Shown here: positions 1 through 64,000 of the stretch, piece after piece | How the letters are laid out: the number at the start of each line of letters is the position of its first letter | Position numbering within the stretch: position 1 is the first letter of the stretch | Assembly (NCBI GenBank): GCA_000002445.1 | Contig: CM000207.1 | Location: forward strand, 2,560,001-2,624,000 | Direction: 5' to 3' | Length of the DNA stretch: 64,000 nucleotides | Origin: Trypanosoma brucei | Lineage: Eukaryota | Notes under the pieces: generated by a model | What the model saw: only the letters and a program-made list of their open reading frames with translations | Databases searched by the model: none | Told to the model about the DNA's origin: nothing | Translations under genes and position numbers: made by a program

Positions 1-3000
1 CTTACCAGTCGAGACCGGTATGGCCGTTATTGGTCGCATTGAACAAGTGCATGCAACAATTCACCTTGCACGTGGAACGGCGCTGACTGTCACGTCGGCA
101 TACATCCCACCAAAACACACCTTCACGGCAACTGACCTAGATACGCTTCTGACAACTGACGGTGCCCAGCTCATCGGTGCAGACGCTAACGCACACGCGT
201 TGGCATGGGATCGCGCGAGCCCACCAAATACCAAGGGTGAAACCCTCACACAGTGGTGCATTGACAACCAGTTTCTGGTATGTAACACTGGTGAGTGCAC
301 CAGGTACACGCGCCACCACGGGGAGTCCACCCCTGATGTGACACTGTCAAGGAATTGCACAGTGTACACGTGGACATCGCTGTATTCTCCCGATAGCGAT
401 CACCATCACATATTTTTCGACGATATCGTTGGAGACGACACAGATGCACTGAGTTGCCCGCGGCTTCGAAAGCCCATGTACGCATGGCTAAAAGCTAACT
501 GGAGGAATTTCCGTCTCAAGGTTCACGAGCTCTGCAGGAAAATTGGTAGAGAGAAGAATGTCAACACTCTGGAACAGAAATTGAGCTCCGCCATCCGCAC
601 TGCGACGAATGTCTCCGTCCCCCGTGGCTGCAGAGTAACGCCACCACATTGGACACCTGCGCTCGCGAAAATCGATGAAGAGATCGCTGGATGCGCACCC
701 TCCCACCGAAGGGAAAAGTTGGTAGCCACGCGTAAGCAGATCCTGGACCGTACCACAAAGAAGAGATGGAGCACGCTATGCTCCAGACTTGCGGTGTCAG
801 ACTGCTGCAGTTGGCACATTGTCAAGAAGGTATATGCGCCACGAACACTAACCACACCGGCTGTACTTGTTGATAACGCGGCCACCACGGACTACCATCA
901 AGCTGAGAGGTTCAGTAAACTGTACTCGTCCCGTGCAAGAAGGCACCCCGACTCACACCCACCGGCACCAATAAAGACGATAGCGAGTGAGTTCAGTCCC
1001 ATCACGATGGCTGAACTACGGAGATCGATCAAACTGCTACAGAGTGGATCCGCAGCAGGACCTGATTGCTTATACAACGAGGCAATACAACATTTCGGTA
1101 GAACAGCGCTGAATGTTGTTCTGAGGCTATTCAATGAGAGCCTACGAATGGGAGTCGTGCCGCCTGCATGGAAGATTGGTGTTATCATCCCCATCCTGAA
1201 GGCCGGAAAAAAGGGCGGAGGACCTCGATTCTTACAGGACTGTAACACTCACGAGCTGTCTCTGCAAAGTCATGGAGCGCATAATTGCCGCGAGGCTTAG
1301 AGACACTGTTGAGTCCCAGCTGATGCTACAGCAATCAGGCTTTCGCCCCGGATGCTCAACGCTCGAACAACTCCTGCACGTCCGCGCTGCCCTCTGCCGC
1401 CCCACGCACCAATATCGTACGGGTGCTGTATTCGTTGACTACGAGAAGGCATTCGATACAGTAGACCACGACAAAATTGCGAGGGAAATGCACAGAATGA
1501 AGGTATCACCCCACATTGTGAAGTGGTGCGTATCATTTCTGAGTAACCGAACTGGCAGAGTGAGATTCAAGGAGAAGCTTTCCAGAAGCAGAACATTTGA
1601 GCGAGGAGTGCCACAAGGAACTGTCCTTGGCCCAATCATGTTCATTATTGTCATGAACTCGTTGAGCCAGCGCCTTGCAGAAGTGCCGTTACTGCAGCAC
1701 GGATTCTTTGCAGACGACCTGACGCTACTTGCGAGGCACACAGAGAGGGATGTCATCAACCACACACTGCAATGCGGCCTAAACGTGGTGTTACAGTGGT
1801 CAAAAGAGTACTTCATGTCTGTCAACGTAGCGAAAACAAAATGCACACTCTTCGGGTGTATAGAGCGCCACCCCCTTACATTACAACTGGACGGCGAAAG
1901 AATAGGAGCTGACAGGACACCGAAGCTTCTAGGAGTAACATTCCAGTGTCTGCAAGGGATGGCAACACATGCGGCCGAAACGAGACGCAAGATGGACTTC
2001 CGACTACTGCAGATAGTGTCCATCTCAGCTTCTACATGGGGGCCAAGACGACAAGTACTGAGAGCTTTTTATCTAGCACTCGTACAGGCACACACAATGT
2101 ATGGCATTGAGGTATGGTACTGGGACGCTTCGGAACGAAGTCGTGACCTCCTTGCAGCAGCACAACACAAAGCCAGTCGCATCATAGCCGGCATACCGCA
2201 TGGGACGCGCAAAGAGGACTCTCTGCTGGAAGCAAACCTCCTGCCACTCAAGACGGCCACTCTTGTGCGCAGCATGAAATTCATACTGATCTGTGAGTCA
2301 CGAGGCGGATGTTTGCGGCGCAGTGCTGAGGAAGTATACCGCAACAAACACCCAGTCAGAGCCCAACATTCCCGCATCATGCGGTCCTATCCACACCTCC
2401 GCATTGAGCCACGCGAGCACCCACTAGAGAAATCGACGCTCCGCCACAGCTGTCGACCGCTATTTCACACGCAGATAAAGCCTGTGTGCGCTGATGACCC
2501 TGACGATGTCAAAAGGGAGGCTTCCGAAAAGTGGATTGAACGGCATTTTTCACGGAGGGGGAAGGAGCTACCGCGGCGAGAGCACTACGAATTGTGGACT
2601 GATGGATCCGTGTCCCTCGGTGAGAAGTCCGGAGCAGCTGCCCTGCTCTATAGAAACAATACGCTTATTTGTGCACCCAAAACCGGAGCAGGGGAACTCT
2701 CATGCAGTTACAGAGCGGAATGCGTATCATTAGAGATAGGACTGCAACGGCTGCTGAAATGGCTTCCGGCATACAGAAGCACACCGAGCAAGTTGTCTAT
2801 CTTCTCTGACTCGCCGTCAATGTTAACAGCACTGCAGACAGGCCCCCTAGCCGTAACGGACCCAATTCTAAGACGACTATGGAGGCTTCTGCTTCAAGTT
2901 CAGAGAAGGAAGTTGCGTATCCGACTGCAATTTGTGTTCGGCCATTGTGGCGTGAAACGGAATGAGGTTTGTGATGAAATGGCCAAAAAGGCCGTAAATT

Positions 3001-4637
3001 TACCACAGTTGCGAGACACATAGATCCCCGACATCATTGCTTATGCGAAGCGAGTGCTTAGGTCGGAAGAAGTCCATGAGAACACTCATAGGTTTGGTAT
3101 CACGGGCAACAACTTTCCAACAAAGCATAAAGAAAAACTGACGAGGGAAGAAGAAACGGCACTGGCACGCTTTCGGGTTGGGTCTTCAAGACACTATGGA
3201 TGGATGTTGCGAAAGATCAACCCGAGTGTGCCTCCACAGTGCCGATGGTGCAACCCGCAAAATGCAGAGATAGGGCCAACAATACAAACAGCCCCAACTG
3301 TTGCGACACGCACTCTTCAGAGAACCTCCGAACCGACAAAATGTACGGAATGTGATGCCACATACCAATGCCGCTCGAGTGCTGTAACGCATATGGTAAA
3401 CAAACACGGCTTTGTGCGAGCTGATGCCCTCCGGAGGATCAAATACGGCGATGCAACACCTGCAGTGGATATCCCCCCGGAGCCCCCTCCAGTGGTGCCT
3501 ATCGTCCCTCTACCATCGAGCACACGAGTCCCGATGAGACCGCAGGTACTTCATTGTACCATCTGTGCCTCCAAATTCGCAGTGCCAGGCCGACTATTAC
3601 ACCACCTTAGAACAATACATGGTATAGGCAGCGGTAGTTGCCGCGTGAAAAGGGGGCGAGAGAACGAGGACTCAGTGCAAGGAGATGGTAGAGCCCCAGC
3701 AGCGCCAGTCTCTCAGGATACACGGAAGCTGCCGTTTCAATGTGACCTGTGCGAGGCGAGCTTCGGTACACGCTCTTCCCTGTCACTACACAAGAAATTC
3801 AAACATAAGAGCATAGTGACGGAGGACGGTACCGTAGTGGTGGTGCAATTCCCTCGTAAGCTTGCCCGTGAGGAAAATGTTGACGTCCCGGGGAAAGGCG
3901 AGGTGCAGTGTGGTGTGTGTCAAAAAGTGCTCAGTTGCAGGGACTCCCTCATCCGACACTGTAAGGCTTTCCACAAAGGTGAGGGAGTCGAGCTTAAATG
4001 CAGCAAAAGCACAAAATTGTGTGCCACTGATTCCCCGCATACAAACACATCCATGTTGGTGTGCCCGACATGCGGAAGGCAGTGTGCTAGCAAAACTGGC
4101 CTCACCCTACATCAAAAGAAGATGCACGGTATGAAGGTAGAGCGCGCTGTTACCATCCAACGCGGCGACTTCGAAGAAACGTCGCTGCACTTGATGAGCT
4201 GCCCCTGTTTGAAGGAGTTACGTGTCAGGTTTGCGGTAGAAGGTGAGTGTGTGCAGGATGTATGTTTTTCTAAAAGGCTGGCGCAGTTTCTCATTGCGGT
4301 TGAACGGAACCTGCCGCAGGTGAAGTCCTCACCTAAGGTAACAGTCATACAACCCACTCTCCCTTCTGCAACTTCCCCCCTTATTGCCGAGTGTGGAGCT
4401 AGCAGGAAAAGCACCGGACGCAGGAATAGTCCATACACCCTCAGAGACAGAGAGGGTATGCAGTCAACAAGCAACAGGAACAGAAAGAGGGGGAGAGAAT
4501 AATAAACGAATAACAAAAATCAAAACAAAAGGATTGCTAATTGACATCTTTTGGAGAGTCCGGGTTGGGTGGCTTCTCGCCCCATCTGCTGTATTCCGTT
4601 CAACTGCGGAGCTACAACAAAAATTATAGAGAGTGTG
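1..4637 (+). mobile_element. ingi non-LTR retrotransposon, partial copy (5' end cut by window start, 3' end truncated about 130 nt after the ORF stop)
   Basis: It is colinear and about 95% identical at the protein level to the two full copies at 28135-33388 and 44051-49308. RT motifs (FRPGCSTLEQLL, VFVDYEKAFDTVDHD, FFADDLTL), RNase H (ELWTDGSVSLGEKSGAAALLY) and four C2H2 fingers are present. The 3' terminal roughly 150 nt seen in the other copies is replaced by 70-bp repeats starting at about 4631. Confidence 0.9.
20..4502 (+). pseudogene. ingi ORF (endonuclease/RT/RNase H/zinc-finger polyprotein), disrupted
   Basis: The ORF is split into 20..1300, 1272..3023 and 3054..4502. An extra G in the run ggaaaaaagggcgg near 1213, compared with ggaaaaaaggcgg in the other copies, causes a frameshift. 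TGG becomes TAG at 3019-3021 (gacacatagatcc versus gacacatggatcc). Confidence 0.85.
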
Positions 4638-4800
4638 TTGTGAGTGTGCATATACGAATATTATAATAAGAGCTGTAATAATAGTAATAATAATAATAAT
4701 GATAATGATAGATAATAATAATAATAAGAAAGTGTTGTGAGTGTGTGTATACGAATATTATAATAAGACAAGTAATAAAAAACATAATAAGAAAAGCAAT
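4631..4800 (+). repeat. VSG 70-bp repeat, about 2 units
   Basis: gagtgtgttgtgagtgtgcatatacgaatattataataagag followed by (TAA)n/(TGA)n runs, twice. Confidence 0.85.
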
Positions 4801-5681
4801 GATAAAAACGAAGGCAGAAGGGGTTTGACAACGGCTATGAACAGGTAACAGAACAAGAAAACCACCGGACGGTAAGTGACAGCGTCCATAGACCAAGTCA
4901 GATCCAGATTACAACCGGCAGTAACAGCAGCCAGCCGACCCGAAGCCACCACCTCAAGCGCTAGAACAGGCAGGACAAGCAATGCCTAAAGCGTCAAACA
5001 TTCGACTCTGACATAAACTCGCAGTGACAAACCAACAGCTGCGGAGCCAAAGGCGGCGGTAGCGCTACCAGATCACAAGAGAACAGCAAAAGGATGAACA
5101 AATAAAGACAAACCGACACCGGCCTACAACCAAAAACCAAAACCGCCACCAAGTACAGGCATCGGTATAAAAACTGTTTTTACACCAGCTTTAATGCAGA
5201 ACGACCGCAGAAAACGGCGCACACGGCCTTAGAAATGAGCACTCTAACCCAGCTTAAACCAATAACGCCACAGCGCCTGCAAGAACAAAAAAAAGGGAAA
5301 ACAGCGGCTTTTAAACTGCTGCTAAAGTCTAATAAATTTAACTAGAAGTTGAAACAGCACACAATGAGTGGCAATATCTGATAACGAAAACGCAGCAAAA
5401 GCAGGCGGCAGCGTCAGCAAAGCACTAAATACAACACTGAAACCGAACGACGCAAAACCAAAGCAGCAAGAGTCACCGCAGCATCAGCAAACGAGACCAA
5501 CAAACTTACGGAAAAGAATCAGGACACAATTGGCCTAAACCCTAAGCCACAGCAACGGCACTTTCTCAGAGATGTGCAAAGAAACCAGATTTTACGCTTT
5601 TACAAAGACGCCACAAACGCCAAATCTCCTAAATCTCCGCAGTCCAAACACCTACGAAACCAAACAGCAAGAGAAAAGCAA

Positions 5682-7050
5682 ATGTGGAGACTAAAAGCGT
5701 TAGCAATGCTAATAGCAACAATACCAAGCTCAGCTGCAGCAGCGAAGCAAGAAGCAAACAGACCCCAGTGCGGCAATCCGTGCGGTTGCATGGTGCGCAT
5801 CGACGTGCTGTTGGAAAGGCTGGAAAAAGCGGCAAGCACAGGGGTAGCGAAAATTTCAGGAAACGCAGAAGCAATGCAGCAGCTAGCACTAGGAGCGGCA
5901 AGCACAGACGACAAGGTAGCACGGCTTCTAGCACCATTGCTAGCCGTAGCAACGCACGTAAACGCAGAAGCGACGGCAAAGCTCTCAGCAGCACCGGACA
6001 CGATCGCAAGGGCAACGGCGCTACTAAATAAAAAGAAAGCAGTGCAAGAAGCTAAAAAACGGCTGTACGGTAGCTATGAGGCGGCAATTTTAACGAGAGC
6101 CAGCCACTTCGGCGACGCCACGTACGCGCCGAAGACGCACAAGCAAGCACCGCGGACAGCGTGCGGAGAATTCCAGGACGATGCCTATTTTTCTCTGGAC
6201 GAGCTTAATTTTGACCATGATGCCGGACTAGGCGACTCAAACCTAGGACTAAACGTCAAACAGGCTTGCTACAAAAGCAACCCGGGCTCACCGTGCGACG
6301 CAAGCGGCAGCACCGACAAACTAAGCACAGCAATAACTATAGCGCCCGCGGCAACGGCCACTGCGTCAGGACCACTTGCAGGCGGCAATGAAAAGATCAC
6401 AACGAAGGCAACAATAACACTGGCCAATGAAACTGACGATGAAAAGACGGTACTCAAAGCGGCGCAGACGGCCGAAAAACACCTAACATCAGTGCCAGAC
6501 CTATCAAAGCTAAGCACGTACACGGACAGCACAGCATTCAAATTACTAGTAAACCGATTAGTGATGGGGACAGCAGCAGACAGCCCAATACAAGGAAAGA
6601 TGGCTGAAGAAACGGCCAACTTTATAACCAAAAATTACGGCAAAGACGACGAAGAGTTTACAAAAAACATATGGGAAAAAATAAAAACAGCCACGACAAT
6701 ATACTACGAAGATAAGGCAAAAAACAAAAAAGATCAAAGACCTAACCGAAACCGAACAAGTCACCGCGCTAACACCTGCATTTTTAAAGGCGGACAAAGA
6801 AACGCCAGCAACGATAAAAGAGACAACACCAGCAGGAACAGGAGAAAAACCAGATACAGAAGACAAAACAGAAAAGAAAAACGTGGATAAAAAGGACGAG
6901 GTTTGCACAGGCGCTGAAGAAGGTAAATGTGACAAGACAAAATGCGATTGGAACGCAGAGAAAAAACAGTGCAAAGTTAAAGAGGGGGCAGTTACTATTT
7001 CAGCTGTAATTAAAGCCCCTCTTTTGCTTGCATTTTTGGTTCTAGCTTAA
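5682..7050 (+). pseudogene. VSG with one frameshift in an A-run near 6725
   Basis: Signal-peptide-like start MWRLKALAMLIATIPSSAAAA. After the frameshift the reading continues as ...CTGAEEGKCDKTKCDWNAEKKQCKVKEGAVTISAVIKAPLLLAFLVLA*, a typical Cys-rich C-terminal domain plus hydrophobic GPI signal. The 3'UTR 16-mer lies downstream. Confidence 0.8.
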
Positions 7051-7109
7051 CACTTTTAAGAATTATTAGTAAAAGCTTTTTGCTTGATTTTATGAAATTT
7101 ATGAAAATT

Positions 7110-7125
7110 TGATATATTTTAACAC
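7110..7125 (+). promoter_or_regulatory. VSG 3'UTR conserved 16-mer
   Basis: tgatatattttaacac, about 60 nt after the VSG stop. Confidence 0.85.
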
Positions 7126-7304
7126 TATTCGAAAAACAATGCGAAAATTAGTGAAAATTTGGAAATTTTGACTTTTATTTAAATGTATGTGACTGTGGTT
7201 CATGGGTATAAAGTAGTAGTCTAATAGGATATGATAATAGAGTGTCATTCAATTTTGTATTATTATGCTTATCATATGAATATTATTAGTAATTTAGTGT
7301 TTTA

Positions 7305-7535
7305 ATAATGATAATGATAATAATAGAAGAGTGTTGTGAGAGCGTGTACATACGAATATTATATTAAGAGCAGTAATAATAATAATAATAATGATAATAA
7401 TGATAGGAAAGTGTTGTGAGAGTGCGTATATACGAATATAATAATGAGAGCAGTAATGATAATAATAATGATAATGATAGGAGATTGTTGTGAGTGTGTA
7501 TATACTAATATTATAATGAGAACAGCAATAATGCT
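7305..7535 (+). repeat. VSG 70-bp repeat, about 3 units
   Basis: Three copies of gtgttgtgag(a)gygtrtatacgaatattataa(t)gagagcagtaataataataatgataatgatag. Confidence 0.9.
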
Positions 7536-9285
7536 AAAGATAGTAAATCAAAATAGAAGAACTTTAAGCATTAAAAGTTTTTATTATAAGGAAGTAAGTG
7601 AGAGTAATGAAGTACGCGCAATTTTAAACAAAAACATGAAGAAGGGTATTATCATTAACAGGTAGATGATGAATACAATACTGAGAGTGGGACACAATCC
7701 AGTGTTCAAGCCGAATGGGATCGCTACTTTACCTGGGAAAACAGAAACAATGGATTCAAAATAAGGATAAAAAATACCAAAGAAAGCCATAAAATTCTCA
7801 ACATCATCGCGCAGAAGAAAAAGGAACAGGACAATGTTGTAGAGTCGTCTTTCTCACAAAAACGAATAGATGCAGTGGAGATTGTGGAAGGTGCTATTTT
7901 TAGAACGACAACAGCTCATAATCAATGGCTGTGAAAAACCAGGGGCAGACTTATGAAGGCTGAGGCGGGTAATTGTAAGCTAATATCGAACTCTTCTTCT
8001 AATTGGCTATATTCACAATAGCAAATTTTGTGGTTAACAGTATAATATTATCCAGAGTAAAATTTTAAAACTAGGAGTACCAATAGATTATCGTGGTAAG
8101 CAAAAAAAGAATTAAAGCTCGAAAGGAATTTACAATAGCGCACGTACCAGACAACTGATAAACTTTGTGTGATGTAACGGCCGTTTCAAATAACGCTTCT
8201 CCCGCGCTCTAGTTGTGTAAGGAGCAAATCTAAAAGCCAGTTAACGAACATATAATGCACAGAAAGCTTGCCAACAGCAAACAGCTGGCAGCGTATATTT
8301 AAAAAACAGAAGTGGTGGCGAAGCAACGCTAAGCCACCACATTAGCAGGTGTTGGCCGCTAGTATGTGGCTAAAGATAGGCTATGAAAACACAGGCAGCA
8401 GCCGAGCCGTTTTCTGACTGGCCGCTTGTCTTACTTCGTGGAAGCACTGACTTGGAAAAGAGGTGAAGTTGTAGCAAATTGAAGCGGCTAACAAATAAAA
8501 TGGTTGACATTTTACATATAGAGAGAGTTATCCTGTAGTTTAGCAGATACAAGGCTGAGATTCCTGGAACATTTAGATTAAAACAATAGATACGCAATGA
8601 TAGGTATTAAAATAGCTATAGCAACAAGATAATTAAAACTATTAATCCAAAATAATTGGTGAGCCAACGTGAGTTTTTTTACCGAACTTCCCAAACCGAT
8701 CAAACGACTAACAGACACGCACAAGTCATGGAAACTCGAACTAAAAGCAGCAAAAATAGGGGTAGAAAATTGAGAGGTTACATGAATCATTGAGGAAGCG
8801 AAGCACACGCGGCTTAAAAAGGGCCAGCAAAAATATTTATGTGGAGAATTTTGTTTTTATGGCAACGACGTATGTAATGAATGGATGCGCGCCTTAACGG
8901 TCCTACAGCTGAGACTCCAATGTTAGCCAAAGGTAAAGACAACCTTGGTAAATTTTACACTATATTCCGCCTAAGAATAAGGAATTAATTCCGAAGTATA
9001 TTGTAAAGTTGTTGCACGCAGATGCGGCACGCTAAACGAAACAATCAGCGGCTCAAAAAGGCGAACACTCAAACTTTAAAATAACCGTTGATGGCCGCTA
9101 AGAGACCACACACAGCTTTATTTCATTAAATTAAGTAAGGGGACACGCCACATGCAGGACGTTCCCTCAGCAGAACAAACTAAACCAAAAGCCATTCGTT
9201 AAAAAACAGAGAATACATAAGTCCTTGTTTTTGAGCCATACCAACGCATTGGCACAAAATTTTCTAGGACGAGGGCGGCAAGATC

Positions 9286-10797
9286 ATGATATCATGGCTA
9301 GCGAGGACCGCAATTTTTCTGAGGCTTACGGTGCCAGCGATGCATGCGGCCACAAACCCAGGTGATAACGCCGCAGAGTTCAAGGCGCTTTGCGCAGTCA
9401 TAAAACTAGCGAAAATACAGCCGAGTGACCTGCAGCCTGGGACCGAAGCCGAGAAAGCTCTCAAAGAAATTGAAGTGTTAAACATGTCGGTAGCTGACGA
9501 GAAGTGGCAAAAACAATATGGCGATGGAACAGAAAAGTTTGCTTGGTCAACTTTCGAATCAAAATTAGGAGACACCGACCCCAAAAAACACTGGAAAGAG
9601 AACTGGCAAAACTGGCTTGACACAAAAAAAAGACTGGAAGCCGCAAAAAAAACTGACGAATGGAAACACACCCACCCTGCGCCAGCAAGCTCCGAGGCAA
9701 GGCAAGTAGCATCAAAGCAAATAGCAGCTCTAACAGCGGCAGCGACCAAACTGTACCAAGATTTCAAGACAAAAGCGGACAACCTGAACACAGCTGACAG
9801 AGAGGCAGTAACCTCGGAACTAGCCAAGGCGCTGCACGGAGCAGACAAGGTTACAGCGGAAGGCCAAGTCACACCGCACAAGACGCCCGACGGAGTACGA
9901 AGCGGCACCAGCTGCAACGCCGCAGCTAGCGGCCAGCGCCTGTTAACGGACCTCATGTGCATCTGTGCAGGACAAACACAACTGACAAGCAAAGCGTGCA
10001 CCACGACACCACTCTCAACGGGGTGGACAGGCGGCTTTGGAAACGCTGCCACACAACAAGCGGAACTGGAGGCAAAGTGCGGCACAGGATATCCAGCAGA
10101 TCTAACAGCGGAAAATATAGAGAACGCTGTACATGGCCTCGAAATCTTGGTCGGGCGGCATAGCGGCACCAACAACAAGGGCGGCTACCTCGGCAAAGAC
10201 GCAGGCGCAAATTGCGATGGCACTGACGGCAACATCTGCGCCGACTATACCAACTACTTCAAAGATGCGGCAAACACAGCCGACGCAGAACTACCGTGGG
10301 CGAAACACACGCGACTAGCAGCAACCGCCTTGATAAACAGGGCTAAAAACTTCAGGGCGGCCGAAGGGCTAGCGGAGCGCATTGAAACGATAAAAATACA
10401 GACAGAATCCACTTTCCAACTAACGCAGTTCACATTTCCGACGCAAAAAGCGGAGGCGGCAGAAGAAGAGCTCACCACAAGCAAAAATAAAGACTGCAAT
10501 AATCACAAAACAAACTCAACCTGCACAGAAAATAAATGCAAATGGGAAGGAACAAGTGAAACAGTTGGGGAATGCAAACCTAAAGATGGGGAGAATAAGA
10601 CAAACGCAGCAGGGACAGAAGGAGCTGCAGGAGCAACAAACTCCGAAGCCAAAAAGTGCTCTGAAAAGAAAAAGCAAGAAGACTGCAAAGATGGCTGTAA
10701 GTGGGAGGGAACAGAGTGCAAAGATTCCTCTATTCTAGAAAACAAACAATTTGCCCTGAGTATGGTTTCTTCTGCATTTGTTTCCTTGATTTTCTGA
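9286..10797 (+). CDS. VSG, intact 503-aa ORF
   Basis: N-terminal signal MISWLARTAIFLRLTVPAMHAA. C-terminus ...CKDGCKWEGTECKDSSILENKQFALSMVSSAFVSLIF*. It is preceded about 1.75 kb upstream by 70-bp repeats and followed by the 16-mer. Confidence 0.85.
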   Translation: MISWLARTAIFLRLTVPAMHAATNPGDNAAEFKALCAVIKLAKIQPSDLQPGTEAEKALKEIEVLNMSVADEKWQKQYGDGTEKFAWSTFESKLGDTDPKKHWKENWQNWLDTKKRLEAAKKTDEWKHTHPAPASSEARQVASKQIAALTAAATKLYQDFKTKADNLNTADREAVTSELAKALHGADKVTAEGQVTPHKTPDGVRSGTSCNAAASGQRLLTDLMCICAGQTQLTSKACTTTPLSTGWTGGFGNAATQQAELEAKCGTGYPADLTAENIENAVHGLEILVGRHSGTNNKGGYLGKDAGANCDGTDGNICADYTNYFKDAANTADAELPWAKHTRLAATALINRAKNFRAAEGLAERIETIKIQTESTFQLTQFTFPTQKAEAAEEELTTSKNKDCNNHKTNSTCTENKCKWEGTSETVGECKPKDGENKTNAAGTEGAAGATNSEAKKCSEKKKQEDCKDGCKWEGTECKDSSILENKQFALSMVSSAFVSLIF

Positions 10798-10833
10798 ATT
10801 TTCCACCGCCTTCCTTTAAGAAATTTTGCTATT

Positions 10834-10849
10834 TGATATATTTTGACAC
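10834..10849 (+). promoter_or_regulatory. VSG 3'UTR 16-mer variant
   Basis: tgatatattttgacac. Confidence 0.8.
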
Positions 10850-11192
10850 CTAAAATTTTCCCTGGAAATTTTTTTGTTGGCTGTAAAAAATCTGATTCTG
10901 TGATTTTTTTCTGGAAACTAAAAGAATTTTTTTCAACTATTTTTCTTGAATTTTTTAGGGCTATGTCTTAGTTTTTTTTAATTTCCGTTTCCGCGTTTAG
11001 CGGTTTTTTTGACATTTCTATTTTCGCAACAGCAGTGCCTCAATTTTTTACCCCACTTTCGACTTTCTTTCAATTTTTTGTGTCTTTAGTTTTTTTTAAT
11101 TTTTTTATCTTCACTTTTTTAATTTTTTTTATTTTACATGCCGACAGCAATTTTTTTCGGCAACGAACTTTTTTTTTTTTTGCAGCGGTGGT

Positions 11193-11232
11193 GTTTCGGG
11201 TTAAGGTGTTGAGGGTTAGGGTTAATTTTCCT
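11193..11232 (+). repeat. Degenerate telomere-like (TTAGGG) tract
   Basis: gtttcgggttaaggtgttgagggttagggttaattttcctc, about 400 nt downstream of the VSG stop and preceded by long T-runs. Confidence 0.7.
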
Positions 11233-11699
11233 CTTCCTGCTAATTATTTTTTTACCCCACAGCTCCGTTCTGTATTGCTCCGCTTTTTTTTAATTTTTAT
11301 TCTTTTAGTGACTCAGCGGCTATTTTTTATTTGCAGCAGCAGTGTCAACTCGATTTATTATGTTTTTTTAATTTTTTAAATTTTCTTAATTTTTTTATTC
11401 GTTTTTTTAATTTTTTTCTTAAACAGTGGCGCATGACCTATGGCGCTGCGAGCCGTTTTCTTTTTACACTGGCACGGGGAGTTTTGGTGCTCGAAACGAT
11501 TTGCTTTTTAAGAGACGGTAACGAAAAAATCTTAATATTTGGAAGTGGCAGAATATGGAGTTCGGAAGATAAAGCCAGCCGACATGGCAGCCTGGACTGG
11601 TTGCGGCACGCCACAACAACCTGGCCAAAGCAATCGGATGCGGCGAGCAGTTAACTTGTGCGTCAGCAGGCCAATGCGTGCACATTGCCATGCCGCAAC

Positions 11700-12190
11700 A
11701 AATCCGGCAGCAGATGTAAAGCACCTTAATGCAGGGCTCCATAATCACCACGGGTATAAATTCACCGCAAAAACCAAGCAACAAGCCAACAGTAGAGGAA
11801 CAGAATAAATGTAAAACTCCAGCAAACAAAACAGCAGACGGGTGTGCGGCTATTGAATATGACTATGACTATGATGAAACTTACAAAGAATGCAAACCTA
11901 AATCAGGAAAAGAAAACACATCAACAGGAACAGGGGAGACAAGTACCGGGGTAGACTGCAGTAAACACCAAACCAAGCAAGCCTGTGAAGCTGAAAACAA
12001 GGATGTAAAACCTGGTCAGAAAGCAGTATCTGGATGTATTGAAGATAAGTGTAAAGATTTATTTTTTCTCGTCAGTAAGAATTTTGCTCTGATGGCTGCT
12101 TCTTTTGTGAGCTTGGTACTATTCAAGGATTTTGAATTTTTAAATTTGTTATTTAGAGAGAATTTGATATATTTCAACACCTCTAGATGA
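11700..12190 (+). pseudogene. VSG C-terminal-domain fragment (5'-truncated)
   Basis: ORF 11729..12190 reads ...CKPKSGKENTSTGTGETSTGVDCSKHQTKQACEAENKDVKPGQKAVSGCIEDKCKDLFFLVSKNFALMAASFVSLVLF. The 16-mer follows at 12165. There is no N-terminal domain or signal peptide. Confidence 0.65.
12165..12180 (+). promoter_or_regulatory. VSG 3'UTR 16-mer variant
   Basis: tgatatatttcaacac. Confidence 0.75.
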
Positions 12191-12329
12191 TGATGTGCAA
12201 ATTTTAAAAACACAAAATTATAAAATTATGGTTTCAAATTGGTCCATGGTCGTATCGTACTAATTTTATAAGAATATTAAAAGATTTATAGTGTAATTTG
12301 CTTTATTTTTCTTATTTTATGAACGTTAG

Positions 12330-12420
12330 TTAGGGTTATAATGGTGAGAGTAATAATGATAAAGATAGAGAGTGTTTTAAGTGTGTAAATACGAATATTA
12401 TAATAAAAGTGGTGGTGAAG
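12330..12420 (+). repeat. VSG 70-bp repeat, about 1 unit
   Basis: taataatgataaagatagagagtgttttaagtgtgtaaatacgaatattataataaaag. Confidence 0.8.
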
Positions 12421-14177
12421 AATAAATGAACAGAAGAAGTGAACCTCCTCAAAAATGGCAAAGGTACAATAAAAGTAAGTGAATTGATGTGAGGGTGAGA
12501 AAGAGAGAAAAACTGGAAAGAGAAAACAAGGAGTTTTATTAAAAGAATGGGGAGCGAAAGAGATAAATGAGGAAGTGAGGAAAGGGAAAAAGAACGATGG
12601 AATATACTGAGTTTTAAACACAATCATATTGATTGGCATGATTATACAAAGGGGTATGGAAAGTGAAATGAGGGAGAGAGTATGTGTACCGTGGAGAAAA
12701 CAAATATAGTTTCTACGTTATATGCAGGAACAGTGAGAGAAGAGAAAATATAAGAAAAGAAGATGAGGAGTGAAAGAACTGGAGGAGCTGTAGAGTAGCA
12801 CAGAGGTTAATAATACAAGAATATGTTGCGCTCCTCATTCCCAGACAAATATGGGCTGGTGCTGCTGTGCATATGGTTAAGATTGTAGTTTGTCATCTGA
12901 TTTCAGATCCTAATGTCTACCTATCAATAACAAATAGGTGAAAGGGATTGGATAAATGTGATGTAATGTTAAAGTTTTCTTATCATTTTTACTAGTAAAA
13001 GCCAACATTAGAGTCAGAAACAATATGGTATTTTTCGGAGGAAGATTTTAATACTGAGATTACAAATCTATTTCTGTGGAAAGCAAAAGAATTATTAAAA
13101 TCGGTAAATGTTTAAAAAAGTATGTATGAATCAACCGGGATGCTTTATTGAAGTGAAGAGAATTAATAGTGATACTCTTTCATTTCCATATTGATGTGCT
13201 TTTCAGACATGGAGACTTCTCAAAGAGAAAATAATTAGTATAAAAGTGGTCTCTGAGCAAAACTAACGGGTTGTATTGACGATTATAAGGCAGCGATGAA
13301 GTTACATTCGGGAAGAAAAGCACTGACTATTAAGCATCTGACAGAGTTATTTACGCAAAAAGCGTGGCTAAAACACAAAGCCAATCTTATTCACGAACAA
13401 CAAAAACGCCTCCTTGTTATAGCACCACCATTTAATGGAAGATTTCCGACAGTAGCGTGTGACAAAAAACATAAGATTCAAATTTTTAGGCATAGAGATG
13501 TGTGAAGTTTTCTTACTTGTAACAGAGGCTCAGACTCGCGGCGGCACAGAGTATATTCAATATATATATATATAGGGAACGATGAAGACGATCAAGACGG
13601 AAATATCAGACTTCCTTGTGAAAAAATAGGAAATCAAAACTATAACGGTGTTTGTATTTACAAATTTTTATAAACGTCAAAAACACTCGCAACACGATTG
13701 AAAAAGCGGAGGTGGGAAGCCGGAAAGATTAATTTAAATAAACTGAACGCAGGGCTAGAACCATCGATTCAAGCGCTCACGACAGACAAAATCTCAATAG
13801 AAAAATTTGCGGTTACTTAGCACCATGCCGCCGTGAGCAGATGAACCGTTCCTAATTTACGAGTGTAGCCTTGCCACCGCCGAACAGATCGCAGTAGGAA
13901 ATAAGCGGTAGACAGTCACAGCGCAGGCGGGACCAACGCCAACCCAGGCGATATTTAATCGCAAGGTTAGGCAAACACACACCCTGCAAGTCAACAAAAC
14001 TCCTCATATTTGTCATCTCTTCGTGAATTTTACTGATTACTTTTGTAAATGAGCGGCAAAGATTTTGTTGTAAAAACTAAGCTGCTTTAGGCAGGGTTCC
14101 TGCAATAGCACAGGGAACTGAAGAGATTTATAAGATTATAGCGGTTACAGAAACGCGATACACAAATTAATCAACCC

Positions 14178-15728
14178 ATGTCCGCCGGAACCGTCGTTTT
14201 AATCTACATACTTCTAATAACTGCGTCACAAACGCGAACGACGTCAGCTGCAGAAAGCATCGGTCTGAAAAACACGGTGCGGCAACCCATTTGCAAGCTA
14301 TCAGAAGAACTAGCAACTCTTCCAGGGTTTGCACTTGACCAAGCGGTGCAGGCGCTCAAAGCTGCACAAACCTTCGACGTGGCTTCAAAGCGGGCGGCCA
14401 TAGACGCAGCGATCAACATAGGGACACCTATAGCCGAAAAGACGACCCTTTTAAAAGATTATTACGCCAGGCTAGCGGAAAGGGCATATAGCAAACTGCT
14501 AGCAACAGGCGTAAAAACGCAATTCACAGCCGCGGCGAAAACAGCTTACCTGAAAGGAAGACTGGACGACTATCTAGCGCTGCTTGCGCAGTCGACGGCA
14601 ACATCAAACAATGCTTGCTTACTGCCCGGCACAACCAACAGCGACGCAGCCACTTACACACACGGGAAAACAATTGGGGAAGCCGCGTGCAAGCTAACGG
14701 CGCCAGATCTAGCCACAAAAACCAGCACGACAACAGAGCTAACAAAGGACGGATACAAAAACCTAATTGAGGGAGCGCCGGCAGGCGACAAGCACCAACC
14801 GGTCGCTGGCGGCAACGGCAACAAGTGCAAACTGCTAAGCGGGACCACCAGCGGCTATGCAAATGGAATCAGTCTAGCAGGCCAGCCGAAAGTTATGGCC
14901 GGTTATATCACGATACCAACCACGGCAACAGGGATAACGCTAGAAACACAAACGACACTCAAGGACTCAAACAGTGCCGCCACCGCACCGTGGTATGAAG
15001 CCTTCGAAGCAACAAACGCATTAACCACAGCGACCGCCGTAGAATTCCGCAACGAGACTGGTGACTTACACAGCAAAACGGCGCTTAAGGAAACTGTAAA
15101 AGCGCTCTTTCTAGCAGACCCCAAAGCAACTGACACTGACATAACAACGGCGATAGCCAAGATATTTGGTGATAAAAGCGACGACAAGTGCACAGAACTT
15201 GAAAATGCGATAGACAACACATAAATCCCAGGGACAGTAACGAAACAATAAGATACGACGAGACTCAGCTCTATAACAAGCGTGGCAACGCTAAGCGGTA
15301 TTCTTAGTCATTACGACCTAAAAATATCCCAAAACCTGGCAGACATAAGAAAAAAATTGGCGATCCTAAACAAAAAGAAACAAGAAAAAAAACGGCAGAC
15401 TGCGAACAGATAGAAAAAGTAGCGGAATGCAAAGGAAAGAAACCACTATGCAAATGGACTAAAGAAACTGAGGAAACAGGAAAACGCTGCAAATTGAATA
15501 AAACCAAAGTAGAACAAGAAATTCCAGAAGGAACTGGAGCTCAAACTGGTAAAAAGTGCTTTGATCACACAAAAAAAAAGGATTGTGAAGCTGAGAATAC
15601 GGGACTGACCATAGGTTCTCATAATAAATGTGGCTGTATCAGAGGCAAGTGAAAGTATTCCAGTTTCCTGATCAACAAGCAATTCGCCCTGATGGCTGCT
15701 GCTTTTATGAGTTTGGTAATTTTTTGAA
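14178..15728 (+). pseudogene. VSG with an in-frame stop after the N-terminal domain and stops in the C-terminal domain
   Basis: Signal MSAGTVVLIYILLITASQTRTTSAAE. The N-terminal ORF runs to 15224. The C-terminal region 15340-15728 encodes ...ECKGKKPLCKWTKETEETGKRCKLNK...KKCFDHTKKKDCEAEN...CGCIRGK*KYSSFLINKQFALMAAAFMSLVIF* with internal stops. Confidence 0.8.
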
Positions 15729-15815
15729 GATTTCTTGCTCAACTTTATTATGTCTCATGAATTTTTTCCTCTTAAGAGAGAGTATTTGTAAGAATTTTCT
15801 GAAGTTTATGAAATG

Positions 15816-15831
15816 TGATATACTTTAACAC
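15816..15831 (+). promoter_or_regulatory. VSG 3'UTR 16-mer variant
   Basis: tgatatactttaacac. Confidence 0.75.
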
Positions 15832-15939
15832 TTTTCAATTGAAATATAAAAATTAGTTAAAAAATGAAAAATATGAAAACTTGGTATGTCTATGATCTAT
15901 AGGTGTGACGTATTATGGTGACAAGGTATAGACCGTGAG

Positions 15940-16090
15940 TGCACTTATAATATGGTTGACTGTGTTAGTTCTATAGGTATTAGTTATGGTTATAATAGTA
16001 AAAACATTGATAGTTGCAATGATAGTACTGATATTAGGGTGCTATCAGTCTGTATCTACTAATATTGTAATAACAGTTTGGATGAAGACT
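15940..16090 (+). repeat. Degenerate 70-bp-repeat-like sequence
   Basis: ...gtctgtatctactaatattgtaataacag... and gttatggttataatagtaaaaacattgatag resemble the repeat core. Weak match. Confidence 0.4.
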
Positions 16091-17269
16091 AAATGAAAAG
16101 CGGAATAAAAGCACTTAACCCCATTGTAATGGTTGTATGTAGTGAGTAAGTGAGAGAGAATGGCTGGGAGTCACGATAAATAATATTGTGAAACAAATGG
16201 AAAAGGGGGAGCAGATTATAAGCAATCTCAAGCACAGAAGTGAGTAATGGCACTTACATTGCAGAATAAGGAGGTTGCATTCATTCACAGACATAATACA
16301 GCGACTGCAACATATGTATCTTTACTTATGAACATGGCGATAACAAAAGGAGATGTTTCTGTCTAAAGAAAAAGGGAAAAAAGCACGAAAAGAAAAAGAA
16401 ACTGCACATATGAACTCATGGAGGATCTTTGATAAGTAAAGGGAACCAATGGAAAAACGCTGAAAATTCGGTATTGGCATACTGGAGATACCCTAAGACC
16501 TTCTAAGGAACGAGCAGTCGATATGATAGCGGTTTATAAAATGCAGGCAACAACGCGTATTAACCAAGAAAGAGGTTACAAGGAGGTCAATTTTGGGAGC
16601 CCAGATGTACAACTCTTATGTGGAAGCTCCACAAACAGAAACACGAGGGTCGAAATCACAAACCAAAAGTTAATCACATATAGGATAAGTAGAAGATTAA
16701 CCTGGTCATTCCAGGCCAAACTGACACTTCCAAAATGTCAGATGACAGAGAGCAATGACGACAAAAGAGTTCAAAGTTTTATATATAAAAGATAATAACC
16801 TGTTATTGTCTGTGTGGAAACTGCATCTTAACTAAATGTTTTTTACGCCACTGTTTAGCAGATACGATGAATTAAAATTTTCCCTTTTCCCCACTACACA
16901 TTGCATTAATAAACAAGAAAAAACAGACACACATAACTGTAAATCGTGTGGCCGTTGTCTCTGCAGCGTCTGTTGCTAATATAAAAAGAAAACAACCAAA
17001 AATAGGTGGATAAGTTCAGCCAATAGTTCATGGTTCCAATATAAAAAATATCCACTCGAACCGTGGTGACGTCGGAGTACTGTGGCTATCAATATGTGAC
17101 TATGGAAGCTAAGATAAACTTTGTTGAAATTCAACACCGTTTCCTGCCGCTTCAGCTAATACTTAAACAACAAATGCTTCTTGTCCAAAATAATTTAGCT
17201 AAACAGCGAACCGACTGGTACAATGACAATGAAGGACGGGAAAGCCTAAGGACGCGATACACAATAGGG

Positions 17270-18760
17270 ATGCTGTGTGCTTCGGCATTACTTTACAGCA
17301 GACACGTGGAAGCAGCTGCAGGAGATGCGGTGAAGCACGACAACGTGAAGGCGATATGCGACGTAGCTGCCGATGGGCAGAAACTAATGGCGACGCTGCT
17401 GAAAAACATGCAAGACCTCGGGAGAGAAGCCAGAATTGCGCAGCTGCGGTCACTGCGGCTGCAGGTGTACGACGCTGCAACGAATCAAGGGCAAACGCCA
17501 AAGCACACCACGGCGGTATGGTCCATGCTAACTGAACAGATCGAACGAGCGAGCACCATAGTAGCTGGAACAGCAGCTGCAACGGCAATTAAAGGAGCAA
17601 GGGATGTCGGCCGACTCCAAGGAGCGATCACAGAGTTCCTGGAGACCCAAGCTGACGCATCCGCCGCTACCAAAGGATGCTTACAGGCGTCGAATGGTGG
17701 AACAAACATCATCAACGATAAAACACAGCTGTACTCAACGTACGCAAACTGTAAACTCGACTTGGCGGAACCGACGGCAGGAGCCACAGCTCTGACGGTG
17801 ATCACTAAAACAGGGATACAAGGCAAACTCAGAAACGGCCTTAGCCACGGCGCCACAACAGACTCTAGCGCGAATACGGACTGCGACGCTGGAATGGGAA
17901 CAGGAACGTACAAACTCACCTATGGCACCACAGGGCACAGCGTAACGGGTCATGTTCCAAAGCTAGCAGGTGGCCTATTGACAGTAGACACCAACGGGTT
18001 CACGGTGCCGGAGCTCGCCACAAAAGTAGCCGCATCAACTGCGACCGAGTATCTAGGGGCAGCGGTGACAGCGGCAGAGAACCTAACTCCGTTCATCGAA
18101 AGCGCAGACATAAACACAATAGGAACTCTGAAATACGCGGCCATATTCAAAGACAGCGCACGCCACTATTTCCTAAACAAAAGCAAGACAGAAGCACAAG
18201 AGGACAACAGTCTGCCCAGCCTAATAGAAGCAGCCTTCGACGATGACGCTGGGGTTAAGAAAGACATGTACGAAACCGCCAGTAACTACCCAATCCCTGA
18301 GGAACTGAGACCTAGTGTTGCAGAAGACTAACTCGGGAAGATAAACGATGCCCACAACCTTATGCGGCTGTACTTTCACTTCAAGAACAGCAACACTAAA
18401 ACTCTGCTGGACAAGATTAAAAAACTGCAGGATGCAGAAAATTTAAAAAAAGAAACCCCAAATCAGAATAAAACAAGAAATAATGTAATACCAAGGGGAA
18501 GGACAAAAAAGAAGATTGTGAAAAACTAGCTGAAGAAGGATGCGTTTTTAACCCAAAATGCGAAAAGGAAAAAAGTGCACATTGAGTGAAGAATGCAAAC
18601 AGAAAGTACAAAAAGAGGAGCCTCAGCTGCTACAACAGAGAAATGCAAAGGAAAATTGAAAACCGACTGCACCAAGGCCCCTGGTCGCAAAAAGGGAAGG
18701 AAAATATGAAAAAAACTCCGTTTCGTCAATAAGAAATTGGCTCTAATGGTTTCTTTTTCT
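17270..18760 (+). pseudogene. VSG with an intact N-terminal domain and a multiply frameshifted C-terminal domain
   Basis: MLCASALLYSRHVEAAAGDAVKHDNVKAICDVAADGQK... is open to 18331. The 3' part carries frameshifted ...KKCTLSEECKQKVQKEEPQLLQQRNAKEN... and ...VNKKLALMVSFSLVFYF pieces. Confidence 0.75.
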
Positions 18761-18837
18761 CTAGTTTTTTATTTTAAGGATTATAAAATTTAAAAGGTTT
18801 TTTCTCCATTTATAAAATTATAGAATTTACTAAAATT

Positions 18838-18853
18838 TTATATATTTTAACAC
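18838..18853 (+). promoter_or_regulatory. VSG 3'UTR 16-mer variant
   Basis: ttatatattttaacac. Confidence 0.7.
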
Positions 18854-19023
18854 TATTATAAGACTTTTGAGAAATCTGTAATTTTTGAAAAATATAAAAA
18901 CATGAAAAATTTTGTATGAAAGCGGGATAATGGTGTAAAATATTATATGGATTTTTATTAAAAAACTAGTGGTATTATGAAAATTCTAGATTTTGTTTAT
19001 TTAATTTGATATAATAGTAATTT

Positions 19024-19095
19024 CAATAATAATAATAAAAATGAAATGAGAGTGTTATGAGTGTGCATATACTAATATTAAAATAAGAGTAGTGT
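19024..19095 (+). repeat. VSG 70-bp repeat, about 1 unit
   Basis: aataataataataaaaatgaaatgagagtgttatgagtgtgcatatactaatattaaaataagag. Confidence 0.8.
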
Positions 19096-20726
19096 ACCTT
19101 TATCACAGTAAATGCAAAAGAGTAGAAATTAAACGAACTGCAACTGAGGAGTGAGTGCGTGGAAGTAAGTGGGAGAGAACTAGAAATATTGTTAAAGGAA
19201 AAGTATAGAGGGGGCGAAATATGTACATGCTCAAAAAAAACATAACTATGGGTGCCATCATACACAAGGAGGTGATAAATGGGAAAGTGTAGAAAAGTAA
19301 AGAGTCAAGTGGACAGGCCAAAGGTGTTACCGAAGAAAATACAAAGGAGGAGTGAAAGTTGGAACTGGCTAAAACCACCATCGCCAAAATGTTTTTAAAA
19401 ACTATTTGAATAATACATTTTTTTCGCTCAAAGCACTGTTATGAATAAAAAGCAATCTAATATAGAGAATGCAGCCGACTACAGCTGTAGGAGCGATCTA
19501 AAAGTACTTCACTCATAAAAAGTAAAAAATTGGATATTCAGCAATAAGGAAAGCGGCTGATGAGTGAGGAAACTTTCTAAAGCGATAATAGTAGCATCAA
19601 ATTTAGAGAGAGTAGCAGAAACCGGAAGCACGCATCGGAATCAAAAAAGACAGAACTGAAACTGTTATTACATCACAAGATAGTGTAGGACTAGACAGCA
19701 TTAGCAGCCCCTATACCCATATAAATTGTAAAACTTATTAAGAGAAGACAATGTTTTCGATGCTTTTTGGATATAAGCATGTAAATATTTTTTAAAACCT
19801 CAAAGGGTAAATTTAAAAGATTATGTACGAATTTACTAACAGCAGTATAATTGAATCTAAATTAAAAAACATATACAAACAAATAGCTGACACTTTGCAT
19901 AAACATTTACTCAAATTAAAGCTTTCTGTATTGTCATGTTTAAGAGAGAACAATGGTAGTGAAGGGAATGGAACTGAGAGAAGCGTCTAGGATGTGCTTG
20001 AAATCCACTGGGCGCAGTAAAAGAGTTACCGAAACTTATTATTTAACATAAAACTGCCGATATTTTTAGTTGAAAGAGCAGCAAGGCAAGCATCTATGTT
20101 CGCCCTGAATTTGTAGGAGAGTTCAAAAAGGGATATAGCATGAGAAGTCAAAAGAAGACAAAGAAAAACTTCCGATCATGCCAGCAAACAACCTAAATAT
20201 TATCCAACTCAAAACAAATGAGCCAGAGCAGCTCGTAACCAAACCAATGCTAGGAGACACAATTACAAAGCTCGTTCATTGAGGCCAGAAAAAGCATTAC
20301 AGTGGAAACCCCGGAGTAAGCATGGGATATTCTGACATGGTCAAACAATTCGAAGCGCACAAACTACTACAACCTGCAGCGTCATCCTTAACGATCCAAT
20401 TGGCTTCGTGGAAATGTCATGCAAGCAGATTTCCTGGTAGGACCGGACGTAAGCAGCGTGTAAAACAATGTCATATTTAGCATAACCAGGTATAACATCC
20501 GATGCAGTCTATTATAAGCAGTTTTTAAAAAAAATGTTTGTAGTGGAAAGTCTATAAAATCCCCGAAAAAAATGCACAATTATGTATAACACCAGAGCGC
20601 AGGCCACCATCGAACGCCCACTGTCAACAGCTGTATAGACAGCTGTTCCGCAAGCCAACCCCAACAGAAAACCCGTACAGTGACGCCACATGAAACTTAT
20701 TGTATACGAACTAGCAAAAAATAGGA

Positions 20727-22150
20727 ATGAAGATCGTACATGTATGCATACATCTTCTACTCGCAACAGCCATAAGCGCTCAAGGATCAATCCATGACGC
20801 AACAGACACCCCTAAAACAGCCTGCCAAGCGAAGGCACAGCTCAAAGCCATGGCTACAAAGTTGGAAGGAGCAGTCAAGACACAAGCTGACCAGATCGCT
20901 GCGGCTTTGCCAAAGTTTTTGCAGCTCTATGCAGCAGCCAGCACCGAAGTACTAACTGGAACCCAGAAACTCATGCTACTGCTGCCAGCCGCCGCAGCAA
21001 ATTTACAAGCAGCTTCAAACAATCTACAGCAATCCCAGACGACGATTCTAGAAGCATCTAGAGCCCTAACAGAACTGGCAGGAGTGCAACAAATGGTAGC
21101 CGAGGCAGGCGCAAGGGAAATAAACGGAAAAAACGCGGCCGTGGCAGCAACTTGGATAGGCGCCGCCGGTATGCAAATAAAGCTGAAAGATCTCAGCGGA
21201 AAACATCCGGAGTGCACTGAGCCATCTCCAAGCACATCAGGTCCCAAGCAGCCGAAAACACTAGTACACAGCACCTATCCAATAACGGTTATACACCTAG
21301 CAGCGGCAGACGACATACAGGCAGGCCAAAACGGTAACGGGCCACGAATCTGCGGACACTCAAGCACAACCCCGGCTCTACAGTGTCAGCTTGACGCACA
21401 AACCAACACAGGCAACCTTCTGCTAACGCCAGGCAAGCTGACAAAGCCATTACAAGCAAACTACCAGCCAGCATCACCGTCAGAAAAGGCGTACAAAGCA
21501 GCGCCAGCAAGAGCAGCCGGCCTGATGCCTCCGCAAAAAACAGTAGAGGAATTGCTAGCCACCCTGCACACAGCAGAAGCTGCAGCAGCGACGCTAACAT
21601 TTAAAGCAAGCGATATTGACCCAGCGCAACTCATTAACGACGCGGAGACGGATCAAGCCCTACTTCAAATACTAAAACCCGGCGAAAAACGGAGCAAAAT
21701 AGGAGACTACACATAGCAAATAAACGAACTCAAAAAAAACTATACGCAACCGACCAAAGTGACAACGCTGAAAAACTCAATAAGGCTTTAGAGTTGACAA
21801 AGACGACGGCGGAAAGCAGTAGCGAGCACAAAACTGAGGCCTTAAATGCTGTAACAGACTTCACTCAACTGGCCGCCTCAACAACACACAATATGTTGGC
21901 CGCAACGAAAAAAAACGCAGCAAGCGAAAAAAGTACACCAAAGAAGAACGAGTATAGCTGCGATGAAAAAGAAAAGGACAAATGCGAAGGCGATTGTCAA
22001 TGGGATAAAAAAGAGGGAAAGTGCAAACCCAAAAGTGGAGAAGAGGAAGTGAAAGCAGGGGATGATGGAAAAACAAACACAAACACCACAGAAAGCAATT
22101 CGTTTCTTATTACCAAGGACCATCTATTGCTTGCATTTTTGCTTTTCTAA
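20727..22150 (+). pseudogene. VSG with a stop separating the N- and C-terminal domains
   Basis: Signal MKIVHVCIHLLLATAISAQG. ORF 20727..21716 ends with a stop. The C-terminal-domain ORF 21794..22150 reads ...CDEKEKDKCEGDCQWDKKEGKCKPKSGEEE...SFLITKDHLLLAFLLF*. Confidence 0.8.
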
Positions 22151-22193
22151 ACAAATTTTCCCCCTCAACTTTCTTAAAGAATTATTGCTACTG

Positions 22194-22209
22194 TGATATA
22201 TTTTAACAC
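22194..22209 (+). promoter_or_regulatory. VSG 3'UTR 16-mer
   Basis: tgatatattttaacac. Confidence 0.85.
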
Positions 22210-22359
22210 CTAAAATCGACCGAGAAATTGTTATTGTTGGCTTCCTGCGCGTGTAAATTTTTTTGTTTCTAAATATTTTTCTCTTTTTTTCTGTTTTTTG
22301 TCTAGCAAAAAAAAGGTAAGAAGGAGGTTATGGAGGGTTTTCCTTGCTCAGAATCAGTC

Positions 22360-22400
22360 TTAGGGGTATGGTTATTTGGGCTAGGGTTAATTTTCCTCTA
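22360..22400 (+). repeat. Degenerate telomere-like (TTAGGG) tract
   Basis: cttaggggtatggttatttgggctagggttaattttcctc. It shares the ending GGGTTAGGGTTAATTTTCCTC with the tract at 11193. Confidence 0.7.
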
Positions 22401-23054
22401 ACTGTTTTTTTTATTTTTTTATTTTTTTATTTAATTGTTTTTTGTTTTTTCTTTTTTTCACTTTTTTTTACAATACGTTGCTAATTTTTTAATTTTTTAA
22501 AAGTGATGCGTACGTCGTTTATCTCCATTTATATGAAATCAATTGAAAATAGCGTTATTTGTTATTTTCTAACAAGTCAATATTTTGTTTTTTGCATTTG
22601 TTTCAGGAAGATTCAAAAAACCTAACATTGTAAAATGTACCATAAAAAACGAAAGTGAAATAAAACGCATTATGCTTCTGAGTTTGATCTTATTACAAAT
22701 TTTGGGTATTCATTGTACATTTTTTAATTACATCACAAACTTGTTGAAAAATAAAATTTAAGCTGCCATATCTATCGGTTACTAAACGTTTCTGTGGTTT
22801 TCAAACACCTTCGTCACAACTTGCATATATGGCTTCCATAAAACTGTGATGATTTAAGTCTACTGAGAAACTGTATAGAAGAATCACCGGTAAATCTATG
22901 ATCTAAGCAGCGCTCAGTAGCTGTTCGTAACATTAAAGATAACAATTAATCTGTTTCCGATTGTACACAAAAAGGTCAAGAACAGGCAAAACATGGTATC
23001 AGCGGCTGTAGTAGCTTTTTTTAACGCTTCCGACAGCCAGATCAGTGAACACTA

Positions 23055-24431
23055 ATGCTCGGGCCTTTTCAGTTTTTTTTCGAAACCTACAGGATTACTT
23101 TGAAACAAGTAACAAAAGAGGTGTTCAGCGATCTACCGCAAAAGCCTTTAACAGAAGAACTAAACGACTTGCAAATGGTAACTTTACAGGGCAAAAATTT
23201 CACAAACGCAACGCACGGCGAGTTCTCAACACCAATTGCCTGGGCCAAGAAAAAAAGCGAACTCTTAAGAGCAAAACCTGGCACACCCACACACAAACAG
23301 CTAAAACGTTACAGCGAAACGAAGCTAACAGCGGTCATAAACGACAGGATTATGCCCCTACAACAAGAAGCCAAAACAGTATCAGACAAATATGACAAGG
23401 CCAACAGCGACGTAAACCAAGCAGTGATCGATGCCAACACGTTCCTGAAAGCAGCCCGCAACGGCGCAAACGATACAGCAGACGACGCACAAGCCGCATT
23501 CGACACGAGGGACAAAGCATGCGCAACGGCAGACGGCAGCTCAGCGGGCAAATCGATAGTGTCGGACGTAGCATGCCCCTGCAGCGGAACCGGTGCATCA
23601 AACCTATGCTACAACGGCAACAGCAATACAGACTACGCCAGCGGTGCTACGGCAGCAGAGGCGCTAACAGCATGGTGTGCAGTAAAAGCGACATGCAAAG
23701 CGCAGGGGCAACAGCAGGTCCCAACGGGCGCCCAAATCACCGCAACTATTTCGGCACTCGAAAGACACCTTGGAGCGGACGCCACGGGCGTCGATGCCAC
23801 GACAATACTCGGAGGCGGGACTTCAGCTAACTGCAACGGTGGAACGGGCGTGGCAAACGCGTGCGTCGACTACAAGAAACGGATGTCAGGGCACGGCATA
23901 GCTGGGATCCCATGGGTTCAGAATTTGCTGCAAGCAGCGCAAGCCTTACAAAGAGGCAGACAAGCGACTGCAGAGTTGAAAGAAAGTGCAGCCGCTATGA
24001 AATCGATCACAGCAAGTGCATGGAGACTACACGATATGCTAGCAGCCAACGAGATGATAAACACTGAAGCCAAGCAAGGAGAACAAAAAGTAAGTGATAA
24101 AAAAGTAGACGAGTGCATTTCAGCAGGAGACGACACCGCTAAATGCAATTCGGCCAAAGGAAAGGGATGTACTTTTAACGAAAAAGGAGAAGAGGGAGAA
24201 AAGTGTGAGTTGAAAAAGGAAGTAATAGAATCTCTAAAAGAAGAAAACCAAGAAGGCAAAGATGGGAAGAAAGAGGAGAAATGTGCAGGGAAGGAGCAAG
24301 GAGACTGCGAGAAAGCTACTTGCTGCAAATGTAAAAATAATGCTTGTAAAAATTCCAGTATTCTTGTAAATAATAAATTTACATTGAGTGATGCTGCCTA
24401 TATGGGTTTGGTGGCATTTTTAGAATTCTAA
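23055..24431 (+). CDS. VSG-like 458-aa ORF with an atypical N-terminus (no signal peptide) and an atypical C-terminal tail; possibly a 5'-truncated pseudogene
   Basis: An in-frame TGA lies 9 nt upstream of the ATG. MLGPFQFFFETYRITLKQ... is not a signal peptide. There is no 70-bp repeat upstream. The C-terminal domain ...CKCKNNACKNSSILVNNKFTLSDAAYMGLVAFLEF* has D and E residues within the hydrophobic tail. Confidence 0.6.
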   Translation: MLGPFQFFFETYRITLKQVTKEVFSDLPQKPLTEELNDLQMVTLQGKNFTNATHGEFSTPIAWAKKKSELLRAKPGTPTHKQLKRYSETKLTAVINDRIMPLQQEAKTVSDKYDKANSDVNQAVIDANTFLKAARNGANDTADDAQAAFDTRDKACATADGSSAGKSIVSDVACPCSGTGASNLCYNGNSNTDYASGATAAEALTAWCAVKATCKAQGQQQVPTGAQITATISALERHLGADATGVDATTILGGGTSANCNGGTGVANACVDYKKRMSGHGIAGIPWVQNLLQAAQALQRGRQATAELKESAAAMKSITASAWRLHDMLAANEMINTEAKQGEQKVSDKKVDECISAGDDTAKCNSAKGKGCTFNEKGEEGEKCELKKEVIESLKEENQEGKDGKKEEKCAGKEQGDCEKATCCKCKNNACKNSSILVNNKFTLSDAAYMGLVAFLEF

Positions 24432-24514
24432 AGAGTGTTGCACAGTCTTATAAAATTTATGAGCATTTACTATTTTTAGAAAAATTTCAAAAATTGCTAA
24501 ATCTTGCTATAATT

Positions 24515-24530
24515 TGATATATTTTAACTC
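24515..24530 (+). promoter_or_regulatory. VSG 3'UTR 16-mer variant
   Basis: tgatatattttaactc. Confidence 0.75.
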
Positions 24531-24689
24531 TTTTTGATGAGAATATGCAATTCAGTGAAATTTCGAGAATTTTAAAATGTATATATATATTAGGAAAATT
24601 TGTACGAAAGGAGCACATAGGGGTAACGTAATATAGTGATAGGGTACGAAATTTTTACTATTTTAAAATTATCTGTATTTTTTATTTTT

Positions 24690-24800
24690 TATGAATTTTA
24701 GGGGTTATAGTCGTGATAATAATAACAAAACAAAAACAATCATAGTAATATGGTAATTTTAATAATTATTATGGAATTGTGTTTTGGGTGTGTATCACTA
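24690..24800 (+). repeat. Degenerate 70-bp-repeat-like sequence
   Basis: gtgataataataacaaaacaaaaacaatcatagtaatatggtaattttaataattattatggaattgtgttttgggtgtgtatcactattgtgg. Confidence 0.45.
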
Positions 24801-25650
24801 TTGTGGAGACAGTGATTGAGAAGCAGGAGTAGCAGGTACTATGTGGGTAAAAGAAGCGGTTAAATTTTATTTGAACACTACTAGACGTATACAAAAAGTT
24901 GCAGATATTAACTCTGGATTAGCAGGAGCAGAAAAATTATCCACAGCTGAACGGAAGAGTAAACACTGATAAATTTATGAAGGTAATTAAGCTGCTTGAT
25001 TGTATCCGCCATACCTCAGTGGCTTTCGAGAAGAAGCCTAGTAGTGGCGCAGATTTAGCGACAAGCTTTTAATTGTAACCAAACATATGTAAGGAAAACA
25101 ACTCAACAATTAACTGAGCTGATTCTCAGAGACATGATTCTTTACCACTCATAGTTGCCAAATGCTGATGCATTCGCCATGACCAAAGGGGGAAAAAAGC
25201 TCGACATGCTTATGGCGATAAAGATGTAATGAAGCCACATTCAATAGGGAGGTATAGAATGACCAGCCTATTGTGGTGATTGATTTTTGAACTAATGGAT
25301 AAAATTTATAGTCACACTCCCAAAAAGGTTAGTTGAAGTAATCTACTTACTAATCATAGAAGGATGTATGTTAAGTATTCTAGTTACTAAAGGCTTTAAA
25401 ATAAATAACCCAACGGCACCAAAGAAAACAGTGGACTATCAGCAGGAAATAAACCACTCAACAAACACCAACGACTCAGGGTGACCAGTGTGCACTACCA
25501 CAGGACAGGCATTCGCATGACTAATATTGCTGCTGCGAAATTTGCAAAGAAGCGACACAATAGTGGCAACTAAGTCACGCAGTTTAACTTTCAAAAATAC
25601 ACCCCCTGACATGACCATAAGCAATAGAACAAGGCAAGAAAGAACCATAC

Positions 25651-27062
25651 ATGCTTAATAAAGGTCGCTACCTCCTTATCTATCTTTTGGCCGCTGTGTC
25701 GTTGGCCAACTCCGCAAACGCAGCAGCAGGAGACGCCATAAAGAAGCAATACTGGACGAGCTTCTGCGATGTCGCAGTTGAAGCTGAGACAATACCGTCT
25801 CAAGCGATAACCAGCCTAGAGGCGGCGGCAACGGAGGGCCTAAACAAGTTCAAATTCCTACTAAAGGCGCAAATATACGCCGAAGGAAACTTGACAAGGC
25901 CGACGGCTCCCGAAGAAAGAATGCTATGGACGTTTGGCGCGCATGAAACAGAAAAGGCGTTCAATTACTATACCAGCGCTGCTCCAGGCCAGATAATAAC
26001 GGCGGTTAGGGATGCAGGACGACTGCAAGGAGCAATAGGTGAATGGATAAACCTGATGGCAGAAGGTTCAGACGGCACAGACGGATGTCTCAGCAACAAC
26101 GACGGTGGTGGCAACCCAATAAGCGGGAGAAACGCGCTGACTGGAGACATGTAAAAATGTAAACTGAAATGGGAACCGGTACACAAAGGACAGGTACAAG
26201 GTACTTTGCTTGGACCAACAGGCCTTACGGGTAGTTTCTCAACGGGCGTAGCCCACGGAAGCTTAGTCAACGGAAACAAAAAATGCGGCATAAATTCGCC
26301 AAACACAGGCTTCCTGTTAAACGACGCGGATACAAGCGGCAGCGGCAACGGCGCAAATGTAGCGGGCCACACTCCAAAGATGGCTGCTGGACTACTAACC
26401 ATAGACAACACAGGCCTAATAATCGAGGTGTTAGCTGACACAGAAACTAAGCAGGCAACACACCCTTACCTGCATTACGCAGTAAAAGCCAAAACGAACG
26501 TTCAGCAGATGTTCAACTCCGATATGCCGCAAACTTTAGAGACAGCAAAGACATCTGAGCAACTAAAGCGGGCAGCAAGAAGGCAACTACTAGGCAAAAA
26601 AGACAGTGAAACTTCCGAAGACAACCAGATACCCGACAAAATCAAAAGTGTATTCACGACCAACGACAAATACCTAGCGATCCTACACAAAAACATAGAC
26701 GCCATGCCTACACCCAAAGAGCTGACAGATGATAAGCAGGAAACCACCCTAGGCGAAATCAACGACGTGGACCTCCTAATTCGTCTGTATTTTTACTATG
26801 TGGATGCCAACAAGAGAAAACTGCAAAACACATTAGACGAGCTACGAAATGTAAATAAAAAGCAAGAACCAAAATCAGCAGAAGACAAGGAAAAAGAGTG
26901 CAATACCAAAGGCAATGATAAGCAAGAAGAGTGTGAAAAACTAGAGAGTCAAGGGTGTATTTTTAACAAGGAGGGCAAGAAGTGGAAAAAGTGCACATTG
27001 AGCGAGGAAGGCAAAAAAGGAAGGAGCTAAACAACAATCAGAAAAAGAAGGAGGGAAAGATG
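25651..27062 (+). pseudogene. VSG with a frameshift near 26160 and a 3' end truncated by the ingi fragment
   Basis: Signal MLNKGRYLLIYLLAAVSLANSANAAAGDAIKK... ORFs 25651..26154 and 26206..27030. The C-terminal domain ...ECNTKGNDKQEECEKLESQGCIFNKEGKKWKKCTLSEEGKKG... ends abruptly at ingi-derived sequence, with no GPI signal or 16-mer. Confidence 0.75.
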
Positions 27063-28134
27063 AGAATTTTAATTTTAATTTTCTTCGTGCCTTCGTGGGA
27101 GTTTCCCCCCACTGGCGCGGCCATCAGCCATCACCGTAGAGCCCTGAGATGCTATCGGTCTGGCGACTGTGGCAGAGTCTCCCTTTTTTTATTCATCCTA
27201 ATACACCCTCTATAATTTTTGTTGTAGCTCCGCAGTTGAACGGAATACAGCAGATGGGGCGAAAAGCCTCCCACTCCGGACTCTCCAAAAGATGTCAATT
27301 AGCAATCCTTTTGTTTTGATTTTTGTTATTCGTTTATTATTCTCTCCCCCTCTTTCTGTTCCTGTTGCTTGTTGACTGCATACCCCCTCTGTCTCTGAGG
27401 GTGTATGGACTATTCCTGCGTCCGGTGCTTTTCCTGCTAGCTCCACACTCGGCAATAAGGGGGGAAGTTGCAGAAAGGAAAGTGGGTTGTATAACTGTTA
27501 CCTTAGGTGAGGACTTCACCTGCAGCCGGCTCCGTTCAACCGCAATGAGAAACTGCGCCAGCCTTTTAGAGAAACATACATCCTGCACACACACACACAC
27601 ACACACCTTCCACCGCAAACCTGACACGTAACTCCTTCAAACTGGGACAGCTCATCAAGTGCAGCGACGTTTCTTCGAAGTCGCCGCGTTGGATGGTAAC
27701 AGCGCGCTCTACCTTCATACCGTGCATCTTCTTTTGATGTAGGGTGAGGCCAGTTTTGCTAGCACACTGCCTTCCGCATGTCGGGCACACCAACATGGAT
27801 GTGTTTGTATGCGGGGAATCAGTGGCACACAATTTTGTGCTTTTGCTGCATTTAAGCTCGACTCCCTCACCTTTGTGGAAAGCCTTACAGTGTCGGATGA
27901 GGGAGTCCCTGCAACTGAGCACTTTTTGACACACACCACACTGCACCTCGCCTTTCCCCGGGACGTCAACATTTCCCCCACGGGCACGCTTACGAGGGAA
28001 TTGCAACACCACTACGGTACCGTCCTCCGTCACTATGCTCTTATGTTTGAATTTCTTGTGTAGTGACAGGGAAGAACGTGTACCGAAGCTCGCCTCGCAC
28101 AGGTCACATTGAAACGGCAGCTTCCGTGTATCCT
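27063..28134 (-). mobile_element. ingi 3' fragment (about 1.07 kb; zinc-finger region to poly(A)-like tail)
   Basis: It is the reverse complement of ingi from ...aggatacacggaagctgccgtttcaatgtgacctg... to the 3' end. A T-rich tail (aattttaattttaatttt) sits at the low-coordinate end. The minus-strand ORF 27566..28189 reads ...RKLPFQCDLCEASFGTRSSLSLHKKFKH... Confidence 0.88.
27586..27608. repeat. (CA/GT)n microsatellite expansion inside the ingi fragment
   Basis: The fragment has cacacacacacacacacac where the full copies have gtgagtgtgtgc. Confidence 0.8.
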
Positions 28135-31100
28135 CCCTGGTGATGCTGGTCACATCAACGTGGTGCCAGGATCCAGTACCCCGTATCATCGGGTGAAGCC
28201 AAGAGCCAGCAGCGTTCCTTTCATGGGGAACACTGCTGTGCTCTGGCTACGGCATCATACAGCACAGGGATCAGCAGCGTCTTGCTGGGACACCGTTTTT
28301 CATTTGTCGGTCCCTGGGCACGTGGCTAGCGTGCCATCAGCAGTATCATCCGCACTAAGATGCTGCTGTCCGGTGATGTGGAAGAGAATCCCGGCCCGTC
28401 GTTGCGCGGGATGCAGTGGAACTGCGCCGGGCTATCTCAAGGAAAGAGATTAGCACTCCACAAAACCCTTGTTGATGAGCGGATCGCCTTTTGTCTGTTG
28501 AGCGAGACAAGGATGACGCCTGGAGAGGCGGCTTTCTTTAGCGTTGCTGGCTACCAACATCACGGAATAGCTCGTAACTGCAAAGGAGGTGGTGTATCAA
28601 TACTAATGAGGGAGGACCTACCAGTCGAGACCGGTATGGCCGTTGTTGGTCGCATTGAACGAGTGCATGCAACAATTCACCCTGCACGTGGAACGGCGCT
28701 GACTGTCACGTCGGCATACATCCCACCAAAACACACCTTCACGGCAACTGACCTAGATACGCTTCTGACAACTGACGGTGCCCAGCTCATCGGTGCAGAC
28801 GCTAACGCACACGCGTTGGCATGGGATCGCGCGAGCCCACCAAATACCAAGGGTGAAACCCTCACACAGTGGTGCATTGACAACCAGTTTCTGGTATGTA
28901 ACACTGGTGAGTGCACCAGGTACACGCGCCACCACGGGGAGTCCACCCCTGATGTGACACTGTCAAGGAATTTCACAGTGTACACGTGGACATCGCTGTA
29001 TTCTCCCGATAGCGATCACCATAACATATTTTTCGACGTTATCGTTGGAGACGACACAGATGCACTGAGTTGCCCGCGGCTTCGAAAGCCCATGTACGCA
29101 TGGCTAAAAGCTAACTGGAGGAATTTCCGTCTCAAGGTTGACGAGCTCTGCAGGAAAATTGGTAGAGAGAAGAATGTCAACACTCTGGAACAGAAATTGA
29201 GCTCCGCCATCCGCACTGCGACGAATGTCTCCGTCCCCCGTGGCTGCAGAGCAACGCCACCACATTGGACACCTGCGCTCGCGAAAATCGATGAAGAGAT
29301 CGCTGGATGCGCACCCTCCCACCGAAGGGAAAAGTTGGTAGCCACGCGTAAGCAGATCCTGGACCGTACCACAAAGAAGAGATGGAGCACGCTATGCTCC
29401 AGACTTGCGGTGTCAGACTGCTGCAGTTGGCACATTGTCAAGAAGGTATATGCGCCACGACCACTAACCACACTGGCTGTACTTGTTGATAACGCGGCCA
29501 TCACGGACTACCATCAAGCTGAGAGGTTCAGTAAACTGTACTCGTCCCGTGCAAGAAGGCACCCCGACTCACACCCACCGGCACCAATAAAGACGATAGC
29601 GAGTGAGTTCAGCCCCATCACGATGGCTGAACTATGGAGATCGATCAAACTGCTTCCGACCGGATCCGCAGCAGGACCTGATTGCTTATACAACGAGGCA
29701 ATACAACATCTCGGTAGAACAGCGCTGAATGTTGTTCTGAGGCTATTCAATGAGAGCCTACGAACGGGAGTCGTGCCGCGTGCATGGAAGACTGGTGTTA
29801 TCATCCCCATCCTGAAGGCCGGAAAAAAGGCGGAGGACCTCGATTCTTACAGGACTGTGACGCTCACGAGCTGTCTCTGCAAAGTCATGGAACGCATAAT
29901 TGCCGCGAGGCTTAGAGACACTGTTGAGTCCCAGCTGACGCCGCAGCAATCAGGCTTTCGCCCCGGATGCTCAACGCTCGAACAACTCCTGCACGTCCGC
30001 GCTGCCCTCTGCCGCCCTACGCACCAATATCGTACGGGTGCTGTATTCGTTGACTACGAGAAGGCATTCGATACAGTAGACCACGACAAAATTGCGAGGG
30101 GAATGCACAGAATGAAGGTATCACCCCACATTGTGAAGTGGTGCGTATCATTTCTGAGTAACCGAACTGGCAGAGTGAGATTCAAGGAGAAGCTTTCCAG
30201 AAGCAGAACATTTGAGCGAGGAGTGCCACAAGGAACTGTCCTTGGCCCAATCATGTTCATTATTGTCATGAACTCGTTGAGCCAACGCCTTGCAGAAGTG
30301 CCGTTACTGCAGCACGGATTCTTTGCAGACGACCTGACGCTACTTGCGAGGCACACAGAGAGGGATGTCATCAACCACGCACTACAATGCGGCCTCAACG
30401 TGGTGTTACAGTGGTCAAAAGAGTACTTCATGTCTGTCAACGTAGCGAAAACGAAGTGCACACTCTTCGGGTGTATAGAGCGCCACCCCCTTACATTGCA
30501 ACTGGACGGCGAAAGAATAGGAGCTGACAGGATACCGAAGCTTCTAGGAGTAACATTCCAGTGTCAGCAGGGGATGGCAACACATGCGGCCGAAACGAGA
30601 CGCAAGATGGACTTCCGACTACTGCAGATAGTGTCCATCTCAGCTTCTACATGGGGGCCAAGACGACAAGTGCTGAGAGCTTTTTATCTAGCACTCGTAC
30701 AGGCACACACCATGTATGGCATTAAGGTATGGTACTGGGACGCTTCGGAACGAAGTCGTGACCTCCTTGCATCAGCACAACACAAAGCCAGTCGCATCAT
30801 AGCCGGCATACCGCATGGGACGCGCAAAGAGGACTCTCTGCTGGAAGCAAACCTCCTGCCACTCAAGACGGCCACTCTTGTGCACAGCATGAAATTCATG
30901 CTGATGTGTGAGTCACGAGGCGGATGCTTGCGGCGCAGTGCTGAAGAAGCATACCACAGCAAACACCCAGTCAGAGCCCAACATTCCCGCATCATGCGGT
31001 CCTATCCACACCTCCGCATTGAGCCACGCGAGCACCCACTAGAGACACCGACGCTCCGCCACAGCTGCCGACCGCTATTTCACACGCAGATAAAGCCTGT

Positions 31101-33388
31101 GTGCGCTGATGACCCTGACGATGTCAAAAGGGAGGCTTCCGAAAAGTGGATTGAACGGCATTTTTCACGGAGGGGGAAGGAGCTACCGCGGCGAGAGCAC
31201 TACGAATTGTGGACTGATGGATCCGTGTCCCTCGGTGAGAAGTCCGGAGCAGCTGCCCTGCTCTATAGAAACAATACGCTTATTTGTGCACCTAAAACCG
31301 GAGCAGGGGAACTCTCATGCAGTTACAGAGCGGAATGCGTAGCATTAGAGATAGAACTGCAACGGCTGCTGAAATGGCTTCCGGCATACAGAAGCACACC
31401 TAGCAGGTTGTCCATCTTCTCTGACTCGCTGTCAATGTTAACAGCACTGCGGACAGGCCCCCTAGCCGTAACGGACCCAATTCTAAGACGACTATGGAGG
31501 CTTCTGCTTCAAGTTCAGAGAAGGAAGATACGTATCCGACTTCAATTTGTGTTTGGCCATTGTGGCGTGAAACGGAATGAAGTTTGTGATGAGATGGCCA
31601 AAAAGGCCGCTGATTTACCACAGTTGCGAGACACATGGATCCCCGACATCATTGCTTATGCGAAGCGAGTGCTTAAGTCGGAAGAAGTCCATGAGAACAC
31701 TCATAGGTTTGGTATCACGGGCAACCACTTTCCAACAAAGCATAAAGAAGAACTGACGAGGGAAGAAGAAACGGCACTGGCACGCTTTCGGGTTGGGTCT
31801 TCAAGGCACTATGGATGGATGTTGCGAAAGATTAACCCGAGTGTGCCTCCACAGTGCCGATGGTGTAACCCGCAACATGCAGCGATAGGACCAACAATAC
31901 AAACAGCCCCAACTGTTGCGACACGCACTCTTCAAAGAACCTCCGAACCGACCAAATGTACGGAATGTGATGCCACATACCAATGCCGCTCGAGTACTGT
32001 AACGCACATGGTAAACAAACATGGCTTTGTGCGAGCTGATGCCCTCCGGAGGATCAAATACGGCGATGCAACACCTGCAGTGGATATCCCCCCGGAGCCC
32101 CCTCCAGTGGTGGCGATCGTTCCTCTACCATCGAGCACACGAGTCCCGATGAGACCGCAGGTACTTCATTGTACCATCTGTGCCTCCAAATTCGCAGTGC
32201 CAGGCCGACTATTACACCACCTTAGAACAATACATGGTATAGGCAGCGGTAGTTGCCGCGTGAAAAGGGGGCGAGAGAACGAGGACTCAGTGCAAGGAGA
32301 TGGTAGAGCCCCAGCAGCGCCAGTCTCTCAGGATACACGGAAGCTGCCGTTTCAATGTGACCTGTGCGAGGCGAGCTTCGGTACACGCTCTTCCCTGTCA
32401 CTACACAAGAAATTCAAACATAAGAGCATAGTGACGGAGGACGGTACCGTAGTGGTGGTGCAATTCCCTCGTAAGCGTGCCCGTGAGGGAAACGTTGACG
32501 CCACTGGGAAAGGAGAGGTGCAGTGTGGTGTGTGTCAAAAAGTGCTCAGTTGCAGGGACTCCCTCATCCGACATTGTAAGGCTTTTCACAAAGGTGAGGG
32601 AGTCGAGCTTAAATGCAGCAAAAGCACAAAATTTTGTGCCACTGATTCCCCGCATACAAACACATCCATGTTGGTGTGCCCGACATGCGGAAGGCAGTGT
32701 GCTAGCAAAACTGGCCTCACCCTACATCAAAATAAGATGCACGGTATGAAGGTAGAGCGCGCTGTTACCAGCCAACGCGGCGACTGCGAAGAAACGTCGC
32801 TGCACTTGATGAGCTGCCCCGGTTTGAAGGAGTTACGTGTCAGGTTTGCGGTAGAAGGTGAGTGTGTGCAGGATGTATGTTTCTCTAAAAGGCTGGCGCA
32901 GTTTCTCATTGCGGTTGAACGGAACCTGCCGCAGGTGAAGTCCTCACCTAAGGTAACAGTCATACAACCCACTCTCCCTTCTGCAACTTCCCCCCTTATT
33001 GCCGAGTGTGGAGCTAGCAGGAAAAGCACCGGACGCAGGAATAGTCCAGACACCCTCAGAGACAGAGAGGGTATGCAGTCAACAAGCAACAGGAACAGAA
33101 AGAGGGGGAGAGAATAATAAACGAATAACAAAAATCAAAACAAAAGGATTGCTAATTGACATCTTTTGGAGAGTCCGGAGTGGGAGGCTTCTCGCCCCAT
33201 CTGCTGTATTCCGTTCAACTGCGGAGCTACAACAAAAATTATAGAGGGTGTATTAGGCCGAAAAAAAAAGGGAGACTCTGCCACAGTCGCCAGACCGATA
33301 GCATCTCAGGGCTCTACGGTGATGGCTGATGGCCGCGCCAGTGGGGGGAAACTCTCACGAAGGCACGAAGAAAATTCAAGAAAAAAAT
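28135..33388 (+). mobile_element. ingi, full length (about 5.25 kb)
   Basis: The 5' end ccctggtgatgctggtcacatcaacgtggtgccagg... is the RIME/ingi 5' terminus. There is a single long ORF. The 3' end is ...cacgaaggcacgaagaaaattcaagaaaaaaa. No TSD is detectable. Confidence 0.9.
28360..33117 (+). CDS. ingi polyprotein ORF, uninterrupted 1585 aa: 2A-like leader, AP-endonuclease, reverse transcriptase, RNase H, four C2H2 zinc fingers
   Basis: MLLSGDVEENPGP (2A-like D-x-E-x-NPGP). Endonuclease-like WNCAGL...LSETRM. RT motifs FRPGCSTLEQLL, FVDYEKAFDTVDHD and FADDLTLLA. RNase H motif WTDGSVSLGEKSGAAA. Fingers HCTICASKF...HHLRTIH, FQCDLCEASF...HKKFKH, VQCGVCQKVL...RHCKAFH and CPTCGRQC...LHQNKMH. Confidence 0.9.
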   Translation: MLLSGDVEENPGPSLRGMQWNCAGLSQGKRLALHKTLVDERIAFCLLSETRMTPGEAAFFSVAGYQHHGIARNCKGGGVSILMREDLPVETGMAVVGRIERVHATIHPARGTALTVTSAYIPPKHTFTATDLDTLLTTDGAQLIGADANAHALAWDRASPPNTKGETLTQWCIDNQFLVCNTGECTRYTRHHGESTPDVTLSRNFTVYTWTSLYSPDSDHHNIFFDVIVGDDTDALSCPRLRKPMYAWLKANWRNFRLKVDELCRKIGREKNVNTLEQKLSSAIRTATNVSVPRGCRATPPHWTPALAKIDEEIAGCAPSHRREKLVATRKQILDRTTKKRWSTLCSRLAVSDCCSWHIVKKVYAPRPLTTLAVLVDNAAITDYHQAERFSKLYSSRARRHPDSHPPAPIKTIASEFSPITMAELWRSIKLLPTGSAAGPDCLYNEAIQHLGRTALNVVLRLFNESLRTGVVPRAWKTGVIIPILKAGKKAEDLDSYRTVTLTSCLCKVMERIIAARLRDTVESQLTPQQSGFRPGCSTLEQLLHVRAALCRPTHQYRTGAVFVDYEKAFDTVDHDKIARGMHRMKVSPHIVKWCVSFLSNRTGRVRFKEKLSRSRTFERGVPQGTVLGPIMFIIVMNSLSQRLAEVPLLQHGFFADDLTLLARHTERDVINHALQCGLNVVLQWSKEYFMSVNVAKTKCTLFGCIERHPLTLQLDGERIGADRIPKLLGVTFQCQQGMATHAAETRRKMDFRLLQIVSISASTWGPRRQVLRAFYLALVQAHTMYGIKVWYWDASERSRDLLASAQHKASRIIAGIPHGTRKEDSLLEANLLPLKTATLVHSMKFMLMCESRGGCLRRSAEEAYHSKHPVRAQHSRIMRSYPHLRIEPREHPLETPTLRHSCRPLFHTQIKPVCADDPDDVKREASEKWIERHFSRRGKELPRREHYELWTDGSVSLGEKSGAAALLYRNNTLICAPKTGAGELSCSYRAECVALEIELQRLLKWLPAYRSTPSRLSIFSDSLSMLTALRTGPLAVTDPILRRLWRLLLQVQRRKIRIRLQFVFGHCGVKRNEVCDEMAKKAADLPQLRDTWIPDIIAYAKRVLKSEEVHENTHRFGITGNHFPTKHKEELTREEETALARFRVGSSRHYGWMLRKINPSVPPQCRWCNPQHAAIGPTIQTAPTVATRTLQRTSEPTKCTECDATYQCRSSTVTHMVNKHGFVRADALRRIKYGDATPAVDIPPEPPPVVAIVPLPSSTRVPMRPQVLHCTICASKFAVPGRLLHHLRTIHGIGSGSCRVKRGRENEDSVQGDGRAPAAPVSQDTRKLPFQCDLCEASFGTRSSLSLHKKFKHKSIVTEDGTVVVVQFPRKRAREGNVDATGKGEVQCGVCQKVLSCRDSLIRHCKAFHKGEGVELKCSKSTKFCATDSPHTNTSMLVCPTCGRQCASKTGLTLHQNKMHGMKVERAVTSQRGDCEETSLHLMSCPGLKELRVRFAVEGECVQDVCFSKRLAQFLIAVERNLPQVKSSPKVTVIQPTLPSATSPLIAECGASRKSTGRRNSPDTLRDREGMQSTSNRNRKRGRE

Positions 33389-34399
33389 TTAGCTGTTGTT
33401 GGTAGTGCCATAACTGTCGGCTCTGCGGTCTGATAATGCTGATTTGCTGCTGAGATTAGACCGCTGATCTGCACTCCTAGAGCTGTCGCCTCCGCTGTTT
33501 TCGCTGGTATTTCGTCTAGTATTTTAGCTGCTTCTTCTAGTTTTGAGGCCCATGGTTTATTTACCCCCACATCTCTCTGGTTGCCGCGTAATATTTCGTG
33601 TACTTTATGCATAAGTTGCTGGTCGCCCCGCTATTTAATGTGGCAGCTTCGGCTCCTAGTAAATGTTCTACTGTCTTTCCCTCCTTTGCTGTTTGCACGC
33701 GGGCTTCTAGGCTTGCTATGACTAACATGATCACTGTCCCTGTGTGTTTGCTGCTTTCGCCTCTGTGGCGCCAGCCTTTTACTTTTGTTTCGGCTGCTAG
33801 CGGCGCGCTTCCCCAACCTACAGAAGTTCCTGTATTTTTGTATTTGTCGCTGTTTCGACCAGCAGAAAGCCAGAAGTGCCAAAGAATGTCGTTCCAAACT
33901 GACATGCTTGCATTTTCCGCGGACTCCGAGGTCCAGGCAGTTGCTTGCTAGAGTGTTTTGGTCGTCTCGGCTTTGAAGTCAGTTGCTCCTTCGCCCTACA
34001 GCGCCTCTGAAATCTTTTCCTTTCGGCCTTGCTTAACCCTGTCGATATTTCTTGTTTGAGCCTGGTGTAGGTGTTGCCAAGTGGTTGCAAGCCGTTTAAC
34101 GTGTCATTTAAATTTTTTTCAGCAGTTATTCTTGCCCAGTTTTCGATTAGTCTCGGATTTTTTTGTAGCGAGGCCTTTCCGTTTACGGGTTTGTTTAGTT
34201 TTGTTTCTGCTCAACCCATTTGTTCCACTTTGTTACCCAGTTTTTTTAGGTTTTCCTCTTTGTGTTTTGTTTTCCCATTTACTGTTTGCCCCTCAGCCTT
34301 CGAATAAGCTTTGTCAGTCCTGGCTGCTGGTTGACATATTCATCTGGTTTAGATTCTCGATGTCAGCGGTGAAGTCGACGACTGCGGTGGGCTGCTCCC

Positions 34400-37300
34400 C
34401 GCCTGCTCCCTGAATGTTGACGAAAGTGCAGTGCAGCCCGAAGTCTGCCGCATCCTTCTCTTGCAGAGTGACTTCTCTGCGGCGTAAAGAAAGCAGCGCC
34501 GCCGTAATGGTCGTTGCTAAAAAGCTTCGTGCATTGTCGTTGCTATTTGGTAGTTGAACCGGGTTCTGCCGCTTATGTTGTGAAGGTTGCTTGTGGTCTC
34601 TGCTGTCACTCACTCGGTATAGGTTTTTAAAATCCGAAAAATTGGAAGAAATATGGCTTCCATAATTCGTATATTGCGTCGGCAAAAAACATTTGGTCTG
34701 GTGGGAGAGATAGCACTTTATTCAACAATTCACCTTTTTCTTCTTTTTATATTTAAAATATCTGTTTTTTTTAACGGTCTCCGCGAGTGACTCTGAAAGT
34801 GTCTGCTAAAGTTATGGTGCATGTGCCGCCTGCGCTGTTCGGTCATCTATGGATTGCATTGGTGCACAAAACTCGCTTTCAAAATCCATGCAGAGTACAT
34901 GTTGATCCCTTATCTGCTCTGCTTCCCTTGGGAACTTATTTGTGAACCTGGCTCTGTTGTGCCTTGCGTATGGTTGAAAACTTCGCCTATTCACTACGTG
35001 TCATGGTATAGTGGATTGTAGGCTAGTTGTTAAAACTGCTTTGTTTTTTCCTTCTTTGGTTCTTGTTGTCCGATATGGTCTGTTTTTTGTGGCTGTTTGT
35101 GGTTTTCTATCTGGTTGCATCTCCTCTTCTTGCAGGTTGAGCTGGTATTTAAATTCCCCTCATGTGCTTGTACCATTATTGGTTAGCATTATCAGCGTCA
35201 TTAATTTCGGCGTTTGCTATTCTACCGCTGAAAAGCCGTTGTATCCTCGGAGTTTTTCAGAGTGATAAGAGCCAACACTGTTTAAGCTGGCGACAGCGTA
35301 CAGAGTTCTCTTTTGCTCTGATCATTGCTTTCTCTTCCTCTTGACATTTTTGTGCTAGTAATTTGCTTCAAGAGAACGAAAGGTGGCGTGCGAGGTTGAT
35401 TTTGGATATCATTTGTTGGTCCTCAACGGTTGAAAAAAAGGAGCACGTACCACTGCTGTATTTTATGCTATGACGATATAAAATGCAAGCAGTTACACTA
35501 CATTGTTTGCAGTTTATAATTCCGATCCATATTGACCTATATTTGTATCGAAAAAAGATTTAAATTTATTGTGTTTTCTCTACTCTATCAGCTTCAAAAA
35601 TGCGTGACAGCTTTTGACTCAAAATAAAAAATAATGCTTTTTGTTTCTCAAGAACTTGAGTGGCCTTTTGGTTTTTTCCTGAGTTGTACGCGACAGTATT
35701 TAAGCTCCCTTTTAAGTTTAAGTAATTTAGTCCACAAAGCTGCATTTGCTTTATTGATTTGCACCATTAGTTTTGCGTCAGAAATAACGCTTAAATTAAT
35801 TAATCGCTCTCTGAAAATTTTTAGTGTCTGTCCAGTATACCCACATGGAACTGTTGTTGTTTTATGACAAATTTTTTTACTTCATAAACCTCTTACAACG
35901 GCACATAAATACTACACATTAACAATTTTCGCTTTTTTATTTTTATTTTGATGTCTTTAAAAATTTTAAAATAACATTTTCCTTAAAATTTTTCTTGATA
36001 ACATCATATTGTTACCCACGAATATCTTCGACTGTTAGTATATCCAATGACAAGAAAAACTTCAAAATAACATCAAACTTACCTAATCCCTTCTGCCATA
36101 TTCTTTTGTTTCTGAACATTTTTATTTACAGCTGGATGTTTGGATCCACTATAAGATCAAAAAATACAGTTTACACCATCTTTGGCTTTTTCTATCCTTT
36201 TTCAGTTAAATATGGAGCAAAATCTCCACCTGCGTAATTTGCTTCTTTTATGTGCTGTTGCGCATGTCTTAGCTTCATGCTGTACTTACTTTCCTCTTTT
36301 TTGTTTTCTGTTGCTTTTGCGTGTAGTGTACCGCCTTTATTTTGTTTGCGAGGTCTTCCACTTTGTCATTTCTCTGGAAACCGCAATGCAAAAACACAAA
36401 CTGAAACGACATGGATACTCTCAGTTTCATGAAGTGTATGATCAGATCCTAAATGCGTCGTAGCATGGTATCTGTCACTTCTGTAGGATCCGTTTTAAGT
36501 GCCATTAATAAAGATAACATGTCTGTAAATATTGCCACTTTCGTTTTTATGCTCTCGTTGATCTTTATTACTGTTTTGAGTTTCATAAGTCCTGCATCCA
36601 TGGCTACACACTCGGCTCTGTAGCTTCATGCTAACCTGACTGCTCCTTTTTTCACTTTTACCGCATTACCTTGTCAAGGATGTATTATCGCGGCGGCACC
36701 AGAGGGTTCGTCCAGTATCACTGACCCATCTGTCCACACTTGGTAATTGTAGTCTTTGAGTTTACGTAACTTTTGAATTGTGTGTCTTTTCTCGCTGTCG
36801 GAGGCATCAGAATGGAGACCATCTGGTGCTGTAGTGTTGAGGTATGGTCTCCTCGCCAGTTGCAATGCGCTTGCCGTGTGTGGTTCCTCCGGTTCGTCTA
36901 CTTCCTCATACAAGTATGACACATTCTCCAGGAGCGTGCATATCATATGACTAGGTGGGAAGATTCTTTCCACTGTGTCGGATGATGCCTTACTATTCGC
37001 CTTCCTTGTTCAATAGTATTATATTGCTCGTCTATGAGTAATATAATCTATCTGGTGAAGGAGGGCCTCCTTTATGACAACATGCCTGCTCGCTTACGTT
37101 GGAACACCCGCAATAACATGTGCCTCCTGCGCTTGCACTCGTTCAAGCTGCTTTTTGTCTGATTGAAAGGCATTGAACCACCATGCCGCAATACCATAGC
37201 ATAATTTTTCCTGGATTAAGGCTAAAAAAAAATGCTCTAACACTTTCTTTACTCGCTCCCTATTCAGGTGATGCAACAGCCCTTAGTTTCATTAATCTCA

Positions 37301-39797
37301 TAGTTGCTGCTGTTTGCAGGGTGTGAGCATTTTTTCTTACTCAGTCCTTTGTTTGGCTGCATTGTCACCCCAAGGAGTCTGTGGTTTCTTGTCTAATTTA
37401 ATCTGCGCTCTCCTAGAAATAAGTGTAGTGAGTCGCGGTCTCTCACCACAAAGAACATGTATTCCGCTTTTTCTGAAGACACATCCATACAGTCCTCTCC
37501 TAACCAGCTCACTATACAATACATCCCTGTTTGTACCGTCTGCCGAATAGCTTCCTGGTCAGTTTTAGAGCGTACTATCGTGAGGCCGTTTGCGAAGAAG
37601 CAGTATTTAAGGACTGTCATGGCATTTAGTTTCGCACTGAGAGAGTCCATTGCGATAATGAATAGCAACAGCCCCAACACGGAACATTGTGGAACACCAC
37701 ACGTGAGTTATATTTTCTTTGAGAGGGATGTTGTTTATTCGTACTACTTTAGTCCGTCCCTCAAGGAAATTTGCAACCCATGCAATAAAGTGCATGCCTA
37801 TCTCATATCTTTTTAGTGCATCCATTATGCACCCGTGATACACAGAGTCAAATGCCCTCGCATAATCTGTGAATACCGCTGCAGCTGTTTCTCCTGCTAT
37901 TCTATGTGTCACGAAGTCTGTGAGTGCCATCAGGGCCTCTAACTTAGACCTCCCTGGACGAAAAGCGGATTTCTGTAGTTGCGCCTTACATTCTACCGTG
38001 TCTCGTATGCGTCTCGCTACAATCCTTTCTATTAGCTTACAGAGAGTGCTATTGAGCGTGATGAGCCGGAATGATGACATACACTTGGCAGGTTTGTTGT
38101 TCTTGAGTAGTGGGACGATAACTCCATGCTTCCATTTCTCCGACACCCGGTTTCTCTGTAGGCTACAGTTGAATTGCTTGAGGACACGTTTCTTGCTACA
38201 GCGTCCTAATTGCTTCAACCATTCACAATGTATATTGTCCTTACCGGAGCAAGTGCCTGAAGAGAGTTCCTTCAGTTCTGTCTCAAGTTTTGCAATCGTT
38301 ATTAGTGCGAATTCTCCACTCACTCGTTAACGTGTACTCATGTGAAGAGCATCTGGTGCTTTTGTCGACCTCTCTCGATACATCTGTGCTAGTTTATTAA
38401 CTTGCTGTCTACATGTTAAAATGTGGTCGTTTACTACCAGAACCGGAGATGTCAGTGGATTCGATGCGTCAATGGACTTAACTAAATTCCAACTTTTTGT
38501 ATCGGTCACTGACATATTTGACACATTTTTCTTCCACCGTTGTAGGGATTTTTCAGCGAGAACCTTCCTTCTCTTGTATATAAGGGAACCTCTCTGTGCT
38601 TTTAACTTGTATATTCTTTTATTGTTGTGTCAATACGGTCAGTTCTCGTGTCCAAAACGGTGGCGATTCTTCCTTACCTTTCTGTGTTTTTTCTTTGTTG
38701 CTGTGCGAATGCCTTTAGCCACAGCCTCATTCATAGGATCCACATTCTTTCTTGATTTCCTTAATTTTTACACCATTGTTACACTATACACTTTTCTAAA
38801 CTTCCGTCAATTTGCTTTGTTGCAAACATAAAACACCTTTAGTGGCTTTGTAATGGCGATAATTTCTACACCAATCCCAGTACACACCTCGAACGGTTAT
38901 CCGGTAGTGGTGACTATCTGGACTGAGTTTTATCTCCCATCTTGTGACTTCGCAGTCTCTGTACATCGTAACGTCGGGAGACGACCTGGTTTCCATGTGA
39001 GCCGTTCTTCTCGTTGGTGTTCCATCATTTGCAATTTTGATATCATTTTGTATACATCAGTCTACAATGCATTCTCCTGCTGTATTATTGGGGCGAAGCG
39101 GGTCCCATAAGTTATGATGTGCGTTGGTATCGAATCCTATTATTAGTGATACAGTTCAACTTTGAAGGCTTTCAAGCGTGGAGTTAGTGACATTTTTGTT
39201 CTGTGGGAAGTAAGCTGATTTGACAGTTAAAGTTGTATCAGATGAGGACATCAGTGTTGCCGAGACTCTTTCCGGCTGTCTTTCCGTCCTACGGACATTG
39301 GATGACTCCCACGCCATCTTTGATTATAATGGAAACATTGCAAAAATGTGGAGAGCGTGCCATTTCCATGTGTTTGTATCCACTAATTTTCAATGCGCAG
39401 TATTCTTTTGCTGCCAAGTGAGTCTCCTGCAATAAACAAAAAAATACCATATCCTCGTGGAGCTTCTTCTCAAGGCCATTCGCTTCACCTTGGAGCAACC
39501 CCCAGAATTCCACTGGAATGCACAAATCATGGGACAGGGATCCTGTTCCATATCTCCGTTAAGAAGTAGTAGAAGCCGATGTATCTCAACTAAGGCACGC
39601 CTGCACATGCAAAGGAGCAATCTAATATATTTATTCACTCCAGAGTGCCGATGCTGCTACTTTCTCCTTTTTTGGTCGCTGAAAGCCTGTTACCAGCCCC
39701 AATCCTGTTGAACTATGTATAATGCGTGCACTTGGCTTCATCCTGGACGAAGTAATAGACCCTGGAACTACGATGAGGTGGCCGACGTCACCAGCGA
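34400..39797 (-). mobile_element. Degenerate ingi-related element (DIRE); 3' boundary uncertain
   Basis: On the minus strand the 5' end at about 39797, cgctggtgacgtcggccacctcatcgtagttccagggtc..., is homologous to the ingi/RIME 5' terminus. Fragmented ORFs follow in ingi order: a degenerate 2A-like LLLNGDMEQDPCP (39390..39638); endonuclease-like CLLQETHL...YKHMEMARSPHF; RT (37393..38323: FRPGRSKLEALMAL, VFTDYARAFDSVYHG, FFANGLTIV); and RNase H (36674..36973: WTDGSVILDEPSGAAAIIHP, then SYRAECVAM near 36610). The stops and frameshifts are numerous. Confidence 0.7.
36610..39638 (-). pseudogene. DIRE EN/RT/RNase H ORF remnants
   Basis: Minus ORFs 39390..39638, 39289..39525, 38796..38996, 37607..38323, 37393..37680, 37094..37276 and 36674..36973 each align to successive parts of the ingi ORF. 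Confidence 0.7.
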
Positions 39798-39858
39798 TAT
39801 TTCATAATTTTTATAAAATTCAGCAAATAAATTTTTGACAATAATCCTTAAAAGAAAT

Positions 39859-41350
39859 TCAAAACAGAAAGCTCATAAAATATGCAGCAATTAAAGAAAA
39901 CTTCTTATTTACAGGAAAATTGGGATCTTTGCAAGTGCTACTTTTCGATTTACAACTGATGTCCTTTTCGCAAGTTCCTTTGTCTGTTCGATGTTTTGAA
40001 CATTTCTCTTCGTTTTTGTCGCCTCCTTGAGCTTTCGCCTGTGCACCTTGTTGTTCTTTTGCCTTTTCGGATATAATAAGCATTTCTTTCTTTATAAGCT
40101 GCACTTTCGTCCCATTTTCATGGTGGTTTGCATGGCGAGTTATTCATGTTGGAAACCTTGCACGCTTGTTCTTTAGACACTCGTTGCTTTGCGGAAGGAC
40201 TTGTCGTTGTTCTGGCCCCTTTAATTTAGTGTAGAACCAAAAAACCGTGTTTTCTAGGGCTGCCGACCGGGAAAGTAACGTCTTCGTCGCTTCTTTTGTA
40301 GGTAGGTGCGCCGCGTTTCTGTTTATGTGGTCAATAGCTCTAGCTCTGGTGTTATTTGGCTAAGCCACGGCGTGTCCGTGTCACTTGTTACTTGTCCTGG
40401 AAGTTTGCCGTTCCATTTGTAGCATCCTTCCGTTTCTCTGTTGGCCGTCACACGAGTTTTTGAATGCCCCAGGTAAGAATTAGTGTCATCTCTTGTGACG
40501 TATTTCACGACGTCTTTTAATATTTCTGTTGGTGAACTTGCCAGTGCATTGGTGTCGCCGTCCGCCATGCCCTTTTTAAACACTTTTTGTATTAGACAGT
40601 CTGTCGGTTCAGCGTTATCCGCCCAGTCCACCGTGGCTCTGACACCTTTTCAGCACGTGTGCTGAGTTTCGCCTGATTTTGAGCCGCACACACGGGCTAG
40701 TGCTGCTGCTAGCCCTTTTGTTTTGGCATCGTTTATTGTCTGTTGCGCTGCCCTCAGTCGACTGTGCGTGAGCTGTGATTTGCTTAGTATTGGTACTAGC
40801 ACCGTTAGAAATTTCCTTTTATGCGCCGCAGTCAACTTGGCAGTTGCAGCCTTCAAGTCGTTGTGATTATTTGCTTTTATCTTATCCAGTGGTTTTGCGC
40901 CTTCTGGCCAATTGGTGTAGAGGCTGTGCTACGGTTTTGTCTCCTTCAAAGTCTCTGGTGATTGATTCTGACAACTTTGCTTGTCGTCTTTGTGTTTAAA
41001 AACCTGCAAAACTGATGCGTTCGCAGTACTGAGGTTTAAAGCGTGCAGTTTGTTGAATGCTTCTGACTCAGTTGTCGTCGCAGTAGACTGTTTATAACTA
41101 GTTGTTGCGGCTGCCGCTAGCTCGCAAAGCCGTCGGGCCGCTTCCCTGTTGCCTACCGCTGGCACGGTTTCTGTTACCTGTCTTGATTCAAAAATAAACG
41201 CTGTTGTCAATAATACTGCTTGCTTTTCTCACATCATCCCTTGCTTTCGACTTGTGCTGGTGAAGGTGTGCAGTTTGGGATATCATCGTGTTATTGCAGC
41301 GGAATGCACCACATGTTCATTTGGTAAAAAACTGCAGTTCCTTTGACTTC
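39859..41350 (-). pseudogene. VSG pseudogene, fragmented; N-terminal boundary uncertain
   Basis: The C-terminal ORF 39859..40104 reads ...CSKHRTDKGTCEKDISCKSKSSTCKDPNFPVNKKFSLIAAYFMSFLF*. Upstream minus ORFs (40323..40631, 40650..40856, 40929..41210) are Ala/Thr/Lys-rich and VSG-like. No intact signal peptide was found. Confidence 0.5.
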
Positions 41351-42039
41351 CTGTAGCTGCACGTACTGATCTTCGCACTCCTATTTCAGTTAATATCCAC
41401 TTTAAACAAAGTCTAATATACTTTTACGATCTAAATACATATTTCCTTTTAATTCTCTTTATTTTACACTCAACTATGTAAACCACAGTCATTCTATTAT
41501 TTTTGATTCATCCTGTTTTTAACAATCTTAAAAGGAGAATCCGCCATCATATTTAAAATTTCAGTCGCCCCCATCATATATACAATAGTATCTATCCATC
41601 TTTGAGTAAAATAAACTGCGTTAGTATCTTCAGTATTATTTTCTTCTGTGCTGTGCTGCGCTGTCGGGAATCTATCCGTTACATTCTGTATTTCCTTTCC
41701 ACCTTTTAGTTTTCTGTCACTGTTTCTGCGGAAGGTTTGGCGACTCCATTTGGCTTGTATGCTGCACTTCGTCTCTTCATTGTTGCTTCCTTGGTCACAT
41801 CTTTATGTATTATAATGACAATTTCTATCTTTGTGTTTAAACTTGCGCATATTCCATTTCCTTGTTTCTATCTGTTTCTGTCTTTTTACTTGTCTTCAAT
41901 AATAATATTCCACTCGCTCTCTAACGCTCTCCATCCCTCTTCCACCCACCGTCAAGTTAGGTACTTAGTCAAATTTTACTTGTCCCACTTTTTTTGGCTA
42001 CCTCTATTTTGGATTTACAGTAATTTTATTCTACAACTC

Positions 42040-42110
42040 ATATTATAATATCAGTATATACATGCACTTTCAACACACTTATATGTGCTTAGTGTTACTA
42101 TTTTTTTTGC
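42040..42110 (-). repeat. Degenerate 70-bp-repeat-like sequence (minus orientation)
   Basis: The reverse complement of tcatattataatatcagtatatacatgcac resembles gtgtgtatatacgaatattataat. Confidence 0.4.
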
Positions 42111-42266
42111 CTAACTGGTGGCCATAAAATAAACCAAATTAAAAAATCTTCGTTATATCTCTCACTTTTCATCCCTTCACACGCTACTGATTTACAGCTT
42201 TACTCCATGTTCATACCAAAATTCCATGTTTTTAAGTATTTCAAAATTTTTATATTTTCATCTAAA

Positions 42267-42283
42267 AGTGTTAAAATATATTA
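42267..42283 (-). promoter_or_regulatory. VSG 3'UTR 16-mer variant (minus)
   Basis: Reverse complement of gtgttaaaatatatt = aatatattttaacac. Confidence 0.7.
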
Positions 42284-42361
42284 AATTTAACAAAAGTTTA
42301 CCAAATTATTTTAAGATGGAAGTTTCATAAATTTCATAAAGTTAGCAAATCAAAAAAATAT

Positions 42362-43852
42362 TTAGAAGCTTTTTATTATAGAAGCAAAAATTCCAGTCAA
42401 AGAGGGTCCTTTACTAGAACAGATTTGCTTCCTGTGGTGTTTGAGTTTGTGCTTGTTTTTGTTGTTGTTGTTTGTGAAGAGTATTTTCGCATTTGCTCTC
42501 TCCGTCATTATATTTGCACCCAAGTTTCTTGTTGCAAGAATCTTTTTCTTCACCTGTGCACTCCTCTTCCTTTACTTGGTTTTGGGGTGTCGCTTTAGTT
42601 GCTTTTTCTGCTCTCTTCGCCGCTTCACCTGAAAAATAGGCCAAGGTTAGGGCGTATTTTTCTGTTTCCACGGCCTCTTTAACGCTTGTTTCCACTGTTG
42701 TGTCGCCTCTTGTAAACTTTATGTTTCTGTCGTCCACTCCTATGAAAAAACATCCTTTAGTTGTTTACCTGTGCCACCAAGTATCTGTTGGACTTTCTTT
42801 TTGCGTTCACCAGCGTCTTGTTTTAGGGTAGTAACATCCGTTGTTGTTGTGAGAAGTATCGTCTGTATGTCGTTGTCGCTGGCGAGCTCATCCACTGTTT
42901 CGTCCTGTAGTGTCTTCACTTTGGGGGACGAGCCCCGTTTTAGTGTACAGATTGCATTGGCTATCGCCTCGGCTGTTGTTAAGAAGTGGTCGCTGTTATT
43001 GTCTGCGGCTACACAGCTTGCGCCGTCTAAGAGTTTGATGTCCACTGGTTGTAGGGTTTGCTTGTGCAGGGCCGCTGATGCAAACGCTACACCGTTGCTA
43101 ACGCTTGCTGCTTGTGCATTGTCGCCGCAGCCGGCCTTGCTGTTGTGCTGTGCCTTGCTGCCTGCTGGCGTTCCTTTGTGCTAGACTTCTATTTTGAGGT
43201 CGGGGAACGCGAAGTCAGTGATGGGCGTCAGTTTCACTTTGGTTATCTTGGCCAGGTCTGTTGCTGCGGCTGTTAGCTTATTTTTTGAGGCAGTTGTTAC
43301 TTCGCATCGTTTGGTTGGAGTCGCTGCCAGTTTCGCCCGCGCCTGGCACTTGCCAGTACCGGTCGTAAAGTATTTGTTGCTGTCGTGCTCTTTGGCTTTC
43401 GACTCCGAGAATTTTGCCGTCTCTGTCGCGCCCATCCGCTGTAGCGCGGCGATGTTTCGTTGCCTTTTTGCCAACAGCGCCACGGCTGCGCCGAGCGTCT
43501 GTTGATGCTTATTGATGTCTTTTAGGACCGCCGCAGCTCGCTGGCTTGCTAGCGAAGCGAGGACTCCAGCTAGTATTGACCTCATGCCTGGCGAGGATTT
43601 TGCCGCCGTTAGTGTTAGCATTCGTTGTTCTTTTGAAAGCTCGCTAGCCCTCGTAATCAGGTCGTTCTCTACTTGTCTGTAGTGTTTTCTCACCGCCTCT
43701 AACCACTCGCCTTCGTCGCACGGAGTTTGGATGGCGTCCACTTTTTCGTCGGAGTCCGCTGCAGTCGCAGTTGCCAGCAGTAGTGCCATCAACAACGCTG
43801 GTGTGAGACCGAGTGTTTGTCGGCGTGAAAATAATACCTTAGTCTTTAACAT
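42362..43852 (-). pseudogene. VSG pseudogene with an intact N-terminal ORF and a frameshifted C-terminal domain
   Basis: Minus ORF 43181..43852 starts MLKTKVLFSRRQTLGLTPALLMALLLATATAADS... (signal peptide). C-terminal ORFs 42740..43045 and 42414..42737 read ...EECTGEEKDSCNKKLGCKYNDGESKCEN. A degenerate GPI-signal frame ...CSSKGPSLTGIFASIIKSF* ends at 42362. Confidence 0.7.
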
Positions 43853-44038
43853 TGATTTCTGAGTTGTCTTTCCTTGTCCGGTAGTTTGTCAAGGTGGAGG
43901 AAATTAGCGGTATTTGATTTCTTGGGCTGCATCTAGTTTGTGGTGCTAATTTATTATGGTTGTAGCTGTGTGAAGATAGCTTTCCGTTCAGACACACGCT
44001 AGTTTAAATTCTCTGGTTGGTTTTTTCTGCGGGTTATC

Positions 44039-44050
44039 TTTGTTTGAAGC
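44039..44050. repeat. 12-bp target-site duplication, left copy (TTTGTTTGAAGC)
   Basis: It is identical to 49309-49320, immediately after the ingi poly(A). Confidence 0.85.
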
Positions 44051-47000
44051 CCCTGGCGATGCCGGCCACCTCAACGTGGTGCCATGGTCCAGTACCCCGT
44101 ATCATCGGGGGAAGCCAAGAGCCAGCAACGTTCCTCTCATGGGGAACACTGCTGTGCTCCGGCTACGGCATCATACAGCACAGGGATCAGCAGCGTCTTG
44201 CTGGGACACCGTTTTTCATTTGTCGGTCCCTGGGCACGTGCCAGCGTGCCATCAGCAGTATCATCCGCACTAAGATGCTGCTGTCCGGTGATGTGGAAGA
44301 GAATCCCGGCCCGTCGTTGCGCGGGATGCAGTGGAACTGCGCCGGGCTATCTCAAGGAAAGAGATTAGCACTCCACAAAACCCTTGTTGATGAGCGGATC
44401 GCCTTTTGTCTGTTGAGCGAGACAAGGATGACGCCTGGAGAGGCGGCTTGCTTTAGCGTTGCTGGCTACCAACATCACGGAATAGCTCGTAACTGCAAAG
44501 GAGGTGGTGTATCAATACTAGTGAGGGAGGACCTACCAGTCGAGACCGGTATGGCCGTTATTGGTCGCATTGAACAAGTGCATGCAACAATTCACCTTGC
44601 ACGTGGAACGGCGCTGACTGTCACGTCGGCATACATCCCACCAAAACACACCTTCACGGCAACTGACCTAGATACGCTTCTGACGACTGACGGTGCCCAG
44701 CTCATCGGTGCAGACGCTAACGCACACGCGTTGGCATGGGATCGCGCGAGCCCACCAAATACCAAGGGTGAAACCCTCACACAGTGGTGCATTGACAACC
44801 AGTTTCTGGTATGTAACACTGGTGGGTGCACCAGGTACGCGCGCCACCACGGGGAGTCCACCCCTGATGTGACGCTGTCAAGGAATTGCACAGTGTACAC
44901 GTGGACATCGCTGTATTCTCCCGATAGCGATCACCATAACATATTTTTCGACGTTATCGTTGGAGACGACACAGATGCACTGAGTTGCACGCGGCCTCGA
45001 ATGCCCATGTACGCATGGCTAAAAGCTAACTGGAGGAATTTCCGTCTCAAGGTTGACGAGCTCTGCAGGAAAATTGGTAGAGAGAAGAACGTCAACACCC
45101 TGGAACAGAAATTGAGCTCCGCCATCCGCATTGCGACGAAGGTCTCCGTCCCCCGTGGCTGCAGAGCAACGCCACCACATTGGACACCTGAGCTCGCGAA
45201 ACTCGATGAAGAGATCGCTGGATGCGGACCCTCCCACCGAAGGGAAAAGTTGGTAGCCACGCGTAAGCAGATCCTGGACCGTACCACAAAGAAGAGATGG
45301 AGCACGCTATGCTCCAGACTTGCGGTGTCAGACCGCTGCAGTTGGCACATGGTCAAGAAGGTATATGCGCCACGACCACTAACAACACCGGCTGTACTTG
45401 TAGATAACGCGGCCATCACGGACTACCGTCAAGCTGAGAGGTTCAGTAAACTGTACTCGTCCCGTGCAAGAAGGCACCCCGACTCACACCCACCGGCACC
45501 AATAAAGACGATAGCGAGTGAGTTCAGTCCCATCACGATGGCTGAACTACGGAGATCGATCAAACTGCTACCGAGTGGATCCGCAGCCGGACCTGATTGC
45601 TTATACAACGAGGCACTGCAACATCTCGGCAGAACAGCGCTGAATGTTGTTCTGAGGCTATTCAATGAGAGCCTACGAACGGGAGTCGTGCCGCCTGCAT
45701 GGAAGACTGGTGTTATCATCCCCATCCTGAAGGCCGGAAAAAAGGCGGAGGACCTCGATTCTTACAGGACTGTGACGCTCACGAGCTGTCTCTGCAAAGT
45801 CATGGAACGCATAATTGCCGCGAGGCTTAGAGACACTGTTGAGTCCCAGCTGACGCCGCAGCAATCAGGCTTTCGCCCCGGATGCTCAACGCTCGAACAA
45901 CTCCTGCACGTCCGCGCTGCCCTCTGCCGTCCCACGCACCAATCTCGTACGGGTGCTGTATTCGTTGACTACGAGAAGGCATTTGATACAGTAGACCACG
46001 ACAAAATTGCGAGGGAAATGCACAGAATGAAGGTATCACCCTACATTGTGAAGTGGTGCGTATCATTTCTGAGTAACCGAACTGGCAGAGTGAGATTCAA
46101 GGAGAAGCTTTCCAGAAGCAGAACATTTGAGCGAGGAGTGCCACAAGGAACTGTCCTTGGCCCAATCATGTTCATTATTGTCATGAACTCGTTGAGCCAA
46201 CGCCTTGCAGAAGTGCCGTTACTGCAGCACGGATTCTTTGCAGACGACCTAACGCTACTTGCGAGGCACACAGAGAGGGATGTCATCAACCACACACTAC
46301 AATGCGGTCTAAACGTGGTGTTACAGTGGTCAAAAGAGTACTTCATGTCTGTCAACGTAGCGAAAACAAAGTGCACACTCTTCGGGTGTATAGAGCGCCA
46401 CCCCCTTACATTGCAACTGGACGGCGAAAGAATAGGAGCTGACAGGATACCGAAGCTTCTAGGAGTAACATTCCAGTGTCAGCAGGGGATGGCAACACAT
46501 GCGGCCGAAACGAGACGCAAGATGGACTTCCGACTACTGCAGATAGTGTCCATCTCAGCTTCTACATGGGGGCCAAGACGACAAGTACTGAGAGCTTTTT
46601 ATCTAGCACTCGTACAGGCACACACCATGTATGGCATTGAGGTATGGTACTGGGACGCTTCGGAACGGAGTCGCGACCTCCTCTCAGCAGCACAACACAA
46701 AGCCAGTCGCATCATAGCCGGCATACCGCATGGGACGCGCAAAGAGGACTCTCTGCTGGAAGCAAACCTCCTGCCACTCAAGACGACCACTCTTGTGCGC
46801 AGCATGAAATTCATGCTGATGTGTGAGTCACGAGGCGGATGTTTGCGGCGCAGTGCTGAAGAAGTATACCACAGCAAACACCCAGTCAGAGCCCAACATT
46901 CCCGCATCATGCGGTCCTACCCCCACCTCCGCATTGAGCCACGCGAGCACCCACTAGAGACATCGACGCTCCGCCACAGCTGCCGACCGATATTTCACAC

Positions 47001-49308
47001 GCAGATAAAGCCTGTGTGCGCTGATGACCCTGACGATGTCAAAAGGGAGGCTTCCGAAAAGTGGATTGAACGACATTTTGCACGGAGGGGGAAGGAGCTA
47101 CCGCGGCGAGAGCACTACGAATTGTGGACTGATGGATCCGTGTCCCTCGGTGAGAAGTCCGGAGCAGCTGCCCTGCTCTACAGAAACAACACGCTGATTT
47201 GCGCACCTAAGACAGGAGCAGGGGAACTCTCATGCAGTTACAGAGCGGAATGCGTAGCATTAGAGATAGAACTGCAACGGCTGCTGAAATGGCTTCCGGC
47301 ATACAGAAGCACACCTAGCAGGTTGTCCATCTTCTCTGACTCGCTGTCAATGTTAACAGCACTGCAGACAGGCCCCCTAGCCGTAACGGACCCAATTCTA
47401 AGACGACTATGGAGGCTTCTGCTTCAAGTTCAGAGAAGGAAGATACGTATCCGACTGCAATTTGTGTTTGGCCATTGTGGCGTGAAACGGAATGAAGTTT
47501 GTGATGAGATGGCCAAAAAGGCCGCAGATTTACCACAGTTGCGAGACACATGGATCCCCGACATCATTGCTTATGCGAAGCGAGTGCTTAAGTCGGAAGA
47601 AGTCCATGAGAACACTCATAGGTTTGGTATCACGGGCAACCACTTTCCAACAAAACATAAGGAAGAACTGACGAGGGAAGAAGAAACGGCACTGGCACGC
47701 TTTCGGGTTGGGTCTTCAAGACACTATGGATGGATGTTGCGAAAGATCAACCCGAGTGTGCCTCCACAGTGCCGATGGTGCAACCCGCAACATGCAGAGA
47801 TAGGGCCAACAATACAAACAGCCCCAACTGTTGCGACACGCACTCTTCAAAGAACCTCCGAACCGACAAAATGTACGGAATGTGATGCCACATACCAATG
47901 CCGCTCGAGTGCTGTAACGCATATGGTAAACAAACATGGCTTTGTGCGAGCTGATGCCCTCCGGAGGATCAAATACGGCGATGCAACACCTGCAGTGGAT
48001 ATCCCCCCGGAGCCCCCTCCAGTGGTGGCGATCGTTCCTCTACCATCGAGCACACGAGTCCCGATGAGACCGCAGGTGCTTCATTGTACCATCTGTGCCT
48101 CCAAATTCGCAGTGCCAGGCCGACTACTACACCACCTTAGAACAATACATGGCATAGGCAGCGGTAGTTGCCGCGTGAAAAGGGGGCGAGAGAACGAGGA
48201 CTCAGTGCAAGGAGATGGTAGAGCCCCAGCAGCGCCAGCCTCTCAGGATACACGGAAGCTGCCGTTTCAATGTGACCTGTGCGAGGCGAGCTTCGGTACA
48301 CGCTCTTCCCTGTCACTACACAAGAAATTCAAACATAAAAGCATAGTGATGGAGGACGGTACCGTGGTGTTGGTGCAATTCCCTCGTAAGCGTGCCCGTG
48401 AGGGAAACGTTGACGTCCCGGGGAAGGGCGAGGTGCAGTGCGGTGTGTGCCAAAAAGTGCTCAGTTGCAGGGACTCCCTCATCCGACACTGCAAGGCTTT
48501 TCACAAAGGTGAGGGAGTCGAGCTTAAATGCAGCAAAAGCACAAAATTTTGTGCCACTGATTCCCCGCATACAAACACATCCATGTTGGTGTGCCCGACA
48601 TGCGGAAGGCAGTGTGCTAGCAAAACTGGCCTCACCCTACATCAAAAGAAGATGCACGGTATGAAGGTAGAGCGCGCTGTTACCAGCCAACGCGGCGACT
48701 GCGAAGAAACGTCGCTGCACTTGATGAGCTGTCCCGGTTTGAAGGAGTTACGTGTCAGGTTTGCGGTAGAAGGTGAGTGTGTGCAGGATGTATGCTTCTC
48801 CAAAAGGCTGGCGCAGTTTCTCATTGCGGTTGAACGGAGCCGGCCGCATGTGAAGTCCTCACCTAAGGTAACAGTCATACAACCCACTCTCCCTTCTGCA
48901 ACTTCCCCCCTTATTGCCGAGTGTGGAGCTAGCAGGAAAAGCATCGGACGCAGGAATAGTCCAGACACCCTTAGAGACAGAGGAGGTATGCTGTCAACAA
49001 GCAACAGAAACAGAAAGAGGAGAAGAGAATAATAAACGAATAACAAAAATAAAAACAAAAGGATTGCTAATTGACATCTTTTGGAGAGTCCGGGGTGAAG
49101 GGATTCTCGCCCCATCTGCTGTATTCCGTTCAACTGCGGAGCTACAACAAAAATTATAGAGAGTGTGTGTGTTAGGATGAATGAAAAAGGGAGACTCTGC
49201 CACAGTCGCCAGACCGATAGCATCTCAGGGCTCTACGGTGATGGCTGATGGCCGCGCCAGTGGGTGGAAACTCTCACGAAGGCACGAAGAAAATTCTAAA
49301 AAAAAAAA
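44051..49308 (+). mobile_element. ingi, full length, flanked by a perfect 12-bp TSD
   Basis: The 5' end is ccctggcgatgccggccacctcaacgtggtgcc. The 3' end is ...cacgaaggcacgaagaaaattctaaaaaaaaaaa. It has one uninterrupted ORF and is about 97-98% identical to the copy at 28135. Confidence 0.92.
44275..49032 (+). CDS. ingi polyprotein ORF (2A-like, EN, RT, RNase H, 4x C2H2)
   Basis: It starts MLLSGDVEENPGP at 44275 and reads through to the stop at 49032. In this copy the frame is also open upstream to 44017 because the in-frame stop seen in copy 2 (tggctagc) is absent (tgccagc). The start at the conserved ATG is inferred. Confidence 0.88.
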   Translation: MLLSGDVEENPGPSLRGMQWNCAGLSQGKRLALHKTLVDERIAFCLLSETRMTPGEAACFSVAGYQHHGIARNCKGGGVSILVREDLPVETGMAVIGRIEQVHATIHLARGTALTVTSAYIPPKHTFTATDLDTLLTTDGAQLIGADANAHALAWDRASPPNTKGETLTQWCIDNQFLVCNTGGCTRYARHHGESTPDVTLSRNCTVYTWTSLYSPDSDHHNIFFDVIVGDDTDALSCTRPRMPMYAWLKANWRNFRLKVDELCRKIGREKNVNTLEQKLSSAIRIATKVSVPRGCRATPPHWTPELAKLDEEIAGCGPSHRREKLVATRKQILDRTTKKRWSTLCSRLAVSDRCSWHMVKKVYAPRPLTTPAVLVDNAAITDYRQAERFSKLYSSRARRHPDSHPPAPIKTIASEFSPITMAELRRSIKLLPSGSAAGPDCLYNEALQHLGRTALNVVLRLFNESLRTGVVPPAWKTGVIIPILKAGKKAEDLDSYRTVTLTSCLCKVMERIIAARLRDTVESQLTPQQSGFRPGCSTLEQLLHVRAALCRPTHQSRTGAVFVDYEKAFDTVDHDKIAREMHRMKVSPYIVKWCVSFLSNRTGRVRFKEKLSRSRTFERGVPQGTVLGPIMFIIVMNSLSQRLAEVPLLQHGFFADDLTLLARHTERDVINHTLQCGLNVVLQWSKEYFMSVNVAKTKCTLFGCIERHPLTLQLDGERIGADRIPKLLGVTFQCQQGMATHAAETRRKMDFRLLQIVSISASTWGPRRQVLRAFYLALVQAHTMYGIEVWYWDASERSRDLLSAAQHKASRIIAGIPHGTRKEDSLLEANLLPLKTTTLVRSMKFMLMCESRGGCLRRSAEEVYHSKHPVRAQHSRIMRSYPHLRIEPREHPLETSTLRHSCRPIFHTQIKPVCADDPDDVKREASEKWIERHFARRGKELPRREHYELWTDGSVSLGEKSGAAALLYRNNTLICAPKTGAGELSCSYRAECVALEIELQRLLKWLPAYRSTPSRLSIFSDSLSMLTALQTGPLAVTDPILRRLWRLLLQVQRRKIRIRLQFVFGHCGVKRNEVCDEMAKKAADLPQLRDTWIPDIIAYAKRVLKSEEVHENTHRFGITGNHFPTKHKEELTREEETALARFRVGSSRHYGWMLRKINPSVPPQCRWCNPQHAEIGPTIQTAPTVATRTLQRTSEPTKCTECDATYQCRSSAVTHMVNKHGFVRADALRRIKYGDATPAVDIPPEPPPVVAIVPLPSSTRVPMRPQVLHCTICASKFAVPGRLLHHLRTIHGIGSGSCRVKRGRENEDSVQGDGRAPAAPASQDTRKLPFQCDLCEASFGTRSSLSLHKKFKHKSIVMEDGTVVLVQFPRKRAREGNVDVPGKGEVQCGVCQKVLSCRDSLIRHCKAFHKGEGVELKCSKSTKFCATDSPHTNTSMLVCPTCGRQCASKTGLTLHQKKMHGMKVERAVTSQRGDCEETSLHLMSCPGLKELRVRFAVEGECVQDVCFSKRLAQFLIAVERSRPHVKSSPKVTVIQPTLPSATSPLIAECGASRKSIGRRNSPDTLRDRGGMLSTSNRNRKRRRE

Positions 49309-49320
49309 TTTGTTTGAAGC
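49309..49320. repeat. 12-bp target-site duplication, right copy (TTTGTTTGAAGC)
   Basis: Matches 44039-44050. Confidence 0.85.
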
Positions 49321-50654
49321 AACAACGAAGGCCTCATGGGAGACCTTGGCGGAGTAAATTTGGCCGGCATTTTTAGGAAATAGTAAGGGTTGGTATACAT
49401 CAACTCTCAAAAAAGCTGGTGACTTTGTGTAAAAAAATTAAAAGTCTGGTTTATAGTTTTTTATTTCTAATTTTTCTTCTGTTGTTATTTTTACGATAAT
49501 TCCTTAAATTTAAGGCATCTATTAGGTTAAGTTTTTACTTAATTTAAATAAACATGCAAATATTTAAAATATTTCCCATATTTATGTTACTGGGAATTCA
49601 AATCTAATGGTGTGCAATCCTGTCATTCTCCACTACAGCCTTGTCAGTACGTAGTGGTTGGGCGACAACATAACGTCTTTGCATAGCTCGTATGAGCATC
49701 TGCATCTGGGGTGCTCTGAAATCAGGCTTGTGTTAAGTCTTCTTTGTTTAAAACTAGATAATTTGGGTTCGGAAGGCGCCTTCTTATCTGGTTTTGCTCT
49801 GTTAATACGATGCATTAGTTTTGATTCACCACAAGTCTTATGGTAACTATTCGTCCACTATAAGGCCTTTGTGTCTGTTCATCATATCAATACGTAATTG
49901 AAAGAGTACTATCATTGATTCTCTCAACTTCATATACCTCGTCTATATCTTTATATATGTTCTTTGTTAAGCAGCCTCAGCGTCTTTATTTTTCATGTCC
50001 TGTCCGTAGTAAAACATTAGTAGTTCTTTTTTTTAAAAATTCTTACTCTATATATAATATTATATATATTTTGGAAAGTATTGAATAGGAGTACTGTATT
50101 TTATGGGAAAATTAGACAATACCTCACGCTTATCCAATTCTTCCACGCATATCTCTCACAGCTCATTATTGAAATGCGCCTTCAGATTAAAAACGAGTCG
50201 TGATCATTTTCAGCGTTGAATCTATCCATTTTGCAAATACGGGATAGAAACAGCTTTTTCTGCTCATGTATTTTTTCTTGTGTTTTTTATTCCGCCTCCG
50301 AATGCTTTACTCTGTATTTTTTCCTTCTATTTTATCTTCGCACTGCTCCTGCGTGTGGCATAGTGACACCATTTGCTTTATACAGCACACATGCTTCTTC
50401 TCCCTCAATTTTACTTTCTTTTCCCTCTTCTGCGATGATGTCAGTCGACATGTTTGTGTCCTAAACTCTTCATATTCCATATAATACTTTTTTATATTCC
50501 TCACTTCCTTATTTTTATCTTTCGTTCTCCATTCTTTAAATAGTTTTCCTGTGATTCTCTCTTCAGTTTCTTATTCTTTCTCACCCTCACATCAATTCAC
50601 TTACTCTTATTGCACGTTAACCATTGCCGTAAGTGTTTCTATTTGTAAGCTCAT

Positions 50655-50735
50655 TCATTACTATTACTGCTCTTATTATAATATTAGTATATATACACTC
50701 ACAACACTCTCCTATTATTATTATTTAATAAAGAA
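50655..50735 (-). repeat. VSG 70-bp repeat (minus orientation), about 1 unit
   Basis: Reverse complement of ...ctcttattataatattagtatatatacactcacaacactctc... The adjacent flank 50570-50595 (ctttctcaccctcacatcaattcac) is the reverse complement of the flank next to the repeat at 12470-12500. Confidence 0.8.
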
Positions 50736-50850
50736 AATAAAATAAATTAGAATAGCACACATTTTTCACACACTATTATCCTACTACTTTACACCCATAT
50801 GCCACGTTCATACACATGTTACTAAGAGTCGCACACTTCAATAATAGAGG

Positions 50851-50866
50851 GTTGAAATATATCAAC
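50851..50866 (-). promoter_or_regulatory. VSG 3'UTR 16-mer variant (minus)
   Basis: Reverse complement of gttgaaatatatca = tgatatatttcaac. Confidence 0.7.
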
Positions 50867-50946
50867 GTTTAGAAAATATTAGCAAATTATTACAAAAATA
50901 TTTTTCTTATAAAACAACATATTTATAAATAAAAATACCTAAAATT

Positions 50947-52476
50947 CTACAAATCCACAAAATCAGAAACAATCGGGGCGAATTGTTTTTTTAGGAGAAA
51001 ACTGGAGTCTTTGCATTCTGTTCCTTCCCATTTGCAGCCATCTTTGCAATCTTTCTCTGGTTTCCCTTTGCATTTTTCTGTTGTTGCCTCTCCTGTTCTT
51101 GCTTTTCCGGTTGTTCCTTCTACAGCCTTCGGTTTGCATTCGCTCTTGACTTTATCATAATTGCACTCTGCGCCTGTGCAACCGCTTTCATTGCCGTTGA
51201 ACGTTTCGCATAGTCTCGGACCCGCCGTTGTTATGCTCGGCTGTGCTGGTGCTATGCCCGGCTGTGTTGCTGCTGTTAGTGTACCTGCTGGTGCGATGGC
51301 AACTTGTTTGAATATTGCTTCAACTTGCCTTCGCATTGACGTTATTTGACGCTGCGTCGTATCTCGGTGAGCCTTCGCTTGTTCTGCTGCGTTAAGCTTG
51401 TCCACCGCTTCCTGCAGCTTTTGTTCCCACCCTATTTCTGTTGCCGATGCTTCGCTTGTTGAAGCAGTGGCCTTTGTCAGGTCTATGCAGGCGGTGCCGG
51501 CGTGATCTTTGCAGGTGTTGTCGTCGGTTTTGGTTCCTAGGATGACGGCCCTCCCACCGGCGTTGCCCACGTCCCTGTAGAGCCTCTTCAGCGCTGCCAG
51601 TCTCTTCGTTATCGCTTCGGCTGTTAGTTTGATCTGCTTGTTTTTCTTGCAGATGGAATCGTATGTTGCGTAGTGAGTTTTCATGTTTCCTGAGCTCCAA
51701 TCCGAGAGGTTTGGCGTTGAAGAGTCGCCGCATATATCTTTGCTTTGTGTTGACCCTTTGGCACATATACAGACTAGCGCTCCGCAGATGGCCTCGCCAG
51801 CTTTTGGTAGTTCGCAGGTTTTTTGCCGGCTGGTGTCTACTTTGACGTTGCACTTGTGGTTGCTTTGCGCCGGAACGGGGTCGACGTTATACGCCGCCTT
51901 GTTAAGTAGGGTGGTTACGGCTGCTTTAAGACCAGTTACATGTGCTTTGTGGTTGGTCTCCCAGTTTTTTTTGAGTTTCTCTGCTTCCTCCAGCAGGCTT
52001 GCAACTTGTAACGCGGCTGATCTACCGTAGCTTGAAGTTAACTTGACTTCTTCGAGTTTCAGCTTGTCTGGTCGTATATTGTTGTCTTTTGCTTTCACTT
52101 TCGCAGTTTCCCACTTTTTCCAGTGGCTTTTGCATGGGTCTGTCGCCGCTTTTCCTTTGCAGGGGACTGGTTCATCAGTTGGTTTGGAAGCGTCATCCGA
52201 GAATTGCTTGCTCCAGTTAGGATCTGCTAGTGTCATGTTTAACGCCTCCATTATGGTAAGGTCATTTGTATCTATTTCCTCGTCGCTTAGAGCACTCATA
52301 TCTGCTTCTGTTAGTTTTATGAACTCGCACAGAGCGGTCAACTCCGCGGCGTTTTTGCTTTGGTCCGGGCCGGCTGCCTCGCAACGCATAGCGCTGCAAA
52401 CGAGGGCTATAAAAATAAGCATTGAGGGTGCTAGTCTTCGAGTCATCGTTTGCTGTATCGGAGTGTTTATTCGCAT
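50947..52476 (-). CDS. VSG, intact 509-aa ORF with an atypical extreme C-terminus
   Basis: The probable start is MTRRLAPSMLIFIALVCSAMRCEAA. The C-terminal domain ...CKGKPEKDCKDGCKWEGTECKDSSFLLKKQFAPIVSDFVDL* has a short tail with charged residues where a hydrophobic GPI signal is expected. Confidence 0.75.
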   Translation of the reverse strand: MRINTPIQQTMTRRLAPSMLIFIALVCSAMRCEAAGPDQSKNAAELTALCEFIKLTEADMSALSDEEIDTNDLTIMEALNMTLADPNWSKQFSDDASKPTDEPVPCKGKAATDPCKSHWKKWETAKVKAKDNNIRPDKLKLEEVKLTSSYGRSAALQVASLLEEAEKLKKNWETNHKAHVTGLKAAVTTLLNKAAYNVDPVPAQSNHKCNVKVDTSRQKTCELPKAGEAICGALVCICAKGSTQSKDICGDSSTPNLSDWSSGNMKTHYATYDSICKKNKQIKLTAEAITKRLAALKRLYRDVGNAGGRAVILGTKTDDNTCKDHAGTACIDLTKATASTSEASATEIGWEQKLQEAVDKLNAAEQAKAHRDTTQRQITSMRRQVEAIFKQVAIAPAGTLTAATQPGIAPAQPSITTAGPRLCETFNGNESGCTGAECNYDKVKSECKPKAVEGTTGKARTGEATTEKCKGKPEKDCKDGCKWEGTECKDSSFLLKKQFAPIVSDFVDL

Positions 52477-53229
52477 TTACAGCCTACTGTTCGCTGGCCT
52501 GGTTACTGTCTTTTCTTATTTAGAGGCAGATGCTGTCCCTACAAGAAACGCAAGTGCATATTGTAACGGCTTCATTCTTATCGACAATTTAAAAAAATAA
52601 ATATATGGCATGAAGCTTGCCTTGGGTTTACATATTCTAATTGACGTTCATTTACAATATACCAAACAGGTTTGCTTATAATCTATATCATTCACTTTCC
52701 ATTCCATCCATGGTATTTGTCAAGTAAAAAACACCCATATTCACTCTATAAAACTTCGGCCAAGGCCCTTACCGCTTAACATCAACATCCACTGTAGAAT
52801 TAAAAACATCAGTTGGCACCTTCTCCGCTGCCACATCTATTTATGTATGAAATACATGGTATAATTGATTTATGCTGCTCATCATAATGTACCATTTGAC
52901 TCTTTGCTGTACTGCTGTGTTGCGTATTCTATAATTTCATTAATTTTTCTTTCCCGCCTCTCTACTACTTCCTATGCTTCAGTTTATGCAGCGAATTCAT
53001 TTGGAACGCACATTTTCCTATCTACCACGCTCATTGTCCCTTACTAAAATCTTCTGGTATACAATGATGCCCATAATCATATTTGTATTTGAAACTTCGA
53101 ATATTCCATATCCCTTTCTTTCACGCTGCCTTTCTGACTCACCATCTAACTTATTCAGTTACTCCCATAGGGCGTTTTCAATTGCTTTAAGTGCATTTAT
53201 TTTGGCTAAGGTTCCGTTCTGCATCACCA

Positions 53230-53320
53230 CGCTTATAATATTATTATATATCTTTATTACAACTTTTCTATCATTATTATAATCATTATTGCTGTTGCTA
53301 TTATAATTCTAACTAATATA
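53230..53320 (-). repeat. Degenerate 70-bp-repeat-like sequence (minus)
   Basis: cttataatattattatatatctttattac...tcattattataatcattattgctgttgctattataattc. Confidence 0.45.
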
Positions 53321-53579
53321 CATAAAATAAACAAATGAAGAAAAAGTTAGAGTATTAATCATTTTTCATACTCTATTACCCTGCTAAGTTTCATTCATAG
53401 ACCACAATAATATCAAAATGTCATAATTGTTACTAATTTGTACATTTTCATTGAATGTGTCGTAATCTATCATATTTTAGAGAAATTTACCAAGTTTTCT
53501 CAGAACAGCAAATTTTAATAAATTCCATAAAATTGAAAAAAAATCTTTTAAAATTCTTAAAAAACTAACAATCTCGTAA

Positions 53580-55060
53580 AGAAAGCAGCAATCAAAGAAA
53601 CTTTCTTATTTACAAGAAAACTACCACTTTCTCAATTTTCCGTTTCCTTGGCATCTTCAATATCTTTACCCTTTCTCTACACGCAAACAGATTTTTCTTT
53701 TTCTTTATAGACTTCTTCGCATTTGTCTTTCGAGACATATTCGGAGAATCTTACAGTTGGTGTCCCTGAATTTCCCTCTGTTGCTGTTCATGCTGCTGTG
53801 GTTTCTGCCCCTGTTTTAGGTTTTTATTTCTTTTTTGGTGGCATCATAGTTGCAGTTAGTCTCTGGACATTCTTCTTTTGTTGCGGGTGGGGACTTGCAT
53901 TTTGACTGCTCTGCTGCTGCGAGTTGTTTTTTGGCAGTTTTTGGTTGGTGGCGTGTTTTAGCGCGGCTATAGCTTGAGCTTGCTTATACGCTACCACCGT
54001 TTTCTGTGCGGCCTGTCGAGCCACCCTTTTTAGATCTTCTATTGCGCGTTGCCGCTTTTCGTGGCTAGAAATGTCAGAGATCGCGGCCTTGAGGGTGATT
54101 AGCTAGGTTATGCCCGTTCCGGTTCTTCCAATTGGTATTTGTAGTTTATACATCCGTCCTCGTTGGCAGCACTGCAGGTGTCTGCGCCTCCGGCGCCGTA
54201 GTAGTAGACTCAGTCGGCGTTTGTGCTCGCGCGTGCTCTGATTAAACTGTTGAATATGTCTTCCAGGGCTCGCAGCTGCTGTGCACTTGTTTTGGTTTTG
54301 ACTTTGTTGTGGCATTTGGCTATTACGGCCACGAACGCCGTTGGTCCGCTGGCTTCATTTGTAAACTTGTTGCTTATGGTTCCGCCCGTTGAAAGGCACG
54401 CTTCCGCTGGGGTGTTGCCCCGTTGCCGCCACAAAGGCAGACTATATCGTTGGCTAGCGACTTGCCGGCTGAGTTAGAGCCGCCGTCGCTGTTGCCGCAT
54501 GCGTCGGCTCCTGTGCTCCAGAATGTAGTTTCTCCGTTGCCTTGAGCAGCTGTCTGCTTGGCGCCAACCAAAACCGCTTTTAGCTTTGCGTTTGTTTCTG
54601 CTGCCATCTTTTCCTTTGGCAGTTCAGCAACTGCTGTCTCTATTGTGTCGATAGAAGAAAGTGCCTGAAGCTGCAACGCGTTGCGCATTTCTCGTCCAGG
54701 AAGACGTTCGAGTTTGGTCTGTTGCTTGCCAAGCTTTCGGGTTCCTAGGTCTTTTTGCAGTTTGATTCAGAGCGGTTTGTACTTTGTGTATTTGGAATCA
54801 TTTTTGTGGTCTTTGTCTTCTTCGAAGTTCCGCTTGAAAAATCCTTCATCTGCTGCCGTTAGGTTTAGGGCGATTAAAGTTTCGAGTTCATTGGCGACCG
54901 CGGTGTCTGGGTCCTTTTCTGTTGAGTCTATTCCTTCGCTGCACGCTGCGTAGAGCTGACAGAGCACAGCAAATTCTTTGAGATTCGCTCCAGCAGCTGC
55001 TTCTGCACAGTTTGATAAGAGCATCAGGCTTAGAGCAGCTAGTAAGCTGTATGCCAACAT
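53580..55060 (-). pseudogene. VSG pseudogene with multiple frameshifts
   Basis: Minus ORF 54767..55060 starts MLAYSLLAALSLMLLSNCAEAAAGANLKEFAVLCQLYAA (signal plus N-terminus). Fragments follow at 54374..54688, 54210..54434 and 53824..54024. A C-terminal signal-like ...SFLVNKKVSLIAAF is encoded near 53590-53640. Confidence 0.65.
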
Positions 55061-55243
55061 ATTTTCAATAATGGCTACACTTGAAAAGCGATACTTTTTG
55101 GTATTGAAGGAGGTGGTTTCTGCTGTAGTCAGTATCGGGAAACAGTTAGTTTCTTTTGGAGTGTTTCAACTTAACTTTGAGCACGGCTGTGCTATTTATT
55201 TGGCGTTGTCCTTTCGTATTTTTCTGGTCTAGCACGTTGCTTC

Positions 55244-56106
55244 CTACCAGTTTTTGTCAATTTGATTGATTTGTTGCCTAAGGTCTGCTTTTGCTAGTGT
55301 TGATGCGCTAATAGTCATCATAGAGATACAATCACTTTTTTTCAGGCGGTTGGTCACTATTATTTTAGTTAAATTTGGTGGTTTCTCTGCAACTGTCTTG
55401 TGAATTAAGTAACGACAATCTTGCATATCTACTGTTAGCAATTCTTCAAATTTCAATTTGTTCCTTCTAACTTCCCCAACCATAATGTGTTCGTTGAGTG
55501 CTCTAAAATCAATATATGTTTCGAAATTTCTGAAATTGATTGGTGACTTTACTAATTGTTTCAAAGGTTTGTAATCGACAATTTCCTTAACCACGTCCCT
55601 AAACAGTGTGGACGTATAACCAATAGTGTGCTATGTAATTTCATCACTAAAATATTTATAATATCCAATTGCTCTGCCAATATTCAATTTGTCTCTTGAA
55701 AGCACCTTCATATATTGCAGATACAGTGGTACCCTCACGAAAATATCATCATCTGCCTTCATTATACATGGAGTACTTGGTCTGAACATTTCAAGTGCGA
55801 ATTTGAACCACAAATATGTTTTTCTGCTCACAGTGAGCTCTGCTTTTCAACCCCAATTACACGCATCTCCAATTTTTTATTCGTTGTTGGATTCACATCG
55901 CAAACAGGTAAAATAATAACATCCTGATCCACATAACCCTCTTCTCCAACAACTTCTCTAAGTTCGCAAATGTTATTTGTATGAGGTGAAAGATCATATA
56001 CTATAAGCAACTTCCCACTGAAATTATTTGACTTTCTTGCAACTTCAGGATAATTCCAACAACTTTTTCCTCTATAAATTCCGTCTGCTAAACCTCTCAC
56101 CATCAT
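55244..56106 (-). pseudogene. Glycosyltransferase-like pseudogene fragment with a Galactosyl_T-type DDD motif
   Basis: Three minus ORFs in three frames (55828..56106, 55631..55831, 55244..55594). The middle one reads ...RPSTPCIMKADDDIFVRVPLYLQYMKVL, which resembles the beta-1,3-glycosyltransferase DxD region. Such GT pseudogenes are known in T. brucei subtelomeres. The assignment is from motif memory only. Confidence 0.4.
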
Positions 56107-57019
56107 CTATTGAGGTATTCCAACTACAAACAAATAGTCTCCACTTTGCCAAATCTTCCTAAAATCTTGTGAAACAAATTTGCATACGCTTACCTTTTAC
56201 AATTTCTAGCGAAATGGTTTCGCATTCATTAATCAAGCCAATTATCGACAGCTTCAAACCAATTCCCATAGTAATAAGGACTAAATAACTCACTTTTACA
56301 TAAATAATTCTTATATAATTCATAAGGTTCTGTTATCATTCTAATGATAACATTAAATATCTTAAAATTATAAAAGACTTTAAAGAGATGTCAGTTGCGA
56401 CAATAATTTGCTTAGTGAAGAAGCCATGTCTTTACACGTACAAGTGATACATTGATATTATAATGATATAGATATTGAAGGATGTACGCTCGGTGAAGAC
56501 AGTTTATCTTTCTGCATTCATCTACATTTTTCGTCTTACAAGTTACATTGAAGCACAACCACTCTTACACGCTCCATGAACCCCTACTTACATTGTTATG
56601 AAAATTGAAGTAACCAGATACGCTACTTTTCTTCACACATACTATGAATTGTACAACCTTAGCGTAGTCAATAAGCCAAATATCCGCTTTCCTAGAATTT
56701 CTATCGGCTTATCTTCTTAACTAAATTTACTATTGTTGAGGGTAATGCCGTAACTCCATTTGGTCTGCACACTAGAGTCAACCAGTCTCTAATTTTCCGC
56801 GCCATAACCACTATATGTATAAGGATGCCTATCTTCAAAGTTTCGTTTGAAGCTTCCCATATTCCATCCCTCACATCCTTTTTTCATTTCTATCAATAAT
56901 AATATTCCTTGCCTTCTTCCGCTTTCTTTCACTTTCATCCACTCACTCCTACCTCACCCTTGCCTTTATTATAGCCCCTGCTATTAAGGCCTTCCGTTTA
57001 GTATTCATTAACATTCTTT

Positions 57020-57100
57020 AACAATATTAGTATATACACACCTACAAAACACTCCTATTATTGCCATTATTATTGCTACTATCATTATCCTAATAAATAC
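57020..57100 (-). repeat. VSG 70-bp repeat (minus), about 1 unit
   Basis: Reverse complement of aacaatattagtatatacacacctacaaaacactcctattattgccattattattgctactatcattatc. Confidence 0.75.
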
Positions 57101-57285
57101 AGTTACGACCCCACTTGATATCCATAAAAAAATTGGAAATAAACTAAATTAATATATTACTAATTTTAATATACAATCACCCTACTACATTCCACAGACT
57201 TACCTTTATAATACAAAAATTTTACAAGTTCTTATTTTTTAAAAATTTTAATGAATTGCACGTTTTGAAAGTTTGCAATTAAAAA

Positions 57286-57301
57286 GTGTTAAGATATATC
57301 A
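57286..57301 (-). promoter_or_regulatory. VSG 3'UTR 16-mer variant (minus)
   Basis: Reverse complement of gtgttaagatatatca = tgatatatcttaacac. Confidence 0.75.
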
Positions 57302-57409
57302 AATTTTATATAACTTCAGCAAATTATCTCAGAACAAAAAATTTCATAAATTTCATAAAATTGAGCGAAAAATACATAAATTTATAGAATTCTATAATTC
57401 TAGAATGCT

Positions 57410-57700
57410 AACAAAGTAACAAAAGCAGGAGAAATAAGAGACGATTTGTCATTGGCAATAAAACTGGGATCCTTGCACTCTTTTCCATCCCATTTACAGT
57501 TGCTGTCCTTTTCACAAGCTTGTCGATTAGTGCCATGTCTGGTGCACTTATATTTCTTCTCATCTTTCCCTCCTTCTTTTGCTGCTTCTTTTTATAATTG
57601 TTTTTTGCCTTCCCCACCCAATGTGCACTTTTTACTTTCGTTTCCTTTTAGATTGAAAACGCAGCCCCGACAGTTGAGCGGCTTTAGACGTCTGCTGGTA
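57410..57700 (-). pseudogene. VSG C-terminal-domain fragment (5'-truncated)
   Basis: The minus strand encodes ...RQACEKDSNCKWDGKECKDPSFIANDKSSLISPA.., a Cys-rich C-terminal domain plus part of the GPI-signal region. Only about 0.3 kb is present. Confidence 0.5.
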
Positions 57701-58047
57701 GGGACGGATCTGGAAGTCGTTCCTTAACTGCTGATCGTAATAATCTCCTAGCTTCGAATAACTCTCTTTTTAGATTATTTATGCTTTAAAAGCAATTCGT
57801 TTCGCGCAGCTACACTGCCACGCGCCAGCGTTAAAAACATATATTTTTAAGCCTGGCGCAACTCGAAATGCAGACCGGAAATTCACAAAAGAATAAAAAG
57901 TAGTATCGTAACAATGTAGAAATAAAATAAATAGGTGAAAAATGTGAAGGAAAAGTTGCCTACTCTCTGAAGAACCGCAAGCCATAATATAAAAAATAGC
58001 CGCTGCATCATTATTAAAAAATTTAAAAAGGTGAAAAGGAAAAAGTA

Positions 58048-58130
58048 ACCCTAACCGCATGACCCTAATCCTAAGCCTAAGTCTGGAAATCCTCTCTAAC
58101 CTCCCTAACCCCTACAACTAACCTACCTTC
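58048..58130 (-). repeat. Degenerate telomere-like (CCCTAA = TTAGGG on minus) tract
   Basis: ccctaaccgcatgaccctaatcctaagcctaagtctgg...ctaacctccctaacccctac. On the minus strand the reverse complement of 58028-58053 reads ggttagggttactttttcc.., similar to the GGGTTAGGGTTAATTTTCC junction of the plus-strand tracts. Confidence 0.7.
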
Positions 58131-58248
58131 CTACACAAAAAAAGTTCGAAAAGAGAAGAAAAAAGGAAGAAATTCTTTAGCCATCAGAAAACAAAATTTT
58201 ACACGCGCAGAAATTCAAAATAAGTTAATTATTTTAAAGTTTATTCAG

Positions 58249-58264
58249 TTGTTAAAATATATCA
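58249..58264 (-). promoter_or_regulatory. VSG 3'UTR 16-mer variant (minus)
   Basis: Reverse complement of gttgttaaaatatatca = tgatatattttaacaac. Confidence 0.8.
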
Positions 58265-58314
58265 GAAGTTTTCAAATAGCAAGGAAAATTTTAAAAAGAG
58301 GGGGGTAATTTCTT

Positions 58315-59889
58315 TTAAAAAAGCAAAGCCACAAATGCAGCAGAAACCACGCTGAGGGTGAATTGTTTGCTTAGGAGGAAACTAGAATCGCGGCATTTAA
58401 CTTTGTCCTTTTCATCCTCGTTATCTTTTCCGCTTCTCCAACCACAAACTTTGGTAGTCTTACCTTCATTGGCCTTCTCACAGGTCGACTGGTCTTTATG
58501 ATCGGAGCATTTGACGCCATCGCCGGTTGTCCCTCCAGTTTGAGTTTGTGTTACAGGGATACCCTTTTCTTTAGCTTTTGTCGAATTAAATTTGCACTTT
58601 TTTGTCCCATCAGTTTTTGTTTCGTAACTGCATTTTGGATCAGCATTACATTTTTCTACCTCGGCAATGCTGTTGCAGTGGATTTGGTTTTTCGTGCTTT
58701 CATCGTCTTTTTGTTCATCTGACTTTGAAGTTTTTAGCTTTGTGTTTTCGTTTTTTAGCTGCAGTATCAGTGCGCCTTCTATCTGCTGAAACTTGTGTGT
58801 ATCGACAATGCTCCTGAGTTTAGTTTTTGCATTGACTCCGGCAATCTTCTCCGGCAGCTGCGCTTCGTTTGCCCTGTGTAGGAGATTATTTATGCTCGTG
58901 CCAGTCGGTTTTGGGAATACAGCTAGTACCGCAGTCTCAGGCTGCCCTGCTGCTCCCTCCTGTCCATTATGCAGCGTGTTGGTTATTGCTGCTTGTAGCT
59001 CGCTTGTTGCTTCCGCGCCTTCGGTTGCGTTGGGTTTCGTTTCTTGCTCTGCGCTGTCGAGGGCCTGTAGCTTGTGCCACGCATGCTGGTACATGTTTCC
59101 TGTTTTCGTCGCTGTGCTTGACCCTTTTTTGATTTCTACTGTTTTTATCTGTTTGTCGTCTTTGTTTACTACCCACAGGCCGCCGCCTAGCTCTAAGTCG
59201 GCGTCCAGTTTCGCTGCGCCGAAACCTGCGCCGTCTACTGTTAGCAATTTGCACGTTTTGTCTCCGCCGCTGCCGGCCAGATCGGCTTTGGCCGTTGTTG
59301 CGTGACTGCTCTTCCATCCGTTTGCGTCCATTACTTCATCCAGGTTTTCGTAGGTGTCGAGTACTGGTGGTTCCAGCTTCCGAGAGCAAGGTGTTTCTCC
59401 GATCTTTGCTGGGCCGTGCGCCGCTAGAGTCCCACTGTCGTCCGTCAGAAGGCATCCGTTGCTTGTTGTTTTCGCTTGCGCTAGAATGTTTAGTGCTTCG
59501 TCGGCTCGACCTTTTACGTAGATGCTGCTCGCCACGGCGTCGATTGTGGTGTCAACTAAAGTGGTCTTCAACAGATTGTCATTTAAGTCGGCGAGTCTGC
59601 TGTACCAGGCAGCTAAAACCACTGCGGCCTTGGACTCTTGCGCTTCTTCTGCCAGCAGCGCGTAAACGCCGAGTTTTGCTGCCGCGAGTCGCTGGCCTTG
59701 TGTTGTTGTTATTAATGCCCTTAGTCTTAGCTTTGAATTTGAAGGTACTTTGTTAAGAGCTTCTGCTAGTTGGCATACGGGCTGCCAAGCCGCGGCTTTG
59801 AGGCTATCGCCTGCGGCTGCTGCTGCCTTTTCCGCTGACAGTGGTAGCATAATCGCTAGCGCCGCTAGTAGCAAGCATGATAGCGTCAT
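58315..59889 (-). CDS. VSG, intact ORF (ORF open from 59967; the likely start is M at about 59889)
   Basis: MTLSCLLLAALAIMLPLSAEKAAAAAGDSLK... The C-terminus ...CGWRSGKDNEDEKDKVKCRDSSFLLSKQFTLSVVSAAFVALLF* is a canonical Cys-rich domain plus GPI signal. Confidence 0.85.
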   Translation of the reverse strand: MTLSCLLLAALAIMLPLSAEKAAAAAGDSLKAAAWQPVCQLAEALNKVPSNSKLRLRALITTTQGQRLAAAKLGVYALLAEEAQESKAAVVLAAWYSRLADLNDNLLKTTLVDTTIDAVASSIYVKGRADEALNILAQAKTTSNGCLLTDDSGTLAAHGPAKIGETPCSRKLEPPVLDTYENLDEVMDANGWKSSHATTAKADLAGSGGDKTCKLLTVDGAGFGAAKLDADLELGGGLWVVNKDDKQIKTVEIKKGSSTATKTGNMYQHAWHKLQALDSAEQETKPNATEGAEATSELQAAITNTLHNGQEGAAGQPETAVLAVFPKPTGTSINNLLHRANEAQLPEKIAGVNAKTKLRSIVDTHKFQQIEGALILQLKNENTKLKTSKSDEQKDDESTKNQIHCNSIAEVEKCNADPKCSYETKTDGTKKCKFNSTKAKEKGIPVTQTQTGGTTGDGVKCSDHKDQSTCEKANEGKTTKVCGWRSGKDNEDEKDKVKCRDSSFLLSKQFTLSVVSAAFVALLF

Positions 59890-60751
59890 TTTTTGTCTAG
59901 TGTTCCTTCTTGTATTATTTCTGGAGGCTTGAAGTGAACAAGGAGCTGTGTTTGGTGTAGAAAACATGACTTATGCCTAAGTATGCAGTGCTGGTCACAG
60001 TTATAGTCGACGTTGGTGGTGCGTTCCTTCTGCTTATGTTAGTTGCTTAGATTTTCGCCGCTTGCCCTGGCAACAGCTTAGTTTCTGCAGTCCCGCGCTT
60101 TGTTTTTTAGGTGCGTTACATAGGTTTGCGCATGGAACTGATGCCTTCTCTTTTTTACATTAGAGCTATTATTGATTGGTCCCTTTCCGCAGGTTGCTTT
60201 GCAAGTTCGAGTCGTTTACAAAATTCTAGTCAACCTTTTTGGCTTATCCATCACACATCTTCTCTATTACTGGTTATATTCAAGTGAAAATCAACGCCTA
60301 CTTCATCTTTAGACACTTGCCTCGGCGACGTTAAACATAATTTCTCCAGATAATTAACAGTTAAAGTTAATGAAATCATCTATGCAGTAGCGTATATTCA
60401 TTTTAAAGTAAAATGTGAAGAATCATCAGTGAGTCATTCTGAAGTATCACTTTTCTTTGTCTGCGCTGTTTTGATGCGTATGAACTGGTGACCACATTTG
60501 CCAGCAAACCAAACTCTGTCTTCATTTCAATATTCCTTGCTTCATCTCTTTGTATGTACGGACCACTGTCATTAATTTACTTTTTGAAACTGCGTGTATG
60601 CCATCTCACTCCATCCTTCTTTATCTTTCTGCTTTTACTTTAATATCATTGGCACATTTCTTTTCTTTTACTCCTTTACCTACTATCATTTCACCCTTAC
60701 CATCATTTTTAAACGCTTTCCTTTTTTGCCGTATAGTAAGGTATTAACACC

Positions 60752-60830
60752 ACACTTATTATAATATTCGTATATACACACTCACAATACTCTCCTGTTA
60801 TTATCATCATTATAGTCCTCACTATTGTCC
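60752..60830 (-). repeat. VSG 70-bp repeat (minus), about 1 unit
   Basis: Reverse complement of cacttattataatattcgtatatacacactcacaatactctcctgttattatcatcattatag. Confidence 0.8.
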
Positions 60831-61040
60831 ATATAATAAACATAATAAAACAAATTAGAATGACTTGCGTTTTCCGTACTTACCATTATTCTACTTTGCA
60901 CCCGTACGCCGCTTTCGTACCAAAATTTATATTTTCATAAATTTCCACGAAGTTTCACATTTCGAATGAAAAATATTAGATTGTAAAAAATTTAAGAAAT
61001 TTCAGAGAATTTTCTCAAAATAGAATATTTTTTAAATATT

Positions 61041-62591
61041 TCATAAGATTGAGAAAAGATTTTTAAAATTCGAAAATTCTACCAATCCCTTAAAAGCAGT
61101 GTCCATACTCAGAGCCATTTTCTTATCGACGAGAAAACTGGAATATTTGTAATTTTCACCTTTCCACTTACAATCCATTGATTTGCAGTCTTCTTGTTGT
61201 TTCCCTGCACATTTCTCCTCTTTAATTCCATCATCTTTTTCTTCTACTTGTTTTGGCTTGTAATCAAGATCCTTTACGCACTTCTTATTGTCGCCTTCGC
61301 CGTCCCATTTGCAGCCATCTTTGTAGTTATCTTCTGTTCCTTTCTTTTCGCACGTTTCATCTGTTTCTTGCTGCTTTTGCTCTTGGCGAACTGCAGTGCA
61401 TGCCTGTTCCCTATTATTCTGAGACACTTTACTTAGATATAGCAGTATTGTTTCGTACTGAGCATCGGTTTCGAGGTTTTCTAGTTTGTTGTAGCTGAGC
61501 TCTAGCTCCCATTCTTTCGGTAGCTTTATTGTTTCTTTGTTGACCTTGTCGAGGTATGTGTTCTTGAAACTGTCGGCATCAGATCCTATAATACCCTTTA
61601 CTTTGCTTTCAAGCGCGCTGTCGGCGTTAATCTCTTGGTTTGTTCGTCTTTTTTTCTGCAGCTTTATGTCTGTCGCTGCTTTCACTGCTTCTGATGTAAG
61701 AGCCGCTGTGTAGAGCGCTACGTGAGTTGTTGCTGGGTCATCTGCTTTATGCACGTCGAAGTCCTTCAACTTTTTTTGAGTATTTTCGAAAACGCTTTGG
61801 TCTGCCGCTGATGAAAGGTTGGTTAGTTTGGCTATTTGTATGTTGTTGGAGGTTACGTGTATGGCGCCGCCGGCAACTAAAAGCTTGTTGCCGGTATAGC
61901 CTGCTCCGGTTAGGTCCGCATCACTGGCGTGCTGTAACAATTTGCAGCATGTTTGGCTGTAGGTGGCAGCGTTGCCGAGGGTTTTGATGTTGTTAAATCC
62001 GGTAAAATCTTGTCCTCGAAGAATCGGCTTCGCCGGTGGTTCAGTTGTTACTATTTCTGTTGTTTCACAGCCTGGCAATTGTTCTGCGATCGTGGTGAAC
62101 GTTGCTGTTCCACTTAATGCGTCTTTGTTGATGATACAGTTGTTGTTGGTTGTCCCTCCCGGCGTTACGCCGGCCACTAGCGCTATAAAATCGTCGATTA
62201 TGCCGGCTGCTAGTCCTGCCTGTACCGCTAGCACAGTTCCTTTAGATGCCATGGTTAGTAATTTTCGTGTTGCTGCTTCTTGCAGCTTTTGTGCTTCAGT
62301 GGCCAGTGCGAGAGCAATTCGTGCATCATCATCGTCTGTGCGCGTCTTTGAATAGACAACCAACTTTCGGGCTAGCTGTGTTATGCTATCCGTGTAAGTC
62401 GCTTGCTGATTGAGCTTCTGCTTAACGTAAAGCGCTGTAGTTTTGAGCTGCCCTGATAGGCCGCAGAGAGGCTTAATTTCTGTGGCAAGTAGTGGGTGCT
62501 TTGACGTATGAGCTGCGGATCGGTTTGATAAAGCCCCGCAAACGGCGATCAGAATTGCCGTTCGGATACCGCTTGATTGAAGTAAAGCCAT
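61041..62591 (-). CDS. VSG-like 516-aa ORF, intact, with an atypical C-terminal tail
   Basis: Signal MALLQSSGIRTAILIAVCGALSNRSAA. Cys-rich C-terminal domain ...CEKKGTEDNYKDGCKWDGEGDNKKCVKD...CKSMDCKWKGENYKYSSFLVDKKMALSMDTAFKGLVEFSNFKNLFSIL*. The tail is longer and more charged than a standard GPI signal. Confidence 0.7.
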   Translation of the reverse strand: MALLQSSGIRTAILIAVCGALSNRSAAHTSKHPLLATEIKPLCGLSGQLKTTALYVKQKLNQQATYTDSITQLARKLVVYSKTRTDDDDARIALALATEAQKLQEAATRKLLTMASKGTVLAVQAGLAAGIIDDFIALVAGVTPGGTTNNNCIINKDALSGTATFTTIAEQLPGCETTEIVTTEPPAKPILRGQDFTGFNNIKTLGNAATYSQTCCKLLQHASDADLTGAGYTGNKLLVAGGAIHVTSNNIQIAKLTNLSSAADQSVFENTQKKLKDFDVHKADDPATTHVALYTAALTSEAVKAATDIKLQKKRRTNQEINADSALESKVKGIIGSDADSFKNTYLDKVNKETIKLPKEWELELSYNKLENLETDAQYETILLYLSKVSQNNREQACTAVRQEQKQQETDETCEKKGTEDNYKDGCKWDGEGDNKKCVKDLDYKPKQVEEKDDGIKEEKCAGKQQEDCKSMDCKWKGENYKYSSFLVDKKMALSMDTAFKGLVEFSNFKNLFSIL

Positions 62592-63261
62592 TTTTGAGTG
62601 GGTTTGTGTCCCTGCCTTGTGCTAAAGATGTTGCGGGCTCGCTTCGGACGTCTTTTCCAAAAGAGGTGGTCGGAAAATAAAAAAATTTTACCATTTGTCT
62701 TTAAACTAGCACCTGATATCGGTACTGGGCCTTGCCTTTGTTGACTGCAACTCCACTTGGCTTCACATGACAAGTATCTTCTGTATTAATCGAAGAATAT
62801 GACCTGCAGCGGCTTAAAGTAGCATCCACTACTAAAGTAAAAACCACATTTGTCATCATATCTACAGTTTCAATCATCCAATTTATAAAAAAGAGGCACC
62901 ATTTGCGCCTCTTCCTGTATCATTTTCTGTTTTGCTGTACTTTTTAGTGACATATTCTGTCACTTCATTCCATATTTTCTTTCATTTTTTTCTTCTTTCA
63001 CTGCTTCTGCTGATAATATAGCAAACTCACTTGCCTTGTGCAATACACTCTGTCTCTCTCATTATCTGCTGCATCATTTCCTATATTATTATGAAGTCTA
63101 TCGTCATATTTGTGTATGTAAATGCTCATATTACATTTTCCTCTCCCTTTTCCTGCACTTTCTTCAATATAATCAACAGTGCTCTCCCATCCATTTACAT
63201 ACATTGCGTTTTGTTATAGGCATAAGTGCCTATACTTTGTCCGTCAACTGCTGCTTAACCA

Positions 63262-63350
63262 CCACTTTTATTATAATATTGGTATACACACACTCACAAC
63301 ACTCTCCTATTATTATTATTATCATTATCATTATTATTATTATTATACTC
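63262..63350 (-). repeat. VSG 70-bp repeat (minus), 1-2 units
   Basis: Reverse complement of cttttattataatattggtatacacacactcacaacactctcctattattattattatcattatcattattattattattat. Confidence 0.8.
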
Positions 63351-63513
63351 TTTACTGTTATGACCCTAAATATTATACAAACAGAATTGGATTTTTTAAA
63401 TAACAATCATCTTTCATACCATATTATCATACTATTTTAAACCATGGGACACTGTTATTCATAGTTTACGCAAATTGAAAAAAATTCATTAACTTTCACA
63501 TTTTCATCAAAAA

Positions 63514-63529
63514 GTGTTAACATATAACA
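63514..63529 (-). promoter_or_regulatory. VSG 3'UTR 16-mer variant (minus)
   Basis: Reverse complement of gtgttaacatataaca = tgttatatgttaacac. Confidence 0.6.
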
Positions 63530-63639
63530 AAATGTAGCAATATTAATAAATTTCTCATAAAAATAGCAAATATTCATAAAATTCATAAATTTGAGTAAAT
63601 ATGTTTTTAAAAAATTGATGCTAGAAGCAAAACTGCAAG

Positions 63640-64000
63640 CAAAAGAGGTGCATTCTTTATTAGAACGGAATTTATTCCTGTAGTTTTGTGGTTTTGCCAT
63701 CTTTTCCTCCTGTTTCTTGGTTTGCTTCTTTTGCTGATTCCCTTTTGGCTTTCTCACTCAATGTGCACTTTTTGCCCTCGGCTCCATTTTCTTTGAAAAC
63801 GCACCCCTTGTGTTCCAGTTTTTTACAGGCTTCTTGGTCGTCTTTTGCTTCATTGCATTTTTGACTTGTGGCAGCCAGCTGCTTGGTGCTGTCGTCTGCA
63901 TCTCTTTGCGGAATGTTCTGCTAATTCAACGGCTCTTCGCCTGTTGCTATGTTTGCCAGTGTTGTGTTTAATGCCACCAGTGCTATTTCTAGCCTGCTTA
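63640..64000 (-). pseudogene. VSG 3' portion (C-terminal domain); the gene continues beyond the window end and its intactness is unknown
   Basis: The minus strand encodes ...KCNEAKDDQEACKKLEHKGCVFKENGAEGKKCTLSEKAKRESAKEANQ... It is related to the C-terminal domains of the VSGs at 17270 and 25651 (the KKCTLSEE motif). Confidence 0.5.

What the first reader, a model, noticed from the sequence alone, without database searches (positions are those of the whole stretch)
4600..4660. ingi 3' truncation joins 70-bp repeats at shared GAGAGTGTGT microhomology
The full copies read ...acaacaaaaattatagagagtgtgtgtgttagg... near their 3' ends. In the partial copy the sequence reads ...aattatagagagtgtgttgtgagtgtgcatatacgaatattataataagag, which is the 70-bp repeat. 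The switch happens within a GAGAGTGTGT stretch shared by the ingi 3' region and the repeat core. This suggests microhomology-mediated recombination removed the last roughly 150 nt of ingi and fused it to a VSG cassette.
Basis: seen in the sequence. Interest (0 to 1): 0.5.

Follow-up and report, generated by a model that had tools for sequence, protein, structure and literature searches.

The report
Truncated ingi joined to 70-bp repeat
A trypanosome retrotransposon copy has lost its last 140 bases and is joined, at a short GT-rich stretch resembling both partners, to the repeat in front of a surface-antigen pseudogene; this looks like an ordinary scar of the microhomology-based DNA repair already known in this parasite.

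Summary
The window is a Trypanosoma brucei-type VSG array with four ingi copies. Copy A (window 1-4638) matches full copies up to ...ATTATAGAGAGTGTGT (4638). It then runs into a 70-bp repeat core (GTGTTGTGAGTGTGCATATACGAATATTATAATAAGAG), a second repeat unit, a frameshifted VSG and the VSG 3'-UTR 16-mer. Compared with copy C, which has a perfect 12-bp target-site duplication, A lacks the last 140 nt and the poly(A) tail. The junction lies at the single best ingi/70-bp-repeat similarity in the 5.26-kb element.

The microhomology length is less certain than claimed. GAGAGTGTGT occurs in none of the other 70-bp units in the window, which read GAGAGTGTTGTG. The overlap is 4 nt (GTGT; P about 0.004) if the parent repeat was the majority type. 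It is 10 nt if the parent was the (GT)3 variant published for Lister 427 BES4.

The best explanation is microhomology-mediated joining, which is well documented in T. brucei. A local deletion is most likely, and a one-sided MMEJ gene conversion is possible. It is one more example of a known process and of low to moderate interest.

The parts
1..4638 (+). ingi copy A. It is cut by the window start at ingi position ~484 and is 3'-truncated at ingi position 5118 of 5258. Its ORF is broken into three pieces (20-1300, 1272-3023, 3054-4502).
   Evidence: Self-BLAST; ORF list; zinc-finger hits in the last ORF piece.
4629..4638 (+). Junction microhomology. GAGAGTGTGT is the maximal ambiguous stretch (10 nt) if the parental repeat was the (GT)3 variant. 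The minimal overlap is GTGT at 4635-4638 (4 nt) if it was the majority type. The imperfect similarity extends back to about 4616-4622.
   Evidence: BLAST extensions of repeat units into 4616-4634; variant repeats in PMC4858185 S1 dataset.
4635..4727 (+). 70-bp repeat unit 1, lacking the usual upstream (TAA)n...ATAGGAGA part. It has the core GTGTTGTGAGTGTG (4635-4648), CATATACGAATATTATAATAAGAGCTGTAATAATA, then a TAA-rich run (4676-4727).
4728..4778 (+). 70-bp repeat unit 2 (GAAAGTGTTGTGAGTGTGTGTATACGAATATTATAATAAGAC).
5682..7050 (+). VSG pseudogene. It has a signal-peptide-like start (MWRLKALAMLIATIPSSAAAA...). A frameshift near 6880-6890 puts the Cys-rich C-terminal part and the hydrophobic tail in another frame (6883-7050).
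   Evidence: translations; weak match to VSG MITat 1.13 6z8g, E = 5.8e-4; C-terminal similarity to VSGs in the window; no Pfam hit.
7110..7125 (+). Conserved VSG 3'-UTR 16-mer TGATATATTTTAACAC, marking the 3' end of the cassette.
   Evidence: 12 matches at up to 2 mismatches against 0.05 expected, nearly all just 3' of VSG-type ORFs.
7303..7532 (+). Three 70-bp repeat units of the next cassette, used as comparison units.
44051..49308 (+). Reference full-length ingi copy C with a 1671-aa ORF (endonuclease, RT, RNase H, zinc finger). It is flanked by a perfect 12-bp target-site duplication TTTGTTTGAAGC (44039-44050 and 49309-49320). The site homologous to the junction is 49159-49168. The segment missing from copy A is 49169-49308.
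28135..33390 (+). Full-length ingi copy B. Its 3' region reads ATAGAGGGTGTATTAGG, with no repeat-core sequence.
27077..28134 (-). 5'-truncated ingi copy B' (3' terminal 1.06 kb). Its 3' region reads ATAGAGGGTGTATTAGG.
4243..4255 (+). Second GT patch inside ingi (GTGAGTGTGTGCA). It is a 13-nt exact match to some published 70-bp cores but was not used for this junction.

Best explanation
A once-complete ingi retrotransposon lay upstream of a VSG cassette in a silent subtelomeric array. A DNA double-strand break occurred 3' of the ingi GT patch, plausibly in or near the fragile TAA-rich part of the 70-bp repeat. The ends were resected. The GT-rich stretch about 140 nt from the ingi 3' end (AAAAATTATAGAGAGTGTGT...) annealed to the similar start of the 70-bp repeat core (AATAATAATAGGAGAGTGT(GT)TGTGAG). 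The flaps were trimmed and the ends ligated. This is microhomology-mediated end joining (micro-SSA), the only end-joining route documented in T. brucei.

The product keeps one copy of the shared stretch. It lost the ingi tail, its poly(A), the downstream target-site duplication, any spacer and the 5' part of the repeat.

The most likely form is a local deletion of a few hundred bases (about 0.45). The alternative within the same mechanism is a one-sided MMEJ gene conversion, which copies a 70-bp-repeat-plus-VSG cassette from elsewhere and resolves its upstream end in the ingi GT patch (about 0.25).

Shown: the chimeric sequence, the missing 140 nt, the 4-10 nt overlap, and its position at the best ingi/repeat similarity. 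Inferred: the break, its position, the repair pathway, and deletion versus conversion.
For: - Copy A is colinear with copies B and C up to 4638 and is a 70-bp repeat from 4635, with no filler bases.
- Copy C shows what an intact insertion looks like: poly(A) plus a perfect 12-bp TSD. Copy A's 3' end is therefore secondary damage.
- P(exact microhomology >= 4 nt) = 0.0036 for random joins. The 10-nt overlap with the (GT)3 variant is the largest possible anywhere.
- The junction site is the top-scoring local alignment between ingi and each of four repeat variants, 14-17 against 10-13 for the next sites. That is about 25 nt out of 5258.
- The imperfect similarity spans about 20-24 nt. Published T. 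brucei MMEJ junctions have 11-13 bp with 1-2 mismatches and loss of 72-278 bp (PMC2377438). They also show 5-20 bp imperfect microhomology, mean total deletion of 284 bp, no NHEJ, and one-sided MMEJ gene conversion (PMC3045614).
- A longer exact match to some repeat cores (13 nt, 4243-4255) lies 385 nt further 5' and was not used. This fits the published preference for the microhomology nearest the break when the break lies 3' of ingi.
- RPA enrichment on 70-bp repeats is consistent with frequent single-stranded DNA or damage there (PMC12975129).
Against: - Neither parental sequence is available. The parental repeat type, and so the overlap of 4 or 10 nt, is unknown.
- Four nt is below the 5-20 bp range reported for T. 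brucei MMEJ.
- The ingi/repeat similarity is only marginally above chance (shuffle p = 0.007-0.11). It is a low-complexity coincidence, so one junction there is suggestive rather than proof.
- The 5' end and flank of copy A are outside the window, so an insertion-type origin cannot be excluded.
- No other T. brucei sequence could be retrieved to check that the junction exists in independent assemblies.
Confidence: 0.7

Rival explanations
1. Non-canonical (endonuclease-independent or internally primed) ingi retrotransposition into a broken 70-bp repeat. The 3' end of a broken or nicked repeat strand (…CACACTCACAACAC) annealed to the internal GU-rich patch of ingi RNA instead of the poly(A) tail and primed reverse transcription there. 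This would give an insertion with no 3' end, no poly(A), and microhomology at the 3' junction.
For: - Copy A has 3' truncation, no poly(A) and microhomology at the 3' junction.
- From general knowledge of L1 biology (not tested here), these are the hallmarks of endonuclease-independent L1 insertions in NHEJ-deficient mammalian cells.
- T. brucei shows no NHEJ (PMC3045614).
- 70-bp repeats are break-prone and RPA-bound.
- ingi does land next to 70-bp repeats: copy C in this window and BES2 (PMC2567434).
Against: - It is less parsimonious than a deletion. Such events have not been described for ingi in any paper found.
- The only insertion that can be checked at both ends here is canonical: copy C has poly(A) and a 12-bp TSD.
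- The decisive 5' junction is outside the window.
Confidence: 0.08
2. Assembly artefact. Two high-copy repeats (ingi and 70-bp repeats) were joined wrongly by the assembler across the shared GT-rich low-complexity stretch.
For: - Both flanks are multi-copy repeats and the join is in low-complexity sequence.
- No independent sequence of the locus could be obtained.
Against: - The shared exact stretch is only 4-10 nt, too short to mislead long-read or clone-based assembly.
- Copy A carries its own substitutions right up to the junction, for example GGGTTGGGTGGCTTC at 4562-4576 against the other copies.
- The downstream cassette is unique in the window.
Confidence: 0.07
3. The breakpoint falls in the GT patch by coincidence and homology played no part, for example blunt joining or an unrelated deletion.
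For: - With a majority-type parental repeat the exact overlap is only 4 nt.
- The ingi/repeat similarity is barely above chance.
Against: - P(>= 4 nt) = 0.0036 for random joins.
- The breakpoint also coincides with the single best similarity in 5.26 kb.
- Homology-independent end joining has not been detected in T. brucei (PMC2377438, PMC3045614).
Confidence: 0.05

Closest known systems
MMEJ-based deletions and one-sided MMEJ gene conversions in T. brucei (Glover, McCulloch & Horn 2008, PMC2377438; Glover, Jun & Horn 2011, PMC3045614)
   Same: - Short imperfect direct similarity is present in both partners and one copy is kept in the product.
- There are no filler bases.
- The loss is on the order of hundreds of bases.
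- The GT/GC-containing patch nearest the presumed break was used.
- These papers already proposed 70-bp repeats as rich MMEJ substrates.
   Different: - Those junctions were induced by I-SceI in reporter cassettes with known parents. This one is a natural, undated scar in the silent VSG archive whose parents are inferred from paralogues.
- The exact overlap may be only 4 nt, below the reported 5-20 bp.
70-bp repeat as the upstream boundary of VSG gene conversion (Liu 1983, Campbell 1984 and Aline 1985 as cited in PMC4858185; Hovel-Miner 2016)
   Same: The recombination endpoint lies in the conserved GT-rich core of a 70-bp repeat about 1 kb upstream of a VSG, where VSG cassettes normally begin.
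   Different: The partner sequence is the 3' untranslated region of a retrotransposon that merely resembles a 70-bp repeat over about 20 nt, not another 70-bp repeat.
ingi elements next to 70-bp repeats (BES2 / VO2 expression site, 'ingi element 3' of 70-bp repeat', Hertz-Fowler 2008, PMC2567434)
   Same: ingi and 70-bp repeats are close neighbours in VSG loci. Copy C in this window is also inserted between a 70-bp repeat and its VSG.
   Different: - As far as described, those are ordinary insertions downstream of the repeats.
- Here the ingi is upstream, has lost its 3' end, and is fused base-to-base with the repeat core.
Endonuclease-independent, 3'-truncated LINE-1 insertions at DNA breaks in NHEJ-deficient cells (recalled from the L1 literature; not retrieved here)
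   Same: 3' truncation, no poly(A), junction microhomology, and a host lacking NHEJ.
   Different: No evidence for this pathway in trypanosomes was found, and the 5' junction needed to recognise it is outside the window.

Membership tests
ingi non-LTR retrotransposon (copy A) | About 5.2-kb element encoding endonuclease, reverse transcriptase, RNase H and C2H2 zinc finger | tested here: met
   Copy A is 96.9-97.6% identical over 4.6 kb to copies C and B. Copy C has RVT_1, Exo_endo_phos, RNase_H and zf-C2H2 domains. Copy A's ORF is broken into three pieces.
ingi non-LTR retrotransposon (copy A) | 3' poly(A) tail and 12-bp target-site duplication | tested here: not met
   Copy C has both. Copy A ends at ingi position 5118 with no poly(A). 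Its 5' flank is outside the window, so it counts as a truncated member and not a complete insertion.
70-bp repeat of VSG loci | GT-rich core (GAGAGTGTTGTGAGTGTG), then ATATACGAATATTATAATAAGAGCAGTAATAATA and a (TAA)n run, matching the published BES consensus | tested here: met
   4635-4727 and 4728-4778 match the other units in the window. They also match the Lister 427 BES1/BES4 repeats of PMC4858185 S1. Unit 1 lacks the part 5' of the core.
70-bp repeat of VSG loci | Position roughly 1-1.5 kb upstream of a VSG gene | tested here: met
   The repeats end at about 4778 and the VSG start codon is at 5682. The 16-mer is at 7110.
VSG cassette | VSG coding region with signal peptide, N-terminal domain, Cys-rich C-terminal domain, GPI-signal tail and 3'-UTR 16-mer | tested here: inconclusive
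   A signal-like N-terminus, Cys-rich C-terminus, hydrophobic tail and an exact 16-mer are present. The N-domain is missed by both Pfam VSG models. It has only a weak match to VSG13 (E = 5.8e-4). A frameshift makes it a pseudogene.
T. brucei MMEJ junction | 5-20 bp, often imperfect, microhomology present in both partners, with one copy kept and no inserted bases | tested here: inconclusive
   No filler bases are present. The imperfect similarity spans about 20-24 nt. The exact overlap is 10 nt with the (GT)3 variant repeat and 4 nt with the majority repeat. The parents are inferred from paralogues and were not observed.
T. brucei MMEJ junction | Loss of the sequence originally lying between the two microhomologies | not testable with these tools
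   The pre-rearrangement locus is not available. Only the 140-nt loss on the ingi side is measurable.
T. brucei MMEJ junction | RAD51-independence (deletion form) or RAD51-dependence (one-sided conversion form) | not testable with these tools
   This needs a genetic experiment (PMC3045614).
Endonuclease-independent LINE insertion | 3' truncation without poly(A), with microhomology at the junction | tested here: met
Endonuclease-independent LINE insertion | No target-site duplication, with target sequence continuous across the element (here, the left half of the 70-bp repeat at the 5' flank) | not testable with these tools
   The window starts about 483 nt inside copy A.

The most novel reading that the evidence does not exclude
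The GT patch about 140 nt from the ingi/RIME 3' end may act as a cryptic 70-bp-repeat mimic that is used recurrently. Either dispersed ingi/RIME copies serve as surrogate upstream boundaries for moving VSG cassettes, or ingi cDNA is captured at broken 70-bp repeats by microhomology priming in this NHEJ-less organism. In both cases retrotransposons would take a direct mechanical part in remodelling the VSG archive.
Probability: 0.08. Interest if true: 0.6.

Novelty: new member of a known kind. Interest (0 to 1): 0.22.

Why it matters
Microhomology-mediated joining in T. brucei has mostly been characterised at nuclease-induced breaks in reporter genes. Natural footprints in the silent VSG archive show that the same pathway shapes the antigen repertoire. 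This junction also shows that a sequence outside the 70-bp repeat family can pair with the repeat core.

It remains a single junction. It confirms expectations, disables an already degenerate ingi copy, and lies next to a VSG pseudogene. Its value is as one data point for a genome-wide survey and not as a discovery in itself.

Tried and rejected
1. Retrieving the same or related loci from other T. brucei assemblies:
   - The exact-protein look-ups of the VSG ORF, from both possible starts, found nothing.
   - A homology search with the ingi C-terminal ORF returned only distant T. theileri and T. grayi proteins.
   - A VSG homology search returned one 100%-identical metaclust fragment with no contig.
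   - A metagenome scan for the conserved ingi 3' motif found nothing.
2. A full-text search for the ingi 3' sequence strings found no paper.
3. Chimeric retrocopy (RT template switch from a VSG-cassette transcript to ingi RNA). Rejected because there is no poly(A) after the VSG 3' UTR. The cassette runs straight into the next 70-bp repeats, as elsewhere in the array.
4. Common ancestry of the ingi 3' region and the 70-bp repeat. Rejected because the similarity is short and only marginally above shuffled controls.
5. A donor copy of the cassette within the window. None was found; only the repeat units and short 3'-UTR motifs match elsewhere.
6. It is not met in any of the three other copies.

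Full report
**What the window is**

- Pfam identifies A-type and B-type VSG domains in many ORFs.
- The VSG 3'-UTR 16-mer TGATATATTTTAACAC occurs 12 times at up to 2 mismatches, against 0.05 expected.
- The 70-bp repeat core GTGTTGTGAGTGTG occurs 12 times at up to 2 mismatches, against 0.55 expected.
- This is a silent Trypanosoma brucei-type VSG array. VSGs are on the + strand up to about 27 kb and on the - strand from about 33.4 kb.

**The four ingi copies (self-BLAST)**

| Copy | Window position | Strand | State |
|---|---|---|---|
| A | 1-4638 | + | cut by the window start about 483 nt into the element; 3'-truncated |
| B' | 27077-28134 | - | 5'-truncated; 3' terminal 1.06 kb |
| B | 28135-33390 | + | full length |
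| C | 44051-49308 | + | full length |

Copy C has a 1671-aa ORF with endonuclease, RT, RNase H and zinc-finger domains. It has a poly(A) tail and a perfect 12-bp target-site duplication, TTTGTTTGAAGC, at 44039-44050 and 49309-49320. It shows what an intact insertion looks like.

**Checking the observation**

- Copy A is colinear with C (96.9%) and B (97.6%) from ingi position 484 to 5118 of 5258.
- Its last ingi bases are ...CAACAAAAATTATAGAGAGTGTGT, ending at 4638.
- Copy C continues GTGTTAGGATGAATGAAAAAGGGAGAC... for another 140 nt including the A-tail.
- Copy A instead continues TGTGAGTGTGCATATACGAATATTATAATAAGAGCTGTAATAATA, a TAA-rich run, and then a second unit.
- This matches the other 70-bp units in the window. 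It also matches the published Lister 427 BES1 and BES4 repeats (PMC4858185 S1 dataset).
- Downstream lie:
  - a VSG-like ORF starting at 5682, with a signal-peptide-like N-terminus;
  - a frameshift near 6880-6890, after which the Cys-rich C-terminus and hydrophobic tail read in another frame, to 7050;
  - an exact 16-mer at 7110;
  - the next cassette's repeats at 7303-7532.
- The N-domain is missed by Pfam and matches VSG13 only weakly. The overall layout is nevertheless that of a VSG pseudogene cassette.
Only one of the two full copies (C) reads GAGAGTGTGTGTGTTAGG, while B and B' read GAGGGTGTATTAGG. The missing segment is 140 nt.

**How much microhomology**

No ingi copy contains GTGTTGTGAGTGTG at this site.
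- GAGAGTGTGT occurs only twice in the window, at the junction and in copy C.
- The other 70-bp units here read (G/A)AGAGTGTTGTGAG, with one GT fewer.
- With such a majority-type parent, ingi and repeat share GAGAGTGT, but a crossover in that register would give GAGAGTGTTGTG, which is not the observed GAGAGTGTGTTGTG.
- The register that reproduces the product without an indel shares only GTGT, 4635-4638.
- A (GT)3 variant, ATAGGAGAGTGTGTTGTGAGTGTG(TG)CATATACG, does exist. The string GTGTGTTGTGAG occurs 10 times, against 125 for the majority form, in the Hovel-Miner S1 dataset. In the part of that file that was read, these lie in a run within BES4. The authors also used this form for their synthetic 77-bp monomer.
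- The exact microhomology is therefore 4-10 nt. It sits within an imperfect similarity of about 20-24 nt: AAAAATTATA-GAGAGTGTGT against AATAATAATAGGAGAGTGT(GT).

**Is it more than chance**

- Over all distinct ingi x repeat joins, P(>= 4 nt) = 0.0036 and P(>= 8 nt) is about 3e-5.
- For four repeat variants, the top local alignment anywhere in the 5.26-kb element is exactly this site. It scores 14-17, against 10-13 for the runners-up.
- The similarity itself is only marginally above shuffled controls (p = 0.007-0.11). It is best read as a low-complexity coincidence that repair exploited, not as shared ancestry.

**Mechanism**

- T. brucei shows no NHEJ. Its end joining uses imperfect microhomologies.
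  - One study found 11-13 bp with 1-2 mismatches and loss of 72-278 bp (PMC2377438).
  - Another found 5-20 bp, a mean total deletion of 284 bp, and a preference for microhomology close to the break. It also described one-sided MMEJ gene conversions, with HR at one end and MMEJ at the other (PMC3045614).
  - Those authors already pointed to the 70-bp repeats as rich MMEJ substrates.
- RPA is enriched on 70-bp repeats (PMC12975129), which is consistent with frequent single-stranded DNA there.
- The simplest history:
  1. A canonical ingi insertion lay a short distance upstream of a 70-bp repeat.
  2. A break occurred 3' of the ingi GT patch, plausibly in the TAA tract.
  3. Resection and annealing of the two GT-rich stretches followed.
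  4. The ingi tail, spacer and the 5' part of the repeat were lost.
- ingi carries a second patch, GTGAGTGTGTGCA at 4243-4255. It matches some repeat cores exactly over 13 nt but was not used. This fits use of the microhomology nearest a break lying 3' of the element.
- Deletion versus one-sided gene conversion cannot be separated with the window alone. No donor copy is present in the window.

**Rivals**

- Insertion of ingi into a broken repeat by internal priming would give the same 3' junction. The decisive 5' flank is outside the window.
- Misassembly is unlikely given the short overlap and the copy-specific substitutions up to the junction. It cannot be excluded without reads.
- A homology-independent coincidence is disfavoured by the statistics and by the absence of NHEJ.
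- A chimeric retrocopy is rejected because no poly(A) follows the VSG 3' UTR.

**Comparison and novelty**

- The literature searches found ingi next to 70-bp repeats only as an 'ingi element 3' of 70-bp repeat' in BES2 (PMC2567434).
- They found no description of an ingi/70-bp-repeat fusion. The searched library is limited to open-access papers.
- The mechanism class, the elements and their co-location are all known. This is a new instance of a known kind of rearrangement, of low to moderate interest.

**Limits**

No other T. brucei genomic sequence could be reached with the tools. The parental sequences, the age of the event, its presence in other strains and its recurrence genome-wide remain untested.

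Noticed in passing
window 27077-28134 (-) and 28135-33390 (+): Two ingi copies lie head-to-head: a 5'-truncated 1.06-kb 3' fragment (B') abuts the exact 5' end of full-length copy B. There is no target-site duplication around either copy or around the pair, and no microhomology at 28134/28135. The pair sits where the VSG array switches from + to - strand. On one side, a truncated A-type VSG fragment (26206-27030, +) ends just short of B's... B' poly(A) end. On the other side are minus-strand ORFs that look VSG-like by eye. This may be an inversion or rearrangement breakpoint.
   Followed up: partly
window 4243-4255, 32858-32870, 48773-48785: ingi contains a second GT patch, GTGAGTGTGTGCA. It matches some published 70-bp repeat cores (TGTGAGTGTGTGCATATACG) exactly over 13 nt, which is longer than the microhomology used at the junction. 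It could be another latent recombination site.
   Followed up: partly
window 44039-49320 with 50662-50725 (-) and 43852 (-): Full-length ingi copy C, with a perfect 12-bp TSD TTTGTTTGAAGC, is inserted between a 70-bp repeat and the start codon of its minus-strand VSG-like ORF (43181-43852). It splits the cassette. The placement resembles the 'ingi 3' of 70-bp repeat' reported for BES2.
   Followed up: partly
window 37607-38323 (-): An ORF with a reverse-transcriptase domain is 41% identical at protein level to the ingi RT but was not detected by BLASTN with ingi. It is probably a degenerate ingi-related element (DIRE) embedded in the array.
   Followed up: partly
window 5682-6890 (+): The VSG-like N-terminal domain next to the junction is not recognised by either Pfam VSG model, nor by BLASTP against the other VSGs in the window. 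It has only a weak match to VSG MITat 1.13 (6z8g). It is a divergent VSG N-domain type, and the gene is frameshifted before its C-terminal domain.
   Followed up: partly
window 49159-49172, 33243-33252, 27198-27207 (-): The (GT)n tract in the ingi 3' region is polymorphic between copies: GAGAGTGTGTGTGTT in C and GAGGGTGTATT in B and B'. The ancestral tract length of copy A is therefore unknown, which adds to the uncertainty about the crossover register.
   Followed up: yes

What the first reader, a model, noticed from the sequence alone, without database searches (positions are those of the whole stretch)
22150..24431. Recurring module 3 of 3: telomere-like tract followed by a 458-aa VSG ORF with no signal peptide and no 70-bp repeat
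The tract at 22360-22400 shares the GGGTTAGGGTTAATTTTCCTC ending. The next VSG (23055-24431) has an in-frame stop 9 nt before its ATG and a non-hydrophobic N-terminus (MLGPFQFFFETYRITLKQ...). It lacks an upstream 70-bp repeat but has a complete C-terminal domain and 16-mer. It looks like a VSG missing its first roughly 30-50 codons. This fits the pattern of 5'-truncated VSG pieces after telomere-like tracts.
Basis: partly seen in the sequence, partly recalled or inferred. Interest (0 to 1): 0.55.

Follow-up and report, generated by a model that had tools for sequence, protein, structure and literature searches.

The report
Frameshifted VSG pseudogene after telomere-like flank
The gene is an ordinary, already catalogued trypanosome surface-coat pseudogene (VSG 773) whose start and signal peptide are present but knocked out of frame by two one-base slips, and the "telomere-like tract" before it is a known kind of sequence that trails the neighbouring upstream coat gene.

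Summary
The window is a Trypanosoma brucei subtelomeric VSG array.

The reading "VSG missing its first 30-50 codons" is wrong. The ORF is 457/458 identical to UniProt M4SVA3, "VSG 773". Its closest relative, VSG 1799, shows that the start codon and signal peptide lie upstream at 22993, in two other frames. Removing one T from a T7 run (23016-23022) and one from a T8 run (23073-23080) gives a continuous 478-aa VSG. The open ORF lacks only about 21-28 residues relative to full-length relatives. A nearly invariant N-terminal cysteine is also lost. This is a full-length, frameshifted array pseudogene.

The tract (22326-22398) belongs to the 3' flank of the upstream VSG pseudogene (20727-22150). 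It is homologous to two other tracts in the window, each following a VSG in the sense direction. It fits the published "TTAGGG-like repeats 3' of telomere-proximal VSGs".

What was lost here is VSG 773's upstream flank with its 70-bp repeat, not coding sequence. Ordinary; low interest.

The parts
20727..22150 (+). Upstream VSG ('VSG-X'), an A-type VSG pseudogene. The N-terminal ORF 20727-21716 ends at a premature TAA (21714-21716). The frame then shifts to 21794-22150, which encodes the C-terminal domain and a GPI-signal-like tail (...NSFLITKDHLLLAFLLF).
   Evidence: 83% identical to 'VSG 1125.1803' and 37% to 'VSG 771', which carries PF00913. The C-terminal ORF matches the C-termini of many VSGs, down to E=2.8e-10. 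Its own 70-bp repeat lies at 19025-19096.
22151..22209 (+). 3' UTR of VSG-X: short and CU-rich (TTTTCCCCCTC), with TTGCTACT and a perfect 16-mer at 22194-22209.
   Evidence: It is homologous to the 3' UTRs at 10798-10882 (77%) and to 58314-58264 on the minus strand.
22210..22325 (+). T-rich spacer, including TTCCTGCGCGTGTAAATTTT, which is shared with the minus-strand module.
   Evidence: Alignment A2. blastn aligns 22194-22422 with 58264-58013, E=4e-13.
22326..22398 (+). Degenerate TTAGGG-like tract, G-strand in the sense direction, ending in TAGGGTTAATTTTCCTC.
   Evidence: (TTAGGG)12 blastn gives E=0.008, and only two other tracts in the window have E<1. It is 75% identical over 59 nt to 11195-11253. 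All three copies share a 2-3 nt insertion in the same repeat unit.
22399..22500 (+). Oligo-T/A tract (TTTTTTTATTTTTTTATTT...), the last part shared with the other modules.
   Evidence: blastn hits only to 11059-11135 and 11284-11423 in module 1.
22501..22992 (+). AT-rich 5' flank of VSG 773, unique within the window, with no 70-bp repeat.
   Evidence: No blastn match elsewhere in the window and no 70-bp profile hit. The 595 nt from tract end to ATG is shorter than any 70-bp-repeat-to-start-codon distance measured in the window, which are about 665-1753 nt.
22993..24431 (+). Full-length VSG 773 pseudogene with a B-type N-terminal domain. The ATG is at 22993. Frame A is 22993-23022 (MVSAAVVAFF), frame B is 23018-23080 (FLTLPTARSVNTNARAFSVFF) and frame C is the open ORF 23055-24431.
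   Evidence: Pfam VSG_B E=5.8e-34 and Trypan_glycop_C E=1.8e-14. The ORF matches UniProt M4SVA3 'VSG 773' in all but one residue, Q146K.
23016..23022 (+). First frameshift site, a T7 run (+1 relative to VSG 1799).
23073..23080 (+). Second frameshift site, a T8 run (+1). This stretch also replaces the nearly invariant N-terminal cysteine (..SVLCAAY.. in relatives, ..SVFFETY.. here).
   Evidence: In alignment A3 the cysteine column is conserved in at least 90% of rows, and VSG 773 is the exception.
24515..24530 (+). 16-mer of the VSG 773 3' UTR, with one mismatch (TGATATATTTTAACTC). The UTR is of the long 'TTTATGA..' type and is followed by a degenerate 70-bp repeat at about 24740-24800.
   Evidence: weak hit 24760-24796. 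There is homology to 57034-57667 on the minus strand.
11195..11233 (+). Paralogous TTAGGG-like tract of module 1. It follows the intact 503-aa VSG at 9286-10797 and precedes the C-terminal-only fragment at 11729-12190.
58046..58111 (-). Paralogous TTAGGG-like tract of the minus-strand module. It follows the intact 550-aa VSG at 58315-59967 and precedes a C-terminal-only fragment at about 57403-57669.

Best explanation
The region holds two adjacent silent VSG cassettes in a T. brucei subtelomeric array.

(1) Positions 22993-24431 are a full-length B-type VSG pseudogene, catalogued as Lister 427 'VSG 773'. Its start codon and signal peptide are present. Two +1 frameshifts within the first ~30 codons, at a T7 and a T8 run, leave a 458-aa ORF that starts at an internal, fortuitous ATG. 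A conserved N-terminal cysteine has also been lost. The gene cannot make a secreted coat protein on its own. By inference from the published behaviour of array pseudogenes, its only likely use is as a donor of internal segments for segmental gene conversion (mosaic VSGs).

(2) The 'telomere-like tract' does not introduce this gene. It is part of a conserved 3' flank of the upstream VSG pseudogene (20727-22150). That flank consists of a short CU-rich UTR with the 16-mer, a T-rich spacer, degenerate TTAGGG-like repeats and an oligo-T tract. [quoted passage not shown]

(3) The flank is joined directly to sequence about 500 nt upstream of the VSG 773 start. That junction removed the normal upstream flank of VSG 773, including its 70-bp repeat. 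By inference, a VSG copy with a telomere-type 3' flank was placed into the array by recombination. The downstream end of that event fell at a non-homologous position: upstream of VSG 773 here, and inside the downstream VSG in the other two modules.
For: Identity: the ORF matches UniProt M4SVA3 'Variant surface glycoprotein 773' in 457 of 458 residues.

Frameshifts: the N-terminus of VSG 1799 is found upstream in two other frames. tblastn gives E=3e-7 for residues 10-29, and MVSAAVVAFF aligns with MLLAALVPFF at the start codon. Deleting one T from each of T7 and T8 gives a 478-aa ORF. That ORF aligns colinearly from the first residue with ten relatives. Its hydrophobic core scores 2.57, like VSG 1799 at 2.70.

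Offset: in an exhaustive HMMER search (168 hits), ORF residues 4-12 align with residues 25-36 of full-length relatives.

Frame confirmation: the independent UniProt sequence reads FQFFFE through the T8 run in the same frame, so that run length is reproduced at least modulo 3.

No 70-bp repeat.

Tract: it is one of only three hits with E<1 to (TTAGGG)12 in 64 kb. All three are in sense orientation and start 176-398 nt after a VSG stop codon. The three are homologous to one another, share an insertion and share the junction TAGGGTTA(A/C)TTTT(T)CCT. All three follow the same short CU-rich type of 3' UTR, whereas the other nine 16-mer sites have a long UTR; most of these are followed by a 70-bp repeat hit a few hundred nt downstream.

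[quoted passage not shown] The VSG-to-telomere distance in expression sites is 200-1590 nt (PMC2567434). Only 346 of 2634 subtelomeric VSGs in Lister 427 are predicted fully functional (PMC8445201). Array pseudogenes serve as mosaic donors (PMC3708902; PMC12137147).
Against: The first frameshift (T7) has no independent sequence confirmation, and long-read assemblies are prone to indels (PMC8445201). No T. brucei DNA outside the window could be fetched: five look-ups failed. Three things therefore could not be checked directly: the DNA of VSG 1799, the sequences of real telomeric 3' flanks, and the Aline & Stuart sequences. The tract is only 68% like TTAGGG repeats, and two stricter statistics were not significant. 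The recombination history in point (3) is inference only. Use of VSG 773 as a mosaic donor was not tested.
Confidence: 0.85

Rival explanations
1. One reading: the gene is a genuinely 5'-truncated VSG fragment lacking about 30-50 codons of DNA, joined to a telomere-like tract.
For: The ORF lacks a signal peptide and has an in-frame stop just upstream. The Pfam VSG_B match starts only at profile position 95. The other two modules do carry truncated, C-terminal-only pieces.
Against: The missing codons are present upstream in two other frames and are colinear with VSG 1799 from its Met1. Full-length relatives show an offset of only 21-28 residues. The late Pfam start is a local-alignment effect.
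Confidence: 0.03
2. VSG 773 is an intact 478-aa gene, and both frameshifts are homopolymer errors in the assembly.
For: Both shifts are +1 and sit in T7 and T8 runs. Indels are the commonest long-read error, and error correction repaired more than 500 genes in Lister 427 (PMC8445201).
Against: The independently deposited protein M4SVA3 differs from the window at one residue, so it is a separate sequence. It starts at the same internal Met and reads through the T8 run in the same frame. Even after repair, the nearly invariant first cysteine of the B-type N-terminal domain is missing, and the C-terminal region carries two extra cysteines.
Confidence: 0.08
3. The three tracts are independent fossil telomeres. 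In each case a chromosome end carrying a telomeric VSG was extended by capturing distal array sequence, for example by break-induced replication from a short telomere.
For: The G-strand orientation and the distance from the VSG are as at real telomeres. The downstream partner begins at a different, non-homologous position in each module.
Against: The three tracts share the same degenerate pattern, the same 2-3 nt insertion and the same distal junction to ATTTTCCT plus oligo-T. This argues for copies of one pre-existing conserved flank rather than three separate decays of perfect repeats. A single ancestral event followed by duplication is not excluded.
Confidence: 0.15
4. The tract is a chance G/T-rich stretch with no relation to telomeres.
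For: It is only 68% identical to TTAGGG repeats. The ungapped 36-nt scan and the hexamer-cluster count do not exceed shuffled sequence.
Against: The only three hits with E<1 in 64 kb all fall at the same place relative to a VSG 3' UTR, in the same orientation, and are homologous to each other.
Confidence: 0.03

Closest known systems
Full-length VSG pseudogenes of T. brucei subtelomeric arrays (Lister 427 VSGnome; entry 'VSG 773', UniProt M4SVA3)
   Same: Same protein in all but one residue. It has a B-type N-terminal domain, a C-terminal domain and a 3' 16-mer. Like most array VSGs (2288 of 2634 not predicted functional, PMC8445201), it is disabled by frameshifts.
   Different: Nothing essential. 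The database entry shows only the 458-aa open part. Whether the upstream out-of-frame start is annotated in the genome resource could not be checked.
'TTAGGG-like' repeats 3' of telomere-proximal VSGs (Aline & Stuart 1989, as cited in PMC3708902)
   Same: Degenerate TTAGGG-like repeats, G-strand in the sense direction, a few hundred nt downstream of a VSG 3' UTR. The distance falls roughly within the 200-1590 nt reported between expression-site VSGs and telomere repeats.
   Different: Here the tract is internal to an array. It is followed by an oligo-T tract and another VSG, not by perfect telomere repeats and a chromosome end. No sequence comparison with the published flanks was possible.
VSG gene fragments (C-terminal-only pieces) in arrays
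   Same: The two sister modules carry such fragments after the same kind of tract, also without a 70-bp repeat.
   Different: VSG 773 has its whole coding region and about 500 nt of its own 5' flank. Only the 70-bp repeat region is missing.
Interstitial telomere-like repeats next to variant-antigen genes or at subtelomeric block boundaries (P. knowlesi SICAvar/pir islands, PMC9131526; human subtelomeric duplicon boundaries, from my own knowledge)
   Same: Telomere-like repeats lie inside chromosomes beside contingency gene families. They are usually read as footprints of exchange involving chromosome ends.
   Different: Different organisms and repeat units. Here the tract is a short (about 70 nt), strongly degenerate piece of a conserved gene flank.

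Membership tests
T. brucei VSG gene (B-type) | B-type N-terminal domain (Pfam PF13206) | tested here: met
   E=5.8e-34, residues 62-316. 168 VSG homologues found by HMMER.
T. brucei VSG gene (B-type) | VSG C-terminal domain (PF10659) | tested here: met
   E=1.8e-14, profile positions 3-104 of 104.
T. brucei VSG gene (B-type) | Conserved 16-mer in the 3' UTR | tested here: met
   24515-24530, 15/16 match.
T. brucei VSG gene (B-type) | 70-bp repeat upstream (recombination cassette boundary) | tested here: not met
   No profile hit between 19096 and 24760 at E<=10.
Functional (intact) VSG, criteria of PMC8445201 | Signal peptide in frame with the mature protein | tested here: not met
   The signal-peptide codons at 22993-23054 lie in two other frames. 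The ORF N-terminus is not hydrophobic.
Functional (intact) VSG, criteria of PMC8445201 | Size 400-600 aa with start and stop codons | tested here: met
   458-aa ORF, or 478 aa after repair.
Functional (intact) VSG, criteria of PMC8445201 | GPI-anchor signal | tested here: inconclusive
   The tail NSSILVNNKFTLSDAAYMGLVAFLEF resembles those of relatives but carries D and E in the hydrophobic part. No GPI predictor was available.
Functional (intact) VSG, criteria of PMC8445201 | Conserved N-terminal-domain cysteines | tested here: not met
   The first cysteine, conserved in at least 90% of aligned relatives, is replaced by F. The others are present.
5'-truncated VSG fragment | DNA for the 5' part of the coding region is absent | tested here: not met
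   The 5' codons are present from the homologous ATG at 22993.
TTAGGG-like repeats 3' of telomere-proximal VSGs | Degenerate TTAGGG repeats, G-strand in sense, downstream of a VSG 3' UTR | tested here: met
   22326-22389, starting 176 nt after the stop codon at 22150. Paralogous tracts follow two other VSGs.
TTAGGG-like repeats 3' of telomere-proximal VSGs | The gene is telomere-proximal, followed by perfect repeats and a chromosome end | tested here: not met
   The tract is followed by an oligo-T tract and VSG 773, and the array continues for more than 40 kb.
TTAGGG-like repeats 3' of telomere-proximal VSGs | Sequence homology to published telomeric VSG 3' flanks | not testable with these tools
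   No T. brucei DNA collection was available, and Aline & Stuart 1989 is not held.
True telomere repeat array | Tandem perfect TTAGGG hexamers | tested here: not met
   68% identity over 68 nt. No 36-nt window reaches 24/36 matches.

The most novel reading that the evidence does not exclude
The module seen three times in 64 kb is [VSG with a short 'expressed-type' UTR, TTAGGG-like tract, oligo-T, then a downstream VSG cut at an arbitrary point and lacking a 70-bp repeat]. It may be a general footprint of telomere-to-array transfer. In this reading, breaks in an array are repaired by copying a telomeric VSG together with its telomere-adjacent flank, and the far end is sealed by microhomology. 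That would be one route by which arrays gain fresh intact VSGs. The same process would create C-terminal-only fragments and VSGs without 70-bp repeats. The interstitial tracts could also act as ready-made seeds for new telomeres directly behind a VSG.
Probability: 0.25. Interest if true: 0.45.

Novelty: already known. Interest (0 to 1): 0.15.

Why it matters
The finding itself matters little. It corrects a misreading: the gene is frameshifted, not truncated. It also shows that an ORF-only view of VSG archives understates how much 5' coding sequence is available as donor material for mosaic genes. The side observation may be more useful. Telomere-type 3' flanks sit inside an array, each followed by a VSG that lost its own 70-bp repeat. 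If a genome-wide census confirmed this, it would give a simple sequence marker for tracing how VSGs move between telomeres and arrays.

Tried and rejected
Five attempts to fetch T. brucei DNA by exact protein look-up all returned nothing: VSG 773, VSG 1799, the window ORF, and the two intact VSGs of the sister modules. No DNA-level comparison with VSG 1799 or with real telomeric flanks was therefore possible.

An ungapped 36-nt scan for (TTAGGG)n found no window with at least 24/36 matches, and shuffled sequence reached 20-24. Counting clusters of perfect telomere hexamers gave 5 clusters, against a mean of 1.7 and a maximum of 5 in shuffles, which is not decisive. A gapped blastn and the paralogue alignments were used instead.

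The first word-indexed homologue search returned only 3 proteins. The exhaustive HMMER search was needed to measure the offset.

Pfam gave no N-terminal-domain hit for the upstream VSG. A homologue search identified it.

Cross et al. 2014 and Marcello & Barry 2007 are not held. The stored copy of Table S4 of PMC8445201 is cut before any VSG-773 row. Searches for 'interstitial telomere', 'telomere-like' and '29-bp' with VSG found nothing on array-internal tracts.

Rejected ideas: the tract as an upstream element of VSG 773, since homology places it in the flank of the preceding gene; and head-to-head telomere fusion, since all pieces are in direct orientation.
Full report
**Context.** The window is a Trypanosoma brucei subtelomeric VSG array. 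It holds twelve copies of the VSG 3'-UTR 16-mer within two mismatches, against 0.05 expected by chance. It also holds many 70-bp repeats and ORFs with the Pfam VSG A-type, B-type and C-terminal domains. VSGs lie on the + strand from about 5 to 27 kb and on the - strand from about 50 to 64 kb. Ingi-type retrotransposons lie between them.

**Checking the observation.**
- The ORF at 23055-24431 encodes 458 aa.
- An in-frame TGA sits at 23046-23048.
- The N-terminus MLGPFQFFFE has a best 10-residue hydropathy of 0.79, against 1.6-2.9 for intact VSGs.
- A profile built from eight of the window's own 70-bp repeat copies finds nothing between 19096 and 24760, even at E<=10.
- The C-terminal domain is complete (PF10659, E=1.8e-14).
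- The 16-mer at 24515-24530 has one mismatch.
- The tract exists, but its ending matches the quoted 21-mer at 20 of 21 positions. Its telomere likeness is weak, at 68% over 68 nt for 22326-22389.

**What the gene is.** The ORF is UniProt M4SVA3, 'Variant surface glycoprotein 773' of T. brucei, differing at one residue (Q146K). Its closest relative is VSG 1799, at 78% identity. VSG 1799 begins MLLAALVPFFLTLPTARSANANAQAFSVLCAAYRITLQEV.

Three-frame translation upstream of the ORF shows the matching residues. An ATG at 22993 opens MVSAAVVAFF in one frame. A second frame reads LTLPTARSVNTNARAFSV. The ORF frame then continues with ETYRITLKQV.

tblastn confirms this. Residues 10-29 of VSG 1799 hit the second frame with E=3e-7, and residues 1-10 align at the ATG. 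Deleting one T from the T7 run (23016-23022) and one from the T8 run (23073-23080) gives a continuous 478-aa ORF from 22993 to 24431. That ORF has a hydrophobic N-terminus scoring 2.57. It aligns colinearly with ten relatives from the first residue.

An exhaustive HMMER search found 168 homologues. In the best full-length ones, ORF residues 4-12 align with their residues 25-36, so the open ORF is about 21-28 residues short. The late start of the Pfam match, at profile position 95, is a local-alignment effect.

. The gene is therefore a degenerate, full-length, frameshifted pseudogene.

**Could the frameshifts be assembly errors?** Both lie in homopolymers, and long-read assemblies of this strain needed indel correction (PMC8445201). 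However, the independently deposited VSG 773 protein starts at the same internal Met. It reads FQFFFE through the T8 run in the same frame, so the second shift is reproduced. The first shift (T7) has no independent support. I give the 'really intact' reading 0.08.

**What the tract is.** A gapped search with (TTAGGG)12 gives only three hits with E<1 in 64 kb:

| Tract | Strand | E-value | Distance from preceding VSG stop codon |
|---|---|---|---|
| 58111-58046 | - | 8e-6 | 204 nt |
| 22326-22389 | + | 0.008 | 176 nt |
| 11195-11224 | + | 0.02 | 398 nt |

Each has the G-rich strand in the sense direction of the VSG before it.

The three are homologous to one another. They share a 2-3 nt insertion in the same repeat unit. 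They also share the distal junction TAGGGTTA(A/C)TTTT(T)CCT, followed by an oligo-T tract. The homology starts in the 3' UTR of the preceding gene.

All three preceding genes have the short CU-rich type of UTR. The other nine 16-mer sites in the window have a long 'TTTATGAAATTTATGAAA' type of UTR, and most are followed by a 70-bp repeat hit a few hundred nt downstream. So the tract belongs to the 3' flank of the upstream gene.

Here that gene is an A-type VSG pseudogene at 20727-22150. It is 83% identical to VSG 1125.1803 and carries a premature stop and a frameshift.

[quoted passage not shown] It also reports 200-1590 nt between expression-site VSGs and the telomere repeats (PMC2567434). The tract fits that description, except that it lies inside an array.

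**The junction.** Homology to the sister modules ends at about 22422, or about 22500 if the oligo-T tract is included. Positions 22501-22992 are unique in the window. The distance from the tract to the VSG 773 start is 595 nt. The nine measurable distances from a 70-bp repeat to a start codon in the window are about 665-1753 nt.

So VSG 773 keeps its coding region and about 500 nt of its own 5' flank, but lost the part that would hold its 70-bp repeat. In the two sister modules the downstream partner is cut much deeper. These are C-terminal-only fragments at 11729-12190 (PF10659 E=7.5e-15) and at about 57403-57669 on the minus strand.

**Mechanism.**
- Shown: two adjacent silent cassettes; a disabled but full-length gene; a conserved telomere-type flank on the upstream gene; a missing 70-bp repeat.
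- Inferred: a VSG copy with a telomere-proximal-type 3' flank entered the array by recombination, and its downstream end was resolved without homology. T. brucei repairs breaks mainly by homology and microhomology (title of PMC2377438, listed; the paper was not read).
- Inferred from literature: VSG 773 can contribute only as a donor for segmental gene conversion. This is documented for array pseudogenes in general (PMC3708902; PMC12137147). It was not tested for this gene.

**Novelty and score.** The gene is catalogued. Frameshifted VSG pseudogenes are the majority class: only 346 of 2634 subtelomeric VSGs are predicted functional (PMC8445201). TTAGGG-like repeats behind VSGs are described. 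I rate it already known, interest 0.15.

One item is possibly worth a census. Three array-internal telomere-type flanks occur here, each followed by a VSG or VSG piece without its own 70-bp repeat. I found no description of this in the searchable literature.

Noticed in passing
window 10834-10849, 22194-22209 and 58249-58264(-), versus 7110, 12165, 15816, 18838, 24515, 42268(-), 50849(-), 57286(-), 63514(-): There are two classes of VSG 3' end. Three genes have a short CU-rich UTR (TTTCCCCCTC..TTGCTA..16-mer) followed by a T-rich spacer and a TTAGGG-like tract. The other nine have a long UTR, many with TTTATGAAATTTATGAAA; most are followed by a 70-bp repeat hit a few hundred nt downstream. Two of the three short-UTR genes are intact ORFs.
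   Followed up: partly
window 11286-11572 and 58029-57724(-): The two sister modules share about 300 nt more of weakly conserved sequence (59% identity, E=4e-8) beyond the tract, including CTGGC.CG..G...GAAACGA(A)TTGCTTTT(T)AAG. The module in this finding lacks it. Its nature is unknown.
   Followed up: no
window 20-4502(+), 28360-33117(+), 44017-49032(+); fragments 27566-28189(-) and 37607-38323(-): Ingi-type non-LTR retrotransposons (endonuclease, reverse transcriptase, RNase H, C2H2 zinc fingers). Two have long open ORFs of 1585 and 1671 aa. They sit in the zone where VSG orientation switches from + to -.
   Followed up: partly
window 20727-21716(+) and 5574-6890(+): Two VSG-array ORFs (329 and 438 aa) have no Pfam VSG N-terminal-domain hit even at E<=1. 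The first is nevertheless 83% identical to an EATRO 1125 VSG and 37% to an A-type VSG. This suggests a divergent A-type subgroup that the Pfam model covers poorly. The second was not identified.
   Followed up: partly
protein P0153 (VSG 1125.1803), compared with window 22062-22196: The deposited 476-aa 'VSG 1125.1803' ends in an out-of-frame reading of a C-terminal domain (..MEKQTQTPQEAILLSL..). This matches the window's wrong-frame ORF at 22062-22196. That database protein is therefore itself a frameshifted pseudogene translation.
   Followed up: no
window 12329-12338: A short perfect GTTAGGGTTA sits at the 5' edge of the 70-bp repeat after the module-1 fragment. It is probably part of the repeat's variable region or a chance match.
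   Followed up: no

What the first reader, a model, noticed from the sequence alone, without database searches (positions are those of the whole stretch)
27063..39797. Convergent strand-switch between two VSG arrays coincides with a three-element retroposon cluster (ingi fragment -, ingi +, DIRE -)
From 4.6 to 27 kb all VSG cassettes (70-bp repeat, then VSG, then 16-mer) are on the plus strand. From 64 kb down to about 39.8 kb all are on the minus strand. The orientation flips within about 12.7 kb that is almost entirely retroelement sequence: a minus ingi 3' fragment abutting a plus full ingi, then about 1 kb unassigned, then a minus DIRE. Retroelements at array inversion points suggest they mediated or mark an inversion or fusion. 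The 1 kb at 33390-34400 has only minus-strand ORF fragments that I cannot assign.
Basis: partly seen in the sequence, partly recalled or inferred. Interest (0 to 1): 0.65.

Follow-up and report, generated by a model that had tools for sequence, protein, structure and literature searches.

The report
Head-to-head ingi pair joins VSG arrays
Two Trypanosoma brucei surface-antigen (VSG) gene arrays meet tail to tail at a pair of ingi retrotransposon copies joined head to head between two truncated VSG genes, which looks like a scar of retrotransposition-mediated joining; the neighbouring DIRE element is an unrelated old insertion.

Summary
VSG cassettes are on the + strand up to 27,066 and on the - strand from 33,388 onward. 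The "unassigned 1 kb" is a - strand B-type VSG pseudogene (Pfam VSG_B E=1.7e-15 after frameshift stitching). The switch interval is therefore only 27,067-33,387, not 12.7 kb.

That interval holds only a 5'-truncated ingi (-, 1,068 bp) joined bluntly at 28,134|28,135 to the exact 5' end of a full-length ingi (+, 5,253 bp). Both A-rich tails point outward. Each tail abuts a VSG that has lost its 3' part. Neither ingi, nor the pair, has the 12-bp target-site duplication that the third ingi in the window shows perfectly.

The DIRE (34,761-39,796, -) is a canonical old insertion in the 3'UTR of the next - strand VSG and is not at the switch.

Best reading, at moderate confidence: two target-primed reverse transcriptions at two broken VSG sites were joined 5'-to-5', producing a deletion, inversion or fusion. 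This parallels LINE-1 "RT-end to RT-end" junctions.

No cross-strain test was possible. Retroelements at trypanosome strand switches are already known, so interest is moderate-low.

The parts
25651..27066 (+). A-type VSG pseudogene, last cassette of the + array. It is truncated at its 3' end: part of the C-terminal domain, the GPI signal, the 3'UTR and the 16-mer are missing.
   Evidence: Pfam Trypan_glycop hits on ORFs 25651-26154 and 26206-27030. Homology to other VSG C-terminal coding sequence stops at 27066. No 16-mer follows.
27067..28134 (-). 5'-truncated ingi: the 3'-terminal 1,068 bp with its own A-rich tail (27067-27076 on the + strand, read as AAAATTAAAA on the - strand).
   Evidence: 95.8% identical to 32330-33389 in reverse complement, 93.9% to ingi C and 96.5% to ingi A. 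The tail differs from the tails of B and C.
28134..28135 (.). Head-to-head (5'-to-5') junction: an internal ingi position is joined to the first base (CCCTGG...) of a full-length ingi. There is no microhomology and no filler.
   Evidence: Sequence tatcct|ccctgg. The 5' end is defined by ingi C, which is bounded by a target-site duplication, and by the T. b. equiperdum copy.
28135..33387 (+). Full-length ingi B, 5,253 bp including its A-rich tail. It carries endonuclease, reverse transcriptase, RNase H and zinc-finger domains. The ORF is broken by a stop and a frameshift in the first ~80 codons. No target-site duplication.
   Evidence: Pfam RVT_1, Exo_endo_phos_2, RNase_H and zf-C2H2. 97.2% identical to ingi C over 5.26 kb. 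Frame check. Flanks TCCGTGTATCCT and TTTAGCTGTTGT do not match.
32330..33387 (+). Right arm of the 1.07-kb inverted repeat formed with 27067-28134; the spacer is 4,195 bp.
33388..34533 (-). B-type VSG pseudogene: a complete N-terminal domain with frameshifts and stops. It is truncated at its 3' end, with no C-terminal domain and no 16-mer. This is the true last cassette of the - array.
   Evidence: Stitched translation hits Pfam VSG_B at E=1.7e-15 over profile 3-350 of 352. Partial hits. No 16-mer.
34761..39796 (-). DIRE, a degenerate ingi/L1Tc-related element. It is an old canonical insertion in the 3'UTR of the VSG at 39859-41210 and is not part of the switch.
   Evidence: tblastn colinear with ingi residues 1-1082 at 31-37% identity across three frames. 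5' signature CGCTGGTGACG... is 73% identical to ingi. A8 tail at 34765-34772. Upstream TTTTATAAAA|ATTATGAAATAT fits the ingi6 target motif. Vestigial duplication, 8 of 12.
39859..41210 (-). B-type VSG pseudogene with its complete C-terminus. The DIRE starts 62 nt after its stop codon.
   Evidence: Pfam VSG_B and Trypan_glycop_C on ORFs 40929-41210 and 39859-40104. Sequence.
44051..49308 (+). Internal control: ingi C, a canonical young insertion in the - array. It has an intact 1,657-aa ORF (44059-49032) and a perfect 12-bp target-site duplication, TTTGTTTGAAGC, at 44039-44050 and 49309-49320.

Best explanation
The convergent junction between the two VSG arrays is a rearrangement scar made during ingi retrotransposition.

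Two separate DNA ends each primed reverse transcription of an ingi RNA from its A-rich tail. One end lay in the C-terminal coding region of an A-type VSG (after 27066). The other lay just past the N-terminal domain of a B-type VSG (before 33388). One cDNA ran to the exact 5' end of the RNA (ingi B). The other had reached 1,068 nt.

The two cDNA ends were then joined 5'-to-5' without homology, either by a reverse-transcriptase template jump or by end joining. This ligated the two chromosomal ends and discarded the 3' parts of both VSGs.

Depending on where the two sites originally lay, the net result was a deletion across an existing convergence point, an inversion, or a fusion of two arrays. 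The DIRE is an older, ordinary insertion into the neighbouring VSG's 3'UTR.

Shown: the anatomy, namely the truncations, the outward tails, the blunt head-to-head junction and the missing target-site duplications. Inferred: the order and simultaneity of events and the joining mechanism.
For: 1. Both flanking VSGs end exactly at an ingi A-rich tail and lack their 3' portions and 16-mers.
2. Both tails point outward, and each copy has its own distinct tail: B has CAAGA7, the fragment has A4TTA4, and C has CTA11. That is expected of separate reverse-transcription events and not of a DNA duplication.
3. B is full length to the first base, and is joined to an internal ingi position with 0 bp of microhomology.
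4. There is no 12-bp target-site duplication for B, for the fragment or for the pair. Ingi C, 11 kb away, has a perfect one and a flank fitting the published ingi4 target motif at 5 of 7 upstream positions and 2 of 3 positions within the duplication.
5. The 12 nt beyond each tail has T at positions 2 and 7 in B, in the fragment and in C, as in the ingi4 pattern xTxTxxT. This is weak evidence.
6. The fragment is not a copy of B. They share only 1 exclusive variant in 900 columns, against 6 for the split A+fragment versus B+C. Private changes are similar, 10 versus 6.
7. The same architecture is documented experimentally for human LINE-1: two TPRT insertions with poly-A outward, a 0-bp junction, and translocations or inversions as the product (bioRxiv 10.1101/2024.12.14.628481; PMC7058536).
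8. From my own knowledge, T. brucei repairs ends mainly by microhomology-mediated joining. A 0-bp junction at an exact element 5' end therefore fits a reverse-transcriptase-driven join better than DNA repair.
Against: - This is a single locus. No empty site or orthologous locus from another strain could be retrieved.
- The predicted reciprocal junction is not in the window.
- Simultaneity of the two reverse transcriptions is not demonstrable.
- The upstream 22-nt endonuclease motif cannot be examined, because it would lie on the lost ends.
- A third of the window is retroelement, and retroelements are known to accumulate at strand switches.
- The one other ingi locus I could fetch (L001, T. 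b. equiperdum) also sits in a convergent VSG switch, but between non-coding flanks with an 8 of 12 duplication-like match. Passive accumulation therefore also occurs.
Confidence: 0.45

Rival explanations
1. Two sequential events. An older - strand ingi inserted normally into the C-terminal region of the + strand VSG. Later, ingi B initiated target-primed reverse transcription in the - strand VSG, and its full-length 5' end was captured by a break inside the older ingi. Everything in between was deleted, as in LINE-1 insertion-associated deletions. On this view the convergent orientation existed beforehand.
For: Same anatomy as the best explanation: outward tails, B full length, no target-site duplication for B. 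Insertion-associated deletions under 10 kb are the commonest LINE-1-mediated rearrangement. The fragment has slightly more private substitutions than B, 10 versus 6 per 900 nt.
Against: It needs a second, independent break inside the older ingi. The difference of 10 versus 6 is not significant. The older element's own 5' duplication copy is gone, so nothing positive supports it.
Confidence: 0.25
2. The retroelements are passengers. The convergence point is old, ingi and DIRE simply accumulate in such transcriptionally inert gaps, and later DNA-level deletions or gene conversion trimmed the VSGs and the - strand ingi.
For: Retroelements are known to concentrate in trypanosomatid strand-switch regions (PMC4748587 abstract; PMC1868937). 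The DIRE here is a plain insertion. L001 shows another convergent VSG switch holding an ingi between non-coding flanks. 33% of the window is retroelement.
Against: It requires three independent deletions to end exactly at an ingi tail, at the other ingi tail and at the first base of ingi B, all without microhomology.
Confidence: 0.17
3. Assembly artefact: a misjoin of two contigs within repeated ingi sequence, or a chimeric fold-back read.
For: Subtelomeric VSG arrays with 5-kb repeats that are 95-98% identical are hard to assemble. Inverted junctions are a classic long-read chimera signature (my own knowledge).
Against: The arms are only 95.8% identical and are separated by 4.2 kb, not a perfect zero-spacer palindrome. 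The join lies at a non-homologous point, an internal position against the element's 5' end. Each copy has private variants and its own tail.
Confidence: 0.08
4. DNA-level inverted duplication (fold-back or hairpin repair) that copied the 3' end of ingi B together with its flank.
For: An inverted repeat of 1.07 kb flanks the body of B.
Against: Homology stops exactly at the canonical ingi end, and the tails and flanks differ. The fragment shares only 1 exclusive variant with B and is nearer to ingi A (97.7%) than to B (97.0%).
Confidence: 0.05

Closest known systems
LINE-1 rearrangement junctions formed between two 'primary RT ends' (bioRxiv 10.1101/2024.12.14.628481), and L1-bridged deletions and inversions in cancer genomes (PMC7058536)
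   Same: Two independent reverse-transcribed insertions with poly-A tails facing outward against the two genomic breakpoints. They are joined 5'-to-5' with 0 bp of homology. The junction has no target-site duplication, and the flanks are not contiguous in the ancestor.
   Different: A different retrotransposon clade (ingi/L1Tc versus L1) and a different host, which lacks classical end joining. This is a fixed germline-equivalent event in a gene-family array. The reciprocal junction was not observed here, whereas the human cases were validated with it.
Twin priming (5'-inverted L1 insertions)
   Same: Both 3'-OH ends of a broken target prime reverse transcription, and the two cDNAs are joined in inverted orientation.
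   Different: In twin priming the second primer anneals internally on the same RNA, so the inverted part is the upstream segment and carries no tail. The insertion is also flanked by a target-site duplication. Here the inverted part carries its own A-rich tail, B is full length so a second RNA is needed, and no duplication exists.
Retroelement-rich strand-switch and centromeric domains of T. brucei core chromosomes (PMC1868937)
   Same: Two ingi plus a DIRE lie at a change of coding strand. The chromosome 1 centromeric strand switch holds two full-length ingi closely linked to a DIRE.
   Different: Those domains separate housekeeping gene clusters and always include a 2-30 kb AT-rich repeat array. 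No tandem array lies between 24.5 and 51 kb here. The flanks are silent VSG cassettes.
Canonical Tbingi/DIRE insertions (ingi4 and ingi6 target motifs, 12-bp duplication; PMC3820030)
   Same: Ingi C and the DIRE in this window behave canonically.
   Different: Ingi B and the - strand fragment lack the duplication and interrupt two different genes.

Membership tests
Tbingi (ingi4 subclade non-LTR retrotransposon): element B, 28135-33387 | About 5.25 kb long, 5' end CCCTGG..., A-rich 3' tail | tested here: met
   5,253 bp. Its 5' end is identical in register to ingi C and to the T. b. equiperdum copy. Tail is CAAGA7. The length of 5.25 kb is given in PMC3447711.
Tbingi (ingi4 subclade non-LTR retrotransposon): element B, 28135-33387 | Single ORF encoding endonuclease, reverse transcriptase, RNase H and zinc-finger domains (1,657 aa) | tested here: inconclusive
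   All domains are present, but the ORF is broken by a stop and a frameshift near its start. B is a defective copy. Ingi C has the intact 1,657-aa ORF.
Tbingi (ingi4 subclade non-LTR retrotransposon): element B, 28135-33387 | 12-bp target-site duplication | tested here: not met
   TCCGTGTATCCT versus TTTAGCTGTTGT. The fragment and the pair as a whole also have none. B belongs to the sequence family, but it is not a canonical insertion event.
DIRE (degenerate ingi/L1Tc-related element): 34761-39796 | Colinear but decayed ingi-like coding sequence, a 5' 76-79-nt signature and a poly(A) tail | tested here: met
   tblastn to ingi residues 1-1082 at 31-37% identity in three frames. The 5' 70 nt are 73% identical to ingi. 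A8 tail.
DIRE (degenerate ingi/L1Tc-related element): 34761-39796 | 12-bp duplication and ingi6 upstream motif TTTTxxxxxA|A | tested here: inconclusive
   The motif is matched exactly (TTTTATAAAA|A). The duplication is only 8 of 12 in AT-rich sequence.
VSG cassette: 33388-34533 (-) | VSG N-terminal domain | tested here: met
   Pfam VSG_B at 57.5 bits (cut-off 25), profile 3-350 of 352, on the stitched translation.
VSG cassette: 33388-34533 (-) | C-terminal domain, 3'UTR 16-mer and upstream 70-bp repeat | tested here: not met
   No Trypan_glycop_C hit, no 16-mer at up to 3 mismatches, and no 70-bp core nearby. It is a truncated pseudogene fragment.
T. brucei centromeric strand-switch domain | AT-rich tandem repeat array of several kb next to ingi/DIRE | tested here: not met
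   Tandem Repeats Finder reports no array between 24.5 and 51 kb.
Twin-priming insertion | Target-site duplication around the whole insertion, with the inverted segment derived from the RNA region upstream of the direct segment | tested here: not met
   No duplication. The inverted segment duplicates the 3' end and tail that are also present in B.
Retrotransposition-mediated rearrangement (RT-end to RT-end junction) | Tails outward at both breakpoints, a junction with little or no homology, and no duplication | tested here: met
Retrotransposition-mediated rearrangement (RT-end to RT-end junction) | Reciprocal junction or ancestral empty sites | not testable with these tools
   No T. brucei genome collection is searchable by DNA. 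Exact-protein look-ups found nothing. The best VSG homologue is 69% identical.

The most novel reading that the evidence does not exclude
Ingi target-primed reverse transcription can physically ligate two broken VSG-array ends. Retrotransposition itself, and not only homologous recombination between copies, would then reshape the silent VSG archive in an organism without classical end joining. As a by-product it creates a 1.07-kb inverted ingi repeat. Read-through from the + array would fold that repeat into a long hairpin RNA, a built-in source of ingi-directed siRNA.
Probability: 0.35. Interest if true: 0.55.

Novelty: new member of a known kind. Interest (0 to 1): 0.35.

Why it matters
About a quarter of the T. 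brucei genome is VSG archive, and how its arrays are cut, inverted and fused is poorly documented at base-pair level. A junction whose every breakpoint coincides with an ingi end would be direct sequence evidence that active retrotransposition truncates VSGs and rearranges arrays, rather than passively littering them. It would also show that the LINE-1 style "two RT ends joined" mechanism operates in a deeply divergent eukaryote. If the junction is instead only a passenger arrangement, it is one more example of the known enrichment of retroelements at trypanosome strand switches.

Tried and rejected
1. I first read the ~120 bp after the internal A-run of ingi B, ingi C and the fragment as a 3' transduction. 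I rejected this. With it, B and C are about 5.25-5.26 kb (5,253 and 5,258 bp), the published ingi length. An unrelated T. b. equiperdum ingi also carries it. It is the canonical 3' end, and ingi A at 1-4639 is the copy that lost it.
2. The reverse complement of that segment resembled a retroposon 5' signature to my eye. Local alignment against the ingi and DIRE 5' ends scores no better than shuffles: 16 against 13.8±2.3. Rfam finds nothing. A literature string search was uninformative.
3. Cross-strain comparison failed. Exact-protein look-ups for six window ORFs found nothing. The C-terminal ingi query gave no hits.
4. DNA-level inverted duplication is rejected on variant sharing and on the distinct tails.
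5. A centromere-type strand switch is rejected because there is no AT-rich array.
6. Single-site twin priming is rejected because there is no target-site duplication.
7. I tried to reconstruct the lost endonuclease motif from a paralogous VSG at 57.5 kb. It matched 4 of 7 positions, by my own hand comparison on the sequences, which is not informative.
8. I considered the orphan VSG C-terminal fragment at 11729-12190 as the reciprocal piece. It lies inside the + array and not at a divergent junction, so I dropped it.
Full report
**What the window is.**
Pfam scans identify A- and B-type trypanosome VSG domains on + strand ORFs between 9.3 and 27.0 kb, and on - strand ORFs between 39.9 and 62.6 kb. 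The conserved VSG 3'UTR 16-mer occurs 7 times on the + strand (7110-24515) and 5 times on the - strand (42268-63514), against 0.7 expected by chance. 70-bp-repeat cores follow the same strand split, and AT skew changes sign at about 33-34 kb. The closest database VSGs are from Trypanosoma brucei.

**Retroelements in the window.**
Self-comparison shows four ingi-derived pieces:
- ingi A, 1-4639 (+), cut at its 5' end by the window edge;
- a - strand fragment, 27067-28134;
- ingi B, 28135-33387 (+);
- ingi C, 44051-49308 (+).

B carries endonuclease, reverse transcriptase, RNase H and zinc-finger domains. A DIRE lies on the - strand at 34761-39796. It is colinear with ingi residues 1-1082 at 31-37% identity across three reading frames, its first 70 nt resemble the ingi 5' signature (73%), and it ends in an A8 run. 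Retroelements make up 33% of the window, so their presence near any landmark is not surprising in itself.

**The 'unassigned' kilobase.**
Two - strand ORFs at 34317-34685 and 33564-33905 hit Pfam VSG_B at profile positions 3-63 and 253-314. They are colinear and correctly spaced. Stitching the three - strand frames gives one hit of 57.5 bits (cut-off 25), E=1.7e-15, covering 3-350 of 352 profile positions. So 33388-34533 is a B-type VSG pseudogene on the - strand. It has a full N-terminal domain but no C-terminal domain and no 16-mer.

The - array therefore extends to 33388. The DIRE lies inside that array, 62 nt downstream of the stop codon of VSG 39859-41210. Its upstream flank, TTTTATAAAA|ATTATGAAATAT, fits exactly the ingi6-type target motif TTTTxxxxxA|A reported for some TbDIRE (PMC3820030). 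It also has an 8 of 12 vestigial duplication. The DIRE is an old, ordinary insertion and plays no part in the switch.

**Anatomy of the real switch (27067-33387).**
- Left edge. The A-type VSG at 25651-27066 matches other VSG C-terminal coding sequence up to ...GGGAAAGATGAGAA (27066). There a paralogue continues for another ~255 nt to its 16-mer. Here the next bases are instead TTTTAATTTT followed by the reverse complement of the canonical ingi 3' end.
- Right edge. Ingi B ends ...GAAGAAAATTCAAGAAAAAAA at 33387, and the - strand VSG sequence starts at 33388.
- Middle. The - fragment stops at an internal ingi position (equivalent to 32330 in B) and is joined directly to CCCTGG, the first bases of B. 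That 5' end is defined independently by ingi C and by a T. b. equiperdum copy. The junction, tatcct|ccctgg, has no microhomology and no filler.
- Overall the structure reads: VSG 5' part (+), tail, truncated ingi (-), full ingi (+), tail, VSG 5' part (-).

**Controls within the window.**
Ingi C has an intact 1,657-aa ORF, the length published for a functional ingi (PMC3447711). It also has a perfect 12-bp target-site duplication, TTTGTTTGAAGC (44039-44050 and 49309-49320), and an upstream flank that fits the ingi4 motif at 5 of 7 positions. B, the fragment and the pair as a unit have no duplication.

The three copies have different A-rich tails after the same canonical end. In 900 shared columns the fragment shares only one exclusive variant with B, against six for the split A+fragment versus B+C, and it is slightly closer to ingi A. 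The fragment is therefore an independent reverse-transcribed copy and not a DNA duplicate of B's end.

**A correction to my own first reading.**
I initially took the ~120 bp after the internal A-run as a 3' transduction shared by B, C and the fragment. With that segment B and C are about 5.25-5.26 kb long (5,253 and 5,258 bp), which is the canonical ingi length. The only other T. brucei-group ingi I could fetch (L001, T. b. equiperdum CM010675.1) has the same segment. It is simply the canonical 3' end. Ingi A is the exception: its last ~120 nt are replaced by a 70-bp repeat at 4631-4649.

**Mechanism.**
Every breakpoint coincides with an ingi terminus: two tails and one exact 5' end. The most economical account is that two DNA ends each primed reverse transcription of an ingi RNA, and that the two cDNAs were then joined 5'-to-5'.

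One cDNA was complete. The other had reached 1,068 nt when the completed reaction jumped onto it or was ligated to it. This links two chromosomal ends and loses whatever lay beyond them, here the 3' parts of two VSGs.

The same product has been demonstrated for human LINE-1, with two TPRT insertions, poly-A outward, a 0-bp junction, and translocations, inversions or deletions as outcomes. Whether the event here created the convergent orientation (inversion or fusion) or removed an existing convergence point (deletion between two facing RT ends) cannot be decided from this window. The predicted reciprocal junction is not present in it.

**Rivals.**
- A two-step history, in which an older - strand ingi was later hit by the 5' end of B with deletion of the intervening DNA, fits the same anatomy. 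I rate it about half as likely.
- Passive accumulation followed by unrelated deletions would need three deletions to end exactly on element termini.
- Misassembly is unlikely. The arms are 95.8% identical with a 4.2-kb spacer and private variants, but only reads can exclude it.

**Context from elsewhere.**
L001 also contains a convergent VSG switch. It has + strand 16-mers and 70-bp cores on the left, and - strand ones plus a - strand VSG on the right. A single + ingi sits in the middle between non-coding flanks, with an 8 of 12 duplication-like match.

Retroelements at trypanosomatid strand switches are well known (PMC4748587; PMC1868937: two ingi plus a DIRE at the chromosome 1 centromeric strand switch). 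What is specific here is the breakpoint-level evidence for an RT-mediated join. I found no description of that for ingi in the searchable literature.

**Verdict.**
The elements and their orientations are right, but the switch interval is half the stated size and the DIRE is not part of it.
The ingi pair is the junction and probably made it, while inversion, deletion and fusion remain unresolved.
- Novelty: a new member of a known kind.
- Interest: 0.35.

Noticed in passing
window 4600-4760: Ingi A lacks the canonical last ~120 nt and the A-rich tail. Its 3' end (...TATAGAGAGTGTGTTG) runs straight into a 70-bp repeat core (GAGTGTGTTGTGAGTGTGC at 4631-4649). This suggests recombination between the GT-rich ingi 3' region and a 70-bp repeat.
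   Followed up: partly
window 44039-49320: Ingi C has an uninterrupted 1,657-aa ORF (44059-49032) and a perfect 12-bp target-site duplication. It is a young, potentially autonomous copy, inserted in + orientation inside the - strand VSG array.
   Followed up: yes
L001 (T. b. equiperdum CM010675.1, record positions 2,162,844-2,185,747), locus positions 6.8-15.5 kb: This is a second convergent VSG-array switch. Facing 70-bp repeats lie at 6851 (+) and 15429 (-), with one full-length + ingi (8513-13771) centred between two ~1.65-kb non-VSG flanks. The flanking 12-mers match only 8 of 12, although the element is ~95% identical to the other copies.
   Followed up: partly
window 11729-12190: An orphan VSG C-terminal domain ORF with its own 16-mer (12165) lies directly after a complete VSG cassette (9286-10849). 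It is preceded by T-rich degenerate repeats at 11064-11417; a similar T tract lies at 22405-22469.
   Followed up: no
window 5574-6890, 20727-21716, 43181-43852: These long ORFs sit in cassette positions, each followed by a 16-mer, but have no Pfam VSG hit. They may be divergent VSG or VSG-related genes.
   Followed up: no
window 34749-34764 (- strand): Directly after the DIRE A8 tail the - strand reads CAGATATTTTAAATAT, which resembles a degenerate VSG 16-mer with a 2-nt deletion. This is consistent with the DIRE having inserted just upstream of that VSG's 16-mer.
   Followed up: partly
window 27587-27606 versus 32858-32868: The - strand ingi fragment carries an expanded (CA)n/(GT)n microsatellite at a position where ingi B has a short version. 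This produces the break between the two inverted-repeat segments reported.
   Followed up: no

What the first reader, a model, noticed from the sequence alone, without database searches (positions are those of the whole stretch)
28100..28170. Abrupt ingi-into-ingi junction: a minus ingi body meets the exact 5' terminus of a plus full ingi, with no TSD
The minus-strand ingi fragment ends at ...ccgtgtatcct. The next base begins the canonical 5' terminus (ccctggtgatgc...) of a plus-strand full-length ingi. The plus ingi 3' flank (tttagctgttgt) does not repeat the 5' flank, whereas the copy at 44051 has a perfect 12-bp TSD. This looks like a nested insertion followed by deletion or recombination of one flank, or a chimeric junction made by template switching or ectopic recombination. 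The intact full-length ORF of the plus copy argues the event was recent.
Basis: seen in the sequence. Interest (0 to 1): 0.55.

Follow-up and report, generated by a model that had tools for sequence, protein, structure and literature searches.

The report
Head-to-head ingi retrotransposon junction, no duplication
In a Trypanosoma brucei surface-antigen gene array, a full-length ingi retrotransposon begins exactly where an older, opposite-strand ingi fragment is cut off and lacks the usual 12-bp flanking duplication; this looks like an ordinary nested insertion followed by exchange of one flank, not a new mechanism.

Summary
The window is T. brucei brucei TREU927 subtelomeric VSG array DNA. A minus-strand ingi fragment (M, 27067-28134, ingi positions 4196-5253, A-rich tail facing left) abuts, with no gap or overlap, base 1 of a plus-strand full-length ingi. 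That copy (B, 28135-33387) has an intact 1585-aa ORF. B has no target-site duplication (TSD), nor does the M+B composite, even allowing shifts. Copy C (44051-49308) has a perfect 12-bp TSD.

New context: M interrupts the C-terminal domain of a plus-strand VSG pseudogene, and B's poly(A) abuts a minus-strand VSG pseudogene cut just after its N-terminal domain. M+B therefore bridges exactly the convergent strand switch of the array, and both VSG 3' ends are missing.

Best reading (about 0.45): B retrotransposed into antisense M. Homologous recombination with another plus-strand ingi then swapped B's 3' flank, as a deletion or an ectopic crossover.

Rivals are insertion-coupled deletion, an assembly mis-join through the 5.25-kb repeat, and dual-primed bridging. 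Same-RNA twin priming or snap-back is rejected.

No T. brucei DNA was reachable in the public collections, so the partner sites could not be sought. This is a known kind of event and of low-to-moderate interest.

The parts
27067..28134 (-). M: the 3'-terminal 1068 bp of an ingi (ingi positions 4196-5253) on the minus strand. Its A-rich tail lies at the left end (27067-27082 on the + strand reads ttttaattttaatttt). It is cut off at its 5' side at 28134.
   Evidence: It is 95.8% identical to B's 3' region. It has a 10-bp indel at ingi position 4723 that breaks the ORF.
28135..33387 (+). B: full-length ingi of 5253 bp, running from the exact 5' terminus ccctgg to its poly(A).
   Evidence: colinear with TSD-defined copy C from base 1
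28360..33117 (+). [quoted passage not shown] A 2A-like DVEENPGP motif lies at 28375-28398.
28123..28146 (+). The junction itself: tccgtgtatcct|ccctggtgatgc, with 0 bp gap, overlap or filler.
32330..33387 (+). B's own 3' region. It is the inverted-repeat partner of M, separated from it by 4.2 kb.
27055..27066 (-). M's 3' flank. Read on the minus strand it is ttctcatctttc, which matches the TSD part of the ingi4 target signature at 3 of 3 specified positions. No second copy lies next to an ingi 5' end.
33388..33399 (+). B's 3' flank tttagctgttgt. It is an orphan half of a TSD, matching 2 of 3 signature positions, the same as copy C's TSD.
25651..27066 (+). VSGx: an A-type VSG pseudogene truncated within its C-terminal domain by M. 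It lacks about 190 bp of C-terminal domain and the 3'UTR 16-mer.
33388..34685 (-). VSGy: a B-type VSG pseudogene. Its N-terminal domain is complete (Pfam VSG_B profile 3-315 plus a weak match to 320-350). It is cut about 26 codons after the N-terminal domain by B's poly(A) junction. Its C-terminal domain and 3'UTR are missing.
57557..57640 (-). Paralogous VSG C-terminal domain showing the uninterrupted ('empty') form of M's target. It reads ...ggagggaaagatgagaa|gaaatataagtgcacc...
44051..49308 (+). Copy C: reference full-length ingi with a perfect 12-bp TSD (44039-44050 equals 49309-49320). Its target scores 7 of 10 on the ingi4 signature.
1..4641 (+). Copy A: ingi cut at its 5' side by the window edge. 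Its 3' end is replaced by a 70-bp repeat.

Best explanation
Proposed sequence of events, all inferred from the present structure:

(1) An ingi (M) inserted by target-primed reverse transcription, in minus orientation, into the C-terminal-domain region of a plus-strand VSG pseudogene (VSGx).

(2) A full-length ingi (B) later inserted, in plus orientation, into M at M's position 4195/4196. This produced the precise junction between M's body and B's 5' terminus.

(3) Another plus-strand ingi (B') sat in a minus-strand VSG pseudogene (VSGy) with the TSD tttagctgttgt.

(4) Homologous recombination between B and B' followed, either as an intrachromosomal deletion between direct repeats or as an ectopic crossover between subtelomeres. 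It left one hybrid ingi with B's 5' flank and B''s 3' flank. It removed B's 3' TSD, M's 5' 4.2 kb, both VSG 3' ends and B''s 5' target.

The product fuses two convergent VSG arrays through a head-to-head ingi pair.

Shown directly: the junction, the absence of any TSD, the two truncated VSGs, and the strand switch sitting exactly at M+B.

Inferred: the order of events and the recombination step.
For: - The junction is exact at B's first base and at an internal antisense ingi position. That is the form expected of a full-length insertion, whose 5' end is set by the Pr77/HDV-like ribozyme (PMC4035085).
- Both outer junctions look like genuine endonuclease-type sites: an A-rich tail followed by a T-rich 12-mer. 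M's 12-mer matches the TSD part of the published ingi4 signature (PMC3820030) at 3 of 3 positions, and B's at 2 of 3.
- M's target, reconstructed from a paralogue, scores 7 of 10. Only 0.5% of window positions reach that score.
- B's 5' flank inside M scores 5 of 10, including the GG. About 10% of random positions reach this score.
- VSGx and VSGy each lack their 3' end, and no VSG 3'UTR 16-mer lies between 24.5 and 42.3 kb. One recombination explains every missing piece.
- B is a block mosaic relative to copies A and C: 46 runs against 72.7 expected, z = -4.5. So sequence exchange among ingi copies has occurred in B's history.
- A second ingi in the same window (A) also had its 3' flank replaced.
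- The literature states that ingi/RIME elements recombine and cause rearrangements (PMC2854126), that a 12-bp TSD is the rule, and that retroposons adjacent to other retroposons are frequent (PMC3820030).
- From my own knowledge, not tested here: homologous recombination is the dominant repair route in T. brucei, which lacks classical end-joining.
Against: - No partner site was found, neither the reciprocal product nor the B' 5' junction, because no T. brucei genome could be searched.
- The signature match for B's site in M is only 5 of 10 and is poor near the nick, where 1 of the 4 T positions matches.
- The model needs four events.
- The mosaic pattern has several breakpoints rather than one crossover. 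The single-segment 3SEQ-like test is not significant (p = 0.098). The mosaic may therefore reflect the general history of the family rather than this event.
Confidence: 0.45

Rival explanations
1. Insertion-coupled deletion in a single retrotransposition event. B's reverse transcription was primed at the VSGy site (poly(A)|tttagctgttgt). The 3' end of its complete cDNA was then joined to a distant upstream break inside a pre-existing M, instead of to the normal second nick 12 bp away. This deleted M's 5' 4.2 kb, the end of VSGx, any intervening DNA and the end of VSGy. Human L1 insertions are known to do this.
For: - It needs only two events.
- It explains the absent TSD, the EN-type 3' junction and the poor nick-proximal match of the site in M, where 1 of 4 T positions fits.
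- All missing pieces lie between the two junctions.
Against: - The junction has no microhomology or filler. From my own knowledge, T. brucei lacks classical end-joining and uses microhomology-mediated or homologous repair, so a blunt join would be unusual.
- Such events were not mentioned for ingi in the papers read.
- The distal part of the ingi4 signature, A, T and GG, is present upstream of B.
Confidence: 0.15
2. Assembly artefact. The M|B junction and the poly(A)|VSGy junction are each real but belong to two different ingi loci, and the assembler joined them through the 5.25-kb ingi body.
For: - A mis-join through a repeat gives exactly the same picture as recombination: a 5' flank from one locus and a 3' flank from another.
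- Rearrangements in repetitive regions are stated to be hard to resolve in these assemblies (PMC2854126).
- The strand switch coincides with the element.
Against: - B differs from copies A and C by 5-18 substitutions in every 500-bp window across its whole length. It is a distinct copy that reads of Sanger length could place.
- There are no Ns or cloning-site motifs at the junction.
- Collapse with ingi copies outside the window cannot be excluded.
Confidence: 0.12
3. Dual-primed bridging, a twin-priming-like event. Two endonuclease nicks, one in VSGx and one in VSGy, each primed reverse transcription of an ingi RNA. One cDNA stopped after 1.07 kb (M) and the other was completed (B). Their 3' ends were then joined, deleting whatever lay between.
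For: - Both outer ends are A-tail junctions with signature-like 12-mers.
- The two elements lie head to head.
- The composite sits exactly at the convergent join of two truncated VSGs.
Against: - M and B's 3' region differ by 4.2%. M groups with copy A at 6 sites where B groups with C, and M has a private 10-bp indel. Two different RNAs would therefore be needed.
- Classical twin priming gives an inverted upstream segment of the same RNA with TSDs around the whole structure. Neither is seen.
- The left flank is not an inverted copy of the right flank, which rules out snap-back.
- There is no microhomology at the join.
Confidence: 0.05
4. Two independent head-to-head insertions followed by a random non-homologous deletion. 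One breakpoint happened to fall on B's first base.
For: It explains the missing VSG ends and the missing M 5' part.
Against: - It requires a breakpoint on the exact first base of a 5253-bp element, about 1 chance in 5000.
- There is no microhomology.
Confidence: 0.03

Closest known systems
Tbingi (ingi4 subclade) non-LTR retrotransposon insertions of T. brucei, with 12-bp TSD and relative site specificity (Bringaud et al. 2004, as summarised in PMC3820030)
   Same: B is 5253 bp long and has the ingi 5' terminus, a single long ORF with endonuclease, RT, RNase H and zinc-finger domains, and a poly(A) tail. It is 97% identical to a TSD-flanked copy in the same window.
   Different: It has no 12-bp TSD. 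Its 5' flank is another ingi in antisense, and its 3' flank belongs to an unrelated VSG.
Recombination between dispersed ingi/RIME copies causing rearrangements (stated in PMC2854126). It is analogous to L1/Alu recombination-mediated deletions that leave chimeric elements without matching TSDs (own knowledge).
   Same: One element carries two non-matching, individually plausible target flanks. Material that should lie between the flanks is lost. The body is a sequence mosaic.
   Different: The reciprocal or parental sites have not been identified, so the recombination is inferred and not demonstrated.
Retroposons adjacent to or tandem with other retroposons in trypanosome genomes (PMC3820030)
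   Same: An ingi lies directly against another ingi-family element.
   Different: The described tandem pairs are head-to-tail and separated by a TSD. This pair is head-to-head, with no TSD, and the older element is cut internally.
L1 twin priming and L1 insertion-associated deletions in human cells (own knowledge: Ostertag and Kazazian 2001; Gilbert 2002; Symer 2002)
   Same: An inverted and a direct LINE segment lie together with poly(A)/poly(T) facing outwards. TSDs are absent and target DNA is lost.
   Different: The inverted segment duplicates the 3' end instead of being the upstream part. It comes from a different lineage. The direct segment is full length. There is no microhomology.

Membership tests
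Tbingi (ingi4) retrotransposon, copy B | About 5.25 kb long, with the conserved 5' terminus/Pr77 signature and a 3' poly(A) | tested here: met
   B spans 28135-33387 (5253 bp). It is colinear from base 1 with TSD-defined copy C and ends in A7. Rfam has no model that detects the Pr77 ribozyme here.
Tbingi (ingi4) retrotransposon, copy B | Single long ORF with AP-endonuclease, RT, RNase H and zinc-finger domains | tested here: met
   The ORF at 28360-33117 matches Exo_endo_phos, RVT_1 (1.7e-43), RNase_H and zf-C2H2.
Tbingi (ingi4) retrotransposon, copy B | 12-bp target-site duplication | tested here: not met
   tccgtgtatcct (5') against tttagctgttgt (3'). No shared 7-mer or longer within 100 bp, and the best 12-mer match is 7 of 12.
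Tbingi (ingi4) retrotransposon, copy B | Upstream target signature AxxxxxxxTxxxGTxGGxTxxx^xTxTxxTxxxxx | tested here: inconclusive
   5 of 10 specified positions match. About 10% of all window positions score 5 or more, and copy C scores 7 of 10.
Nested transposable-element insertion | The host element is split into two parts flanking the insert, with a TSD made of host sequence | tested here: not met
   Only the host's 3' 1068 bp is present. The host 5' 4.2 kb and the TSD copy are absent from the window.
Recombinant (flank-exchanged) element | The 5' and 3' flanks come from different bona fide target sites | tested here: met
   The 5' flank is antisense ingi. The 3' flank is a minus-strand VSG_B pseudogene cut after its N-terminal domain and has a signature-like 12-mer.
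Recombinant (flank-exchanged) element | Orphan half-TSDs have matching partners at another element (reciprocal product or parent) | not testable with these tools
   There is no partner in the window. The collections hold no T. brucei DNA: a conserved ingi control pattern gave 0 hits, and TREU927 genes are not on record.
Recombinant (flank-exchanged) element | The body shows a switch of parental lineage | tested here: inconclusive
   The runs test gives z = -4.5, but there are several blocks, the single-breakpoint statistic gives p = 0.098, and only three copies were compared.
L1-type twin priming | Inverted and direct segments are complementary parts of one RNA, and TSDs flank the whole structure | tested here: not met
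   The inverted segment duplicates positions 4196-5253 that are also present in B. It is 4.2% divergent, of a different lineage and carries a 10-bp indel. The outer flanks are unrelated.
Insertion-coupled target deletion | An empty allele contains the DNA that is absent at the insertion | not testable with these tools
   No other T. brucei genome or strain could be reached.

The most novel reading that the evidence does not exclude
The M+B composite is the scar of a retrotransposition-mediated chromosomal rearrangement. It would be either an ingi insertion-coupled large deletion or a dual-primed bridging of two endonuclease nicks. In a single step it fused two convergent VSG arrays and destroyed two VSG 3' ends. 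That would be the first evidence that ingi retrotransposition itself, and not only homologous recombination between copies, reshapes the T. brucei antigen archive.
Probability: 0.2. Interest if true: 0.5.

Novelty: already known. Interest (0 to 1): 0.22.

Why it matters
Ingi elements are among the few dispersed 5-kb homologies inside the silent VSG archive. A documented case in which an ingi pair forms the exact seam between two oppositely oriented VSG arrays illustrates how retroelements shape the architecture of the antigen repertoire and inactivate VSGs. As a mechanism it adds nothing new unless the retrotransposition-coupled reading is shown. In practice it flags a place in the TREU927 reference where the assembly should be checked with long reads.

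Tried and rejected
Searches that found nothing:
- Exact-protein look-ups of three VSGs and of the junction-spanning ORF in the look-up of encoding contigs: nothing on record. Yet listing of cluster members shows the VSGs are TREU927 proteins on a 3,057,547-bp contig.
- Homology search with the junction-spanning ORF 27566-28189(-): no hit at E <= 1e-10.
- Exact junction 23-mer in metagenome contigs and genome contigs: 0 hits. A conserved ingi 22-mer control also gave 0 hits, so these negatives are uninformative.
- Search for half-TSD partners in the window: none next to an ingi end.
- Search for a degraded or shifted TSD for B or for M+B: none.
- Search for the missing VSGx 3' end near B: absent.
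- Rfam scan of 26.8-33.7 kb: only two sub-threshold chance hits.

Tests that were not decisive:
- 3SEQ-like single-segment recombination test on B: p = 0.098.

Readings rejected:
- Large palindrome or fold-back origin of the strand switch. The only inverted non-ingi match in the window is a 400-bp, 73% VSG similarity.
- The DIRE at 36.3-39.6 kb as M's missing 5' part. It is only 30-37% identical at protein level.
- Inversion by recombination between inverted ingi copies as the sole event. That would give one full-length hybrid with a single poly(A) end, not two outward-facing tails.

Papers not held: Bringaud 2004 (MBE) and Bringaud 2009 (Eukaryot Cell).
Full report
**Source and layout**

Four intact ORFs of the window are exact matches to annotated VSG proteins of Trypanosoma brucei brucei TREU927. 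These are EAN77413 and EAN77417-19, on a 3,057,547-bp contig.

Self-BLAST, ORF listing, tblastn with the ingi ORF, Pfam and the VSG 3'UTR 16-mer scan give this map:
- ingi A: 1-4641, plus strand, 5' end cut by the window edge.
- A plus-strand array of VSG genes and pseudogenes with 70-bp repeats: 5-27 kb.
- M: a minus-strand ingi fragment, 27067-28134.
- B: a plus-strand full-length ingi, 28135-33387.
- A minus-strand B-type VSG pseudogene: 33.4-34.7 kb.
- A minus-strand degenerate ingi-related element: 36.3-39.6 kb.
- ingi C: 44051-49308, plus strand.
- A minus-strand VSG array running to 64 kb.

Seven 16-mers lie on the plus strand up to 24.5 kb and five on the minus strand from 42.3 kb. There are none in between, and the AT skew flips at 33-34 kb. 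M+B therefore sits exactly at a convergent strand switch of the array.

**Checking the observation**

B aligns with C from 28135 to 44051. Base 44051 is the first base after C's perfect 12-bp duplication, tttgtttgaagc at 44039-44050 and 49309-49320.

M's homology to the other copies ends at 28134, which is ingi position 4196. The same 12-mer, tccgtgtatcct, lies at that antisense position in A, B and C. There it continues gagagactgg, so the junction has no gap, filler or microhomology.

B ends in A7 followed by tttagctgttgt. That 12-mer is unique in the window. Neither B alone nor M+B has a direct repeat at its ends, even allowing shifts.

B's ORF is open for 1585 aa and has all the expected domains.

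**What the flanks are**

M's A-rich tail abuts ...ggagggaaagatgagaa inside the C-terminal-domain region of an A-type VSG pseudogene (VSGx, 25651-27066). A paralogous VSG at 57.5 kb carries the same sequence uninterrupted. It continues for about 190 bp of C-terminal domain plus 3'UTR. That continuation is absent anywhere near M or B.

B's poly(A) abuts a minus-strand B-type VSG pseudogene (VSGy). Its N-terminal domain is complete: VSG_B profile 3-315 at E = 4.5e-14, plus a weak match to 320-350. It is cut about 26 codons later.

So four things are missing: M's 5' 4.2 kb, VSGx's 3' end, VSGy's 3' end and B's own 5' target.

**Target-site signature**

The published signature for Tbingi/TbRIME is AxxxxxxxTxxxGTxGGxTxxx^xTxTxxTxxxxx, where the 12-bp TSD follows the first nick (PMC3820030). 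I scored every position of the window on both strands.

| Score | Share of window positions reaching it |
|---|---|
| 5 of 10 or more | 10% |
| 7 of 10 or more | 0.5% |

| Site | Score |
|---|---|
| Copy C's target | 7 of 10 |
| M's target, reconstructed from the paralogue | 7 of 10 |
| M's 3' flanking 12-mer | 3 of 3 TSD positions |
| B's 3' flanking 12-mer | 2 of 3 TSD positions |
| B's 5' flank inside M | 5 of 10 |

B's 5' flank matches the distal A, T and GG but only one of the four nick-proximal T positions. Both outer junctions therefore look like true endonuclease-primed sites. The inner site is compatible with one but does not prove it.

**Relations among the copies**

M differs from B's 3' region by 4.2%. 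It shares six sites with A against B and C, and it has a private 10-bp indel that breaks the ORF. M and B therefore do not come from one RNA.

M's left flank is not an inverted copy of B's right flank. This rules out snap-back or self-templated copying, and it fails the defining features of L1-type twin priming.

B differs from A and C by 5-18 substitutions in every 500-bp window, so it is not a collapse of those two copies.

Sites where B agrees with A or with C are strongly clustered: 46 runs against 72.7 expected, z = -4.5. B is A-like at about 636-1379 and 4029-5054 and C-like at about 3208-3987. The single-segment statistic is not significant (p = 0.098). This shows that ingi copies exchange sequence. 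It does not date or locate a single crossover.

**Mechanism**

The most economical explanation built from known processes is a nested insertion of B into antisense M, followed by homologous recombination between B and another plus-strand ingi (B') inserted in VSGy. An intrachromosomal deletion between direct repeats and an ectopic subtelomeric crossover both yield exactly the observed structure. Either one removes all four missing pieces at once.

Supporting context:
- The literature states that ingi/RIME recombine and cause rearrangements (PMC2854126).
- Ingi occur within VSG arrays (PMC3553974).
- The exact 5' end of full-length copies is set by the Pr77/HDV-like ribozyme (PMC4035085).
- In the same window, ingi A also lost its 3' end, to a 70-bp repeat at an approximately 8-bp microhomology.

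**Rivals**

- Insertion-coupled deletion is the strongest biological rival. B would be primed at VSGy and its cDNA end joined to a break in M. It needs fewer events and fits the weak nick-proximal match. However, it needs a blunt join with no microhomology, in an organism that to my knowledge lacks classical end-joining.
- An assembly mis-join through the 5.25-kb repeat would mimic recombination exactly. It cannot be excluded without reads.
- Dual-primed bridging and a random deletion are unlikely.

**Limits**

No T. brucei genome could be reached:
- Exact-protein look-ups failed.
- A homology search with the junction-spanning ORF returned nothing.
- The DNA collections lack even a conserved ingi control pattern.

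Explicit probe sequences are given under next steps.

**Verdict**

The feature is real and the junction is of the insertion type. It is best read as a nested ingi insertion whose 3' flank was later exchanged by recombination, and it forms the seam between two convergent VSG arrays. This is a known kind of event in a well-studied genome and of low-to-moderate interest. The one reading that would raise it, a retrotransposition-mediated rearrangement, has roughly a one-in-five chance.

Noticed in passing
window 4600-4830: Ingi copy A lacks its last ~130 bp and its poly(A). At ...tatagagagtgtgt (ending near 4641) it runs directly into a 70-bp-repeat unit (tgtgagtgtgcatatacgaatattataataagag, with a TAA run at 4676-4727). 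Ingi and the 70-bp repeat share about 8 bp (gagagtgt) at the join. This suggests a microhomology-mediated junction, and it is a second ingi in this window with a replaced 3' flank.
   Followed up: partly
window 24530-42268, with the switch at 27067-33387: The VSG array changes polarity convergently and exactly at the M+B composite. VSG 3'UTR 16-mers lie on the + strand up to 24530 and on the - strand from 42268, with none between. The AT skew flips at 33-34 kb.
   Followed up: yes
window 36341-39569 (-): A degenerate ingi-related element (DIRE) on the minus strand. It is 30-37% identical to the ingi ORF over aa 1-1082 and has RVT_1 and RNase H remnants. Its 5' side lies next to a VSG C-terminal-domain remnant at 39850-40119.
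   Followed up: partly
window 28375-28398: A 2A-like ribosome-skipping motif, DVEENPGP, lies at codons 6-13 of B's ORF. It is the known 2A-like sequence of trypanosome ingi/L1Tc elements (own knowledge).
   Followed up: no
window 28135-28160 versus 44051-44076: B's first 25 nt differ from TSD-defined copy C at four positions, three C-to-T and one C-to-A, within the Pr77/ribozyme region. Whether B's 5' promoter/ribozyme is still functional is unknown.
   Followed up: no
window 28135-33387 versus copies at 1-4641 and 44051-49308: B is a block mosaic relative to A and C (46 runs against 72.7 expected). A, B and C each carry clustered private substitutions. This points to gene conversion among ingi copies or to recombinant source lineages.
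   Followed up: partly
window 12355-12758 (+) versus 50725-50319 (-): The only non-ingi inverted similarity between the two arms is a 400-bp, 73% VSG-to-VSG match. The two arrays are therefore not mirror duplicates.
   Followed up: partly

What the first reader, a model, noticed from the sequence alone, without database searches (positions are those of the whole stretch)
39700..39915. DIRE 5' end sits inside a VSG 3'UTR at the position of the conserved 16-mer
On the minus strand the VSG pseudogene stop (39859) is followed by about 55 nt of typical 3'UTR, ending ...ataaaaattatgaaatat. The next base starts DIRE sequence homologous to the ingi/RIME 5' terminus. TGAAATAT resembles the first 8 nt of the 16-mer TGATATATTTTAACAC, so the element appears to have inserted within, or recombined at, the 16-mer. 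The DIRE also retains a decayed 2A-like LLLNGDMEQDPCP. This shows the 2A leader is ancestral to the ingi/DIRE lineage.
Basis: inference. Interest (0 to 1): 0.5.

Follow-up and report, generated by a model that had tools for sequence, protein, structure and literature searches.

The report
Old retroposon in VSG 3'UTR
A long-dead, Tvingi-type retroposon (a TbDIRE) inserted into the 3' untranslated region of a silent trypanosome surface-antigen pseudogene and later lost its own 3' end; this is an ordinary example of known biology, and the suggested link to the conserved 16-mer is not the best-supported reading.

Summary
The sequence facts are correct. On the minus strand a VSG pseudogene ends at a TGA (39861-39859). 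A 62-nt VSG-type 3'UTR follows, and base 39796 is nucleotide 1 of an ingi-clade retroposon (Pr77). The decayed 2A peptide LLLNGDMEQDPCP is at 39569-39531.

The element is Tvingi-like: 50-60% amino-acid identity to T. vivax elements, against about 33% to Tbingi. It is preceded by a perfect match to the published target signature of that subclade (TTTT-N5-A^A-N11). The 5' junction is therefore an original retrotransposition junction, not a recombination joint.

Aligned from stop codon to junction, the whole UTR is collinear with the intact UTR at 7051-7109. The junction falls at the 5' edge of where the 16-mer should begin (score 43, against 31 for the mid-16-mer register). TGAAATAT is best read as the tail of a (TTTATGAAA)2 UTR repeat, not as half of the 16-mer.

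The displaced 16-mer half cannot be found because the element is 3'-truncated at about 36332. Its last ~2 kb, poly(A), the 3' target-site duplication and the rest of the UTR are gone. TTTTAACAA at 35035 is a chance-level match.

A 2A leader across the ingi clade is already published. Interest is low.

The parts
39859..41240 (-). VSG pseudogene. VSG_B N-terminal domain fragment at 41210-40929, C-terminal domain with GPI signal at 40104-39862, stop TGA at 39861-39859. The start coordinate is approximate.
   Evidence: Pfam PF13206 E=7.6e-8 and PF10659 E=7.9e-12. The ORFs are in different frames.
39797..39858 (-). 62-nt remnant of the VSG 3'UTR, lacking the 16-mer. It contains the TTGCTGAAT motif and two degenerate TTTATGAAA repeat units.
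   Evidence: Collinear with the intact UTR 7051-7109: 49/64 identities, score 43 against a null maximum of 14. No 16-mer at up to 3 mismatches. Repeat reading.
39797..39818 (-). Target-site signature TTTTATAAAA|ATTATGAAATAT. The predicted 12-bp target-site duplication is 39808-39797 (ATTATGAAATAT), and the first-strand nick lies between 39809 and 39808.
   Evidence: Perfect match to TTTTxxxxxA^Axxxxxxxxxxx (PMC3820030 section 3.3). Regex test and chance rates.
39718..39796 (-). Pr77 / 76-79-bp signature. This is the complete 5' end of the retroposon.
   Evidence: nhmmer E=2.8e-23, model positions 1-78. Same register as Tvingi in L002 at 5405.
39531..39569 (-). Decayed 2A-like leader LLLNGDMEQDPCP. 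The motif DxExNPGP has become DMEQDPCP.
   Evidence: Translation. Same element offset as the Tvingi and Tbingi 2A.
36332..39796 (-). TbDIRE fragment, the 5' 3.46 kb of a Tvingi-type element: leader, APE, RT (38323-37607) and RNase H. It has 31-69 stop codons per frame.
   Evidence: tblastx is collinear with Tvingi, with a net offset of 2 nt over 3456 nt. RVT_1 E=2.8e-11. Best protein hits are T. vivax RT at 50-60% identity. Last homologous residue ends at 36332. Stop counts.
36290..36332 (-). 3' breakpoint zone. Tvingi homology ends here and GC content falls from 40-47% to 26-33%.
34541..36331 (-). Unassigned 1.8 kb. It is AT-rich from 36300 to 35450 and about 42% GC from 35450 to 34541. It is not detectably retroposon, 70-bp repeat or VSG UTR.
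   Evidence: No tblastx or blastn match to Tvingi or Tbingi 3' parts. No C2H2 motif. No 70-bp repeat. No UTR-profile hit above 0.1 bit. No Pfam hit.
35027..35035 (-). TTTTAACAA after an A-rich tract. It was a candidate for the displaced 16-mer half and was rejected as chance.
   Evidence: The 9-mer at up to 1 mismatch occurs 41 times against 33 expected. The reconstructed empty site scores 6.9 bits, against 20-33 for real UTR ends. Not in the PSSM top 5.
33393..34540 (-). Next VSG_B pseudogene on the same strand. Its 3' side is cut off by the 3' end of Tbingi#2.
   Evidence: PF13206 profile positions 3-63 (E=7e-5) and 253-314 (E=5e-4). The ingi poly(A) ends at about 33392.

Best explanation
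A Tvingi-type (ingi6-subclade) autonomous non-LTR retroposon inserted by target-primed reverse transcription into the AT-rich 3'UTR of an array VSG, 62 nt after the stop codon. No element of this subclade is active in T. brucei today. Its endonuclease nicked at a TTTT-N5-A^A site that the UTR's own TTTATGAAA-type repeats provide. The full-length cDNA was joined at element nucleotide 1. In the closest intact UTR, this point is the 5' edge of the 16-mer, so the whole 16-mer was probably pushed to the element's 3' side. The element then decayed: it accumulated many stops, and the 2A NPGP became DPCP. A later deletion or ectopic recombination at about 36332 removed its 3' ~2 kb, the poly(A), the 3' target-site duplication, the rest of the UTR with the 16-mer, and probably the 70-bp repeat. 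The remaining stump is now joined to unrelated AT-rich DNA upstream of the next VSG pseudogene. Shown: VSG and UTR identity, the exact 5' end, the subclade, the signature match, and the loss of 3' homology. Inferred: the order of events, the register relative to the 16-mer, and the truncation mechanism.
For: VSG and UTR identity. Exact 5' end at nucleotide 1 of Pr77. Subclade: best RT hits are all T. vivax at 50-60% identity, the element is collinear with Tvingi with a 2-nt net offset over 3456 nt, and identity to Tbingi is only about 33%. Perfect ingi6 signature, with chance 0.11% window-wide and 0.87% in VSG UTRs; PMC3820030 states that TbDIREs of this subclade carry this signature. Register: the both-end-anchored alignment peaks at k=-1..+1 (43/40/40) against 31 at k=+8, and the module alignments support this. 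Truncation: the Tvingi 3' 2 kb still finds 5-6 blocks in each of the four more distant Tbingi copies but nothing on the DIRE strand beyond 36341. The last homologous residue ends at 36332. GC content shifts there. There is no C2H2, poly(A)+TSD, 70-bp repeat or UTR-profile hit. Precedent in the same window: Tbingi#1 is 3'-truncated and fused to a 70-bp repeat, Tbingi#2 has non-matching flanks, and Tbingi#3 shows that a perfect TSD is readily detectable.
Against: The register rests on a single close relative (U7110) among only 12 UTRs. With only the junction anchored, k=-37, k=-1 and k=+8 score 40, 36 and 35. 8-mers within 1 mismatch of TGATATAT are rare in UTR context (0.11%), so the 16-mer reading is not excluded. 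No other TbDIRE copy and no empty-site paralogue could be retrieved. A family-specific divergent 3' region is therefore not formally excluded. The origin of 36331-34541 is unknown.
Confidence: 0.6

Rival explanations
1. The element inserted inside the 16-mer between positions 8 and 9. TGAAATAT is the mutated first half, and the second half (TTTAACAC) was displaced to the element's 3' side.
For: There is a 7/8 match ending exactly at the junction, and such near-matches occur at only 2 of 1752 UTR-context positions. The upstream context TTTGCTGAA-N13 resembles U57286's TTTGCTGAAG-N12-16-mer, and k=+8 scores 35 in the junction-anchored test. The TTTT-N5-AA signature is equally satisfied in this register.
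Against: With both ends anchored, k=+8 scores 31 against 43 and needs an 8-nt gap. In global 40-nt alignments it scores 13-16 against 23-28 for the repeat-module register. No displaced half is detectable above chance.
Confidence: 0.2
2. The junction lies about 37 nt upstream of the 16-mer. In this reading the flank is the first TTGCT-(TTTATGAAA)2 module of a U57286, U42268 or U63514-type UTR.
For: This is the best junction-anchored score overall: 40 at k=-37 for U57286, and 33 for U42268 and U63514. It gives 26/31 ungapped identities. The distance from stop to module end is 69 nt in U57286, against 62 nt here.
Against: Whole-UTR alignment to U57286 scores only 26, against 43 for U7110.
Confidence: 0.12
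3. The element is essentially full length (about 4.76 kb). It ends in the A-rich tract at 35050-35036, and the following TTTTAACAA is the displaced 16-mer half. Its 3' third is simply too diverged to recognise.
For: The A-rich tract is followed directly by TTTTAACAA. A length of 4761 bp is close to the '~5000 bp' quoted for DIREs. The reconstructed empty site is the best of the composites tested, at 6.9 bits.
Against: 6.9 bits equals the window's background, and real UTR ends score 20-33 bits. There is no 12-bp TSD copy: 3/12 matches by eye, and no hit at up to 3 mismatches. The sequence after TTTTAACAA does not resemble post-16-mer flanks, and the site is not in the PSSM top 5. The more distant Tbingi still aligns to the Tvingi 3' part while this region does not. 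The GC content drops abruptly at 36300.
Confidence: 0.06
4. The VSG-UTR/DIRE junction is a recombination joint and not an insertion junction.
For: The surrounding 12 kb is a patchwork: a chimeric Tbingi#2, an inverted ingi fragment, a truncated VSG, and a strand switch of the VSG array.
Against: The junction is at exactly nucleotide 1 of the element. It is also preceded by a perfect endonuclease target signature with P of about 0.01. A random breakpoint would not be expected to produce both.
Confidence: 0.04

Closest known systems
TbDIRE (degenerate ingi/L1Tc-related elements of T. brucei; 73 copies of about 5 kb), specifically those of the Tvingi/Tcoingi ('ingi6') subclade (PMC3820030 and its reference 12)
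   Same: Pr77 at the 5' end, the APE-RT-RNase H order, heavy degeneration, and the upstream TTTT-N5-A^A signature that the paper reports for this TbDIRE group.
   Different: This copy is only 3.46 kb. It lacks the zinc-finger C-terminus, the poly(A) and the 3' TSD.
Tvingi of T. vivax (5419 bp, potentially active)
   Same: It is collinear to within 2 nt over 3456 nt, at 40-61% amino-acid identity. The 2A leader is at the same offset and the 5' terminus is identical in register. The one clean Tvingi TSD seen (ACAAGGAAATAT) even shares its last 7 nt with the predicted TSD here.
   Different: It belongs to a different species. Tvingi retains a long ORF, a canonical NPGP, the C2H2 fingers and a 20-nt poly(A).
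Tbingi/RIME insertions with 12-bp TSD and relative site specificity (ingi4 signature)
   Same: The TPRT mechanism and the 12-bp TSD logic are the same. Tbingi#3 in this window shows a perfect TSD.
   Different: Its target signature is different (AxxxxxxxTxxxGTxGGxTxxx^xTxTxxTxxxxx), and that signature is not matched here. Amino-acid identity is only about 33%.
VSG 3'UTR 16-mer (TGATATATTTTAACAC), essential for VSG mRNA stability (PMC5698767)
   Same: The insertion sits in a VSG 3'UTR at about the place where the 16-mer should start. The gene now lacks the motif.
   Different: There is no evidence that the motif itself was targeted or split. The VSG is a pseudogene in a silent array, so no expression consequence is expected.

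Membership tests
ingi-clade non-LTR retroposon / TbDIRE | Conserved 76-79-bp 'Pr77' signature at the 5' terminus | tested here: met
   nhmmer E=2.8e-23, model positions 1-78, starting at 39796.
ingi-clade non-LTR retroposon / TbDIRE | APE-RT-RNase H coding region collinear with an autonomous ingi-clade element | tested here: met
   tblastx against Tvingi and Tbingi. Pfam RVT_1 E=2.8e-11.
ingi-clade non-LTR retroposon / TbDIRE | Degenerate: no long ORF, many stops and frameshifts | tested here: met
   The longest ORF is 238 aa. There are 31-69 stops per frame over 1071 codons.
ingi-clade non-LTR retroposon / TbDIRE | Length of about 5 kb with a 3' poly(A) tail | tested here: not met
   Homology ends at element position about 3465 (window 36332). 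There is no poly(A) and no 3' blocks. I interpret this as post-insertion truncation of a member, not as non-membership.
ingi-clade non-LTR retroposon / TbDIRE | Flanking 12-bp target-site duplication | tested here: not met
   No copy of ATTATGAAATAT at up to 3 mismatches follows an A-tract in 36341-34540. The positive control Tbingi#3 has a perfect TSD.
ingi6 (Tvingi/Tcoingi) subclade | Upstream signature TTTTxxxxxA^Axxxxxxxxxxx | tested here: met
   TTTTATAAAA|ATTATGAAATAT is an exact match. Chance is 0.11% window-wide and 0.87% in UTRs.
ingi6 (Tvingi/Tcoingi) subclade | RT closer to Tvingi/Tcoingi than to Tbingi or L1Tc | tested here: met
   All 16 hits are T. vivax at 45-61% identity. Identity to Tbingi is 31-37%. 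No formal tree was built, and Tcoingi and L1Tc were not compared directly.
Functional 2A 'ribosome-skipping' peptide | C-terminal motif D(V/I)ExNPGP | tested here: not met
   The sequence is DMEQDPCP, with N to D and G to C in NPGP. It is positionally homologous to the Tvingi and Tbingi 2A, so it is a relic.
Functional 2A 'ribosome-skipping' peptide | Recoding activity in translation | not testable with these tools
   This needs an in vitro translation reporter. From established mutagenesis cited in PMC3708506, changes in NPGP are expected to abolish activity.
Canonical VSG 3'UTR | Follows a VSG C-terminal domain and stop codon, and is homologous to other VSG 3'UTRs | tested here: met
Canonical VSG 3'UTR | Contains the 16-mer TGATATATTTTAACAC | tested here: not met
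   There is no match at up to 3 mismatches in 39797-39861 or in 34540-36341, while 12 are found elsewhere in the window. There is also no profile hit.

The most novel reading that the evidence does not exclude
The most novel reading not excluded is that Tvingi-type (ingi6) retroposons had a real preference for the TTTATGAAA-repeat/16-mer boundary of VSG 3'UTRs. Two observations hint at this: the shared ...GAAATAT end of the only two readable TSDs, and the near-match of the canonical repeat to the TTTT-N5-AA signature. Under this reading, ancient retroposition would have repeatedly removed the mRNA-stabilising 16-mer and contributed to VSG pseudogenisation.
Probability: 0.05. Interest if true: 0.5.

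Novelty: already known. Interest (0 to 1): 0.12.

Why it matters
It matters little. Several things were already established: DIREs and ingi elements populate T. brucei subtelomeric VSG arrays, ingi-clade elements insert with relative site specificity and 12-bp TSDs, and the clade carries an N-terminal 2A leader. This locus is one clean worked example. It shows an authentic 5' insertion junction that matches the published subclade signature, followed by later 3' truncation in a recombination-rich strand-switch region. It would become interesting only if a genome-wide survey showed that VSG 3'UTRs or the 16-mer boundary are a preferred landing site.

Tried and rejected
(1) TTTTAACAA at 35035-35027(-) as the displaced 16-mer half. 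Rejected: the 9-mer frequency is at chance, the composite empty site scores 6.9 bits against 20-33 for real UTR ends, it is not in the PSSM top 5, and there is no TSD.

(2) The poly(A)-like tract at 34778-34771 followed by AGATATTTTAAATAT / ATTTTAAATAT as a 3' end plus TSD. Rejected: the composites score about 0 bits, and the site lies only about 230 nt from the next VSG start.

(3) TTTTGCTCCATATTTAACTG at about 36222-36203 as a decayed UTR end. Rejected: no profile signal.

(4) Searching for a 70-bp repeat as a marker of where host sequence resumes. None was found in 34500-36400.

(5) C2H2 zinc-finger relics and sensitive blastn/tblastx against the Tvingi and Tbingi 3' parts. None were found.

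(6) Retrieving empty-site paralogues and other T. brucei copies. The VSG C-terminal protein search found no candidate. Exact-protein look-ups of the DIRE RT ORF and the VSG C-terminal ORF found nothing. The primary subclade paper PMC2756862 is not held.

(7) Inferring extra target preference from T. vivax loci. Only one clean TSD pair was recovered from 7 loci, which is too few.

(8) Rfam at the junction: no hit.

(9) The first semi-global alignment had mis-set end gaps, and timed out. Both were replaced.

(10) The ingi4 (Tbingi) signature at this junction: not matched.
Full report
CONTEXT. The window is a Trypanosoma brucei-type silent VSG array. [quoted passage not shown] Seven copies lie on the + strand between 7 and 25 kb, and five lie on the - strand between 42 and 64 kb. 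70-bp repeats follow most of them by 120-400 nt. Four Tbingi copies or fragments are present, at 1-4499+, 27340-28135-, 28135-33392+ and 44051-~49306+. The finding lies in the strand-switch zone between the two VSG blocks.

OBSERVATION. Read on the minus strand, ORF 40104-39859 is a VSG C-terminal domain (PF10659, E=7.9e-12). ORF 41210-40929 is a VSG_B N-terminal fragment (E=7.6e-8) in another frame. This is therefore a VSG pseudogene ending at TGA 39861-39859. The next 62 nt (39858-39797) end in ...ATAAAAATTATGAAATAT. They are real VSG 3'UTR. A global alignment anchored at both the stop codon and the junction gives 49/64 identities with the intact UTR at 7051-7109, with score 43 against a maximum of 14 for 200 shuffles. 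Base 39796 begins CGCTGGTGACGTCGGCCACCTCATCG.... A Pr77 profile matches from model position 1 with E=2.8e-23. The register is identical to the 5' end of a T. vivax Tvingi that is bounded by a perfect TSD (L002 position 5405). The peptide LLLNGDMEQDPCP is encoded at 39569-39531.

WHAT THE ELEMENT IS. The region from 39796 to 36341 is homologous to Tbingi residues 1-1082 at only 31-37% identity. A database search with its 238-aa RT fragment (Pfam RVT_1, E=2.8e-11) returned only T. vivax reverse transcriptases, at 45-61% identity. Against a Tvingi copy the element is collinear to within 2 nt over 3456 nt. It carries 31-69 stop codons per frame, and its longest ORF is 238 aa. It is therefore a TbDIRE of the Tvingi/Tcoingi ('ingi6') subclade. 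PMC3820030 describes this group as extinct in T. brucei and lists 73 TbDIRE copies of about 5 kb.

THE 5' JUNCTION IS AN AUTHENTIC INSERTION JUNCTION. PMC3820030 gives the target signature of this subclade as 5'-TTTTxxxxxA^Axxxxxxxxxxx-3', where the 12 nt after the nick form the TSD. It states that TbDIREs of the subclade are preceded by this signature. The 22 nt before base 39796 are TTTTATAAAA|ATTATGAAATAT, which is an exact match. The pattern occurs at 0.11% of positions in the window and at 0.87% of positions in and around the 12 intact UTRs. The Tbingi (ingi4) signature is not matched. A junction at exactly element nucleotide 1, together with this signature, argues for target-primed reverse transcription and against a recombination joint.

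IS THE JUNCTION INSIDE THE 16-MER? TGAAATAT matches TGATATAT at 7 of 8 positions. However, TTTATGAAA is a tandem repeat in several of these UTRs (TRF rows at 7089, 42323, 57339 and 63572). The last 21 nt of the flank are (TTTATGAAA)2+TTT with 3 mismatches. With only the junction anchored, three registers score similarly: k=-37 (U57286) scores 40, k=-1 (U7110) scores 36, and k=+8 scores 35, against a null maximum of 26. In 40-nt global alignments the repeat-module registers score 23-28 and the k=+8 register scores 13-16. The strongest test anchors both ends. The whole UTR is collinear with U7110. The best endpoint is k=-1..+1 (scores 43/40/40), while k=+8 scores 31 and needs an 8-nt gap. The next-best UTR, U57286 at k=-37, scores 26. 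The best-supported reading is that the element sits at the 5' edge of where the 16-mer should begin, and that TGAAATAT corresponds to the TGAAAATT of the second repeat unit. This conclusion rests on 12 UTRs and one close relative. I therefore give the mid-16-mer model about 0.2 and the upstream-module model about 0.12.

WHY THE OTHER HALF CANNOT BE FOUND. I found TTTTAACAA at 35035-35027(-), directly after an A-rich tract. It does not hold up. The 9-mer at up to 1 mismatch occurs 41 times against 33 expected. A profile of the 12 real UTR ends scores them at 20-33 bits, but the reconstructed empty site (39797 joined to 35034) scores only 6.9 bits. That equals the best background hit, and every other composite or native sequence in 34400-36400 scores about 0. 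A PSSM of the 16-mer 3' half plus 12 downstream nt does not place 35035 in the top five. The best hits in the interval are at chance, with 0.35-1.6 expected. No copy of the predicted TSD follows an A-tract.

The reason is that the element is 3'-truncated. Homology to Tvingi ends at element position about 3465, which is window 36332. The Tvingi 3' 2 kb still detects five or six blocks in each of the four more distant Tbingi copies, yet it finds nothing on the DIRE strand between 36341 and 34540. No C2H2 finger survives. GC content drops from 40-47% to 26-33% at about 36300. The interval is bounded by a second VSG_B pseudogene starting at about 34540. It contains no 70-bp repeat.

Non-LTR elements are truncated at the 5' end by incomplete reverse transcription, not at the 3' end. 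This is established knowledge of TPRT. The loss here must therefore have happened after insertion. The same window shows that such events occur. Tbingi#1 is 3'-truncated and fused directly to a 70-bp repeat. Tbingi#2 has non-matching flanks. Tbingi#3 retains a perfect TSD, TTTGTTTGAAGC, which shows the method can detect intact junctions.

THE 2A CLAIM. The relic DMEQDPCP lies at element nt 243. This is the same offset as the Tvingi DVERNPGP and 2 nt from the Tbingi DVEENPGP. It is a decayed homologue, with N to D and G to C changes in the NPGP core. PMC3708506 already reports 2A-like sequences in Ingi, Tcoingi, Tvingi and L1Tc, and in a mollusc Ingi element, and discusses their common ancestry. 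A dead Tvingi-type copy adds nothing to that inference.

COMPARISON AND VERDICT. This is a member of a known family (TbDIRE, ingi6 subclade). It shows the published target signature, sits in a known type of location (a subtelomeric VSG array near a strand switch), and was disrupted by a known type of rearrangement. The VSG has lost the 16-mer that functional VSG mRNAs need for stability (PMC5698767). It is already a pseudogene in a silent array, so no consequence is expected. The only open and mildly interesting possibility is that ingi6-type elements favoured VSG 3'UTR repeat/16-mer boundaries. The sole hints are that the only two readable TSDs (ATTATGAAATAT here and ACAAGGAAATAT in T. vivax L002) share their last 7 nt, and that the canonical repeat nearly matches the signature. 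With n=2, this is a lead and not evidence.

LIMITATIONS. No T. brucei genome could be searched. No empty-site allele or paralogue and no second copy of this DIRE subfamily were obtained. The primary paper on the subclades is not held. PMC3820030 is internally inconsistent in one sentence about which elements are 'ingi6'. I followed its abstract, figure legends and remaining text, which assign Tvingi and Tcoingi to that subclade.

Noticed in passing
window 4560-4660 (+): Tbingi#1 is 3'-truncated about 150 nt short of its normal end. It is fused directly to a 70-bp repeat (...caaaaattatagag|agtgtgttgtgagtgtgcatatacg...), possibly through microhomology. This is a second retroposon in the window that lost its 3' end by recombination with VSG-array sequence.
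   Followed up: partly
window 27340-33392: Tbingi#2 (28135-33392, +, intact 1585-aa ORF) has no TSD: TCCGTGTATCCT at the 5' side and TTTAGCTGTTGT at the 3' side. Its 5' flank is an inverted ingi 3' fragment (27340-28135, -). Its 3' flank is a truncated VSG_B pseudogene. It looks like the product of ingi-ingi recombination or inversion at the strand switch of the VSG array.
   Followed up: partly
window 44039-49318 (+): Tbingi#3 is flanked by a perfect 12-bp TSD, TTTGTTTGAAGC. It has an uninterrupted 1585-aa ORF that is 96.7% identical to Tbingi#2. This is a recent insertion, on the opposite strand to the surrounding VSG genes.
   Followed up: yes
L002 (T. vivax SOPI01000420.1) 5394-5405 and 10829-10840: Two tandem Tvingi copies share the TSD ACAAGGAAATAT and sit immediately upstream of an HSP90-family gene. 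The TSD ends in GAAATAT, the same 7-mer as the predicted TSD in front of the window's DIRE.
   Followed up: partly
window 34541-36331 (-): These 1.8 kb of unassigned sequence lie between the DIRE stump and the next VSG pseudogene. They are very AT-rich (26-33% GC) from 36300 to 35450, then about 42% GC and strongly A-rich. There is no 70-bp repeat, no Pfam hit and no similarity to other intergenic regions, apart from two weak matches of about 40 nt (36046-36092 to 12942-12987, and 36276-36311 to 41682-41717).
   Followed up: partly
window 10834/12165 (+) and 58249/57286 (-): Pairs of 16-mers lie only 1.3 kb and 0.96 kb apart, which is too close for a full VSG between them. They are presumably VSG 3'-end fragments.
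   Followed up: no
window 53457-53505 (-): The best sub-threshold hit of the VSG-UTR-end profile (7.0 bits, E=0.48). It may be a badly decayed UTR end without a recognisable 16-mer.
   Followed up: no
PMC3820030 section 3.3: One sentence of the paper assigns L1Tc/NARTc/L1Tco to 'ingi6' and Tvingi/Tcoingi to 'ingi1'. Its abstract, figure legends and following sentences assign Tvingi/Tcoingi to ingi6. The labels appear to be swapped in that one sentence.
   Followed up: no
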